From Octopus vulgaris (Eukaryota), in the NCBI GenBank assembly GCA_951406725.2, contig OX597825.1, positions 89,156,001-89,220,000 on the forward strand: DNA of 64,000 bases, written 5' to 3'. The translations under genes were made by a program, and so were the position numbers. The notes under the pieces were generated by a model. That model searched no databases, was not told where the DNA came from, and saw nothing but the letters and a program-made list of their open reading frames with translations. This document shows, piece after piece, positions 1 to 64,000 of the stretch; positions within the stretch are counted from its first letter, which is position 1; each line of letters opens with the position of its first letter.

Positions 1-385
1 ATGGGTGTTTCTTCACATATAGTTTTACTTTTAAATTACCAGACACTTTAATTAAACTCACGTATGATAGAGGTATTTCATTTTTCAGACATGTAACGAC
101 ACAGGTGCTTTTTTGCGTACCCCCTTTCGCGTATCTTTGCAATTTCTCCTCTGGACGTTCTCTTCTTCCCCTGATTTTTCCAATCATAAATTTTCTCCGA
201 GCGTCAATCTGATACATTCACTGTGTAATTCGTGGTTTCAATTCCTATACCGGGTGAGGCGTTGCCTTCTTGAGCAAAACACTTCATCCCACGATTCGTC
301 GCGATACCTTCGACACCGTGCACCTGTTCGGTAAACGTCGATTTGAGGGACAGAGTGAGCCTATGTGCGGCACAAACATTTAATC

Positions 386-417
<32 letters not shown>

Positions 418-508
418 AAGGTTCAAGGTGCAGGAAGTTGTTCAGAAGTTCTGCTAGCTAGGAAGCATATGTAGCCTTGGTTTTATCAGCTCCATTCCCT
501 AATTTTGG

Positions 509-558
<50 letters not shown>

Positions 559-1077
559 AATGTCTGTCTGTCTGTGTGTTTCCCTAAAACGTGAGAACTA
601 CACAACCAATTTCATTCAAATTTTACACATACCTTACTTAGGGTCCATGTAGTTTCATGGGCAAAAGAAATGTTCAACTTCTTGCCTAGAGCGAGCCCAT
701 AGCAATATCATATCTTCTACACTATTTCAGTATTACGTGTTAAAAGTGAAACAAAAATATTTCTCAGATGGTTTCACTTTAACAATAAAAATAATAATAA
801 CAATTGAATTATATGTAGTAAGTGATAATTAAAATCAAACTAAAGTATGATATAATCGTAACATACAAAAGTAAAAAAGCAATTGGTATAAAATTGCATC
901 AATGATTTGAACTTGAATAAATGGTTTCACATGAATGGGAATGAATTAAAAATAAAATTAGCGTGCAGAAATGGAATAATCCAGATGGATAATAAAAAAC
1001 TAAATCAAAGAAAAGACTATTGTCTATAAAGTATGCAATGTAGAGAAAAAAGAAGAACTAACAATTCCAGTCTGTTA

Positions 1078-2868
1078 ATTGTCCGGGTGTTGTTAGTTGT
1101 GATAAGACGGTGAATTTCTTTCTCTCTCTCTCTCTGTGAGAGAGAGAGAGAGAGAGAGAAGAAAGAAAGAATGAATTGATATGATTTCGCGCGAGGCGTT
1201 TGCCTCCACGTGTTGAAACCTTTTGAAGAAGGTGAATTGACACTCTAGTCAAAAAAGCGATTCGTCGCTAATTGTAAGGGAGGTGTTCTTTGAGGAGAAA
1301 CTCAAAGAATATGAAAAGCTTTTCAAAAGGGAGGGTGATAGCGTGAAGCTAATCCCCCCTCCCGCGAAAACAAAAGAGGATAAAGAAAGCAAGACGGTGG
1401 CATATAGAACCCAAGACAGGAGTACAAGGAAACTGGCAAGAATAGAGATAGACGAAATTGAGAAATGTCTGGGAGACATAATGGGAAAAATAACTTATGT
1501 GAGTGAGGTAAGAAATTTGGTACGGTGGAGGTGAGATGTGCAACGGAGGAAATTGCAGCCTCACTGGCTACCACCGTACTAAGAGCCGAAAAATTCACAA
1601 TGTGGCCCTCATACAAGGGAAGAAGAGGGGTTCGAGTTAAAATCCCGAACATACCCCCAGAAGTTAAAACAGAATGGCTGGCAAAAGCCATTCTAGGAGC
1701 AGCAGAAGAGGAAGTGGAGGTGGAATCGAAAGGGGTCAAACGTGGTGAACTGGAAAGGATATGGGGTGGAATTGTGGATGTTGGCCACAACAGAAGACAT
1801 TGAAAGGCTTCCCTACAGAATAGAGGTGGAAGACGAAAAGACCCTCAGCGTAATCGTAGAGGGGAGAAAACCCAATTGTTACTTGTGTGGGACAAAGGGG
1901 CACATTAAAAAGGAGTGCCCGTTATATGAATTCGTAGCAGAGTGTGAGCAGGAAAAGGAACTTGAAGAAAAGAATAATACATTAAATGAGAAAGAAAGCA
2001 AAGAAAAGGAAACAAAACAACAAGAGAAAGAAAATAATAAGTCAATGAAGGAAAAAGAAATAAAAGGAAAGGAATTAATAGAACCAAAACAGAGTCAAGA
2101 GAAAAAAAGGAAAGAGAAACAACAGGGAAAAACAAGACAAGGAACAGAGACAAGCGAAAAGAAAAGACGGTACACAAAAGGAAAAAGAAACTCCAGGAAA
2201 GGAACATAAAGTACGAGATAAAGAGAAAACAGAAAAAGACATAAAGACAAGAGAAGGAAAGAGAAAGAAAAGAAAGAAAAGAAGAGAGAGAGAAAGAAAA
2301 AGGGGAAAACAAAGAGGAAATAAGTCCGAAAAGGAAGATGAAGGAAAATACAGGACGGAATCGGGATTACTACTATTATAGATTAGTAACCTACCATTTC
2401 TGCCCTGAAATGACCGATGTAACAACTGAAACGGAGGGACATGTATGGGTCAACAGGATGACCGACCGGTGGGAGGAGACTGCTCTAACCCCCGAGGAAG
2501 GAGGCGCTGAGTTCTTCAAAGCTGCCGGGGAAAATGTAATATTTTTCACGAAGGTTCGAGTGAGAGAGCGGCTACCTACGGATTCAGTGATGGACTTCAG
2601 AGAAGTGAAAACAATCGTAGAATATGTGTAAGATTGTAAGAAGAAAAAAAAAAGAAACAATTTGGTGAAATATATGTGAAAAAACTTACGAAAATGTAAC
2701 CTTTTGATTCCGGGGATCGAGTGGACATTTACATCTCATTGTAAATATTCTTTCATATTTCATTATTACTTTTATTTTTTCCTTTTCTTGTCATTTGCTT
2801 TCTTATTTTAAGTTCCCCGGGTGTGTTGTCCATCTCTGTGTTAACCTTTATGGTAAAAAAACAAATCT
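1078..2868 (+). mobile_element. ORF1-only (gag-like) non-autonomous non-LTR retroelement, HAL1-like (element A)
   Basis: Bounded by TTCCAGTCTGTT at 1065-1076 and 2869-2880. It holds a frameshifted ORF1 homologue and no EN/RT. Its A-rich 3' tail is similar to the tail of the downstream LINE. Confidence 0.7.
1283..2631 (+). pseudogene. Frameshifted LINE ORF1 with CCHC zinc knuckle (element A)
   Basis: ORF pieces 1283-1534, 1525-1803, 1742-2209 and 2338-2631. Motifs FGTVEVR, KIPNIPPEV and VEGRKPNCYLCGTKGHIKKEC are colinear with the ORF at 3090-3953. A K/E-rich low-complexity region follows. Confidence 0.75.
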
Positions 2869-3089
2869 TTCCAGTCTGTTCGTCGATTGCTGTTACGTTA
2901 TTTAATACCAGTTTGTAAAAATATTATTGTTATTTTAAATTGTATATTCTGTCTGTTTGTACAAAATTGTTATTTGCCTTCATTTGAAGGTTAGGTATTA
3001 ACCCCCCCCCCCCCGGTGGGGGAATTATCGTAGAAAAATTTACAAAACGGCACAAAAGGCTTGCGAAGCCAGAATTTTGCAAAAAAGGC

Positions 3090-4406
3090 TTGTTAAACCC
3101 AATTGAAAGGCTTGTTAAGCCATATTCGGAGATGGAAACCCCTATCTCTTATTCACCTGTGTCAGGTAAAGAAAGCTCACCGGTGGTGTCGCCGAGAGCA
3201 GGAGAAGCCCCAACGAAGAAGTTTTCAGAAGTGGCGGGCAAGAAACTAAAGAAGATAAACACAGAAAAAAGCAACTTGGAAAAGTATACAACATGTCTTA
3301 AAAAGGAAGGGACAGAAGTGACAGTAACACCGAACGTCAGCAAAATAGAGGAAGTCGAAAAAAGAAGAATAATCTACAAGACATACAACACAACAATGAA
3401 ATCCATTGAAAGAGTGGAAGAAAAGAAAATTGAGAGTTGCCTAAAGGCAATATGGCAGGAAATTACTTACCTGATTCGTGGAAGAAAATTCGGAACGGTA
3501 GAGGTGAGGTTTAGGACAAAAGCGATAGCTAAAAAGCTATCAACTGAACCATTAAAAGCAGACGATATAGTCCTCCTCCCCCTGTACAGAGGCAGAAGGA
3601 CGTCGAAAATCAAAATCAACAACATTCCCCCAGAGGTAGACGCCACATGCCCGGTGGCGGCAGTCATGTTAGGACTGGAGGACAAGATCAATATCCTCCA
3701 GGCTACAGTAGAGGAGGAGGGGCATTGGAAAGGCCAATGCATTTCAATGGCAATACAAGCGGAAATACAGACTTTGGAAGAAATTCCAGAGACGTTGAAA
3801 ATCAACGAGGAGGAGAGAGTAATAGTTTTTGTGGAAGGCAGAAAGCCGAGGTGCTTCGGCTGCGGTAAAAAGGGGCACGTGAGAGCAGAGTGCCAACCTA
3901 AACCACAGGAAGCAGCACCGCCAGAAAAGGAAAAGGAAAAACCAGAAGCATAACCAGACAACTTAAAGAAAACACCAGAAAAAACAGAAAAATTAGAAAC
4001 AACAGAAACAACAAGCTGTGAGGAAAAAGAAAAAGAGGAGGGGTGGGAACAAATCACCAAGAAGAAACGAAAAACAGAAACCACCCCTCAGAAACTGAAC
4101 CAGCCAAAAAAATGAAAAGAGAACACGAGCACATTCATGGCCATTAAGGCATCCAACAACAGATTAATTAACGGTTTGGCAGCGATGTCAATGGTGAGGA
4201 AAGTTAGAAAAACAAAAGACATTATCGTTTACCGAATAGGCCAGAAGGATTACGGACGGATAAAATCCGAATTCTTCCATGACGTGGGCCCTCTGACAAT
4301 GGACATATCACCATATATATACGAGGGCCTGCATCAGACTCCCCCACGAGTCCGGGAAAAAGATAAAAGTGAAGAAAAAGAAGAACAAGTCGAACCACTG
4401 ATATAA
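3090..4406 (+). pseudogene. LINE ORF1 (gag-like, CX2CX4HX4C knuckle), interrupted by a stop at 3951-3953 and a probable frameshift
   Basis: VEGRKPRCFGCGKKGHVRAEC. The K/E-rich frame continues past the stop (EEGWEQITKKKRK), and a C-terminal piece at 4137-4406 ends 8 bp before the ORF2 ATG. Confidence 0.8.
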
Positions 4407-4414
4407 GGTAAGTC

Positions 4415-7400
4415 ATGAATTGCATTTATGTTGGTTGTTTAAATGGGCGCGGTCTGGGATCAAACTGGAAGCAGAGTCGTTTCCTTAATGATATCAGGTC
4501 GCGTAATTTGTATGTCATTGTTGCTACAGAAACCCGGTTAGAGGGACCAAGAGGTCTACTCCCGCTGTTTGACGGCTACGAGAGTTTTTTTTCTCTCTGG
4601 CCATTCCTAACGGCGGGGGTGGGGTGTTGGTCCTGTTAAAAAGAAACCGGGTTTTTGAGAAAATGTTTTCTCAAAAACCCGGTTTCTTTTTAACAGGACC
4701 AACACCCCACCTTCAGATCCAGAAGGTAGGCCGGTCGTCATGGATTTGATGTTCAGTAACAGTAAAGTTATCAGACTGGTTGCAATTTACGCACCCAAAC
4801 AAAAGGGGCAAAGTGATTATTTTCGAGAGCTGGAGAAGTTTCTTGGTACTTCACATTCATTAGTTGTGCTAGGCGACTTTAACACAATTTGCAAGGCGGG
4901 TGTGGATTGCGTTGGCTTGCGTCCAGATAGAAAAGGTAACATTGGCTTCCTGGAATTGCTAAGTCACTTTGAGCTAGCAGATCCTTATAGGTTGGAATTT
5001 CCGAACGCTCCATTGTGGACATGGTCAAGCAGCGACGGATCTTCCAGGTCATACACAGATAAAATACTAATTAGAAAAGTAGACAGAGAAATAGCTAAGT
5101 GTCCACAGTTTTACCCGGTCAGCTACAGTGATCATAAAATAGTCACCCGTAAGCTTGACGTAGATAAGGTTAATAATAGAAGCTCCGGTTATTGTAAACT
5201 TAATACGTTCCTTTTGGCGATTAAGGAGTACAGAGACCGGATTAGGACTATAATTCGGAGGGCGCTATCTGGTGCAATCATTAATAACAAATGGTGGTAT
5301 GCCCTCAAGCGAGCCATCAAATTCGAGTCTATTAGATATAGCATAGGATTAGTGGCTAGAGAGGCTAGGAAGGAATCAACTCTAGTTAAGGAATTAGAGG
5401 AAGCCTTGAAAACTGGCTCTGCGGATCAGGTGACGGCCAAGAGACTGACGTTAAACCAGCACCTCTAGGCCAAACACATGGGCTGCATTGTTAGGGATAG
5501 GATCCGCGCAGTGGGTTGTGAAGGGAATCAACGCCGCGAGATGGGCCCGAATGGTGGAAGCTCAGCGTGGTAATGATGCCACAATTCGATCTTTGACGGT
5601 CCAACAAGGTAAGTTGATAAACGAACCCGAGGAGATGTGTGAGGCCTTTCAGGAGCACTTCGCTCAGCTTTTCGGTGGGGGCGGCGGACCGGATAGAAGG
5701 AGGGACTTTACGGACCTCCTCGACGGACTGCCGCGCCTATCGGGGCGAGATGCGGAGGGCTGTGAAAGGCCAATCACGCCTGAGGAAGTGGCTGAGGCGA
5801 TGGCGGACTGCGGCGCGGGCAAGTCGCCGGGGTTGGATGGTCTACCCTATGAATTATATAAGAGTATGCTAGACTTGTTCGGGCACCTACTGACGGAGGT
5901 CTATGCGAACTGGCAGCAGAACGGGTTCATTCCCAGATGTGTGCGCCGGGGAGTAGAAAGGACTCGAACAAGGAGAGTGCATTGATAATTTCAGGCCCAT
6001 CACTCTGCTAAACACAGAGTTGAAGATTTTGGCCAAAGTGTTATCGAACAGATTGGCGCGTGTCGCGGATGGTCTGATCGGGGAGGCACAGACAAGTGCC
6101 GTTCCCGGCAGATCCATTCAGGATAATCTCCATCTTATGCGGTACACTATAGAGGGGTTTAATAGTATCTCTGGCAAGGGTGGGGCAGTGGCCCATTTAG
6201 ACCAATCTAAAGCATTTGATAGGGTCGACCATCGCTACCTGTTATACGTTCTAGTACAGTTCGGACTGGGCCTTGGCTTCCTCAGGTGGATTATTCAAAT
6301 TTACGATAACATCAACCCGGTAGTTCGAGTGAACGGCTTCTTTTCGAAGCCGTTCAACATCAAGCGCTCGGTTCGTCAAGGGTTTCCGCTCTCCCCGCTT
6401 TTGTACGTAGTGGCTCTTGAGCCATCACTGCTAAAACTGAGCGGCATCCCGAGACAGCCAGGTTGTGGAAAATCGGTGTCAGCCTACGCGGATGACATCA
6501 CCGAAATGGATCGCCTACAGAGGGTAGGTAAGGCCATAGAGGTTTACGAGACGGTGACAAGAGCAAAGGTTTATCGTGAAAAGTCAGTCGGCTTGCAGCT
6601 CGGCACCTGGAGAGGCAAGTCGATACCTCCTGACAGCGTCGTGGGACGTTGGACGGAGGGTCCGATTAAGTTGCTAGGGGTTTGGTTTGGACCAGACCTC
6701 CAAATAGAGAAGAACTGTGGCGAGGTATCGAGCAGGGTGGCTGCAGTAGTCAATACCTGGTCTTGACGGTGGCTATCCCTGAAAAGAAAGGGCGGAGGTA
6801 GCCAATGTGTTTATCGCATCGGTTATCACCAACCGCCTATCCGTTGTTCCTTGCCCTGATTCGTGGTTGATCAAGTTGGAAAGACAGCTCTTCTACTTCT
6901 TGTGTATGAGCGGGAAACCGCTTGTGAAACGCTCTACTTGCTGTCAACAACCGTTAAAGGGTGGGCTAGGGATGCCTTGGCTGATGATGCGCAGACATCT
7001 GTGGCTCTACCTGGATGGTGAACGGGTGAGGTCTCCGCTGGCAAAACTGATGTTTCCCAAGTTCACTAGTTTCGGTGGATGGGAAGCATGGCTGAATCGT
7101 AGATCGAAACTGGGTACATGGTACACGGAGTGTCGCGAGGCTCTCCTGCTATTCCGTCGCTCGGGCAACGCCTGCGGTGGGGGTTCCACGGCATTCTTCT
7201 ATAGAGGGCTGGTAGAGACGGAATGTGAAGATACCTTAGGGGAAGCCCTAGGTCTCGACGATAATCAGCTGGCCAGTCTGTTCCAACGTACATTCAGGCC
7301 GAAGACCCTGGACAACTTCCAGAAGTATCTGGCATGTCAATGTTACAGAGGAGCTCTACCTGTTCGGGATAAACTCGCAAGGCACGGTGGCCAAGACAGT

Positions 7401-7808
7401 CCGACATGCCCAAGATGCAAGCGGGATAGGGAAACGGTCCCGCATGCTATTGTTCAATGTTCGGTCGTGTCAGAGGTGTGGGTTTATGCCGAACAGCTGT
7501 TGTCAAGCACACGAAGAGTACAGCTGTTGACTGAGTCTATTATAAAAATTTACCCACCAGATTTCCTCGCGAAAGAGGGTAAGAATTGTTTTTTCGTTGT
7601 AGTTGCAATTGCGAGAGAGGTGATTTGAAAGACTAGGGTGAAAGGTTTACGGTCAGGCAAGTTCATCTCTGGCCCTGGATTGATGAATTACTTCATCTTC
7701 CACCTGAAACTGAAGATAGGGCTGGAGAGAAAATGCCTGACTAAGAAAGTGTATGAAGAAAGATGGAAGGATGTAGCACGAAAGTTGCGTGTGGATGATA
7801 CCACATAA
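4415..7808 (+). pseudogene. LINE ORF2: APE endonuclease, reverse transcriptase and C-terminal CCHC, with several frameshifts and stops
   Basis: APE motifs GCLNGRGL, TETR, AIYAP, LGDFN, SDH. RT motifs [53 protein letters not shown]-terminal CPRC...ETVPHAIVQC. This layout is typical of L1/Tx1. Confidence 0.93.
4618..4711. repeat. Perfect 46-bp inverted repeat with a 2-nt loop inside the APE coding region
   Basis: 4618-4663 is the exact reverse complement of 4666-4711. Confidence 0.95.
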
Positions 7809-8231
7809 ATGTAAACCAGGACGAAAACCAAAGTATCACTGGTGAGGGGGGTGATTCGTAGGGTGCGAGCTAAACCCGCCCTCACTCCATCCGTAATGTC
7901 TTTTGGTCTGTTCTTTCATTCGATTTTTTGATATTTTTGGTATATTTTTAAAAGCTCATCATTTTTGTAATCCCATCCGCAAATCTGACCCCATATCATG
8001 TTGTATTGTCCCCTCTATGTTCGCCCCTTGTGGGTAATAAAAAATCAATTCCAGTCTGTTATATATTTTGAGTATTGTTATCACTAGTGATATCAATATA
8101 TAATTTTGTATTTTGCATTTTATGTGTAGATGTATATATATATAGATGTACATGTAATATGTACACATATATATACACATATATACGTGCACTAGCACTA
8201 TGACCCGGCAACGACGGGTCTTTAATGCTAG

Positions 8232-8262
<31 letters not shown>

Positions 8263-9075
8263 TGGACTTTATCGTCGAAGATGGCGGACGAGCGTTCACC
8301 ATTTGCCAAACGACCTTCGTAAATGATTCGGTTATAGTGATCAATTGTATGTGTTTACTTTGTTCATCGAATCGAAGTTGATGAAACGAACAGAACGCAA
8401 CACCCGGTCCAGGAATTGAAACTGCGATCTCACGATCGTGAGTGCAATATCCTTAGTACTAGACACCTTCCATACTAGTGCAGATAGAAATTAATCCCAA
8501 ACAGACGCTCCTTTTACACAGAGAGAATCAAAACTCAATGCACGAAGATATTTCGTCTGACTGAAATCAGTTTGGTCCGAAAATTGTCGAAACTTCGGAG
8601 GAGAAATGATGAATTTGTCTTTCCCCCATTGCAGGATTTTATGTTCAAGAATCTTCATTTAAAAGCAGAAGTAAATAGACCAACCCACTCAAAAGAATCT
8701 GGAAGTTATTTATATTCCGGTATGTATTCAAATTCTGAATCTTTCAGACACAAGAAATTTTGGAAAGAAATATGAAGTAGAAAATAGTGTAAATAATGAA
8801 TTTGTTGCATTTGCAATTGTTACCCATTGCAAGTCACTAAAATGCTATAAGAGTTTAGGTGGCTCAATGCCGCTTACTGCAAGCTCATCCCTCAGTTTAT
8901 CACACTGCTCTCATCAATATAGAGCGATGCATTTCCATCAGAAATATATTTCCATTAGACTACAGTATCTCATAGCCAAGATAGTTGAACAAAGCAACGT
9001 AAGCATTTTGCTAGCACTTTGCCAAATCGGACAATCCAAAGCGCTTAAATGTATAAATGCATAATGATCACTCAC

Positions 9076-9213
9076 CCCAGTTATTCCTTCAGGGAAGAAT
9101 CCAGGATGCGCAGTCCAATTCTGACTATTAACGTGAAAAAATCCAACGCAAATAATGCAGGCCACCACAACTACATTGAGCAGACTACAGACACAGCTGA
9201 CAACAGATGTAAC
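9076..9213 (-). CDS. SLC7A4-like: Internal exon of a cationic amino-acid transporter (SLC7A/CAT family, most like CAT-4)
   Basis: 138-bp phase 0-0 exon with acceptor tttttctcttcttgcAG and donor GTGAGT. It encodes VTSVVSCVCSLLNVVVVACIICVGFFHVNSQNWTAHPGFFPEGITG, which fits the CAT pattern 'NW...GF.P.G..G'. Confidence 0.85.
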
Positions 9214-9349
9214 CTGCAAGAAGAGAAAAACATATTAAGAAGCTTATAATATGCAAATATTGATAGACGGGAGCATCTTTTTATTGCAATTGTACATGTT
9301 AATTATGAATGGTGGGATTTATGGTACCATATTTTCTATATTTTCTTTC

Positions 9350-9739
9350 GTTCGGGATGTCAATGGTCGGCCAGAAGGAGATTGGATTTCGAGTGACAAA
9401 TGACCATTCCTAAAGCGTGGAAACTACTCGCAAACATGTGTTTTGCGTATAGCAGTGTCCTTCTCAGCTGTTTGAAGCATAACAACTGTTTCGGCCGCCG
9501 TTTTTCCCAGTAGAAAACAGAACTTCAACAAAGCTAGCTGTTCCTTCGTTTCAGCCATCGCAAAAATCGACGAAGAGGGGAGAAGCGCTGCAAAAGAAAG
9601 ACGCAGCACTTGGCAGTACGACCCCACAACCAAATAATACCTTTCGACAGACTGATGTCAGAGAGTTGCATAAATTGGCGACTCGGGACCGAGTCCCGAA
9701 CCACAATGAGCTTGTTCTTCAGATAATGTTTACCCCTCG
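9350..9739 (-). mobile_element. Mariner 5' fragment (left TIR and HTH region of the transposase)
   Basis: TA-CGAGGGG TIR start at 9741-9733. Peptide EQLALLKFCFLLGKTAAETVVMLQTA...SGRP. Confidence 0.75.
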
Positions 9740-9833
9740 TAAATATATATATATATGCACACACAAATACACATATAGTACATTCCAATGTGAATATAAT
9801 GGTGTGTGTATGCATGTATAAACATATATACAT

Positions 9834-9864
<31 letters not shown>

Positions 9865-9865
<1 letters not shown>

Positions 9866-10068
9866 GAGAAAAACCACTATTATGTAATTCAAACAATGAT
9901 AGACATAAACCAAGTGATAAATAAAAAATAAAATATATAATAATACTTATTATATATTGATTATTCATTTTTATACTTTTTGTAATCTAGTTATATGTTT
10001 AAAATTTTTTTATTTATCATTTGGTTTATGTCTATCATTGTTTGAATTACATAATAGTGGTTTTTCTC
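9865..10068. repeat. ~64-bp inverted repeat with AT-rich spacer, probably a Penelope-like inverted-end relic
   Basis: GAGAAAAACCACTATTATG...GATAAATAAAAAA (9865-9928) is reverse-complemented at 10006-10068 with one mismatch. Confidence 0.8.
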
Positions 10069-10077
10069 AAATGTATA

Positions 10078-10592
10078 TCTATATATATATAAAACTGTAG
10101 TTGTGTGAGTGTCTGTCCCCTTCGATTTAGATTCCTAACTACTCCCACATTTTGCGGTGCAGTTTAACCAAACTCGGGTATCTTATAGTCGTGATTCATA
10201 TCGAGCCCGTCTGAGTATTAGCGCGCGTCTACGATGAGTCTACGATTTTAAAAATAATTTAACATCATTTTTTATTCCATTTTAATGCATAATTTTTCGT
10301 GTGTCGATGGCGGCGGAGTTGGCGTTCATGGTCACACCTGCACCTGTGTGCTTCTCCCCTTTCTTCCCTCCCTCGTGAAGCTGTGGGGAAGGGAGTGTAA
10401 GGAAATCAACGTCGTAAAGCGTTGTCAAGGAGACCAGCGTTCTTTCAGAACAACAACTTCATGGCTTGAAGACACCAAAACAGAAATGGCTAAGAAAGCT
10501 CGAATTGGTATCTATAAGGGAAGTAACTCTCTAAAAATGCTTATATAGTTATTTCCCTTACAAACCCGAGCAACGCCGGGCGATACTGCTAG
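10078..10592 (+). mobile_element. Non-autonomous Helitron
   Basis: A|TC 5' end, subterminal hairpin CCCGAGCAACGCCGGG, CTAG|T 3' end. A second copy lies at 11447. Confidence 0.85.
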
Positions 10593-10599
10593 TATGTAT

Positions 10600-10840
10600 G
10601 TATATGTATATGTATGTGTGTGTATATGTTTATGTGTCTCTGTTTGTCTCTCTAGCATTGCTTGACAACCGATGCTGGTGTGTTTACGTCCCCGTCACTT
10701 AGCGGTTCGGCAAAAGAGACCGATAGAATAAGTACTGGGCTTACAAAGAATAAGTCCCGGGGTCGAGTTGCTCGACTAAAGGCGGTGCTCCAGCATGGCC
10801 GCAGTCAAATAGACTGAAACAAGTAAAAGAGTAAAAGAGA
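10600..10840 (+). mobile_element. SINE 3' portion with a CR1-like tail
   Basis: GCTTGACAACCGATGCTGGTGTGTTTACGT...GATAGAATAAGTACT recurs at ~19985-20075. It ends GGCGGTGCTCCAGCATGGCCGCAG...(GTAAAAGA)n. Confidence 0.75.
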
Positions 10841-10957
10841 GTAATAGATACATACACACACAAACACACACACACATACACACATACACACACACACACA
10901 CACACACATACACACACACACATTCATGTGCGTTGACTACAGCATTAAAGCATTTTA

Positions 10958-11320
10958 GTGGAGGCGCAATGGCCCAGTTGTTTGGGCAGCGGACTCGCGG
11001 TCATAGGATTGCGGTTTCGATTCCCAGACGGGCGTTGTGAGTGTTTGTTGAGTGAAAACACCTAAAAGCTCCACGAGGCTCCGGCAGGGGATGGTGGTGA
11101 TCCCTGCTGTACTCTTTCACCACAACTTTGTCTCACTCTTACTTCCTGTTTCTGTTGTACCTGTATTTCAAGGGACCGGCCTTGTCACTCTCTGTGTCAC
11201 GCTGAATATCCCCGAGAACTGCATTAAGGGTACACGTATCTGTGGAGTGCTCAGCCACTTACACGTTAATTTCGGATCAACCGGAACCCTCATCGTCGTA
11301 ACCGACGGAGTGCTTCCAAA
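10958..11320 (+). mobile_element. tRNA-derived SINE
   Basis: A-box-like TGGCCCAGTTG and B-box-like GGTTTCGATTCC. The same head occurs on the minus strand at ~39050-39235. Confidence 0.75.
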
Positions 11321-11446
11321 GCATTTTAGCTATTATTTCTAGTGGTGTAATCGTTTCCTAACACCCCAGTAACATTTACTGACAATTATAATTCTCCCTT
11401 TCCCTGAAAGACTGCAAACTGCTGTTTATATTAATTATATATATAA

Positions 11447-11839
11447 TCTTTATATATAAAAGTCAAGTTGTGTGTCTGTCTCCTACGATTTTGATTCCTA
11501 ACTACTCCCACATTTTGCGGTGAGTTTTAACCAAAACCGGGTATCTTATAGTCGTCATTCATATCGAGCCCTTCTTGGTATTAGCGCGCGTCTACGATGA
11601 GTCTACGATTAAAAAAAAATTTACCATCATTTTTTCCATTTTAATGCATTTTTTCGCTATTATATAAGGGAAGTAACTCTCTAAAAATATCTACGATGAG
11701 TAACGATTTAAAAAAAATTTACCATCATTTTTTTCCCATTTTTAATGCATTTTTTGGTATTTTTGGGCTATAACTCTCTAAAAATGCTTATATAGTTATT
11801 TCCCTTACAAACCCGAGCAACGCCGGGCGATACTGCTAG
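11447..11839 (+). mobile_element. Non-autonomous Helitron, same family as 10078, with an internal duplication and lacking a segment of that copy
   Basis: A|TC...CCCGAGCAACGCCGGGCGATACTGCTAG|T. The internal ~100-bp unit CTACGATGAGT...TAACTCTCTAAAAAT is present twice. Confidence 0.85.
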
Positions 11840-11927
11840 TATTATATATTTATATTGTGAAATTTGAGTTAATACTCCTAAATTGGATTTTTCCCTGTAA
11901 GTTTGGAGTTATACTCCCTAATATTAT

Positions 11928-11987
<60 letters not shown>

Positions 11988-14900
11988 CGTGTGTGTGTGT
12001 ATAAAGCTGAAAAGCCAGCGTATATATTTGCAATTAATTAAAAAATATAATTTACGTTAGGAACGATAGAGATATTTTTAATTTGCGAACATGTGAACTA
12101 TAAATTAAAGTACAGCGTATTTCTTCACGCTGTGTAAACCAGATAAAACTGTTTTCTAAATACTAAAGAGGTACGTGAAATAAATAAAAAAAACACTATT
12201 GTAACATAAATATTCTTTCATTTTGCAATCCTGTTTCTTCATGTTTTTAAATATTTAGAATAAGAATTTGGGAGGGGGAAAAGAATTACTCCTAAGGGAT
12301 AACTAGTCGCTTGTTCGCAGATTGAATTATATTAAAAGAAAATTCCCATTTGTTTATAGTTTATAGGAATGCTGAAATAGAAAAAAGATCCTTATTATAG
12401 AAATTTTTCCCATCTTCAACTCATAGATTTTGTAAATGAAATATTTCTTTTTTCTTTCCTTTTTTTTTTTCGAGTAGGTGTGATATGGTTACTGAATGAA
12501 AGCAGCTGATCAGAAATATTTAAATGAAAAATATGCAAGATAATTGTAATGATGAATACAATTGTTATATTTAAGTACAAGATATATACTGGTAGACTTT
12601 TAGTTAACGTTTAAACCTGCTTTTATATACAGTATTTTCCAGGAAAGGAAAAGAGTTGAGATTTCATCAGAGACTACCATTTGAACGTCTTTGAAGCTTG
12701 TTTAACAGAGTTACTCGTTGAATGCACGCGCAAAGAGATGAGCACTGTTATAACTCGAATCAATGTCACTGTGTTGCTATGCTGGGCATTTCAAATACCA
12801 ATACTGTTTATCCAGTAGCTTCCGGTATCACTTTTAGCCGATTTTTACTTGTTATACAGTTCACAACTTCGCAACCCCACCGCCATGCTTAACGTCGGAA
12901 TTAAATTTCCGACGGTCTAAATGTACAAGTCTCTAATATCCAAGTGGCTAAAAAGTGTCAGCAAAAAGGAACGGAGGAGTTATGAACTGGATGCGACGCT
13001 TCCCCCTTTCAGTGTAAAATCTTGCCTGAGTGGGGTTTCTTCTCTGAAGACCTTCTGTTGTTTAGTTTTCTTGATATTCTTACCACCATTATTCCTTAAC
13101 ATGTGAAAATAAATGCACGTGCGAAGCTGTAAATCCTTGGGTTTTCGTGTGCATTGATGACATTGTATATCGGTTCACCTCTTTTGAGTGGACATGATTA
13201 CATCGTCGATGGGGTTTTCCTTTGTAAAATGATTTGGCTGTGTAATCAGGTCATGGTTATTGATCTTTCTTCAATAGATACAAAGGATGCTACTGTTAGC
13301 GAGCATTCTGCCTACGTCCCACCAACATTTCCTGATATATCCATCCTGCTGTTATGCTGACCATCAGACGATTAAAATGATTATGAAAACATTACGCGAA
13401 TTACATGAAGTTGTTATTTTTATTAGTTATCCCCCACCTCCAAAACACTCAAATCAAACAAAATTATAATTAGACAAAATTCTAGATGGACTTATCAGTG
13501 TTGTTTTCTCTTCTTCTTTCAAACATTTTAACTTGAAAATTGTTGAAAGATGGAAATGTTTAGTGTGTTTAAAACTGTGGCACATGCAAGTACTGCTTAA
13601 GGAAAATCAAATCGTCTAATATTCTCATTTGTTATGACAGTAGGGTGCGTAATTTGATGGCGAATTCGATGCTATATTTTGCAGATTATAATTCATTATT
13701 AATATTAGGATTGATGTGACCAAACTTCCATCTAAAATGCTCCGCTTATCTAAACAATATAAATATTGAATTCGACATCTGATCTGTGTACTTAAGTGTT
13801 ACTACGACTTGGATCTAAAATTCTCAACTCATCTAAATACTGAACGTGACATCTGATCTTCACAATTAGCAACGTCGCTCCATCATTTATAATTGCCATT
13901 ACAGACAGTAGAAGTGTACTCGAATGTTCATAAATGCCTGTTGGAAAATGGAGGTTCCACCTGGTTAACCTTATGTTACAAGACTGCAATTGTCGTTTAA
14001 GCTACGTGAGTCATTTAGAAATAACAGCTAGATGGCCCTCAAATCACAACCGGCCAAACTAAAAGAGAACTACATAGTAGAAAGGTTAGTCCTAAGAGAT
14101 GTTCACAAATGGCTTGCCTTAATATTTAAACAGCAACACCAACCGATGTCGTATGAACAGAGAAATAGAGTAAAGCTAGCAATTTAATCAATTGTCCTAA
14201 GTTTCTGATATTTTGCATAATTTAATATTGGATTTGTTGTGTAATGTTATAGTGCTTTGTATTGATATCTTTATTAGTTTCAAACAGGTTTATAGGGATG
14301 CAAACAGTTTGGCATTAACACTTTCCTTGATTGCAATCCTACAGCTACTAAAGTGGAATAGTTTAAACCGGAAAATGTGAAGCAGTTTTTCCCATGTACC
14401 TCAATGAGCACTCTGATATTGCACGCAGTAACTTATAATTGATAATACAATACTTATATTACCATACTTTTCGATTTTGATGAATTGCAAAAATATGCGA
14501 TTCTATAACTTGCCTATGTATCAATATATGTTTGTCTCTAACGTTAGATGTGTCGAATTAAAGGGCGACTTTCCTACAAATGTATATTGGCATAATTAAT
14601 CACAGTACTAGAGATGTGGATATTTTTGAAAGCTGTTTCGTGAACTGTTGCTTTTATTTTCGTTGCTCTATTCTTTGCTGCCATGAACAAAGACAGATAC
14701 ATAACTAATTCAAAATTGAACATATTACATATCAAACACATTTAAACATTGTGGTGGACACAGCTTTAATAATTTACTATTTGATGATCGAAACAATTAT
14801 GTTGACGAATAATTGCTAATATAACATGACAACTGACACACTAAAGAAGCCATTAAGAGGCATTGATTTAGTTTGAGACCGCAAAAATAAATGTCGGCGT

Positions 14901-15206
14901 AATGTGAACCTATTATTCTGCAAGTGTGCAAAACAACAAAACACTCGCTGATGTGCCATAATTTGATTTATCGTTTGTACTATTTCAGTCACGAAATCTA
15001 GCAAGCTTCATGGACGATACACACATTGCTAAAATCAGATAATATTAATACAATTTCATGGCCAGATGGGACTATCTAAAATTTAAATAACTACGACTAA
15101 GGAGTTTCTGAGGGTGGTGGAGGATATAATGAACTAAACCCTATTTGGTCGGTGCAAATTAAAATTAACCGATATATGCAAAAGTTATGAAATATGCCCA
15201 GTTTAC

Positions 15207-15321
15207 CTTTGCTCCGATCATTGTTACAAATGTTGCTATCAGCACTATAGACAATGCCATGACATCTGGATGCGTGTCCATCCCGGGTCCAGGGGACCAT
15301 CCTAGTCTCTGGTCAAGATAT
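15207..15321 (-). CDS. SLC7A4-like: Internal exon of the same cationic amino-acid transporter, upstream of the 9076-9213 exon
   Basis: 115-bp exon with acceptor poly(T)AG and donor GTAAAC. It encodes YLDQRLGWSPGPGMDTHPDVMALSIVLIATFVTMIGAK and splices in frame to VTSVVS. This fits the CAT pattern 'PD.LA..I......GA(R/K)VSS'. Confidence 0.85.
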
Positions 15322-15469
15322 CTAAAAAAAAAAAAAGACATACACGTAAAAATGAAAATTATGCAATAATTTAAATGAAGAAATAGACGTTATTGCATTT
15401 TGCGGATTAGTACACATAAAAGTGTGTAATACTACTACTACTAATAATAATAATAAGATTAATAGCTTT

Positions 15470-15650
15470 GGAACAAGACCAGCAATATTGAGGAGAGTGC
15501 GCAGAAGTTGAATGTATTGACCCCAGTACACGGCTGGTATTTACGTTATCGCGCATGAAAGAATGAAAGATAGTCGTCGGCATTTGAACTCAGATGAAAT
15601 GCCGCTAAGCGTTTTGTCTGACGCGCTAACGAGACTGCCACCTCGCCGAA
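15470..15650 (-). mobile_element. Degenerate copy of the abundant tRNA-derived SINE (cf. 37040)
   Basis: TTGACCCCAGT...TTTGAACTCAGA...GAAATGCCGCTAAGC...CGCTAACGA motifs. Confidence 0.6.
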
Positions 15651-17938
15651 TGATTAATAGATGTTGTTGTTTGTTCGGACGCATAACCCTGGAAAATATT
15701 TGAAGGAAGTTTTTTTTAAATGATTTATTAAAAGAACAAATTATCGTCACAAAACATAACATGAGATTAGAGATTGTACGGAATGAAAATTGCTGTTTAA
15801 AATTACTAGATAATTTAACATTAAGCCATCAACTACGGATTTCGAAACGTTACCTTGCGACAATCACTGCATTCTAAGATCCAAATTACTCTTTGCATCG
15901 GACTACAACATCCACTTTAATGACCGCTTTCTATTGAACATTTTATTAGTCTTGGTACTATAAAGCAGCAACATAGTGGAATAGTTATAGAGTCGGAAAC
16001 AATGGTTTGTGGTGTTTATTGGCTTATTTACGTTCTGAGTTCAAATCCTACCAAGTTCATCTCTCTAGGATCGATAAAAGAAATTCCAAGCCATGAGCCA
16101 GCAAGCACGGTATCAACCAACCCCGATTCTCTGCCAAAGTTTTAAAAAAAAATTTAACAGATTGTGAGATGGCAGTATCGTTACTATACCGGAATAAATG
16201 CTTAGCAACGTTTCTTTCTATAATGCTAGATTCTAAGTTTATCAGAACTAAGTCGTAGCAAAAATGCTATTGGTACCTATAATTATCATGGAAGAATAGA
16301 TTAAGATGCATTTTGTGATATGATACGGGAGGAGTAACAGTCCTTTTTACTAAAATATTTTTGAAGTGTAAAATGTATCAACCAGACTTCAGATTTATAG
16401 ATTAAGTAAATATAAATTACTAAAAGGGAATATATATATATATATGTTCTAAAAATTACTTTTGGATAACTGTAATCTCATGAATGTATCCCCTGTAATG
16501 TCGATAAAGAATGTGAAATGTTAAAAGCTCAAGATAACCAAAACAGGTGTCAAGCATATTGCAATTAAAATATAAAGTCGATGTCTGACTGTGGCAAGCT
16601 CCAGTGATTTGCTATTGTACAAACTTGGAGAAATACCTAGAAAGAAGAAGCTCTGTCTTCACACTGACAATCATCAAACTACTGTAACAGTTTCGAAAAT
16701 CACTTACCACATCAAACTGTGTGCGCGTATATATATATACGTTTGTGTGTGTTTTTGTTGTGTGTATGTTAAAAATTCAGTTAATTGGAGAACAAGCATA
16801 AGAATGACAAAGTAACGCTTATCTATTCGAGAATTCAACGCTGCGAGTTAAATTTTCTGTAGAAGTGCAGCTTACTGTGATTTGATTTTATCTGGAGATT
16901 ATATATATAATATAATTTGTGTATGTGTGTGAATGAGTAGATATATTTAGAGATGCTTATAATCGATACATATTTCTTGATTTTCTCCCTTTGATATGTT
17001 TTTTGTATGACCAAAAATGGAATGAGTACAGTTTAACGAGGATGAAGCGTGAGTTTAACCATAATTTACATATAGGTACATAACAAGTAAAGTGTAGGTC
17101 ATATAATTTACCCTATCATTTGCTACTTTCTCTTGCATATTGTATGTAATACTTGCAGGTCTATATATATTTTAAGAAGCTGTTACCATGGTGATAACTG
17201 TTTAATTTATTTATAGCGCGTGCAATCGATCTGTACTCTTGGCTTTTGTACAGCAAAATGTGAACGGAATTCACTATATATAGAGAGATAGGCAGAAATA
17301 TGACACAGATAGTTGACAAATGAATTTGCAGAATAAACAGAAAAGAAAACAGCATAGATGGGCCTCACAACTATCATGGCAATTTCGATACCGTCTAACC
17401 ATATTTTTCACATCTGCAATAGTTATAAACCAACGGATGAGATAGACGAACAACTAAAGAAAAACATGAAACAAGGCAACAGAATATATATGACAGAACA
17501 TTAAATTCAAATTGTGAGAAGAAAAAGTAATGCAAGACTAGCATTTTGACAGAGATCCATAAAAGCTTACTTCGCTAGCAGATTCGTCTTGGTAGATAAC
17601 CATGTTTTGAAACACGCATTTTGGAAGTATAGTTTCAGCAATAAATACGTGCTTGTCTCCCTCACTAATTTTCCACTCAACTATACAATTAATTAACCAA
17701 TGGTTGCTTGAGTAACCGTTTGAACAATCCATTTATCAATTGGTTTTATAGAAACTTATACCTGCCTCTCTTTCTCTCTCATGTACATTATATATATGAG
17801 AAATTGTCCAATATTCTGACTACCTCCTTTTTCTCAATATACAATATTGCACAATTTTTTTTCAGAAAAAATTTCATCAAAACGTGGCAGCATATTAAAA
17901 TACCTTTAAAGGTTAAAATCATAAACGATTTATAAAAA

Positions 17939-18059
17939 AAGGGCAAAAGAAAAATTATTTCCATGCCAATATACTGGTAACAGACTTTAAGTCGTCAAAT
18001 CCACATATTATATAATGATATGTGGAAGTTGGCATGGAAATAATTTTTCTTTTGCCCTT
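17939..18059. repeat. 31-bp perfect inverted repeat with an internal hairpin
   Basis: AAGGGCAAAAGAAAAATTATTTCCATGCCAA (17939-17969) matches 18029-18059 in reverse complement. The inner hairpin is TCCACATAT...ATATGTGGA. Confidence 0.85.
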
Positions 18060-18149
18060 GTTTATAAGTTGAATATATATATGGATATATGAATTTTTTT
18101 TGCGAAATGAGATAAAAAAAAACCATGGCTGTATAGATATTAGAGCATT

Positions 18150-18900
18150 TATAGATAGGTCTTACAGCTGTTTCTAGGATATTAATTAATAATATCCCTT
18201 CATCGGAGACGGTGTGAGAGGAAAAATTAAGTCATAGTTAGTTTTGCTGTGATACAAAATAGAGAGTGAAGTGGAGGAAAGAAAATAGATGTAAGATATG
18301 TATGGGTATTGAATTCATAAATTCGTTTCATGGGTATCATAGTGTATATGTGTAATATTCCAATATCCTTTGAGTAAAATCCAAAAGTCCAACAGAGTTT
18401 AACATTAGTCCATCCAGATGTAGAGTTTATAAGCAATGTAAGATTCTCTTAAAGTTGGTCATTCCCAGCAGGGAATTTATATAGAGTGTAGCAGATTCAA
18501 GGTTTGTGTTTAAACTGACCTAGAAATAGGGAGTGTATGGTCAAATTGAAAACAGGAAGAGAAGAATGACAAAAAAAAACAAGGGAGAGGGAAAAAGAAG
18601 GAGAGAAAGAAAGAATTAAAGAGAAAAAAGAAAGAAGATTAGTAAAAACAAATAAGAAATAAAAACCCTGAAGGTATGAATGAAAGGAATAAGGAAAAGA
18701 AAAGAGAAAAATTAAGATATAGGTTGGTCAGTGGAGATAGTTTTAAATAGGAGTGGGGATAGAGAGAGAAAGGTATTATAGTATAAATGATAGAGGAATG
18801 GTGGGGTTAAGAGGTAGAGGAAGCACTAAGTGTAGTTGTAGCTTTTAATTGTGAGGCAAATATATGAAGATTTAAGGAAATAGTAGTGTTAATTATTCTG
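18150..18900 (-). mobile_element. Probable Penelope-like element 3' relic with a degenerate hammerhead motif
   Basis: The minus strand reads GTCT-CCGATGA-(GGATATTA/TAATATCC stem)-GAAACAGCTGTA-AGAC at ~18160-18210. The adjoining sequence is degraded and CT-rich, and the boundaries are approximate. Confidence 0.4.
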
Positions 18901-19393
18901 AGAAAATATTTATATAAGGACACAGGAAATGTGTCAAGGCCGACAGGAAGCGTCGATGCTTCCTAGGGCTAAACAGCGGTGGTGTAATTCCCTTACTCTC
19001 ACGTGAAGTTGACAGTTTACAACCACTCTATATATACATTTATATATCAGTTAAGTTACAGAGATAAGTTACAAATACAGTCCTCGTATATCATCGTTCC
19101 TACATATGCAGTTATCTATATTTTGCATTTGTACAAATATTTACATATACACAGATGCATGCATATATGCATACCCTCACTCGTACGTGTATACGCGCAC
19201 ATGGGTGTGTGCGTGTATATATGTAAACGAATATAATCAGATTGTTGCATATGTGAGAAACAAGATAGGGGTTATGAGTTAGTGTAAATTTATGAGTTAA
19301 TGGGATTACCTATATGGATAGATAGATATAAGCAAATGTGAGGATAAACACATTAGACAGTCCAATATTTAAAGTATATTAAATACATGAAAC

Positions 19394-19453
<60 letters not shown>

Positions 19454-19699
19454 CAAACTTACACAGAGTACAAATGATATAGAAAATTAAGGCCGTGGAA
19501 GAAAGGTATTAGAAATACCACAGCTGTTTCTGGGGACTCGACGATCAATAATAATATTTGTAGATGAATTCCATCAGAGAAATTCGCATGGATGCATTTG
19601 AAATAGGATGAGACCAGCCTCCGTCTTCAGACAAGATATCTTACATTTGAGATCTTAAAGTAGAGACGTTCAAAGAATGCATATCCCCACATTTCCTTC

Positions 19700-19960
19700 T
19701 ATATATATGTATGTGTGTGTGTGTGCATGGATGTAGGTGTATGTGCGTATGTGCATGTATGTATGTGTATGTGTGTGTGCATGTATGTATGTGTGTGTGC
19801 ATGTATGTGTGTGTATGCATGTATGTGTGTGGATGTGCGGGTGCATAGATGTGTGTGTATGTGTGTATGGATGTGTGTGTACGTATGTGTATGTATGTGT
19901 ATATATGTATGAGTATGTATGTATATGTATGTGTATACGTGTGTGTATATGTTTGTGTAT
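19700..19960. repeat. Compound (TG/TA)n microsatellite
   Basis: Direct inspection. Confidence 0.9.
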
Positions 19961-20100
19961 TTGTGTTTGTCCCCCACCCCAACATCGCTTGACAACCGAT
20001 GCTGGTGTGTTTACGTTCCCGTAACTGAGCAATTCGGCAAAAGAGAACGATAGAATAAGTACTAGGCTTACAAAGAATGTTCTGTGGTCGATTTGCCCGA
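19960..20100 (+). mobile_element. SINE fragment (family of 10600) lacking its tail
   Basis: Homologous to 10640-10775. Confidence 0.7.
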
Positions 20101-20640
20101 CCATATATTTACTCTAACACAACTGCTCGAGCGAGCGAATGAGTACAAGCTGCCTCTTTGCGTTGCGTTTGTAGACTATGAGAAGGCCTTCGACAGCGTC
20201 GAAACCAACGCAGTGCTCAACTCGCAGCAGAGGCAAGGAGTCGGGGCGCAATATGTGCAGCTGCTCAGGGAGGCAAATTCCGGATGCGCCACCGACATAG
20301 CTCTGCTGTCATCACCCGTACGAGTACCGGGCAAGAAGGGAGTGAAGCAAGGAGATGAGATCTCTCCAAAACTTTTCACCGCATGTCTCGAGCAGATCAT
20401 CAGAGGCATTGGCTGGCAACGCGGTGTCAACATCAATGGCGAGCTACTCACCAACCTACGTTTCGCTGATGACATCGTACTCATCGCTGAAACCACGGAT
20501 CAGCTTCAGACCATGCCGACGGAGCTCGACATCAAAAGCTCTGCAGTAGGTCTCGAGATGAACCGCGGTCCGACAACATACCAACAGGTCGAATGGTGAT
20601 CGGCAGTGATGAAATAGAGGAGATAAAGGAATACTAGCCG
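20098..20640 (+). pseudogene. RTE-clade LINE reverse transcriptase fragment
   Basis: DHIFTLTQLLERANEYKLPLCVAFVDYEKAFDSVE, GVKQGDEISPKLF, NLRFADDIVL. Confidence 0.88.
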
Positions 20641-20670
20641 AAACCTATCAAAGTATCAATGTATCAGAGT

Positions 20671-20673
20671 GTG

Positions 20674-20765
<92 letters not shown>

Positions 20766-20767
20766 TA
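20671..20767. repeat. (TA)n(GATA)n microsatellite
   Basis: Direct inspection. Confidence 0.9.
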
Positions 20768-21071
20768 GTACGATTGGTTTCATTAAGCAGCGTGGATTTT
20801 TACAATTCTGTAAATAATAATAGTATTTTATAAGCTTAAAGCTTATAAGCGATCACAGCGCTATGATTAAAGAAAATAATCTAATAATGGGGCAAAGAAG
20901 CAAGGCTAGCGGAAAGAAACAGGGTTGTACGTTGGTGTAAATGGCTAGAACACATATCGCGAAAAAAACACAAAAACCCTTGTGAAAAATAACAACCCAA
21001 GGTTTCGTGGATAAAAAAAATATCAAATCATTTTCAACATTAAAAAAAAAACCGTTGTGTTATCGAAAAAT

Positions 21072-21493
21072 TGGACCTAATACAGATCGCACCTTTCCTT
21101 GAAAAATGCATTTTTTGAAAAGCATTTTTCGGATTCCTAAATTTTAGATGTCAGAGATTCCGAATGTACAAAAGCGAACCACCTTTTCAAAATTTCAAAT
21201 TCCACCCACACCCCAATTTAAAATTTAGAACTTTTTTCAAATTTTTTTAAACCACATTTTCCATATTTAAAATCTTCACCTTACACCAAATTAAAAATTT
21301 TTCAGATTTCACTCCACCTCTCCAGCGTACCTGGTGTACAACACAAATACACATACACACACAAAAACACATCTTTCTGATTTTTTTTTCAGCGGGTTCC
21401 TATGTTTACGATGACGGAGATTCCGAATATGCAAGAAACCACGTTTACAAAACTTTAAACTCAAAAAGCATTGAGATATCTGTATAAAGAGAT

Positions 21494-21526
<33 letters not shown>

Positions 21527-21793
21527 CGAACGGACGAATGGGAACACAGACAGACATAGATATAGACAGATAGATAGATATAAATTTAACGGCTAGGTCT
21601 ACATAGATAGATAAATAAATGGATGAAAAAGTTCAAAATTTAAAATTGGTGTGAAATTTGAAAAGGTGTTGTTTTTGTGTGTTTTTTTATTTTTGCATAG
21701 TCGTAATTCCCGACATCCAAAACGTAGGAATCCGAATTAAATTTTCTTTTAAATGCATTTTTCAAGGAGACGTGCGATTCTGCATTAGCCTCC
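21072..21793. mobile_element. Foldback/MITE-like element with ~170-bp imperfect inverted arms
   Basis: GGACCTAATACAGATCGCAC..CCTTGAAAAATGCATTT..TTCGGATTCCTA (21072-21240) is mirrored by TAGGAATCCGAA..AAATGCATTTTTCAAGG..GTGCGATTCTGCATTAGCCTCC (21625-21793). Confidence 0.6.
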
Positions 21794-22503
21794 ATTTAAG
21801 TTTACATATATCTGTTGAATGGCTCGGTAAGTACCGCAAGCAGGTATGTGGAGCGAGGTATCATTTCATTAAGTCTATTCCGAATCATGCTGAACGTCTC
21901 AATCGCTTTCTTTCAGAGAACAGCAAACTCTATCCGGAGCCTCTTAAAAATGTGGTTTTTTTTGTAACTTTTTCTTGTAATATGCACGTTTATTTTAACG
22001 TAGAACGTTGGGCTAAGGTAAAGAGTGTGCACACTGGTTAGGATTAGTTTTAGGGTTCGTTTGGGGGTTAGGTGGTGTGCACTAGTTTTACCTTCGTTCG
22101 TAACCATCATAAAATGCCAATATCTCTGACACAGTTTGCCTTAATTTTCCATTGCGTTTTTCGTAATCTACACGTTGATTTTACCCAAGAAAACTGTTTT
22201 TGTTTTAATTTGTCGTTGGGAAATATTCTTCATATTTAGCAAAACAAAATATTATTAGAATCAATGAAGCAAAGTAAGCAGTTGGCAATAAATATGCCAT
22301 TTTGGCATTCTTGCCAATAATTTTAGGTATCTTATATCACAAAAACAAATCAAATCGTGTGAATAGATCGTAAGATTGATCCGCATAAACATGTACTCCG
22401 GTCTGGAAAATGCTATAACCGGTTAATGTGTATCACTGGGCATGCGTAACAGGACATGCTGAGAAACACCTCTTCTTTTAAATATATTACTAATGATCCG
22501 ATA

Positions 22504-23289
22504 TCTATAATATATAAATCAAAAGATGTGTGTGTGAGTGACTATTTGCTTCATCCCAAATAAAATCAATATTTCTCAACCGATTTCGTTCCTGCTTTGC
22601 AAATATATCACTTGTGTTCCATAAAAGGTTCTACACTGCTTAGATTTGTCACTTATGGGGTGATATGGAACAATGGGGAATCTAGATTCAGAAGGTCGGA
22701 AAGACCTATAGAGACTATTGTGGACAAAGGAGGTGTGTCTCTATCGCCACATTCTCGGAGAAACATTCTACAACATTCACAAACTGAGATGAGCTGTTTA
22801 TCATACGGCGTGCGGTAAATTCCGTAATTATTTTATTATTATTATTTCTGTGGCTGGAAATGTACATTTCGTTTGATGTCAGCATAAAGTGAATGAGAGA
22901 AAATTGACAGGGACGTGTGTATGTGTTGATGAGGGGTGCGAGACAGAAAGTGTGTTGTGTGTATGTGAGAGAGAGAGAAAGAAAGAGAGAGAGAGAGAAA
23001 GAAAGAGAGAGAGAGAGGGAGAGTAAGAAAAAGAGAGAGAGATGTGTGTTGCTGTGTGTATGTATGTGTGACTATTTTATTTTGCTTGTTTTTTCTCACA
23101 ACCTTTTAAATGTGTGAGTGATTGATAGACAGAGGGGAGAGAGAGAGAGAGAGGGGGAGATAGAGAGAAAGTTATGGCTGTGTTTGTGTGTGAGACAGAG
23201 AGATAGAGAAAGCGTAAATTTTATTTACTTTTTTCTCGCATCTTTTTTAGTGTGTGTGTGTTTGTCAGAGAGAGAGAGGTGTCTTACTC

Positions 23290-23357
<68 letters not shown>

Positions 23358-23420
23358 TGTGTCGCTATGTGTGTGAGACACCATTTCAATTTTGAAAAGT
23401 TCATTCGCCCGAGAAGCACA
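22504..23420 (+). mobile_element. Possible Helitron-like 5' portion followed by (GA)n/(TG)n arrays
   Basis: A|TCTATAATATATAAAT...TGTGTGTG...CAACCGATTTC start resembles the other Helitron 5' ends. I found no 3' CTAG hairpin. Confidence 0.35.
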
Positions 23421-24925
23421 TGTATACATATATATTTATGTATGTACGTGTATATGGCAGATAATGGATGTACGTTGCTCAAACCCCCGCATACTCGTAT
23501 GGCAGAATTGTGATAGTTTCACTGTGGAAGCTTTCTGGGCATAGCAGAAATACAGCAGTATTTGTCAAAAAGCTAACAGGATAAATATAAGTTAAAGGTA
23601 AGCAGCATCTGATGTTATTTCGTTATAATAACTCTGATAGTCTAGAGCCATACTCAACTGTAACTACATATACATGTGCACACATAGAAATACATGCACC
23701 CTCATATGTAGCCAGGTATTCGTTAAAATACACGTAAGGATGTATGTCTGTCCTTTGTATATTATGCATAAAACAGTAAGCAAGAGGAAGGATTAAGGGC
23801 TTCGTATTAGGCAATAAATTCCATGTAAAAGTAAATTTTCGATGCAGTGATCCAGTAGTTCACGAAAATTCATTATTTTCAGGAAAAGAGGGGGAAAAAA
23901 CTCGATTGACGTATATTACAGCGGTGTGCGAGCGCGCGCGCATGTGTGAATCGTGTATTGTGTTTAGTGTATGGCGTGCATCACATACTTGTTTCGACCA
24001 TCAATTATTCCCATGACTTCGTTATTCCGATACGAAGATATTTTCTATTGAAACTTTTGATGTGTAAAAGCATTCTATTTGACGCCATCAATTTGTTTCT
24101 ACCATACCAATATTATTCTATTTTCTGCATCATTTTTATGTCGAGGTTCTACATGTATAAAATAAGATTAATTGCTCTGAAGATAGTAGTCTGGTGTATT
24201 AACGGTATTAATACATTTGTAACTTATGTTAATGAAATCCTCTGAGGAGAGAGCCAAATATCGAATGTCTAAAGGTTATAGCATACGGTAATGGTGTTCT
24301 GTCAAATTTGTTTACCCAAATCTAAAAGCACACATTTCCTTATATAATTCGAAGATTATATTTCCTCTCTTTCATTTCAACAGCTAAAAACATTTCCAGT
24401 TTTACGCAACAACCACTTAAAATCCTGTACTGAAAGAAAATGGGAGAAATTATAAAGCGGTCTCTTTTTTCTTTTTCGATGTTAGAGTAATTTCAAATTA
24501 CATGCATCACTCAGTCACAGACAAATAATTCTCCTGTTAACTCTGAGTAATTGTTAGCACAAACACTATTTCTCCCACAAATCGATCGTCTATTTTGCTG
24601 ATCCACGATGAAAGGCGTTCTATTTAAAACGACTTGGTTTTTCTGATTTTGAATACTTTCACTCGGACACAATCTGCAATGTTGAGGTAAACTGTTAAAG
24701 TACTTTGCTGCATAAGATAAATATGGTTGTTATTTGTAGCAGGCTGAGTGAAATCTAAATAATGGAATCAGGTTTTGGTAAAGTTTCAAATTTTGACACA
24801 AGGTCAGCAATTTCGGGAAAGGTTGGGGGCTAATCGATTACATCGACCCCAGTGTTCAACTGGTATATTTTAAACCTCATGTGGATAAAAGGCAAAGTCG
24901 ATGTCCACACAATTTGAATGAAATA

Positions 24926-26220
24926 CGAGGGACGTTCATTAAGTAATGCCTCTGACCCACTTGCAGTTGTTTGATCTAGCTGAAAGTTTGCATGTGCAAT
25001 TATTTATACCTCTATAGATTAAGTGGAAAATTACAGCTCTGAACTAATTGTGGTTTCTGATTTACAGGTGTTTGAACTGAGTCAAGTGTGAAATGGAGCC
25101 TATTGAGTGTCGAGCAGTGATCCGGTTTTTGTATTTGAAAGGACGCACACCACGGGAGACTTTTGATGAAATGAAAGTAACTTATAGTGATGATGCCCCA
25201 TCATATGAACTTGTAAAACGCTGGCATCGTGAATTCAAACATGATCGGAACTCTGTGGAAACAGCTCCCAGATCTGGTCGCCCCCCTTCTGCCATTGATG
25301 AGGCATCTGTCCGTCAAGTTGAGGCTGCCATTTTAGAAGATCGACGCATAACTATTCGCCAAATAGCCCATGAGGTCAAGATTAGTACCGGGTCTGTGGA
25401 AACTATCATTCATGACCATTTGCATATGCAAAACGTGTCTGCCAGATGGATTCCCAGGTTGCTCAAACCTTTCCAGAAGCAAGAACGCGTCGAGTGCTCG
25501 AAGATGAATTTGGAGATGTGCCAAGAAGACGAGTCAAAATTTTTCAAAAGGCTGATTACACAGGATGAAACCTGGGTCCATCACTATGATCCAGAGACCA
25601 AAGCCCAGTCAATGCAGTGGAAGCACCGTGACTCACCTCCTCCCAAAGAAGGCAAGGGTGCAGCCCTCCGCTGGCAAGGTCATGCTCACACTCTTCTGGG
25701 ACCAGAACGGAGTAGTGATGACAGATTTCTTGGCAAAGGGTACCACAATTACAGGGGCCTATTATGCTTCACTTTTGAGGAAATTAAGAGAAGCTATCAA
25801 AATCAAGAGGTGGGGCAAGATTAGCAAAGGCATCCTCCTCCTGCAGGACAACGCTCTGGTCCACGACTCGCGTGTCGCCAGATCAGAAGCACAGGCGTGC
25901 GGCTTTGAACTCCTCTCCCATCCCCTTCTACTCTTCTGACCTTGCACCCTCTGATTTTCACCTCTTCCCAGCCATGAAGTTGTTTTTGAAAGGAAAGCGT
26001 TTCCCAGATGATGCAGCCTTGATTTCTGAAGTCACGTCGTGGTTGGAGGACCAAACTGGGGTCTTCTACAAAAATGGTCTCCAGAGCTGCATCTAACGAT
26101 GGGAGAAATACGTAACTCCGAGTGGTTCCTATGTAGGAAAAGACTAATAACTGTGCCAAGTGTCGTTGCTCTACTGCTATGGGAAGTGGGTCAGGGGCAT
26201 TACTTATTGAACGCCCCTCG
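24926..26220 (+). mobile_element. Full-length mariner transposon (1295 bp) with TIRs and TA target duplication
   Basis: TA-CGAGGGACGTTCATTAAGTAATGCCTCTGACCCACTT ... AAGTGGGTCAGGGGCATTACTTATTGAACGCCCCTCG-TA. Confidence 0.95.
25093..26149 (+). pseudogene. Mariner DD34D-type transposase with two frameshifts and a premature stop
   Basis: Motifs RSGRP, ARWIPRLL, ITQDETWVHHYDPE, LLLQDNA and YSSDLAPSDF across ORFs 25093, 25565 and 25872. Confidence 0.92.
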
Positions 26221-26304
26221 TACTGCTAAGCATTTTCCCGGCGTGCTACCCATCGAGCCAACACACCACCTTTAGTTCATTTATTGATATTATCAGGTAA
26301 TTTA

Positions 26305-26710
26305 AGGCAGCGAGAGCAGGCAAAATCGTCAGCTCGCCGGGCAAAATGCTTAACGGATGTTTCGCTCGTCTTTACGTTCTGATTTTGCTAAGGTCCAGTT
26401 TGCCTTTCATTCTTTTGGAGTCGATGAAATAAGTACCAGTCTAGCAATGGGGTCGATGTAATCAACTTAGTCCCTCTCCAGAATAGCCTTGTGCCTATTC
26501 TAGAAAAGATATTACCACTTAATTTACGGTTTACAAAAAGTGGATGTAGACATATTAGTTTCCAATTTTAGCACAAGACCAGTGATTTCGGATGACAGGA
26601 TAAGTCGATTAAATCGAATCCGGTACTCAAATAGTGCTCGTTTTATCGACCACGAAATGATGAAATGCCGCTAAGCATTTTGAGCGGCGTCCTAACGAAT
26701 CTGCCAGCTT
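26305..26710. mobile_element. Two degenerate SINE copies in opposite orientation
   Basis: GGCAGCGAG...TTTGCCTTTCATTCTTTTGGAGTCGATGAAATAAGTACCAG on the plus strand, and an inverted copy at ~26560-26710. Confidence 0.6.
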
Positions 26711-26939
26711 GTCAACTTTGATATATAAATAATTTTGCAATAGGTATAGATACTCTGAAGTCGACGAATTGATAAATGTCCGAAATATCGATATACTGTA
26801 TAAACACAGTTTCTTAGACGTTATATCTATTCCATCTGAACGAAAGATATACAGGTACACGTTACGACTAAGATAGTGTTAAAATTTTGCCTTTTTCACT
26901 CGAATTCGAGGAGGAAATTATTATAATTTAGGTACGACA

Positions 26940-27700
26940 AAATTTGAAAGAAGAATGTGTGTCAATAACATAGACTTCTGTACAAGACTGGCTATAAAAG
27001 ATGTTTTCTTGGGTTTAAGACAACAGCAACATAATCCTTTACAGGACTGCCACGTTTTGTTGGCATATAAACATTACTATCCGGTACTGTTTTTCTTTCG
27101 CCCAGATTTAATCCATGTTGTTTTTCTCGATATAACTCTCACTTTTCCTCCTCGTTTATCACTTCTGTACCTTTCCCTTTGTCTCTTTGATTTTTTCTAA
27201 TCCTTCAATCCCGCTGCCCCCTACTCTTCTTTCCACGCGACCGCCAGCACCTCTTAGTTCCATCTATGTTCCTGCCTTATGGCTTTCGCTTTATACACGC
27301 CACCTCAATTTGATTCGTCCTCAATCGAAAGACGCTTGTTATTTGTATTTGTCCTTGTTGTCGCACGCATTCGCAAGCTTTCTTACAAAAAATATATCCC
27401 TCTTAGCATAGTCTTTTTTGGGGAAACCAGATCGAACAGTCTCAAGTGTAACTGCATGAAACTGTAAGGACATCGGTGACGTGAAGAGGAGAGGGTGGTA
27501 TGCATATAGGCAGCTGTTGGTCTTCCACAAACAATCTCGTCCGCACTGTACCTTGGAGGGGAATATTGTAGGTGTAATCCCATGATCATTCATGACAAAA
27601 GGGAGTGCATACGTTTTTTGCAGACATGTCAGCGATTCAGGCCCAGCCTTGATGCACTCGTCAAAACGGAAGGCAGATTCATAGAATAACGTTAAACAAA
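26940..27700 (-). mobile_element. Possible degraded Academ-like DNA transposon fragment
   Basis: The minus strand has QFHAVT (resembling the FHAxTGCD XPG-like motif) and, downstream, Cys-rich SCKGLCCCCLK...CTE. It is heavily decayed. Confidence 0.3.
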
Positions 27701-27909
27701 AGCTTTTCGAAATGATTTCCACAAGTTTACTTAATATTGGTTTTGTGTGTGTGTGATGATTGTGGTTTTTGATTATCAAGTATGACCCCAAAAACTACTC
27801 ACGCGCAAGCACACAGTTGAAATATATATATATATGTAGGTCCCGGGTTGAGTCGGGGTTAACCACAGTAAATAAGGTACTCAATACATAGCAGAGTAAA
27901 TTAATTTAT

Positions 27910-28031
27910 TTTTATAGAAGGAGTTTCTACAGGACTAGAACTGTTTCATTCAAAAGAAATCATCAGGAAGCTTCCTGATGATTTCTTTTGAATGAAACAG
28001 TTCTAGTCCTGTAGAAGCTCCTTCTATAAAA
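27910..28031. repeat. Loopless palindrome with ~61-bp arms and one mismatch, centred on AAG|CTT
   Basis: 27910-27970 is the reverse complement of 27971-28031. Confidence 0.93.
27969..28019 (+). ncRNA. Type I hammerhead ribozyme motif (Penelope-like element type)
   Basis: Stem I AGCTTC/GAAGCT; core CTGATGA (27975-81); stem II TTC-TTTT-GAA with a T.T closing mismatch; GAAA (27994-97); stem III CAG/CTG; GTA cleavage triplet (28011-13). Confidence 0.65.
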
Positions 28032-28034
28032 TAA

Positions 28035-28074
<40 letters not shown>

Positions 28075-28249
28075 TAGCGTGTATATATATGTGTGTGTAT
28101 ACACACATACACAGTAATATATATACACTAATGTAGTATATATATAGTAATATATATGGAGGTGTGTATATATGTATGTGCGTGCGTGCGTGTGTATATA
28201 TATATATGAAACGTGCATTTATATTAACACACCACTAATTGGATAGATG

Positions 28250-28950
28250 AATAGTAAAGCATTCACGGACATTTAGACGCGAAATCCATGCGGTTTGTTA
28301 TTCATATACATAATATTTTTTCATCTACTGAATATCAAGTTCTACTGCAGCAGACTATTTAATATTTGTCAAACGTTGACCTTAAGAATATCTTTTACAA
28401 AACATACTTGTTTATGACTACAGGATCTTTTATTGCCTGAAACGATCTGTTTCTATTGTTTCAGATTATCTCTGAAAACTGTCAACAGCTTTCGGTGAAT
28501 ATGGATCTATAATTAGAAAGAGTTATCTTATTTTTCTCGAAAGCACAACGTCTTGTTTACGCGTTCGACTTTTTTGTTTTTTGCATTCCAAAGATATTGT
28601 TTAGTTTCCAAAGAATATTGGTAAACGGCTGTAAGACGCATAAACATAACATAGAATAGAGAAATCAAATTCTATTTGCATGTACATTCCCAGAACTCAA
28701 CGAATAACCATATTGAAGGTGGGGCACAAGATTTGATATATAAATATTGACTTTTAAATAATATCTGTTTTCACTTTACGTCTATTCCAGCAAAGATTGT
28801 ATAAAACAATCTGCAATCTCAGAAGATAATTGTTTTCATGTCTTTGATGGATGCTTCTCCCCGAGTTTATATATATTAGAGCTATACTCTTAATTATAAA
28901 CATATATTCCCGATAGGTTTTCTGTAGCTTTCTACTTTTGTTGAAACTTG
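28250..28950 (+). mobile_element. Possible decayed MULE transposase fragment
   Basis: ACGAATAACCATATTGAAGGT (TNNHIEG, ~28700) resembles the RTNNxxEGWH motif of animal MULE transposases. The rest is decayed. Confidence 0.3.
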
Positions 28951-29770
28951 TTTGCTATGTGCGTAAATAAATTTATTTAAAAACAATTACAAGTCTTTTT
29001 TTGTTATATATATAAAACGAATATGAAGGGTTCTAAAGGAATAGGTACGCTAAGTGCTATAATTGGTCAACTGTTAGGCTCCAAGTTCACAGCTGAGGCT
29101 AGAGCTAGGAGAGATCCGTATTAATCTTCTGTGTTATCAGAGGAAAAGGACAAAAACAAAGGCAGGACGAGTAGCTTAAGACATAATAATTTCATAAAGG
29201 TAGGTGAATTTTGAAATTTTACAGCTCTTTCTGAGATATTCCAAATCATAGGCTAGCATGTCCGTACACCGGGTATTTCGTATTCGTGAGGAATCGAAGT
29301 GTAGAGGTTTATCACATCAACTGAAACCAGAAAGAAGATGGTTTAAAAACTCCAGATCATCCCTTATACAACTTGGTATATGTTGGAGAATAGGTTTCAG
29401 GAGGACGTCAGTAAAGCTGCTGAGTTTATAAAGAATAAAATAGAAAACTAAAGAGTAAAACTAGAACACTAAGAAAATACGGAAGACATTCAACTATCGT
29501 TACAAGAATATTCGAACTTTAGAATCAAGGACATAAGTACATGCGAATTGTGTAGGTAGACACATTATCGACAGCATAGATAATTATTAATAACAGTCGA
29601 CTAAAGTGCGCAATTATTGGGACTCGAACATATTAACTTGTTGTTCTGCGAAAATTCTCGTTGTACTCTGCTTCCATGTCGTCTAGATTACAGACGGGCT
29701 TCGATATCAATAATGTCAGCGTTTTTTATCAAGAACACGGCGGACGTGTACGTGCGCACATATGTGTGTA

Positions 29771-29837
<67 letters not shown>

Positions 29838-29992
29838 CAACGAAGTTTTTGGCGAAAGATTACACGAATCTGTCCTGATTAAGAGGCCTATCGGTCGGGG
29901 AAGGTATTCTCTGATATGGACTAAATAAAAATTTATATAAGACGTTCGATTGTAAAAATTGCCATGCGGTGGCAGTTTATTCAGCTAGTGTG

Positions 29993-30065
<73 letters not shown>

Positions 30066-30069
<4 letters not shown>

Positions 30070-30250
30070 AGACGCATGGTATAGTGGATAGGGTATTCGG
30101 CTCAAAAGCGTAAGGAGGTTAGTTCAATTCGTGGCGATGCGATATGTCCTTGAGCTAAGTACTTCATTTCACTTTAGTGTAGTCCATTCAGCTGGCAAAA
30201 ACGAGTAGTATCTGGATTTCAAGGGTCACCATACTCTGTCACACTTTGAA
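30066..30250 (+). mobile_element. Degenerate tRNA-derived SINE (related copies at ~200-390 +, ~8380-8470 -, ~60255-60400 +)
   Basis: TGGTATAGTGGATAG A-box-like and GTTCAATTC B-box-like motifs, then TGTCCTTGAGCTAAGTACTTCATTTCAC. Confidence 0.5.
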
Positions 30251-30630
30251 TTTGGTGATACTAGCTGTGGCTTCTAGCTCGCTCTGATACTGAGTTGAGT
30301 TGGTGCCTTCTAGTATCTCAAAATTCAATATACAATCATTCATGATTGCTTGTATCCTGCGCTGATGAGAGAAGATGTACGGGTAAAGTAGAATTATCTA
30401 ATTATTATGCTTTCCTAAGACTTGATCTCGAAACGTACGTCCATAGGAGACTTAAAACTGTATGATAGATTGCCGTCAATTCATTCTCTCTTACGTGTTT
30501 GTGTTTGCCTTTCAAATGCTGTGTTTTTACTGAGATCTCCCTTTTAGTAGAAGAAATGGCTATAATCTCTTTGACTGCTATTTCTAAATTCGGTGTGCGG
30601 TAAGGCAATTCGTTGCTAAACCCTTAATTG

Positions 30631-31260
<630 letters not shown>

Positions 31261-31392
31261 TTATATAACCTTGTCTGATTTTCACATATATAATGATATA
31301 TTTAAGATAATATATTATAATTGAATAAAATAAAATGAAATAGTAGAATGTTAAATATTCATATAACTATATTTCATGCATATATGTTCGGG

Positions 31393-31532
<140 letters not shown>

Positions 31533-31550
31533 CGAAGAGAAAACACATCT

Positions 31551-33110
31551 CAATCTGTGGCGGAACTCACTGGATGCTGGATATATACCAGAAGACCTTC
31601 TATCCCAATCTGTTGTCCCAGTTTTCAAAAAAGGAAACAAATCGCTTGCCGTGAATTACCGTCCAATCTCACTCACCTCTCATATCATCAAGGTATTTGA
31701 GTGGGTGCTGAGATCGCGTATGACTCACTTCCTTGAGAGTCATAATATGCTGAACCCCAACCAGCATGGATTCCGTAATGGGAGAGATTGCCTGACGCAG
31801 CTACTGCATCATTTTGATAACATTTTGAGAGCCTTGGGAGAAGGTTCCAACACTGATGTCATCTACCTTGATTTCAGCAAGGCCTTTGACAGGGTTGATA
31901 ATAAGATCCTTCTGAGAAAGCTGTCCAATATTGGTGACACTGGAAAGCTGCTGCAGTGGATCAAGTGCTTCCTGTCTAACAGAACCCAACATGTTTTAGT
32001 CGAAGGAGTCAAATCCAGCCCAGCCAAAGTCAGCAGTGGTGTCCCACAAGGCACTGTGTTGGGCCCACTTCTCTTCATCATCTACATAAATGATATTACT
32101 GACACCATCAAACACAGTAACATCAGAACCTTCGCTGATGATTCCAAGCTCCAGAAGGTCATCAATGGCGTGGATGACCGAATAAACCTTCAGTCAGACC
32201 TTCTGACTGTTGTCCAATGGGCAGAAAAGAATAACATGTTGCTAAATGAAGACAAATTTGAACTGATCCACTTTGGAAGGGAGGACGCTCTCAAACTCCC
32301 ATACTCTCTTCCTTCTGGAGAAATTCTCATGGCATCCAACAACATCAGAGACCTGGGAGTAACAGTGGACAACAACATAAGCTGGGCTACACATATAAGC
32401 AGCAAAGTTGACATGGCCCGCAGAATGTGTTCCTGGATTCTCAGAACCTTCCAGTCGAGAGATTCCCACGTTATTATCCTTCTCTTCTCCACTTTTGCCC
32501 GACCCCACCTTGAATACTGCTGTCCAATGTGGTCTCCCTACACAAAACAAAATATTATGAGAATTGAAGCTCCCCAAAAGTCAATCACAAAAAAGATAGA
32601 TGGCATGTCAGACCTTGACTACTGGGGTAGACTAGAGAAGCTGAAATTGTATTCACTCCAACGACGCCGTGAACGCTACATTATTTGTATGATGTGGAAA
32701 ATATTCCATCAGCACTGTCCGAATGATGTTGGCATCACCTTCAAAATGCATCCAAGGCTTGGACCACGTGCCATCCGTCCACAACAAAAATTTAAATCGC
32801 ATCACATAACGACAATACGGCACAACTATTTCACCTCAATTGGACCCGCTCTCTTCAACATTACACCAGGACACGTCAAAAAAGAAACTGACCACACAAA
32901 ATTCAAGAAGTCTTTGGACAAATTCCTTCAAACAGTACCGGACAAACCACCCACACCCGGATATGTCTCCGCAAACAATAACTCTCTGCTCGAATGGGCC
33001 TTGGTGCCCAAATCCTGAACTGAAAGACTTCGCCAGGTGGTGCTATTAAGTTAGACATGGCCTGGGCCAATACTGGCCAAAACCTTTCTAAGTTATTCTA
33101 AGTCTAAGTT
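31551..33110 (+). mobile_element. 5'-truncated CR1-clade LINE (family 1) with an uninterrupted RT frame to 33018
   Basis: [59 protein letters not shown]. The tail is GGTGGTGCTATTAAG...(CTAAGT)n, and both sides are (TA)n. Confidence 0.92.
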
Positions 33111-33146
33111 ATATATATATATATATATATATATAAAACTGTTGGA

Positions 33147-35300
33147 TAACTTGGGCATATTTCAGCCAAAGATTGGCCCAGGCCATGTATGCGTTGATAG
33201 AATCACCTGCTACGGCGTTTTAAAGTCAGGTTTTGTGGTATCGTGGCCCACTCAGGTTGGGAGTTGTTTTGGGCTGAGGTATATTCAGGTATATGTGGCT
33301 TATCTGTTATTCCTCAAAGAAATGTGTCCTGGTTCCGTTTGAAGGTGATGGGATCCTTTTTCTTTTTTTGATTTCTTTTGGGTCATTATTAAACAGAGCA
33401 GAGTATGTTGAGGAACAGAATTTGTGTTGTTGTGAATTTAGATGTTGCAATCCCGAATTATGCAGGGGGCGTATGGCACGTGGCCCTAGCCTTGGATGAA
33501 TTCTGAATCTAATATTGAGGTCTATCGGGTAATGCTGGTGGTATATTTTCCACATTGTGTAGATGATGTAGCGGTTATGGCAGTGTTGGAGAGAAGAAAT
33601 TTCTAATGTTTTGAAGTGATCCTTATCAAGATCACTTACTCTCTTAATTTGTTTAGTGAGTGTTCCCTGATGTGACTCGGTATTTTCGTAATGCCTTGTT
33701 TTGAGTGGGAGACCACGAGGATCAGCAATATTGGAGTTGTGGCCGTACAAAGGAGGTGAATCATGACATCTTACTCTCTGGACTGAAGCGTTCTGAGGAT
33801 CCAAGATCTCATCCTGTGAAATATATCGACTTTGAAAATTACTATTTTTGAATCTCACAACATGAGATATTCAGCAACAGTACTTTGTAGTAAAGATTGT
33901 TTGCCAACATAACATGGCAGTCCTGGTTTAGGATTAATGTTGCTTTAATTTAGCCCCAGGAGGCAAAGTCTGAATATCTCACGTTCTGAGATTTAAATGT
34001 AGCAGTTTTGAAAGTCGATATATTTCACAGGATGAGCTCTTGGATCCTTGAGACATCGTCTTCTGGGGTTAAATTACAGCAACATTAGTCCTAAACCAGG
34101 ACTGCCATGTTATGTTGCAAACAATCTTTACTATATCGACTTTGTTGATGTGGGCGCTCCAGCTGGGATTGTTGTCAACAATCACTCCTAGGTCTTTGAT
34201 ATTATTAGATGCTGCAATCACTTCCTCTCAAAGAAGAGAATATGGTTGTTTGAGAATAGTTTTTTCCCCAAAATGCATGTTTAAATTTCCTCTCATTTAG
34301 CAGCATTTCCTTTTTTTCTACCCATTGGTTTACAGCATTTAGTTCAGTTCGGTCTTCTCCATTCATAATTTTCTAGAGCTTACAGTTATCAGCGAATATT
34401 TTAAACTTGCCGCGCTTGACGACGATTGAAATGTCTTTTATATAGACTATGAACAGAAGTGGGTCCAAAACAATCCCCTGAAGGACACCACTGGTCACAT
34501 TTTCTGGGCTTCAGTGGATTCTATCGGTCACATGTGTTCTGTTCACCAGGAAATACTTAATCCAGTGTAGCCGCTTCTACGAATTCCAATATTTGATCAT
34601 TTTGATAGGAGGATATTGTGGTCGACTCTGTCCAGCGCTTTACTGATATTAATAAGTTTTAAGGACATCATCGATGTGAAGTAAGAGATGTGTTAAGCAG
34701 TATCTGCCGCAGCAAAAGCCATGCTGGTTAGAATTTAGAAGGTCGCTGTTCTCTGGGAAGCTACCTATCCTTCATCTCAGCACCCTTTCACTCATTTTGT
34801 TGACATGGGAGGTGAGTGTGATTGAGCGATATTTGACTGCAAGGTACCTGTTTCTCTTTTTGAAGGCCGAGATGGCACATTGGAATAAGTACTGTTTCGG
34901 TACATAACCTGATTCTAAAGAATTTCTCCAGAGGTTGTTTAGAGGGGATGAAAGTTGTTGTCTGCGGGGTTTCTATTAGGGCCTGGAGCAGAATAGCACT
35001 TGATCTCATTTATTACTGCTATGATTGCTAAAACAGTAGAAGTTTTATCCGAGATATGTTGAGGATTAAGTTCGTTCAGATCCTTTGCATCAATATCAGT
35101 GGGACCACTAAAGACAAAGCAGGCATCATTATCAGTGGGATCAGTAAAGACAGAGCAGTATTGTTTCTGCAGTATTTCTACCATTTCTTTAGTCTCCTGT
35201 TAGAGAACGCTGTTATTATCATCAATCAGTGGACCAACGGAGGGGACGAAAGTCCCATGCTTTTTGGCATATGAATTGAACACTTTGGATTCTGTTTGAT
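33147..35300 (-). mobile_element. Older, decayed CR1-clade LINE, tail-to-tail with the 31551 copy
   Basis: Minus-strand peptides RYIIYTMWKIYHQHYP...[11 protein letters not shown] and EILQKQYCSVF are homologous to family 1. Confidence 0.85.
33795..34135. repeat. Interleaved inverted repeats X-Y-X'-Y' inside the CR1 copy
   Basis: X ~33795-33873 matches X' ~33970-34049, and Y ~33887-33960 matches Y' ~34062-34133, both in reverse complement. Confidence 0.8.
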
Positions 35301-35519
35301 TTTTTTGGTTACCCATTTATATTCTCTAGTATGTATGTATGTGTGTGTATGTGTATGTGTGTGTGTGTATGTATGTGTGTGTGTCTGTATGTGTGTATGT
35401 ATCTGTATGTATGTGTGTATGTATCTGTATGTATGTATCTGTATGTGTGTGTGTATGTATGTATCTGTATGTATGTATCTGTATGTGTGTGTATGTATGT
35501 ATCTGTATGTGTGTGTGTA

Positions 35520-36292
35520 TGCAATTGCCCAGTTTTATTTCACGATTTCTTCCCAATAAAGAACCAGTTTCTAACCTAACATCATCAACAGGGTATTTGT
35601 GTTTGTATCTATGTATGTATATATGTATGCAGATTTGTATGTTTTATTTATGTATTCTCATGCATAGAGTTGCATATCTAGACATGCTCATATATATTTA
35701 AATGATAAACTTCAGGAAAAGTTATATAGACTTTTACGGTTCCAGTGATGGACTGGATCTGCAGTCTTCGAATTAGCTTTCTCCTTTCTAGTTTCTAATT
35801 TCTCAAGATTGGTATTTAGGCAGTGTGTTACATATCCCAGGGCACCAATAATTACAGGTATGAATCTGAACTTGCAATCTGGATAGAGTAACTGCACATT
35901 TCTCAATAGTTCAGCGTAGGTGTCTTCAGCTTTGTTAACATCCGCTGGGCTGCGAATTTCCACAACTGTGCACAGTTTCTCTCTATCCCGAATCATTATA
36001 TCAAGTCTGTTATGCTTAAATTCTATAGGGATTTTCGCTGGGACAGTCCACAAGTACTCCTTTTTATTATGAGTGGCTATGGCGTCTACGATGCTGTGGA
36101 TTCTTATTTCTTTGTCCTCGGAGTTATCCTTCCGACGGATTTCTTTATAGAGTGTACTAGCTACAACATCACGTCTCATCGGTAGATAATAACGAGATGA
36201 CATATTAGGACAATTGCTTATAATGTGGGTGATATCTTCAGTGTGAACTCCACAAACTCTGCATCGATTGTCACATTTTACTGATTTTACTG
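35520..36292 (-). mobile_element. 3' fragment of an RLE-type (R4/Dong-like) non-LTR retrotransposon
   Basis: CRVC...EDITHIISNC (CCHC), RxDxV, NRLDIMIRD...VVEI (PD..D..E nuclease), IPVIIGALG. Both sides are (TGTA)n-type repeats. Confidence 0.85.
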
Positions 36293-36419
36293 TATGTATG
36301 TATGAATGTATGTATGTATCTATGCATGCATTTACGTACACACACACTAATTCTGAGTCCACATACTTCTTTTAGTTCTCTGAACATTTCTGTTTATTCT
36401 TTAATGCTCTTGGAACTTG

Positions 36420-36900
36420 TAATATCGCCGGCAAATTTGAGATGATTTAGCACGCATCCCTTCATATTTATTCATTCAACCGATTAATATACGTTTTAAA
36501 CGCCTCTTCTGATACAGATGTGAATAGTTTGGGTGACTTGGTGTCTCCTTGTATGACTTCTCCACCAATTTTGATATCAAAATATTAATAGATGATAATA
36601 CATTTGAACATGTGATCCAATACGCATTTCTTGGACAAATAATCTGCTAAAAAGATAAATATTACACCAAAGAAATTGAACGACGAATACAATCAGGATA
36701 GAATCTGATTGGCAAATTGAATCATATCATGAGTATTAATTTGTCCTGGTGTAAGAAAAATAAACAATGTTTTCGACCAGTATAAGTTGCCTACTATTAC
36801 GTATGCCTCGGAAACATGAACTACCAACAAGGGCATTGCAAGTAAATTAAGATCAACACTAAGAACCAGGAACAGGAGAAGGCACGGGAAGGAAATGTGC
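36420..36900. mobile_element. Decayed RTE-like LINE fragments in opposite orientations
   Basis: Minus strand VIQGDTKSPKLFT (~36520-36560); plus strand FDQYKLPTITYASET (~36770-36815). Confidence 0.45.
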
Positions 36901-37039
36901 AAGAGGAGAAACAGCAGAATAAGAGGGACACCAGATTTAACGTATCTGGAAAAGAAAAAAACATTGTAATGGTCTTTCGCGTGACAAGTGTTTAGAAGAA
37001 TTGAAGGGAAAGCAAATTGAGACATAGGTACCCATTTCT

Positions 37040-37265
37040 TTACTACCCACAAGGGGCTAAACACAGGGAGGACAAACAAGGATAGACAATCGGATTAAGT
37101 CGATTATAACGACCCCAGTGCGTAACTGGTACTTAATTTATCGACCCCAAAAGGATGAAAGGCAAAGTCGACCTCGGCGGAATTTGAACTCAGAACGTAA
37201 CGGCAGACGAAATACGACTGCGCATTTCGGCCGGCGTGCTAACGCTTCTGCCAGCTCGCCGCCTA
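37040..37265 (-). mobile_element. Full-length tRNA-derived SINE with a Nin/Deu-like central domain
   Basis: The minus strand reads GGCGGCGAGCTGGCAGAAGCGTTAGC...GTTCTGAGTTCAAATTCC...GGTCGACTTTGCCTTTCATCCTTTTGGGGTCGATAAATTAAGTACCAG. Several copies occur in the window. Confidence 0.8.
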
Positions 37266-37799
37266 TTGAGACATAGGTACCGCGTCTCGAATAAAGGAGG
37301 AAAATACTACACTGAAGTTAAATTCGTTAAATTCTCCGGCACGCAAAAATGGATAAGGAAAACATCAGACGGTGGTCGGTGGAGAGAACATGCTGATCCT
37401 TCCGTCCAGCCCTGGACTGAACATGTGCAAGGAAGATATGCACCTTGCATAAAATATAAACACTCACAGGTACATTATTTTGGTGGCGTCAGAGGGTTCT
37501 TATTCTGAGGTTGTGTTGTCGGTAGTGAGGATCTTCAAGCAAGTTGCAATTGGGAAAAAATAATGGGGTTAGCACATTTATCTATTATTTTCTAGTTGTT
37601 GGCTGTGTTTGTGGGGGAAAAGTAGGACAAAAAGAAGGAAACCGGATGGAAGAAAGGTAAAAAGGAAATGAAGATTATTCCCCCACCATCGCCCCTGTAA
37701 TAAAAACAATATAGCCACAGAGATATGTACAAACTCATCCATTCTTTAGGTCACAAGGTGACTGAAGATTCTGCATGTCAACGGATGGAACTCAGAGTA

Positions 37800-38460
37800 G
37801 CATGAGACTGACTCGACCCCAAAATTCATCATCATTAATCTCTACCATGTTACTGACATGGACATCATAAAAATCAAAGCTCCTGCAAAGTATGACGGTT
37901 TTGTGTGTGCCTCTAATGTGAGACAGCATGCCACCGAACATCTTTGAAGTGGGTCCCAGACTCAATTCAACCGGTTATGAGAAGATGCTGGAGTGAAATA
38001 CTGCTGGAAGATCATGTGTGTTAGCAAGATTCGGCTCCGTGCCACACCATCGAAAAGATTCAGAAGTGTTCGGAGGATTTATAGGAATTTACCAGCTACA
38101 ATTTTGGGCCAACTAATTGCCCCTATTGTAAGTCCATGCATTACTATGCATGGTGTGCAGTGGAGAAAGACACCTACAACAACAATCTGCCTACAGCACT
38201 AAGGCTGAGCTGTTGGCCAAGATCAAGATGTTCAAAGATTTTTCCAGAGACACTGTGAGAGATGCATGCGCCAGTGTGCAGGGCCATCCTCTAACCGTGG
38301 TGTAAACTGAGGTGGCGGGGGGATTATTTTGAGTAGACTGTCATCTTCCAGTCAAAATCTAGTTTGTTTTTTTTTTGTTAAAAATATTACTATTATTGGT
38401 TGCGGTATTGTGTTTTCTTTTTATGCAAACTGTCAAATTTAGCTCAAAGACCCCGAGAAT
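37800..38460 (+). mobile_element. Decayed Tc1/mariner-superfamily (maT/DD37D-like) transposon
   Basis: QDSAPCHT, then a degenerate WPPNSPD..PxDY..W..VEK. A related minus-strand relic lies at 40440-40830. Confidence 0.55.
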
Positions 38461-38934
38461 ACACACGCATACATGTAAATTAAAAGAAGATTTGTATTGA
38501 AGCCAATGGAATCTAGTAAACGCGCCCCTTCTTCTCATCATATCGCTCTTGATACTTCCTTGAAACAATCATTGACTGCGATTCAAACATTTACGACACA
38601 GATCATGTCTTTCATTTGAACAGATATCAATAATCGTTATAAATCAACATAGCCTTAAATTGTTATTCAATGGACGTTTGCCTTGGAAGACGCCTCAGTG
38701 TAAAGAACCTTCCAAACGATTTAGAAGAGATGCACGAATTGACTGCCACCAGCTACAACGCACGAAGCACTGGATCATTGAATTATGGTATGATCTAAGG
38801 ATAAACATATAGGATATATTTATAAGTATTTAGCTTTACATGACGCCTATCGCAAGTTCACCTCCCAAAAACATCACAGATATTTTGACCAGATATTAGT
38901 ATGAAATGTGTTTATTCTCCTATTATATATAACA

Positions 38935-39234
38935 CCGTGACCGACTAGGCTATCAGATGTTGCTATACATCGCTGGTCACAATGCGCTTCGCATTGTTTT
39001 AACCTTCAAATGACGCCACCCCGCTGGCTAAGCGAGCAGGCCAACAGGAGAAAGAGTGAGAGAAGGTTGTGGCGAAAGAGTACAGGAGGGTTCGCCACCA
39101 CCCCCTGTCGGAGCATCGTGGAGTTTTAGGTGTCTTCGCTCAATAAACACTCACAACACCCGGTCTGAGAATCGAAACCGCGATCCTACAACCGCGAGTC
39201 CGCTGCCCTAACCACTGGTCCATTGCGCCTCCAC

Positions 39235-39235
<1 letters not shown>
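38935..39235 (-). mobile_element. tRNA-derived SINE with the same head as 10958 but a different tail
   Basis: The GTGGAGGCGCAATGGACCAGTGGTTAGGGCAGCGGACTCGCGG head is shared. The tail ACCAGCGATGTATAGCAACATCTGATAG also occurs at ~41385-41430. Confidence 0.75.
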
Positions 39236-39295
<60 letters not shown>

Positions 39296-39466
39296 ATGTA
39301 TGTATATATATATATGTGTATGTATGTATATATATATGTGTGTATGTATGTATATATATATATGTATGTGTATGTATGTATATATATATGTATGTATGTA
39401 TATATATATATATATGTGTATGTATGTATATATATATATATGTGTATGTATGTATACATATATATG

Positions 39467-39505
<39 letters not shown>

Positions 39506-39625
39506 ATGTATATATATATATATATATATGTGTGTGTATGTATATATATGTGTATGTATGTATATATATATATATTTTTGTATGTATATATATGTATGTG
39601 TATGTGTATACACACACACACACAA
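39236..39625. repeat. Compound (TA/TG)n microsatellite
   Basis: Direct inspection. Confidence 0.95.
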
Positions 39626-39868
39626 TATCTCACCGACTACACTTCCTCAGTTATAATCGTATCAAGAAGAAATATGTTTCTGCTAATAAAGATAATGCAG
39701 AATAAACGCTTTCAAACGGACTACAGCCATTTGGATGTTTTGTATTTACCTGGAATTTCTACGTGTACTGCTTGTTTGCATGAATTTTTAATCGTGAAAA
39801 ACAGTCATGAAAGACGATGCTTTTCTGGCAGGAAACAAAATACCATACGTTTGTCTCTTACCATAGAA

Positions 39869-39942
39869 CAGTGTTTCCCAACAATGGTTTCTCATACTTT
39901 TATCTAAATGAATTTTCACACGGACCCTTTTAATATGCCTAT

Positions 39943-39993
<51 letters not shown>

Positions 39994-40072
39994 TTTGACT
40001 TCAGTTCACGGACCACTAATATTGCCTTTGCGGACCATCGGGGGTTCGCGGACCCCAAGTTGGGAACCACTG
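39869..40072. mobile_element. hAT (Charlie-type) MITE
   Basis: TIRs CAGTGTTTCCCAAC / GTTGGGAACCACTG. The 8-bp flanks CCATAGAA and CCACAGAG match at 6 of 8 positions. Confidence 0.75.
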
Positions 40073-40439
40073 CCACAGAGAGATGGTGTTTGCTATTCTG
40101 TAGCATAGTGATATGGCTCAATACGAGAACGTTAATTATATACAATCACACCTATTCACTTAGCAGTGCCACATTTAAGTGAAATGTATTATAAATGTTG
40201 AACAATGTACACAATATTTGTAGCTTAAAACAAATTTTCTATAAATAAAGCGCAATACAATATGTCTAATTACATTTTTAATCACCCTACGAATTTAAAT
40301 ATATAAACAAATAAGGCAAGCCATAGAAAACAGACGAAATTCACAACAAAATCATTACAACATGGCTTACAGTTTAATAAACTTCTTGAAGACTTAGAGA
40401 CAATGGATAATCCTGGAAATACGAAAGTAGCGTTTGGAA

Positions 40440-40830
40440 TAAAAGTTTACTCAAAGTAGCCAAACCATGGCCTGAAGATGGCGCCAAAAGCTGGTACGTG
40501 CATTTTTCACTGTATCCCTGTGTAGATATTCGAATACCTTTTGAAGCTTGGCCAACAGATCGGACATAATGTTGCAGGCAGCGTGGGTGTTTGGTATATT
40601 TACAATGGGGACAATTAAGAGGTCAGGAATTGTAGCTGGTAAATTTGTACAGTTTTTCTCCAACAACCAGTTCTGAACCTTTCTGGAGATATGGCAAGGG
40701 GTATCATCTGGATACCACATATACAGCCTTCCTGCAGCAACCTTCTCCAGTCAGGATTTAACCACAGTGTCCAGCATCTTCACATAGCGCTCTGAATTCA
40801 GTATAAGGAACTCTTCAAGGATCTGGGGTG
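40440..40830 (-). mobile_element. Decayed Tc1/maT-like transposase fragment
   Basis: DDTPCHISRKVQNWL, homologous to the 37800-38460 relic. Confidence 0.5.
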
Positions 40831-41817
40831 GAACATTGGCGTGCGGACTCTGTCAGAATGACTAGGGTGACCCTTGCAGCTGACCGTTTCTTACAATCCC
40901 CGTTTCATCAGTCCATGTCATATCTTGCAGCCTTTTCTGTGTTGTCAGGGCATTCGAGAGCAGCCATAATGTCGTTATTATAACACCCGGCCAGAATTAT
41001 TATGACATAGTTAACTCTGTTCCAATATTCAAATGGCTTCCAGTCATCCATCTCAATAACATTTTCCTCATCTAGGACTTTCTTCTAATGCCACATTGAC
41101 TGTTCACCAATGCACTAAGATATTCCTGAGAAATGAAGGCATAGAAAATCGCCAAATTTAGCCCGAACATTGTGTGTGTGTGTACGTGTGATTGCGAAAG
41201 CGCATGGATAGGATGTTGCACAGATGAACGCATCGTTTCGTGTTGATTCAATACAGTCAGCTGTAAATGGTTACTTAAATGGGTAACTGTGAGAGAATAG
41301 CCTTCCGATCAGGTGGAATATTGACCTCCTCACTTAGCCAGTAGCGTGGCTTTATTCAAAATGCTAAAACGATGCAAAGTGCATTGTGACCAGCGATGTA
41401 GAACATCTCATATTCTGGCGATCATGTGATATATATGTATGTTTATGTACGTGTGTGTGTGTGTATATGTAGGAAGTGTGCCGATTTTTTTTTTTCATTT
41501 TTTCTTGAAGAAAATCAACATAGTCCTACTGAAATCGAAAGATACTTGCTTGACGAAAAGACATAAGCAACGGAGGCTGTAGGTGACATCTAGTTTGCGC
41601 ACAATAGGAAAGTTCTGTGGGTGTCAGCCTGTCATTTAAGGTGCTAACCTATTGATTAGCAAACCTATCTGATTTCATTGCTGAATTATCATTAAGAGTG
41701 ATATGGACTTTTTATATCAGCATCAAAGGTTAATATCCCCACAGGATTTCGACCACAATACGTAACCCACATTTTAGCATTAATTCAGTATTCTTATACA
41801 TGTTCTGTTTCAAGATA

Positions 41818-41878
<61 letters not shown>

Positions 41879-41879
<1 letters not shown>

Positions 41880-42200
41880 GAGGTAATATCAAAAAGTACC
41901 CGGAAATAAGGAATTCTGTAGCGTGCCGACAGATAGCAGCGTTTACTTCGCAAGTTGTGAAATTTGTGTGTTTTGAAGCGATTTGGGAGAGGATATTCGG
42001 CCGGATCTGTGAAGCGCGACGACTTCCATTCCTTACGATGACCATCCACCCTGTCATAGAGCTTTCCACACTCGTGAAATTCTCGTCAAAAACATGATAT
42101 CGCTTACTCACCCCACTCCTATTCGCCCGATTTAGCACGTGCGGAATTCCATTTCTTCTCCCAAGATGAAAAGGCAGCACAAAGGTCACCGTTTGAAGAA
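41879..42200 (+). mobile_element. Internally deleted mariner relic
   Basis: TA-CGAGG..ATCAAAAAGT TIR start, then SYSPDLA and PKMKRQHKG remnants. Confidence 0.6.
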
Positions 42201-42610
42201 ATAAAGCCTTGAAATATATCAAAGCTTCATTTTTTCAATTTAAAATTCTACTTAAGAAGGTAATGTCGATGTTGGGGACATCTGAATGCTGCTTATTATG
42301 GATAGATGAGCTCCGGTTGGATTAAATGTATTTTGTATTTTCACCGTGGAGATATATTTGAGTCAGTGATGGGGTGAAGCTAGAAAAATAAACAAAACCA
42401 TACCAGTGCAAGGCAGTGGGCTGTTACAATGCTAGGAACAACGGATGGGATCATGTCTGAGATTTGTTAAGGATTTCAAATATGGATCTCAACAAAATTA
42501 AAATACAAACTAGCAAGAGTTGCACCAGCATATCTGCCATTGACTGTTCACACCTGATTTGAACGAAAGACCTGCTGCATGTGAGCATGCGCATGCATGT
42601 ATAGAAATGC

Positions 42611-42694
<84 letters not shown>

Positions 42695-42741
42695 GATAGA
42701 TAGATGGATACGTTTCAGAGACAGAACCATCCTCTAGCATC

Positions 42742-42957
42742 ATTGAACATTATCCACGATAGGTACATATAGGACTAAATATTAAAATATCTAAATTAAT
42801 ACCTTTAATTCTTATTACAAATCATATACTTTACATTATATAACTACACGCGTGTAATGTAAATTATATGATTTAGAATAAGAATTGAAGGTATTAATTT
42901 TGATGATTTTTTAATATTTAATCCTATATGTACCTATCATGGATGATGTCGTTCAAT
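42742..42957. repeat. Imperfect palindrome with ~100-bp arms
   Basis: ATCCACGATAGGTACATATAGGA..AATTAATACCTTTAATTCTTATT is mirrored by AATAAGAATTGAAGGTATTAATT..TCCTATATGTACCTATCATGGAT. Confidence 0.8.
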
Positions 42958-43002
42958 CATGATTGAGTTGCTTGAAGGTGATTCTGTCTCTTAAACCTAT
43001 AC

Positions 43003-43048
<46 letters not shown>

Positions 43049-43954
43049 CAGAGTATAATTCATTTTAGTACCACTAAATTGAACTTGTCTCCCCTGTGGA
43101 CTCGGAAATACCTTCCCTAATATCAATATATATATATATATAATCTCTCTTCGTTCCTTTGCGCCTCATGGGCTCAACTCACTTCTCTTCATCTGACACC
43201 AACATCACCCGGCTTCCCACACACCTCCTACATTCAACAGCTCCCTCCACCTACACAACTGTATTCCACCTACCTCGGTTCCCTCACAACACACGCACCA
43301 CTACATATACACCCATACACACTGCAGAACTCATTACTCACTACTCACACGATTACACATACACCTACAGCACCTTCCCACTCCACACAAACTAGCACCG
43401 ACCACTTCTAAGCACCTACACTGCACACCATTATCTACAAACCCACATTCCATCATGCACACTCCCACACCCACACAAGCACATAATACCCGAAGACACA
43501 ATATATACACAAGCAACACTCATAAACAGATAAGCATACACTATACACATGCACATTTTCCTCATAGACATACAGATACACATGTGCACACATCATCTGC
43601 TACACAGAACACACCACAGCCACACGCTTGCACCCATTCACTCATACACAATCACACACATCCTTCTCATAGGCACATACATGCTTGCGCACCTTAGTTG
43701 GTTGGGTTCAACATTACCGTTCTTATTACGATCTCTCATTCATTCAACCTACTTTTTCCAGTCAATATGCTATGTTCAACCGTTGTCCTCTACACAGTTT
43801 TTTCTCTCCGTGTCATTTTCTCTTAAACCCTTCTGCCGCAGAGCGTAGGCTGGACGCGTAAAAGACATTTCCATTTTTAGCGAACGTTAAAGTAATGCAC
43901 CTTCTTGTTGTTCTTACGTCTGTCTTCGTCTTTTGTTTTCTCTAAGTTTGAACT

Positions 43955-44292
<338 letters not shown>

Positions 44293-44981
44293 TCTATCGA
44301 ATAAATATCTTTCTTATCTCACATTTCTCTGCAGAACAAAACAGTTAATGCAATTGCGAACAAATACACGAATATTACATGAAAACTAAATACATTTCTG
44401 AGACACATTTTGTAAATAGCGTTTTCTCTCTGGTAATATACACAAACCAGATATTAGGCGTCATTTCACTTGAGACTAAAATAAATATTGAATCTAAGAT
44501 ATAAGAACTGCGATCAAAACGTTTGTATTGATCAAAGACGTTGGAGGAGAAGTAAATTCAATATAACGTGTGAGATATACAAAGATATATAGAAAGTAAT
44601 AAGAAATATAAGAAAAGATTATATATACGGTTTATTGAATGATATAATGGTGTCAGTTTTATTGTAAATGAAAGAACAAAAAGAAGATAAGTGAAGCAAA
44701 GAAGAAAACTAATAGGAATGGAGCAAATAATATTACTGTGATTCCAAGTAAGTAATATAGCGATGGTAACGTGACGAAATAAACAGAGATGAAAACAAAA
44801 TTGCAGCATAGTGTACAGTCTCAGTTGTATTACATCTCAAGCAAAAAAATGAGGATATTCTTCTCAGACTCTGGGCATTTTATATTTCGTGTTTATAATG
44901 GATAAAGTGCCAACACGGTTACAGAATATCGAAGAATTTACTCTGATATCAGTCTCGTAGATGATTAATGCGTGTAAGTAT

Positions 44982-45050
<69 letters not shown>

Positions 45051-45664
45051 CCCTTGTTAACAATTAACACGGAAAAATAGATAAAAAGTTACCAGGGTAT
45101 CAAAAGATCACACAAATAAAAAGGTAATTCCTTGTTTTTAAAGGTAGAAACTCCGGATTTGCGTGAAATAAAGTGTCTTGCTCAAGAACACAACACGCAG
45201 CCTGTGTGTGTGTGTGTGTATTTTTTTTTCAAGTTAAAGATGACAAATTAGATATATTCGACAATTGTAGAGCGTTACAATATAATCCGAGCCAAAAGGA
45301 GTTTTATAATATAGCCAATGCATCTCTCATTTAAAAGCTCAACGTCGAAACAATACCCAAATTTTCAAAATAACAGCTACACCAAAAATATTAAAATCAT
45401 AATAGACCTATAGGAACGGCAAATTATGCGGATCTATAAATATACATGAAAAATATTTAAGCATATAAGATCTGTTTTAACAAGTTGTTAAAAAAGATTT
45501 TATAATCTTTTTTGACACCGTTTTTAACCTAACCCTTATTAGTAACTAGGACTGTATCTTTTATATATTGATACAAATTGATATAAATTGATATAATAGG
45601 AAGATCAGGAATTGTGGTTTGCAGTCATTCTGCACGTCTGTCTGTGTGTTCACTGACATATATC

Positions 45665-46600
45665 TGACGATATACATTGAAAATCTTTGCAGATGATTCC
45701 AAACTCCAGAAAGCTATAAACGGCATAAGAGACCGAACACGCCTTCAGTCAGATCTGTTTGCTGTTGTCCAATGGGCAGAGAAAAACAATATGCTTTTAA
45801 GTGAAGATAAGTTTAATTTGATCTACTTTGGGAAAGAGTAAATTACAATATAGTCTTCCCTCGAGCGACTCCCTAGTGTTATCCAGAGATCTTGGAGCAA
45901 TTGTTGATAATAATCTAAGTTGGAGTTCCCATGTAAACAGCAAGATTTGACTTGGCCCGCAAGATATGGTCCTAGATTCTGAGAATTTTCCGGTCTAGAG
46001 ATGACTACACCATCACCCTTCTCTACTCTACTTTTGCCCGATCCCACCTCGAATACTGTTGCCCAATGTAGTTCCCCCATACGAAGCAACATATTATGAA
46101 AGTAGAATCACTCCAGAGGCCCATAACAAGGAAGACAGACGGCATGAGAGGCATTGATTATTCGGGTCGACTAAAAAACTCAATCTCTACTCTCACCAAC
46201 GCCGGCGGGTTCGCTACATCATTTGTGCTATGTTGAAAACATTCTATCAATTTTGCACAAATGATGTTGGCATCAATTTTAAGATCCATCCCAGACTTGG
46301 CCCCCGTGCTTTTCCGCCCATTACAAAAATCGAATTCGGTGCACATAGAAACGTTACGTCACAATTACTTTTTCTCAACCGGTCGAGGTCTCTTTAATAC
46401 CATACTAAAATACGTCAAAATGGAAACGGTTCTCATAAAATTCACATTCACTGGACAAATTTCTTCAAAAAATCTCCAGCAATGATACCTCTTTGCTACA
46501 GTGTGCTATTATGCCCCATATACGACTAAAAGACTTCACCAGGTGGTGCTATTAAGTTATACATGGTCTAGGCCTATACTGGCCGAAGCCTATCAAAGTT
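45665..46600 (+). mobile_element. Decayed 5'-truncated CR1 family-1 LINE
   Basis: The [10 protein letters not shown]...[10 protein letters not shown] region and the tail GACTTCACCAGGTGGTGCTATTAAGTTA match the 31551 and 53400 copies. Confidence 0.85.
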
Positions 46601-46864
46601 ATATATGTATATACATATATGTATCTACACACACACACACACATATATATATATATGTGTGTGTGTGATAGGCTTGGAAGTAGTAGTGATGCTGGTTGGT
46701 GCGATTTTGTGGTTAAGTCGTATGCCGAGAGAGATTCAGCGCACAATCGTATACAAACATACACATACATGCACACACACACATACACAAGCACATACCT
46801 AGAGGGAGAGGCAGGCAGACAGACAGCGTCAGATAGTACACAACGCCAAGAGAAATGTTTGTAT

Positions 46865-47015
46865 ATTATGACCGTCTGTCTTTACGTTCTCAGTTCAAAT
46901 TCTGCCGAAGTCGACTTTACCTTTCGTCCTTTGCGGTCGATATATTAAGTACCAGTTGCGTACTGCGGTCGATCTAATCAACTGGCCCCTCCCTCCCCAC
47001 AGAAATTTCAAGCCT
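46865..47015 (+). mobile_element. SINE fragment (family of 37040)
   Basis: GTTCAAATTCTGCCGAAGTCGACTTTACCTTTCGTCC...TTAAGTACCAGTTG. Confidence 0.7.
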
Positions 47016-47152
47016 AGAAAAGTATATTGCGACAGTTACAGATTCTAGAAAGTAATGTAACACTAATCACTATATAATCCAACCAAAATATCTGTTCCAC
47101 AAACGTCAACGGAATTACTATTTAACCTTAAAAAGACATCGTACATATTCAA

Positions 47153-50100
47153 AGGACCTTCTTGGTTTAGTGGTACGGAACGTTCAACTGGCATTCTTTT
47201 ATTCTTTTACTTGTTTATAACCAAAGAAAATAGTGAATATTGGCTGTTGGAATGTACGGACAATGCTTGAACACAAGTCCTCTGAATGTCCTGAAAGAGG
47301 GACTGCGCTTGTTGCAAAGGAGCTTCAACACTATGATCTTGACATCGTTGCTTCATCTGAGACGAGATTACCTGGAGATGGTCATCTTACAGAATCTTTT
47401 GGAAAATATACATTCTTTTAGAAAGGGAGGAATAAAGAGTTTACAGGAGAAGCTGGAGTGGCATTTGCTGTTAAGACTACTCTTGTGGACAAGTTGGAAG
47501 AATTCCCAATCGGAATTAACGAGCGTCTTATGTCCATGAGAATTCCTTTGGCTAAAGGAAATTATGTGACCTTGGTGAGTGTGTATGCTCCAACTATGTG
47601 CTATACTGATGACGAAACACTTTCTTTCTACCATGCTTTAAAGGGCATTATAAGAAATATCCCTCGGGCAGACAAAGTCATTGTACTGGGTGACTTTAAT
47701 GCTAGAGTGGGTAGGGATTTTAACACATGGTCTGTAATTGGAAAGCATGGGGTGGGGAAGTGTAATAGTAATGACATGCTTTTGCTGCGGATGTGTGAGG
47801 AGCTGCGTCTGTGTGTTACCAATACCATGTTTCAATAAAAGAATAAGCTTAAGACTACATGGATGCACCCTGCATCTAAAGAATGGCATATTCTGGATTA
47901 CATCCTAGTTAGGGTGCGTGACAGACGGGATGTGCAGTGTGTTCGTGTTCTTCGTGGAGCTGAGTGTTGGACTGACCACCGCCTAGTACGTGCAAAAGTG
48001 AAATTAGTCACAAAACATAAAATCCGAGCTGCAGGGATGACCCTGCCTAAAAGACTGAATGTTGATCGTCTTAGGTATAATAGTGTGCAGAGAACTTTAC
48101 GAGAGGAAATGAATGCTGCAAATATAGGCGAGGATTGGCCGACCCTTAAAAAGTCAGTTTATGATATAGGCAAGAAAGTTCTGGGATTAATACAAAGAAA
48201 GCATCAAGATTGGTTCAAAGAAAATGATGAACATATAGATGATTTATTGGCTGATAAAAGACGTACTTTGTGGCGCTATTTGTTAGCAAAGCCACAGGAA
48301 AGGGAGGTGTTGCATAGGGAACTCAAGGATGTAAAATCAACCGTGAGGCAAAGGCTCTCTCAGATGAGGGATACGTGGTGGAGTAAGAGATACAGGCGGC
48401 ATCAGATTCCAATAACTCAAAGCTGTTGTATGATCTCTTGCGAGAAGTTTATGGAACGACGTCTTCCCTGATGACACCACTTCGAAGCAGGGATGGTAAA
48501 GAACTTCTTCGTGATTCACAAGAAATTCTGCGAAGGTGGCAAGAACACTTTGATGAACTTTTGAATCAGCAGTCTGTAGTTAGTGAGGATGTTCTCAATC
48601 TCATCCCTGGATTGCCTGTGAAGGCAGCACTCGCAGAACCACCAAAGCTGGAAGAAGTTGTAATGGCTGTCTCAAGGTTGAATAATGGTAAGTCTCCGGG
48701 TATGGATGACATACATACGGTTTTGTTACAGCATGGTGGTGAGAAACTGCTGCAGAAACTTCACTCTTTGTTTGGTAAGATATGGACTAGTGAATCTGTA
48801 CCTGAGGACTGGGGGGATGCAGTAATGGTGGTCCTGTATAAGCGAAAGGGCAACAGGAATGATTGTGTTAATTATAGGGGAGTATCATTGCTGTCTGCTG
48901 TAGGAAAGGTTTTATGCAGGATACTTCTGGATCGTCTGCTGAAATACATTGTAGATGGTGTTCTTCCAGAAAGTCAATCTAGCTTTCGTGTGGGACGTGT
49001 CACTGCTGATATGATCTTTTCAGCTAGACAGCTTCAGAAAAAGTGTATGGAACAGGGTCTGGATTTGTATCAGGCTTTTGTCGATCTGACAAAAGCCTTT
49101 GATACCGTCAATAGAAAAGTATTGTGGAAAGTCCTCCAGAAACTTGGGTGTCCTGAAAAGTTCCTTGCTTTGGTTACGTCTTTTCATGAATGGTAGAGTG
49201 AATGTTAGAGGGACGATGTCGGAGCCCATTTCAATACAAAATTGAGTGAAACAGGGGGATATTCTGGCACCGACCCTATTTTCCATATATTTTACGATGG
49301 TGTTCTGTATTGCATTCAGAAACTGCAGATACGGTGTTTACGTCCATTATCGAACCTCTGGCAGCATATTTAATATCAGGCGCCTTGCTGCAAACACAAA
49401 GGTATTTACCTCTATCATAAGATACCTTTGTATACAGATGAATGTGAGCTAGTAGCACACACAGAGATTGATATGCAACACATTTTGAATGCATTATCTG
49501 ATGCTTACACTGCCTTAGGATTGACAGTCAATCTCAAGAAAACTGTTGTCATGCATCAACCTGCCCCTGGTAAGCAGTATAGCGTACCAAATCTCTATGT
49601 GTATGGTAAACGACTTGATGTAGTTGATCAGTTTGTCTACCTGGGAAGCACTATTAACAGATATGTCAATTTGGATAATGAAATTCCATATAGAATTAGG
49701 AAAGCAAGTGTTGCTTTCGGAAGGCTAGAAAAGTGCCTCTGGAGTCGGCGAGACATATACAGGAAGACAAAAATAAAGGTGTACAAGGCATGTGTGCTCC
49801 CTTCTCTTCTCTATGCCTGCGAGACGTGGGTCACATATCGATACCACCTTAAACAACTGGAACGTTTCCATCAGATGTGCCTCAGACGTATGTATAGCAT
49901 TAAGTGGAAGTACCGCATCAGTGATCTTGAAATATTTGAAGGCTCTCGGTGTGAAAGTATAGAAGCTCAGATGGAGTAGTCATCTTGTCAGGATGAAGGA
50001 TTCAAGGATGCCAAAACAACTCTTTTATGGAGAGTTAGCTAAAGGAGAACGACCTCCACATAAACCAAAAAAGGGGTATAAGGACTTGCTGAAGGCTTCC

Positions 50101-50660
50101 TTAAGAGATACTTGCATCTCTCCTGACACATAGGAAGGCATAGCTATTGATCGTAGCAGGTGGAGAAGGATTGTGCATGAGGGGACAGCCACATTTGATA
50201 AATCTCGAGTTGCACATGAGAAAGTAAGGAGGGATGTCAGGAAGGGCATCACTGTTACACTTCCAGAATGGAAGGGTCTTCCTTTGATGCTGATATGTAA
50301 TATCTGTGCAAAACCCCGCCTCAGTAAAGCTGGACTCAAGAGTCATCTTCGGAGTCATAAAACGAGACAGATGAGTGACAACCTGGCCACTGGTGGTGGT
50401 GTAACACACCATACTAATCATATCTGTCGGGCATGTGGAAGAGAGTGTAATTCAGCAGGAAGACGTAAACGACATGCAAAGGTACGTGAAGCCCAGCTAC
50501 AGCTACGGCCGGCTATTAACAGTAAAGGATTTAATTGCCAATTTTGTACAAGACATTGTAGATCTTTAGCTGGGCTAAAAAGTCACATTCGGTCACAGCA
50601 CCAGTAACAGTTAAGCTTCATGCAATGGCCATACTCGATAACGAGGGGGCAGCAATAATA
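47153..50660 (+). mobile_element. Near full-length RTE (BovB-like) LINE, degenerate, with three C-terminal C2H2 zinc fingers
   Basis: APE motifs IGCWNVRT, SETR, VYAPT, LGDFNARVG, WTDHRLV. RT motifs NYRGVSLLS, FVDLTKAFD, VKQGDILAPTLF, YTDE. Also LLYACETW, and the 3' end GGCCATACTCGATAACGAGGGGGCAGC(AAT)n. The 5' boundary is approximate. Confidence 0.92.
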
Positions 50661-50681
50661 CATGTATGTATGTATGTATGT

Positions 50682-50715
<34 letters not shown>

Positions 50716-51063
50716 ATGTATATATATATATACATGTATGTATGTATATATATATATGCATGTATGTATGTATATATGTATATATATATGTATGTATGTA
50801 TATATGTATATATATATGCATGTATGTATGTATATATATATATATACATATGTATGTATATATATTTATATATATATATATATATACATATGTATGTATA
50901 TATATTTATATATATATATACATATGTATGTATATATATATATATATATATACACATGTATGTATATATATTTATATGTATATATATATACATATGTATG
51001 TATATATATTTATATGTATATGTATATATATATACATATGCATGTATATATATTTATATATAC
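50661..51063. repeat. Compound (TA/TATG)n microsatellite
   Basis: Direct inspection. Confidence 0.95.
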
Positions 51064-52355
51064 AGCTACTAAATGGCTCAAATGTGGATGTAATATATCT
51101 CGACTTTGCAAAAGCCTCTGATAAAGTCGACCATGGTATGATCTGTCACAAACTGCGTGCTCTCGGCATAGGCGGGAAACTTGGAGAGTGGCTGCACAAC
51201 TTCCTAAAAGACAGAAAACAGGCAGTTGTGAACAATGGAGCCACCTCCAAGGAAACGCAAATAACAAGCGGTGACCCACAGCGCACTGTCTTGGGGCCAC
51301 TGATGTTCATAGTGGCCCTTCAGACATGCCTTCAGTTGCTACGATGACCACCCTTGCTAGCTATGCAGATGACACAAAAGTCTCCCACGCAATACAAAAC
51401 CCTGAAAATATTGCGCATCTGCAACATGAGGTGGACACAATATACAGGGGGGCTGAGGACAACAACATGCAGTTTAATGCAGGTACGTTCCAGGCCCTGC
51501 GCTACTGGCACACAAAGGTAAATGACGTGAAGACTGGATACACTGGCCCAGGAATAATTGCAATCCCTGAGTCAAAATCAGTGCGTGACCTGGGCATTGA
51601 CATGAGCAATGATGCATCTTTCCAAATGCATATTGCTAATCTGGTGATAAAATGCAGACGGCTAGCTGGATGGATTCTCCGAACTTTCAGAACAAGAGAG
51701 ATGGAGACACTGATGGTCCTATGGAAAACATTCGTCCCCAGCCGCTTGGACTACTGCTCCCAACTTTGGTCACCACACAATATAAAACTAACAGCAGAAC
51801 TCGAAGCAATTCAGAGAAGCTACACAAAGAAAATCGTCTCAATGCAAAATATCAGCTACTGGGAAAGACTGAAGGTATTAAACCTCTTCTCCCTAGAGCG
51901 GAAGCGGGAGAGATATGCAGTGATATACATCTGGAAAATCCTGGAGGGTCTTGTCCCAAACTCTGGCATTCAAAGTTACTCCAACCGCAGAACGGGGCGC
52001 CGCTGCGTGGTGCCAAGGATTCCAACATCACCATCAAAATACAGGTCCAGATACTGCAACAGCTTGGGTTTCAGAGGACCACAGCTCTTTAACATCCTCC
52101 CTAAATGCCTGAGAGACTTAACATGGTGTGGTTGTGGGTTTCTTTAAAACTAAACTGGATCTCTTCTTGTTGGGAGTCCCAGATGAACCTACCTCAGGAC
52201 AGGAGACGCGGATGCGGGCAGCAGCATCGAACTCCCTTGTTGATCAAGTGCCACGTATCAGAGGTGGATTCACAAACTAGTGTAGCTCATTCAGCGGTGG
52301 TGCCCCAGCATGACCGCGGCCTTCGGGCTAAAACATTTTTAAGGATTTAAGGATT
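51064..52355 (+). mobile_element. 5'-truncated CR1-clade LINE (family 2)
   Basis: [44 protein letters not shown]. The tail is GGTGGTGCCCCAGCATG...(TTTAAGGA)n, and both sides are (TA)n. Confidence 0.9.
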
Positions 52356-52393
52356 TATATATATATACATATGTATGTATATATATTTATATG

Positions 52394-52424
<31 letters not shown>

Positions 52425-52688
52425 CTATATGTATATATATATATACATATGTATGTATATATATTTATATGTATATATATATATATACATATGTATGTAT
52501 ATATATTTATATGTATATATATATACATATGTATGTATATATATTTATTTATATACATACATATGTATGTATGTATATATTTATATGTATATATATATAC
52601 ATATGTATATATATATATATACATATACATACATATGAATATATATATATATATATATATATACATACATATGAATATATATATATAT

Positions 52689-52719
<31 letters not shown>

Positions 52720-52729
52720 ACATACGTAC

Positions 52730-52766
<37 letters not shown>

Positions 52767-52791
52767 CATATGTATATATATATATACATAC

Positions 52792-52822
<31 letters not shown>

Positions 52823-52928
52823 CATATGTATGTATATATATATATATATATACATACATATGTATGTATATATATATATATATACATACATATGTGTATA
52901 TATATAAATACATATATGTATATATATA
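52356..52928. repeat. Compound (TA)n microsatellite
   Basis: Direct inspection. Confidence 0.95.
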
Positions 52929-52982
52929 CGTTTAAATATTTGTTGTGCAAGATTTTTTATGTGAAGTCGTGTGTTGAAACAG

Positions 52983-53306
52983 ATATTGTTATATTTTGGA
53001 ATGGTCATCCCCCCCACACACACACTAAATAAACATAGACGCACATAGAGATATAAGCATGTGCAAATGAAGACATACAATAGAAATACAAAATGGCTGA
53101 CGGTTAGTAAGGAGAGACACAAGTAAGTGAGAAGAAAACAAAGGACCACTGATGCGGTCACAGGAGTGTGACGAAAGAACTTTGGCCGAAATAAGATTAA
53201 GATTAATGTAAAAAATAAATATCACTGAAGCAAAATAACACCAAATATATAGTGCGTGTGTTTTTATTGGCTAAACTGGCAATATGACCATTCCAAAATA
53301 TAACAA

Positions 53307-53309
<3 letters not shown>
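52983..53309. repeat. 26-bp perfect inverted repeat enclosing a degenerate hammerhead-like motif, probably a Penelope-like relic
   Basis: 52983-53008 is the reverse complement of 53284-53309. CCA-CTGATGCG-GTCACA-ggag-TGTGAC-GAAAGAACTT-TGG lies at 53146-53185. Confidence 0.65.
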
Positions 53310-53385
<76 letters not shown>

Positions 53386-53399
53386 GTATATATATGTAT

Positions 53400-55967
53400 G
53401 TTGACTGGACTACAAACTGTTTCAAACCAAGCACTCCCGCCTCAACCGCTGACAAAGAAGCAGCAGAGTCACTTTTCGACTTTACGAATGAGTTTTTCTT
53501 GTCCCAACTTGTCCTTGCACCAACAAGACATCAGAAGAACATTTTGGACCTAGTGTTTAGTAACCACACTAACACTATACATAACGTTACAGTGGAAAAA
53601 CCCTTCTTTCAGACCATGACATGGTTCTCTGTAACATGAAATTCCACCAGCCGAAAGCTAATCCTAGTGACCTCCCTCCAGCCCACCCATTTGACAACAT
53701 GGATCTCCATAATGCCAACTGGGATGCAATCAGGAACGAGCTATCACATGTTGACTGGTCCTTTACACATACACACATCTCCACCAACCATAAAACATCT
53801 TGGCAGATCTTTGTAGACACCGTCACAGACATATGTGCAAAACACTCCCCACCAAGACCTGTGAACAAAAAGTGCAGAATCCCCCAAAACAGAAAAACCA
53901 TTATCAGAAAAATAAAAAGAACAAACAAAAATATTAACAAACTAAAGTACTGCCGACAGCAACACACACATTCGACGGCTATCGCACTGCTTGAATCCAA
54001 AAAACATAACCTCCAACAATGCATGAAGACCTTCATCAATAACCAAAGATCAGCTGAGGAGAAGTGGGCCATTGAAAAAATCAAACTCAACTCCAAAGTG
54101 TTCTTTTCATTTGCGAGGTAACGCAGGGTCACTGTTTCCATTGTTCGCCCTCTAATTGATGAAACTGGCACTCTCCAAGATAATGCCAAATCCTTGTCCG
54201 AGATACTGCAGAAACAATACTGCTCTGTTTTCCGCAATCCTGATATGGCCGATCTGGGCTGTATCAGTGATGTCAACCCCCAACACACTATATCGGGCAT
54301 AACGTTTAGTGCCCCTGATGTCTCAGCGGCGATAAACGAAATAAAACACAATTCAGCAGTAGGCCCCGATAGGTTCCCTGCTTGTGTCCTGAAGATGTGT
54401 AGACACCAACTTGCATCTCCCCTTGCTAATCTGTGGAGAAACTCACTGGATGCTGGCTATATTCCAAAAAACCTTCTGTCCCAGTCTGTAGTCCCAGTTT
54501 TCAAAAAGTGAAACAAGTCCCTTGCAGTGAACTACCGTCCGATCTCACTCACCTCTCATATCATCAAGGTATTTGAGAGGGTGGTGAGATCTCGAATAAC
54601 CCAATTTCTGGAAAGCAACAGGCGGCTGATCTCTAACCAACATGGGTTCCGTAATGGAAGGGACTGCCTAACGCAGCTCCTGCATCACTTTGATGACATT
54701 TTGAGAGCTTTGGGAGAGGGCTCCAACACCGATGTCATCTACCTTGATTTCAGTAAGGCCTTCGATAGGGTCGATCACAAGATCCTATTGAAAAAACTAT
54801 CCAACATTGGTGTCTCTGGAAATTTACTGAAATGGATCAAGTGTTTCCTGACAGACAGATCTCAACGTGTTGTAGTTGAAGGGGTAAAATCAAGCCCAGC
54901 TAAAGTCAGTAGTGGCGTTCCGCAAGGCACTGTGCTGGGCCCACTTCTTTTCATCATCTACATTAATGATATTAATGACATCATCAAGCACAGCAACATA
55001 AAAATATTTGCAGATGATTCCAAGCTACAGAAGGTCATAAATGAGGCGAGTGACCGGACATGCCTTCAGTCAGATCTACTGGCTGTTATCCAATGGGCAG
55101 AAAAAAACAATATGCTGCTGAACGAGGATAAATTTGAGTTAATCCACTTTGGAAAAGAGGATGCTCTGAAACTCCCATACTCCCTTCCTTCAGGTGAAAC
55201 TCTCGCGGCGTCCAACAATATCAGAGACTTGGGAGTAATTGTGGACAACAACATAAGCTGAGCCACTCATATAAACACCAAAATTGACATGGCCCGCAGA
55301 ATGTGTTCCTGGATTCTCAGAACTTTCCAGTCGAGAGATATCCACACCATTATCCTTCTCTTCTCCACTTTTGCCCGACCCCACCATGAATACTGCTGTC
55401 CACTGTGGTCTCCCCACACAATACAAAGTATCATAAAAGTTGAAGCACCTCAAAGGACAATCACAAAAAAGATAGATGGTATGACAGGCCTCGACTATTG
55501 GGGTCGACTAGAAAAGCTAAAACTTTATTCTCCCCAACGTCGTCGTGAGCGCTACATCATCTGCATGATGTGGATAATATTCCATCAGCACTGCCCAAAT
55601 GATGTTGGCATCACCTTTAAGGTACATCCAAGGCTTGGGCCCGTGCCATCCGCCCAAAACAAAAATCGCACCCACATCTCATAACAACAATACGGCACAA
55701 ATATTTCACCTCAATTGGCCCCGCTCTCTTTAACATTACGCCAAAACACATTAAAACAGAAACTGACCCTATAGGGTTCAAGAAGTCTTTGGACAGATTC
55801 CTTCAAGAAATCCCGGATAAACCCCCTAAACCCGGATATGTCTCTGTAAACAATAACTCTCAACTTGAGTGGGCCATAGTGCCCAAATTCTGACTTGAAA
55901 GACTTCACCAGGTGGTGCTATTAAGTTAGACATGGTCTGGGCCAATAATGGCCGAAACCTATCAAAG
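53400..55967 (+). mobile_element. Longer 5'-truncated CR1 family-1 LINE, from the end of the APE domain through RT
   Basis: PTRHQKNILDLVF and SDH-like APE end; RT motifs as in the 31551 copy; the same tail. Both sides are TA microsatellite. Confidence 0.92.
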
Positions 55968-55992
55968 TATATATATATATATATATAAATAC

Positions 55993-56046
<54 letters not shown>

Positions 56047-56433
56047 GTATGTATATATATATATATATACATACATATGTATGTATGTACATGTATATAT
56101 ATATACATGTATGTATATATATATACATGTATGTATATATATATACATGTATGTATATATATATATACATGTATGTATATATATATACATGTATGTATAT
56201 ATATACATGTATGTATATATATACATGTATGTATATATATATATATATGTACATGTATATATATATATGTATGTACATGTATATATATATATATATATAT
56301 ATGTATGTACATGTATATATATATACATGTATGTATATATATATATGTATGTATATATATTTATACATGTATATATACATGTATGAAAATATATACGTGT
56401 ATGTATATATATACATGTATGTATATATATATG

Positions 56434-56466
<33 letters not shown>

Positions 56467-56470
56467 TTGT
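55968..56470. repeat. Compound microsatellite with higher-order (TA)nCATG(TATG) units
   Basis: Direct inspection. Confidence 0.95.
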
Positions 56471-58449
56471 GTTAGAGAGAGCGACAAACAAACAGACAAA
56501 TAGTTAATTTCCTAAATAGTTGATTAGTGCCAATGTAGATTTATTTGAAGGGTAATGAAGCAATCTTGGATCACTTTTCAACTTCATTCTCAAGAAATCC
56601 TTTCCCTTAATGTTTTCATAATTATTTTTTATGTTGTTTAAGATGTATTCACATGACAATTCATTTTACAACGTTTTTCATATTTCCCACTTGATATTCT
56701 ATCTGAGTCAATCTTTAAATTGAATAAATTCCAGCGCCACAACTTATTTCACCTGCCCAAAATATTTTGTATTGCACTTCGCATTGATTAAAATATTCTT
56801 TCACTCTGACATTCTTAATTCTGGCAGAAAATCTGAAAGAAATTAAGACTTATCTCGGTTTTCTTCCGTTGACACTATTTACAATGGGTTTTAGACACAA
56901 TAGTTTACGTATTTATAAAAACGTTTGAATTTGATAAGCGTTCGTTGCTCGTGAGGAATATCATCAATAAGTTAGTGATGAATGTGTTTGCTTCTTTTTC
57001 TCTCTTTCTGGACGAGTTTAGGATTGGTTTATTAATAACACTTGAAAAAGCTTTTAAATTAACTCAGAAATCCCGTTTCCACCTACGATGTCTCATATTC
57101 TGAATATTAATATAATATTTTATTACTATGGTTAATAGAATAACTAATTATGATTCTTTCAGCATCCATTTGATTATATTATCCTCTGTTATGTAGTCAA
57201 AGAATTCAAATTTATTTGGATACATTTAGATAAAATAGATATCATATTAAAATTTAAAAGTCATAAAATATAATACAACACTTAATGAAAATATTTTCAC
57301 AGAAATTTCATGAAAAATTTTTCGAAGAAAAAATTTCAGTGAAAAGAGGGCAAGTATAAAATATTAAATAGAGAAATAAATAACTTATCAAATTTGCAAA
57401 ACTATCGAAACGGCTAAATTAAGTTCTGGAACAAGCCACGAATTCTAATACGGAGTCGAAATTTATTTTGAAACCAGATAGGAACGTACAAGCATTGCAT
57501 TTTGTGATCCTCCTGAAAAACCGGTGGTAGACAAGAATTGTTGAGAATAAAGATGCTGCAGCTACATATTAAAATATTCTACTCACATGCGCATATATCT
57601 GTCGGTGAAAGAGTTCCTAGATAATCAAGCCATGCTGTGTTAGTAAAGATAAGCTCTTGCCACAAAGACGTGATTCTCATGGCAAATGTTTTAAAAGGCC
57701 TGAGTCGAGCAAGCCGAAATACCGGTCTTCTCGTGAGACTTAACCTGTTAGTCTAGCGGTAATGCTTGTACTGACACAAAGAGGGGTATATGTGGATGCA
57801 AACACCTTCATATCAGATTTTGAAATAAATGGAACTTGAGACTTTGAAAAGGTTCTCCATCTAAAACAGGCAAACTTTCAGTCCTATGCAACTTTATGAT
57901 AATACCCATCATCGAGGAAATGTTTGAACTTAACTCTTAAAAGCAAAACCCAAAGACAATCCGTGAGTGTTATCCATTTTGGTTGGGCAACTTCTATAAA
58001 ACAGATGCCAAGCTCTTTTGATAGTTGTCTTTTCCTTGAACAACTTTAATTGCTTAGAGGGGAGATCAATAATGTATATGGAACATCTGGCCTCTCATAC
58101 AAAACCTAACCAAGACTGCGCCTTACAGAGGACATTGCAGCATCGCCTTTCAACGATGGCAGAATATGGAAAGTAACTGTCACCCGCTTGTAAATCTGAT
58201 ACCAGCGGTATCTTTCGATGGAGGATGAGGCTATGGTGCCTCAGTAGGAACTTATAGCTCAGGCCAATTTGGATAGACTCCAACCAATTTGGGTAGACTC
58301 CTTCCACAGACCACCTGCCTTAATGGATGTTAGGTGTTTAGGGATGTCGTGCACGGAGCCTGAATTGCGGATAGTAAATACTGCAGGGGCACGGCAAAAT
58401 GACAGAATCAACATTTAGGTTCAGTACTGAATCATTTAGACAATGATGT

Positions 58450-60230
58450 CTCGACGGTTAAATAACCTCCTAATAGTCATTGGAAGAAGAAAAATGCAAT
58501 GATAATCAAAAAACTTCAAAAATTCAAGTGGACATCGCTGCACGACATGAAAATGATCAAATCTACGTGAGATAGACTACCCATTTTTGTTATAGCAAGG
58601 ATAGGGCCTTGACGGGACTAGAACGCATAGTGTGGCCTTACTGTGAGAAATTCACTGTTGTAAATGGAGCCCTTTGATGCGGGGGAGAGCGAGTGAAACC
58701 AAATCACGAACTGCTACTACTCCTTCACAATTTCAACACCAGAGTCGATGCCGAACACCATTTCTAAGGTGCCTGTGTCGGCAAAAGAGTGGTGACAAAA
58801 AGGACAACGGGCAAGGAACACTTTAATTTTGCAGTCTGTATTGACTGGTATTGGCAACACACACTTCCAAAATAACAGCCAGAAGAATATGTCTAGGAAA
58901 AATCCCCACTCAAAACACTGACAGTAACTAAACCCGATTGTCATAAGGCGTTGCAACTTGAGGAAAAGCGATTATGACTCAAACATTTTACGCTGTCGAC
59001 AACACTACGGACCATTCTTTGGTCTCAGATTCACAATATGAAGATTCTTTGTAAGCAGCGCTTTGATATGAAATCTTGAAAGTGCATCATCCGAGTGTCT
59101 GTGTAGACTCATACCAGGACATCCAGAAATTAGAATAATAAGAATGGCAGAAAACAAAAAGTCAATCGTTTTAAAGGGTTTTAGTTGACATCAGGAAGGC
59201 CTTTGATTTTGGGTGTAGAGATGGACTATTCAAATCCGTGCCAAGACTTGATGCTTTCCGAAATTACTCATCAAATGGCAGAGACATTAAATGCATCATT
59301 CATGTGGTTGGCTCTTCTTCGGAATGTTTTAGTATTTGTCGAATGAAAAAATACTGTGCGCCTGCAACTTCTCTGTCTATCATCTTCATGGTTATGATGA
59401 AACATGCCTTCGAAATATCAAATTAGGCTGTTTATATTCATAGACAATCAAATAGAAAATTGCTCAGTCTGTTATGACTGTGATGCGAAGCACTTATTAG
59501 GGATATGTTATGCTATTTAGATTATATAGTACTAAAAAGAGACTCGGAGGTGTAACTGCAACTTCTAATGGGCAGGCTTACAAAAGCCAATCAAGGCTTC
59601 AGCTTGACCATCAGTTTCAGGAGAAAGTGATGGATCAAGGTGCTGAAAATTCCCTTGCCATTTTCATCAGCTTGAGATAATCTACATCACTTACCTCCGC
59701 TCCTTTATCACTGAGGCCGTCTCTCGAAAGCCTGATGTTGTCGAAGAGAAACCTCATTTCCAAATATTCTGATCAAGAGTCAAGGAGAAACTTAAGTTGA
59801 CGATACACATCTGTAGTCCACAGATCTTGAGTCCGTAGCACATTGCTTTATACTAAACCAGTGAAATGCAAAACATCTACTACAGACAAAATGAGACTAA
59901 ACGAATCACCAGCAAAGAGATCCTAGCTCGCGTGTACATTTTTAGCTCTATCATTCTACTGGAAAAAGAATGAGCACGTTTCCCTGACTGGACAACGTAT
60001 GGGGAACTTGCCTCCTGCAAGAAAACATTTATCTTTGTTTCAAAGATGCCTACAAGGGAAATATGAAGTCTGTCATTTGAAAGGGGAAAAACAGCTCACC
60101 ACTGTCCTGCGCTGGAGCTTAATAAGGGTTATTAAAAAGATGGACGAGAAGAGAGTGTATGCTGATTTAAAAAATTCAAATTGATAAGAAATCTGCAACA
60201 TGGTAAGGTGATAAGTTATTGGGTCTAAGT
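58450..60230 (+). mobile_element. Highly decayed RTE-like LINE
   Basis: Remnants such as QVDIAARHE (APE-like, ~58525) and LVDIRKAFD (~59180-59207), without a long ORF. Confidence 0.45.
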
Positions 60231-62995
60231 GACACCACTGAAACCGGAAATGTCACGTGTAGTGGATTAGTGGGGTTTAGCTCATGATAATAATGTCCTG
60301 GTTTCAGTTGCTGGTCTGTGCCGCGTGTTGTGTCCTTTCACAATACACTTCTTTGCACGTTTCTCTGGTCTCCTGAGTACATAACGAGAGTTGCTGCATC
60401 TCCTATATACATAAGGACCTGAAACATTTAGCAAAAGCATGGTACATGTTACCAAGCCATACTCATTTGTGAGTGAAAGCCATTTCTTGTATATATGCAT
60501 ACATTATAGCTATTTTATCGTTACCTAATACGTTTCACGATAAAAAACAAAATCTAAAAACAACGTGTGTTTCATGGCTGCCAGCGTATTTACTGAATCA
60601 AAACGAGTTTAAAATAAAATGAATTATGAATGGGTTTCATGAACCTAAATTCACTGAGTCAAAGATATAAAATATATACTTTCATATCTGTCTCCACCCA
60701 CAGAAATACCTATATTCGATATAGACAAAGTCATACCCCCACCTTTTTAAACATACAAACTATAGGCACACATCCATATATTATTTGTGATTATAATATT
60801 TATGATTGTTTTCTAATCCCTTAATAGTAATAGTAAACACGTTCAGATCTTCTAATCTGTCAAAATATTAACTGTCAATATGGCAAAGTCGTTCGAATGA
60901 TCTTTGAACGCTGTTCCGTACTTAGAACTTATTTGTAACAGTTATCATAGCCTACACACTATGCAATCTTTTGGATAATTAATATGCAAATGTCATTAAA
61001 GCTTTGCACGAGGTCTAGACTATTAGAGATGACTATCAGTTCTAAGAAATAATTTTCTACGGAGGTAATAGAAACAATATAATAATCAGTGTAGTAGAAA
61101 CATAGTCTATGAGATCGAAATGCTCATTTAATATCAAGTGCGTTTGGTAATATGAAATTTCTTAACACAAAATTATTTTCCGCTTAGCTATCACCAAACT
61201 TTCTGCACTGCCGAGGCAATTTGATCATTTTCTTCTTCACTGATGAATAACAGATGTGGAGGTGAATTCTAGATTTACATTCGTTCACTGTCTTCCATTG
61301 AAACAAGTTTTTATAGCCATGACCCACTCTGTTTATAGTTCCCCTCACACTACCCTGATTTGACTGTTATTTGATGGGTCTTATCCAATTTACTTCTCAC
61401 TATTCGCTCAATTACAACAATACTTATTATATGAAATTCCTCTAGGCCTGGGTTTTGCCCCATCATCTAAATTTTGTTTATCTCCTGTTACTCCAGTCTT
61501 CCGATTCTCAATATTTCTTATATTTACTCTTTCTCTACACAGAAAGAATGATAGTTTCCATATAATTCCAAATATTCCATCAGAGGATATTTAGATAATT
61601 GTCGTGTATACTAATTATTATGTTATATTTATTAGTTTAGAACGAATATTCAAGGTAAATAATTGAAAAATCGCATGAAATATTTTATTCTTGTATTTCT
61701 ACTACATGTTTATTTCTGATGCAGTGTTCGTTTGAATTCTAGGCGTAACTTACCACGCGTACAGTCGCAAAAGATAAAAGTTAGGAATTTTATAGTTTAC
61801 TGTTGACAAGAGGAATGGATAGAGAAACACAGTTTATTAATGGCGAAAGTAATTATATAAACTACCGTGTGAAAAAGGAGAATATAGACAAGTAAGAATC
61901 AAAGCTTCTCGTTGCTGCTGCAGAGGTTATGTGCTCAATGAATTCAAGAGGAAATTTGCTATTCCTCATCTGAGAATAACTTGTTACTCGTTCCATTGAG
62001 ACAACGAAGTGTGTTTAATTTTACGTAAAACAACATGCACGTGAAAGAGAAACAAGATAATGGGGGTCACCGTATGAAAAGAGTATGAAAAGTAAATAAT
62101 ATTTTTATAAGCTACCTGTTCCAAACACGAAGGAGATATCCTTGCACTTGCTCTCTGGAAATTTCTAATTTAAAGCTTGTGCGCAGATGTATATGTGTGT
62201 GAGTTAAGTGTGGCATTCAAAAGTTACGAAGTCGTTAAGTGAACGCAAAAGGAATGATTTGTAGGTACAACTCAGAAACCATTCTGTATTCGGTTGTTGT
62301 GAATGGAGAAAATAAATTGTTGGGTTTAACACGTCATTTTATATTTTCATTACAAGCAAACACATTTATAACGGTGAATATATGTTATCCACTGTATAAA
62401 TTCATTTGCATAATGTGAGGTATTTCACCATCAAATGCTGATTTAAAACTTGAAGATAAAATAGTTCACCAATTAAAACAACAGCCACACATTCGTGTAG
62501 CCGATACTTCATCAATTTTAATATTACTATGTGAGTGATATTTACATACATAACGAATACACTTTACACACATACACACACATATATAAACTATTGCAGT
62601 ATGGAAGATGTTTATAAACCATTTAAGAACACACAAAAGCGGTTGGTTTCACTTCAACATTTAAATTTAATTTATGGTAAAATGTTTTCGTCGCTTTGAA
62701 ACCGCGGCCTGATAACTGAAAAAAACTCCGTGCTACTTCTGAGAAAGTAACATTTCTTGATATGTATGTATGTATTTATGTATGTATGTACGCACGCACG
62801 CACTATTGTACATGCGTATGCATGCATATATATATAAGTATGCATGTATATGTGTACGCATGTATGCATTTACTTATGTAGGTGTGTAGACGTGTCTGCA
62901 TGCGTGTATATATATGTATGTATATGTAAACGTATGCTTCTGTACTGATATATGTCTGTTCAAGTTGTATATATAATAGTTACTCTATCGAAGGT

Positions 62996-63081
<86 letters not shown>

Positions 63082-63893
63082 CCTTTTACCACCGTCTAAC
63101 GGTGAATAGACACAACGTCTTAGATACATACATGCAAATATAAACCTACCTATACATAGATACAAGCATACACAATCATATACACACATATATGTATATG
63201 TATATGTATACATATAATCTTACAGCATACACATATATACATTTATCCATCTACACAAATGTCTCTATTTTCACAGACAATGGTTAAACTCAAATATTTT
63301 GTGCTTTATATACACATATACATATATGCATCTATGTGTGTGCGTGTGAGCGCGTACTACCCGCAGACACATTTACAATATTTTTTGAGTTGTCTGGCTG
63401 CAAAAGCGTTTCGATTTGAAGATCAAAGTTGCTTACACATGAACAGGAAATACTTGGTATAATTAATCGTATTATTAGCAATTAGCAGCATAGATTCTGT
63501 TAAAAAATAAGTTATTGACATATCTCCACTTCGTTCAAAACGTTTCGGTATTTATTGTATCAAATAGAAAAATCAATGTTTTCCATGCAAATATATTTAT
63601 CCCGATATTGAATGGAAACTCGGTGATAGGAACGATGTATTTATTAAGTGCGCATGTCGCATGTCAATAGATCTCTTTCCTTGAACTCTGTGTTTTCTGT
63701 GGAGAATCTCATTAATCTTTAACGCTTATTTGCTGCTTTTACTTTGATTAATCACTCTATTCACGTTAAAATCTGTCGCTCACCTTAATTATCCCTTTTG
63801 GAACTAATAATAGAGAGACGCTTGTAGATTCAGCCTGTCATTTATGGCTGTCATTCATTAAGTATAATTGTTTCTCCACTTGGTTGCGCACGC

Positions 63894-63967
<74 letters not shown>

Positions 63968-64000
63968 TATAGATAGATAGATAGATAGATATATAATCAA

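Follow-up and report, generated by a model that had tools for sequence, protein, structure and literature searches.

Introduction

In Xenopus laevis, Tx1L, an endonuclease-type LINE of established specificity, inserts at a fixed sequence inside Tx1D, a non-autonomous DNA transposon of the piggyBac cut-and-paste type (summarised in PMC4494074). In crocodilians, the same source places Tx1-Mar and the snRNA-derived SINEU-3 in Mariner-N4_AMi and Tx1-9_AMi in Harbingers; it also lists two families with LTR elements as hosts. It describes tandem Tx1 copies that sandwich the target site duplication (TSD), takes a Tx1 family as target-specific when more than 20% of its flanks come from one target repeat, and tests targeting against hitch-hiking. 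Elements that encode ORF1 only, known as HAL1 (half-L1), have been described from mammals (PMC5753468). Helitron1 elements canonically end in CTRR, and a palindrome of 16-20 nt lies about 11 bp from this 3′ end (PMC4067079).

Here we describe a locus of Octopus vulgaris where two related, broken LINE-type elements, A and B, lie head-to-tail at one short sequence within a small Helitron-like element. The window, that is, the whole stretch of DNA that was analysed, comprises 64,000 nucleotides of contig OX597825.1 and is AT-rich, microsatellite-rich animal DNA. For this species, the supplement to PMC13282606 lists 80 L1-Tx1 families and attributes 1.02% of the genome to Helitrons, and the paper gives 421 recently active L1-Tx1 insertions and 178 Helitron insertions.

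As far as Tx1L and Tx1D are summarised in PMC4494074, the octopus locus resembles them in that a non-autonomous DNA transposon harbours an endonuclease-type LINE at a fixed sequence. However, the octopus host is Helitron1-like, and the specificity of the octopus pair rests on one locus, with a LINE that is here called L1/Tx1-like. The likeness to the crocodilian Tx1-Mar and SINEU-3 of the same paper extends to the sharing of a site in a DNA transposon by a LINE and a non-autonomous passenger and to tandem copies that sandwich a TSD of about 16 bp, and the same question of targeting versus hitch-hiking arises. The passenger in the octopus is an ORF1-only element instead of an snRNA-derived SINE, and the host is Helitron-like; moreover, unlike SINEU-3, a SINE that shares the LINE tail in the octopus does not occupy the LINE site in its one full copy. 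The host itself is short and non-coding and, like non-autonomous Helitron1 elements (HLE1) in the descriptions of PMC11417382 and PMC4067079, ends in CTRR with T as the next base and has a 3′ palindrome about 11 nt upstream of that CTRR, but it lacks their 5′ TC.

Results

A tandem LINE pair between direct repeats

Elements A and B lie in tandem on the forward strand between exact 16-bp direct repeats (Table 1). At up to two mismatches, this repeat has two matches in the window, which are the two outer copies (shuffle mean 0.06). A 12-bp core is common to the three copies of the motif, against a chance expectation of 0.009 per window. The outer copies are identical, and the middle copy is the odd one out, differing at both junction edges. 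The tails of A and B both terminate in AAAT immediately 5′ of the first C of the motif. Tandem insertions that sandwich a target copy are a feature of target-specific Tx1 families (PMC4494074), and this arrangement is found here, with three motif copies.

Given 39% identity over 57 amino acids between the ORF1s of A and B, we consider the two elements to be distinct families, and tandem duplication of one element is ruled out. The presence of two distinct families at one 12-bp core implies a sequence preference in at least one of the insertions.

Table 1. Positions of the features within the window
Feature	Position	Strand	Remarks
(TA)n run absorbing the host 5′ end	509-551		boundary without TC dinucleotide
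5′ part of the non-coding Helitron1-like host	541-1061	+	29% GC; start not base-exact
Target-site duplication, left copy CAATTCCAGTCTGTTA	1062-1077	+	exact 16 bp, not extendable
Element A, ORF1-only non-autonomous LINE derivative	1078-2866	+	broken ORF1, CCHC knuckle, B-related 3′ tail
Middle variant target copy, separating A from B	2867-2881	+	12-bp core 2869-2880 identical; both edges differ
Element B, full-length decayed L1/Tx1-like LINE	2882-8045	+	ORF1 and ORF2 with APE, RT, zf-RVT
Target-site duplication, right copy	8046-8061	+	exact 16-bp match to left copy
3′ part of the Helitron1-like host	8062-8231	+	29% GC
19-nt subterminal palindrome GACCCG-N7-CGGGTC	8202-8220	+	ends 11 nt before 3′ end
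CTAG 3′ terminus followed by T, then second (TA)n run	8228-8232	+	CTAG = 8228-8231
232-nt SINE with B-type 3′ tail	37033-37264	-	82% over 45 nt, E 2e-05
Fold-backs	4618-4711, 9842-10091, 17930-18067, 27897-28043, 32643-33603, 33796-34133, 42705-43003

Element B, a decayed L1/Tx1-like LINE

ORF1 of element B (3132-4406) is interrupted by two in-frame stops; ORF2 (4415 to about 7808) shifts frame at least four times, contains three or more stops and includes a 94-nt inverted duplication. The domains detected in ORF2 are RVT_1 (E 6.7e-24) and zf-RVT (E 3.4e-09), along with Exo_endo_phos (E 5e-05), which scores below its curated cut-off. The zf-CCHC domain scored in A only, and ORF1 of B displays the pattern CX2CX4HX4C. 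The layout is that of the L1/Tx1 group: a CCHC knuckle in ORF1 and, in ORF2, an N-terminal AP endonuclease, a reverse transcriptase (RT) and a C-terminal zinc-binding domain. When the RT of B was compared to solved structures (10 PDB matches), L1 ORF2p came out on top, narrowly, with 74.8 bits versus 69.5 for R2. Among the homologues listed for the RT, the best comes from Argonauta hians, at 58% identity, and points to an octopod source. Because the homologues listed include no named Tx1 reference (117 of 120 are unnamed), B is labelled here as L1/Tx1-like and not assigned to the Tx1 clade.

Other LINE remnants in the window, distantly related to B, lie at 31552-33135, 45680-46656 and 54428-56019, these three being 69-84% identical to one another, and at about 47233-49281.

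Element A, an ORF1-only derivative

The broken ORF1 of element A contains its CCHC knuckle at about 1874-1921 (PF00098, E 2.6e-05). No ORF2 remnant was found in A, either with six ORF2 queries run against the whole window or with 180 homologues, which covered about 94% of A. The 3′ tails of A and B align with a score that was reached by none of 500 shuffles. With ORF1 alone encoded, ORF2 absent and a LINE-type 3′ end retained, element A is HAL1-like (PMC5753468). A (CT)n-(GA)n fold-back occupies 1119-1160, near the 5′ end of A. The HAL1 tail is of the poly(A) type, whereas A carries a sequence-specific tail that is common to B and to the SINE, and its ORF1 is far diverged from that of B.

The host element

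Without the insert, the host is about 0.7 kb of non-coding DNA with 29% GC, flanked by two (TA)n runs. The original prediction had recognised a Helitron-like 5′ part at 541-1061. This stretch indeed aligns with three Helitron-like starts, at about 10077, 11447 and 22503, with scores that none of 300 shuffles reached in each case; position 541, however, proved to be an arbitrary start because the 5′ part begins inside a (TA)n run. A retest with the TA run removed covered two of these matches: the match to 22503 holds (44 versus a shuffle maximum of 31), whereas that to 10077 fails (47 of 300 shuffles reach the score). All three elements start with TC preceded by A, and at the host boundary this 5′ TC is absent. 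For that reason, we call the host Helitron1-like only and do not file it as a member of HLE1, bearing in mind that one base change could hide the TC. With respect to HLE1 insertion, which takes place between A and T and creates no target duplication, a T flanks the 3′ end of the host, and the 5′ side sits in the TA run, where it cannot be placed. In a check for Helitron2/Helentron (HLE2) structure, which has short terminal inverted repeats and T|T insertion, the 5′ and 3′ parts of the host did not match each other at E 0.01, a weak test for repeats of 12-16 nt; judged from its bases, the host end, CTAG followed by TA, seems to fit HLE1 better than HLE2.

The 3′ end anticipated by the original prediction, a hairpin with CTAG and T after the insert, was confirmed: the hairpin starts 141 nt and CTAG ends 170 nt after the insert. 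The 19-nt palindrome is nested in a longer imperfect palindrome (8191-8232) and, folded as DNA, yields -10.4 kcal/mol (z -5.1; 0 of 200 shuffles). Both HLE1 features of the 3′ end are present, namely the CTRR end, here CTAG, and a palindrome of 16-20 nt about 11 bp from the end. The predicted resemblance to the end at 10592 also holds up, with a local score of 30 against a mean of 12.4 and a maximum of 22 in 300 crude block shuffles; that end and the one at 11839 show 100% identity over 72 nt. When the window was scanned strictly, for a perfect hairpin and CTRR followed by T, the host palindrome alone was detected, once on each strand; such a scan misses the imperfect stems at 10592 and 11839. 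The same scan of 30 shuffled windows gave 21 matches in total, about 0.7 each. Because this combination is not rare in shuffles, its weight comes from the position beside the insert and from the likeness to the end at 10592. A degenerate hairpin pattern built from the three ends was set aside as circular.

Non-autonomous HLE1 elements are multicopy and have termini in common with a RepHel-coding partner. No second copy of the host was found within the window, and the 12-bp core has no match, at up to three mismatches, in the three other Helitron-like elements of the window. Past their ends, the host and the elements at 10592 and 11839 differ in family. The anatomy of the locus supports the proposal of a Helitron1-like host and a sequence preference of the LINE pair.

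Two related non-autonomous Helitron-like elements, with 5′ parts 87% identical, occupy 10077-10592 and 11447-11839 on the forward strand. A further Helitron-like 5′ end, from about 22503 on the same strand, is the closest match to the 5′ part of the host; no matching 3′ end was recognised for it.

A SINE with the same tail

The last ~45 nt of a SINE, which we take to be of the octopus type, are shared with B and A; this similarity suggests that the LINE lineage is its partner, and the SINE probably uses B-type machinery. It is the only full copy in the window with a B-type tail and lies outside any recognised Helitron. Its target duplication is 17 bp long (copies at 37265-37281 and 37016-37032) and agrees with the LINE motif at 5 of 16 positions, a score reached by 68% of random sites. 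This unrelated duplication cuts against strict targeting. The sequence GTCT, common to the LINE and SINE duplications, was dropped as a candidate signal, since a run of four occurs at 8% of random sites. A reverse frame of the SINE matches 32 proteins, about six of which, by eye, carry the B-type tail; three of these six extend into the 5′ flank, and in a weak test, none of these three had the residues expected for GTCT at a fixed position of the duplication.

Searches in other sequence collections

Contig collections with little or no DNA of this organism yielded blanks that carry little weight: the 3′ hairpin of the host had no match in viral contigs, and the motif with its 3′ flank none in GTDB contigs. 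The LINE tail pattern had no match in viral contigs, again a weak blank, and six in metagenome contigs, none of which was like the window beyond about 21 nt. For one ORF2 homologue, viral and metagenome contigs provided no confirmed locus, which is similarly weak. In a protein search, likewise weak, the spurious frames across the 3′ junction and in the 5′ part of the host had no homologue. Of the 24 sequencing runs listed, eight, from five studies and under four organism labels, contain 26-41% of the sampled words, none of them half; neither these shares nor the smaller ones of the other runs are used as evidence here.

Other features of the window

At least seven local inverted duplications, or fold-backs, of 94 to about 960 nt, with arms 65-98% identical, are scattered over the window. 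A Mariner-like element at 24924-26222 has 39-nt inverted ends that are 92% identical and a Mos1-type HTH domain (E 9e-08). Exon-like stretches with canonical splice signals lie on the reverse strand at 9076-9213 and 15207-15320. The former weakly resembles an amino-acid transporter (E 0.23); on that account, a transporter gene on the opposite strand may contain or adjoin the composite of LINEs and Helitron.

Discussion

Our leading explanation of the locus, based on the one copy examined, is that the motif used by a site-preferring L1/Tx1 lineage, and by the ORF1-only passenger of that lineage, belongs to a Helitron family; we give it about an even chance. Under this explanation, the endonuclease of the LINE would prefer a sequence of 12-16 bases that many members of a Helitron family likely contain. 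The B-type ORF2 protein would nick at the 5′ edge of the motif, prime reverse transcription there and leave a duplication of 15-16 bp; the nick is placed at this edge because each tail finishes with AAAT, which the first C of the motif follows immediately. Element A, without an ORF2 of its own, would borrow the B-type ORF2 protein through its B-like tail, and such borrowing would explain why A occupies the same site as B. The Helitron was most likely first at the locus, with the LINEs inserting into it and then decaying in place.

The order of the two insertions can be envisaged in two ways. A and B might have arrived sequentially, in which case a junction was imprecise or a change followed. 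Alternatively, the pair might have assembled elsewhere, at a target copy of slightly different sequence, and reached this locus as a single RNA. Two sequential insertions lead one to expect a middle copy equal to one of the outer copies, but the observed middle copy deviates from both. Because its differences are confined to the two junction edges, however, imprecise junctions or a single later change suffice as an explanation. Under either scenario, the motif served as a target two or more times.

A lineage dependent on one sequence would, we infer, require a multicopy target. The flanks of the site showed no match to snRNA, tRNA or rRNA families and do not consist of microsatellite, so that the remaining customary targets of Tx1 elements drop out. 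An RNA gene as the target was rejected, given that no Rfam family matched at gathering score in the window and that the sub-threshold matches near the site were mostly microsatellites. Helitron-like DNA, with three elements counted, makes up about 2.8% of the window minus the insert, and its share of the genome, quoted above, is of the same low kind; such scarcity makes a chance landing in a Helitron unlikely a priori.

The main competitor is a preference of the LINE lineage for a motif that is short or loose and dispersed through the genome, or for one housed mainly in another repeat; the Helitron context would then be incidental. We regard this as possible, at a distinctly lower probability than targeting. 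The site of the tail-sharing SINE, unrelated to the LINE motif and outside any Helitron, speaks for it, as does the chance expectation for the 12-bp core, about 375 occurrences if the genome is taken as 2.8 Gb with the same base composition; furthermore, long non-autonomous Helitrons inflated by nested elements are rare by-products in the account given in PMC12001565. However, two families would seldom coincide at one site if usable sites were very numerous, and the prior for landing in a Helitron is about 1-3%. The SINE, for its part, may rely on the endonuclease of another family because so many L1-Tx1 families are listed for the species.

The original prediction further proposed that the 7.7-kb composite could move by rolling-circle transposition. 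If it had been copied to or from this position in that way, a repeated association of LINEs with Helitrons would reflect the hitch-hiking of one or a few insertions. The 3′ hairpin and CTAG are intact, and Helitrons do amplify captured sequence, as described in PMC12001565. Beyond the intact 3′ end, we obtained no positive evidence for this movement: no second composite was seen in the window or in the contig searches, and the host has no 5′ TC. Moreover, hitch-hiking leaves the sharing of one motif by two families unexplained and, according to PMC4494074, was tested and rejected for SINEU-3 and Mariner. We consider it unlikely.

It is very improbable that the flanks are AT-rich intronic sequence or unrelated fragments, with a hairpin and CTAG that arose by chance or belong to a separate remnant: the missing 5′ TC, the failure to find a second host copy, the frequency of hairpin and CTRR ends in shuffled windows and the low GC content and partly low complexity of both flanks could be read in this way, but the target duplication joins the two halves into one pre-insertion sequence, and each end is similar to Helitron-like ends elsewhere in the window, in the correct orientation and order.

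On present evidence, the locus is one more example of the known habit of Tx1 elements to target transposons. We found no report of a LINE family that targets a Helitron in the titles and abstract openings of the papers retrieved; such a case may still be recorded in Repbase, in subscription papers, in the PMC4494074 supplements or in the repeat library of the octopus.

At its most far-reaching, the finding could mean that an octopod L1/Tx1 lineage and its ORF1-only passenger are specialised on one internal site of a non-autonomous Helitron family and that occupied Helitrons are re-copied by rolling-circle transposition. This combination appears quite improbable; if it were true, LINEs would be propagated as DNA within the very element that they target, in a parasite chain of three tiers. 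Should a genome-wide count confirm the targeting itself, Helitrons would join piggyBac, Mariner, Harbinger and LTR elements as targets of Tx1-type LINEs, and an ORF1-only passenger would be shown to inherit the choice of target. The system would then also permit a clean test of targeting versus hitch-hiking, since an occupied site can be amplified again when its host moves by copy-and-paste.

Follow-up and report, generated by a model that had tools for sequence, protein, structure and literature searches.

An ORF1-only retrotransposon and an L1/Tx1-group LINE at one target site inside a Helitron-like repeat of Octopus vulgaris

Introduction

Why do some LINE lineages keep ORF1 and live on a borrowed ORF2? 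In Drosophila, elements that have lost ORF2 are linked with a specialisation for telomeres. A locus of Octopus vulgaris raises the question again. In a stretch of 64 kb (assembly GCA_951406725.2, contig OX597825.1, 89,156,001-89,220,000, forward strand), called the window below, a short element A with an ORF1 stands directly upstream of a two-ORF LINE, element B. The initial annotation took A for an ORF1-only, HAL1-like partner with a C-terminal domain of its own and a tail shared with the autonomous LINE, mobilised in trans by a Tx1-like LINE. Is A such a partner, or is it the damaged copy of an element with its own ORF2?

Results

Two insertions at one target

A host repeat is split over 553-8232: after its 5' part come target copy 1, A, copy 2, B and copy 3, and then its 3' part (Table 1). 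A and B lie head to tail, with three copies of one target around them, inside a Helitron-like repeat. When both strands of the 64 kb were searched, the 12-mer TTCCAGTCTGTT was found on the plus strand at 1065, 2869 and 8049, exactly the three junctions; there is no further plus-strand copy in the window and none on the minus strand, and the expectation is 0.007 per window against the three seen. Since the 12-mer flanks the pair on both sides and also separates A from B, both elements were inserted at one target. Element A, with a 12-bp direct repeat at both ends and an A-rich LINE-type tail, is a unit insertion by the criteria of target-primed reverse transcription. Copies 1 and 3 agree over 16 bp, and copy 2 agrees with both over 12 bp. 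Most simply, B was inserted first with a duplication of 14-15 bp, and A was then inserted into the upstream copy with a duplication of 12 bp. This order is preferred because the reverse order requires a later mutation in the middle copy, while B-first requires none.

Table 1. Features of the locus and of the related SINE (positions in the window)
Feature	Position	Strand	Basis or remark
Host repeat, 5' part; follows (TA)n run and opens with short (CTGT)n tract	553..1061	+	sequence; exact 5' end hidden in (TA)n
Target-site copy 1, 14 bp	1063..1076	+	agrees with copy 3 over 16 bp (1062-1077)
Element A, ORF1-only retrotransposon, decayed copy, 1.8 kb	1077..2867	+	motifs, tblastx, ORF2 search
5' region of A, containing a (CT)n/(GA)n tract	1077..1249	+	against B 5' UTR p = 0.12, not significant
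A ORF1, broken by 5 frameshifts; stop codon 2629-2631	1250..2631	+	from 1295, core alignable with B-type ORF1
A C-terminal domain, about 90 aa	2356..2628	+	in frame with knuckle in O. vulgaris relatives
A 3' UTR, 236 nt (B: 238 nt)	2632..2867	+	distance from stop to end
A tail common to B and SINE; putative 3-bp hairpin 2844-2854 before A-rich end	2822..2867	+	alignment
Target-site copy 2, 12 bp, separating A from B	2869..2880	+	repeat search, junction comparison
Element B, two-ORF L1/Tx1-group LINE, decayed copy	2881..8046	+	motifs, Pfam, ORF comparison
ORF1 of B as aligned, with stops at 3951 and 4113	3129..4406	+	69% identity with intact proteins of O. sinensis / O. vulgaris
B ORF2: APE endonuclease, reverse transcriptase, zf-RVT	4415..7808	+	Pfam
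B 3' UTR with tail; putative hairpin 8023-8035	7809..8046	+	238 nt
Target-site copy 3, 14 bp	8047..8060	+	repeat search, junction comparison
Host repeat, 3' part: 6-bp hairpin 8202-8220, CTAG 8228-8231, then T	8061..8232	+	Helitron-type 3' end
tRNA-type SINE with same tail	37033..37264	-	tail 35/42 to B, 31/42 to A

Without A, B and two target copies the host repeat measures about 0.7 kb. Is it a Helitron? The criteria used, as given in excerpts of PMC4344730, are a 3' hairpin followed by CTRR and insertion before T. At the other end, where a Helitron has a 5' TC and Hel-2-like elements have (CTGT)n close by, a short CTGT tract lies at about 563-575, and within the (TA)n run no 5' TC can be seen. 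No second copy of the repeat was found in the 64-kb window. Judged by its termini, the host is a probable non-autonomous Helitron. Near-identical Helitron-like 3' ends of another family (hairpin, CTAG, T) were seen at about 10521-10593 and 11768-11840, within a local duplication.

Structure of the two elements

The ORF1 of A consists of a core, a CCHC knuckle (Pfam zf-CCHC, E 2.6e-05), a Lys/Glu-rich linker and a C-terminal domain. Its frameshifts lie near 1506, 1750, 2103, 2129 and 2244, and no in-frame stop occurs along the aligned path. Compared with the ORF1 of B by tblastx, it gives E 3e-40 over four blocks, and the motifs FGTVEVR, NIPPEV and VEGRKPxCxxCGxKGHxxxEC, reported earlier as common to A and B, are present in both. 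Does A keep any remnant of ORF2? Eight ORF2 proteins, namely three pieces of B and five relatives, were compared with A. All matches were short, the best covering 13 aa of the opposite strand at E 0.045, and none was meaningful, so that the earlier claim of a missing ORF2 is borne out for this copy. The claim that A ends some 240 bp past its last ORF piece is correct as well: the ORF1 stop lies 236 nt before the end of A at 2867, and the ORF2 stop of B lies 238 nt before the end of B. The near-equal distances point to a clean join of ORF1 to the UTR, which random deletion would rarely produce. A word search of sequencing runs, to which we give no evidential weight, found part of A in 20 of the 24 runs listed and half of it in none; 9 runs under 4 organism labels contained 0.21-0.40 of A's words and 11 runs less than 0.2, and no RNA run containing A words was among those listed.

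Element B is the complete LINE. Its ORF2 starts 8 nt past the ORF1 stop and has the domain set of the L1 group: APE endonuclease, RT and a C-terminal Cys-rich domain. The nearest solved sequence is human L1 ORF2p, which the endonuclease piece of B matches at E 7e-04 and the relative P0030 at E 3e-50, against 4e-24 for R2. We presume B to be a Tx1 element from motif likeness, its knuckle-type ORF1 and its behaviour at the target. Among 2757 candidates, B ORF1 matches only proteins of Octopus sinensis and O. vulgaris (7 matches, 68-89% identity). Diverged ORF2 relatives are 52-56% identical to the C-terminal part of B, and no O. vulgaris ORF2 protein above 492 aa was found (4 matches among 1849 candidates). 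The accessions P0013 and P0014 (CAI9744384-385) are consecutive and hold near-identical B-type proteins; they are tandem copies or isoforms.

Like A, B is decayed: its ORF2 carries at least three stops and three frameshifts between 5154 and 7805. The lesion densities, 5 in 1.3 kb for A and 8 in 3.9 kb for B, are of the same order. The segment 4618-4711 is a perfect 46-nt inverted repeat with 2 nt between its arms, apparently an inverted duplication, and it interrupts the endonuclease region. Other RT remnants in the window, at 20099-20563, 31579-32142, 48324-49281, 51090-51323 and 54137-54952, are 23-39% identical to B-type ORF2 and probably belong to other LINE clades. A 559-codon ORF was noted at 31339-33018.

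Age and copy number of the A-type lineage

Could A have arisen from B by a recent deletion? Between A and the B-type ORF1 core, 75 of 205 residues are identical, and the cores are 36-40% identical. By codon position, 104, 116 and 57 of 179 nucleotides agree between A and B. Of 29 fourfold sites 22 differ, a level that amounts to saturation. The codon-position pattern together with the fourfold saturation indicates an old split of two working genes under purifying selection.

Is A, then, a single relic? A-type ORF1 is found in O. vulgaris as nine distinct predicted proteins on eight contigs, in each case the C-terminal half only. The main cluster comprises seven distinct proteins (9 accessions, 6 contigs) of 278-280 aa, which are 92-99.6% identical and form two subgroups. 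Their reading frame is uninterrupted from a point shortly upstream of the knuckle, across linker and C-terminal domain, to the stop position of A itself. A is 74-78% identical to them, with 45 of 50 residues identical in the knuckle region. Two further, more diverged A-type proteins lie on two other contigs. In a tree of 47 columns and 12 rows, which includes four of the seven cluster members, A-type and B-type proteins are split at 100/100, with members from the window and from O. vulgaris on both sides. Judged by these proteins, the cluster shows a family that is recently amplifying in O. vulgaris. P0027 (CAI9739099-101) stands for consecutive O. vulgaris accessions with identical A-type proteins, tandem copies or isoforms. 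P0021 (CAI9723236.1) holds a much more diverged A-type linker and C-terminal domain, 46-47% identical to the others, which suggests membership of an older A subfamily.

At the level of sequence, A is an old lineage separate from B's family and no recent deletion of it, in agreement with the initial annotation; the core identity of 75/205, the fourfold saturation and the 100/100 split all bear on this point. The wider claim, that of an independent old ORF1-only lineage, stands in that the lineage is old, separate and multi-copy with open ORF1 halves, and the ORF1-only structure is that of this copy alone. The absence of ORF2 is shown for one A copy (1077-2867), the other A-type copies being known as proteins alone. 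The gene models are silent on the absence of ORF2, since they are protein records and since those of the B type likewise stop with ORF1. A search of proteins of 225-2000 aa (1 match of 15 candidates) and of the cluster representatives gave no A-type protein that was longer or fused. A metagenome scan with the C-terminal domain gave 222 pattern matches, none of them confirmed, and a scan of viral contigs for A-type loci gave 8, again with none confirmed. With the knuckle region 6 of 308 metagenome matches were confirmed, and all were rejected as short zinc-knuckle matches to unrelated loci. No octopus locus was among the metagenome or viral contig matches.

The C-terminal domain

Since the C-terminal domain is in frame with the knuckle in the O. 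vulgaris relatives, it is part of ORF1. It has no Pfam family. Its profile matched five proteins among 1.84 billion representatives, two of them from O. vulgaris, the best match standing for the cluster of seven distinct proteins; P0018, a bacterial GH25 repeat protein, and P0019 and P0020, with long multi-stretch matches, were dropped as repeat-driven. Between the C-terminal domains of A and B there is no BLASTP alignment, and hhalign gave a probability of 0.1-0.2% on shallow profiles. That both might be RRM-like and homologous is an idea from the sequence pattern seen by eye, neither shown nor excluded by these comparisons. AlphaFold2 gave a mean pLDDT of 43 for the domain alone and of about 32-57 by block for the 278-aa model, and Foldseek found nothing at E <= 0.001. 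A match to MT-A70 in the ESM Atlas (0.83, 117/256 features) was below threshold and was rejected. With a profile of the C-terminal half, no solved L1 ORF1p was matched at E <= 1. Compared with P0022, 67 of 95 residues are kept in the domain and 103 of 131 in the linker, so the domain is no better kept than the linker. The earlier view that A has a C-terminal domain of its own is therefore right at the sequence level, where replacement and extreme divergence are not separable.

The tail

Is the 3' tail specific to A and B? For the last 50 nt, A and B give a local score of 50, against 28 +/- 4.8 in 2000 dinucleotide shuffles (p = 0.0005), and when the 64 kb is cut into 5116 overlapping pieces of 60 nt, the piece that best matches the A tail, apart from itself, is the B tail. 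Upstream of the tail the likeness of the UTRs is marginal (p = 0.04). The same tail is carried by a tRNA-type SINE, which is flanked by a perfect 17-bp duplication (37016-37032 and 37265-37281) of a different target. Tail identities are 35/42 for B and the SINE, 32/42 for A and B, and 31/42 for A and the SINE. The SINE head has A- and B-box-like motifs as seen by eye, and Rfam and ARAGORN gave no match in the window. Partial relatives of the SINE head or body lie at about 46873, 26314, 24918, 15594 and 26668. The tail common to A and B, whose ends had been quoted correctly, is thus real but not exclusive to them.

All three tails can form a hairpin of 3-4 bp with a 5-nt loop directly before the A-rich end. 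When the three sequences are aligned, 11 of the 12 cells are paired and A shows one compensatory change. As 152 of 500 shuffles do equally well, the result is not significant, and the folding energies are ordinary (z -0.9 to +0.6). The case for a conserved stem-loop, which the initial annotation had proposed to look for, is therefore weak, with that one change in three sequences. A repeat survey of O. vulgaris lists, in excerpts of PMC13282606, 80 L1-Tx1 and 84 Helitron families, which are not described there. With the tail on a SINE and 80 L1-Tx1 families in the species, the tail marks A as a client of the group and not of B's family particularly; it is best read as a putative recognition signal of a wider octopus L1/Tx1 group.

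Discussion

How did A come to this site? The likely answer, in our view, is that A belongs to an old ORF1-only lineage, of the HAL1 or HeT-A kind, that is moved in trans by a target-specific L1/Tx1-group LINE represented by B. To the architecture and the lineage described above this reading adds transcription, cis action and trans mobilisation, all by analogy with HAL1 and HeT-A. A would be transcribed from its own 5' region and would make its own ORF1p, with RNA-binding core, CCHC knuckle, charged linker and C-terminal domain, which would package A RNA in cis. A B-type ORF2p would recognise the common 3' tail of this RNA in trans, its APE endonuclease would nick the target inside the Helitron, and A would be copied in by target-primed reverse transcription, giving the duplication of 12-15 bp. 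Which observation ties A to B? In the available text of PMC4494074 target choice is set mainly by the endonuclease, so the position of A in B's site is the best evidence for use of a B-type ORF2, the target preference itself being given by two insertions at one site of one locus. As the tail is also found on a SINE at another site, the shared target, and not the tail, ties A to B. For trans mobilisation, which we infer, the shared target strengthens the claim more than the tail does.

The common target would also be explained, without any trans action, by an autonomous sister family. A-type elements would then be, or would recently have been, a second family with its own ORF2 and the same target, and this copy a one-off or recent internal deletion. 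A single A copy has been read as DNA, and several of the diverged ORF2 relatives have no assigned ORF1. We nevertheless consider such a deletion unlikely, since it must have removed about 3.4 kb, left no ORF2 codons on either side and retained both the ORF1 stop and a UTR of B's length. That no longer or fused A-type protein was found also speaks against it, but this is a weak point, ORF2 being a separate frame.

The pairing itself could also be older than the insertion. If A and B arrived as one composite unit of 7 kb, by read-through from the A promoter to the B tail, the middle target copy would have been inherited, and the outer copies do match over 16 bp and the middle one over 12, with lesion densities of the same order in A and B. 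Yet two sequential insertions yield the same pattern with no extra step; as A has its own tail and target copy, even a donor tandem needs a separate insertion of A; and in O. vulgaris the A-type and B-type gene models are mostly on different contigs. A composite arrival is therefore quite improbable. Hardly to be credited at all is the idea that a domesticated host gene derived from ORF1 gave rise to the A-type sequences as retrocopies or duplicates, so that they are not a self-propagating family: the O. vulgaris copies are annotated as genes, and the nearest ESM Atlas look-alikes of B-type ORF1 include ZCCHC3-like proteins (0.89-0.90, a lead only), but A has retained a tail of LINE type and lies, with a duplication, in the target of a LINE, and near-identical proteins in two young subgroups on six contigs are the typical pattern of master-copy amplification.

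Mobilisation in trans by a B-type LINE thus being the favoured reading, can it be carried further? More tentatively, and with something short of even confidence, A and B may represent an old obligate, non-telomeric pair: a Helitron-targeting Tx1 LINE and, at the same site, an ORF1-only lineage whose ORF1 has another C-terminal domain and which would have persisted in several octopus species from a time before synonymous sites were saturated, still amplifying in O. vulgaris. If this is true, site-specific clustering of LINEs is suggested as what lets ORF1-only partners persist. One tail here has three clients, a LINE, a half-LINE and a tRNA-SINE, two at the same target and one elsewhere. Three clients at two targets offer a natural test of whether ORF1p in cis or the tail alone steers the RNA to ORF2p and to the site, and the young A-type copies of O. 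vulgaris make the ORF1p-in-cis test practical. If confirmed, the locus would add a target-specific ORF1-only element of the L1/Tx1 group, from a mollusc, to the known cases, and a Helitron to the targets of the Tx1 type.

Comparison with known systems

Mammalian L1, the source of HAL1, recognises poly(A) and has no long specific target. ORF1-only derivatives of LINEs have been described for L1 (HAL1), Jockey (HeT-A) and CR1 (Ag-Sponge) in the available text of PMC5786205. HAL1 encodes ORF1 only, has LINE 5' and 3' ends, kept its ORF1 coding for long and uses ORF2 in trans (PMC5753468 and PMC3627910, both from excerpts). A is like HAL1 in having ORF1 only, and differs from it in a knuckle-type ORF1, a sequence tail common to its partner and a SINE, and a specific target. 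We rejected A as a HAL1 in the strict sense: its relatives are octopus proteins only, no solved L1 ORF1p is matched, and its ORF1 is of the CCHC-knuckle type. Ag-Sponge is, like A, a bipartite non-autonomous LINE with ORF1 present, but it belongs to the CR1 clade, and the excerpts of PMC5786205 mention no target specificity.

What is known of Tx1-type targets? Tx1L and Tx1D of Xenopus, Tx1-Mar and Tx1-9_AMi have their target site within non-autonomous piggyBac, Mariner and Harbinger elements, and SINEU-3 of crocodilians uses the transposon target of Tx1-Mar and forms tandems that sandwich the TSD (PMC4494074, in part). Tx1 elements that target DNA transposons in Xenopus and crocodilians also appear in the accessible portion of PMC6719617. 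The tandem and the common target of SINEU-3, as described in those excerpts, are like those seen here, but SINEU-3 is a non-coding partner, whereas A encodes ORF1. The host here is Helitron-like, while the accessible text of PMC4494074 has no occurrence of 'Helitron'. In the open literature searched, as far as its accessible text goes, there is no ORF1-only Tx1-group element, no Helitron-targeting Tx1 and no octopus A family; Repbase, Dfam, the Zenodo library of PMC13282606 and the supplements of bioRxiv 10.1101/2025.06.09.658640 may contain this family or further ORF1-only Tx1 elements. Half-LINEs are already known, and it is the site-specific pairing of an ORF1-only element with a LINE that appears undescribed.

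A further parallel is found at chromosome ends. HeT-A and other ORF1-only elements of Drosophila telomeres, with the partners TART and TAHRE, are like A old, diverged from the partner and placed head to tail with it at a common target. HeT-A belongs to the Jockey clade, occupies chromosome ends and makes no TSD, whereas A is of the L1/Tx1 group and interstitial, with a target duplication inside a transposon. If A and B are indeed an obligate pair, they would be a Tx1-clade, interstitial counterpart of HeT-A and TART.
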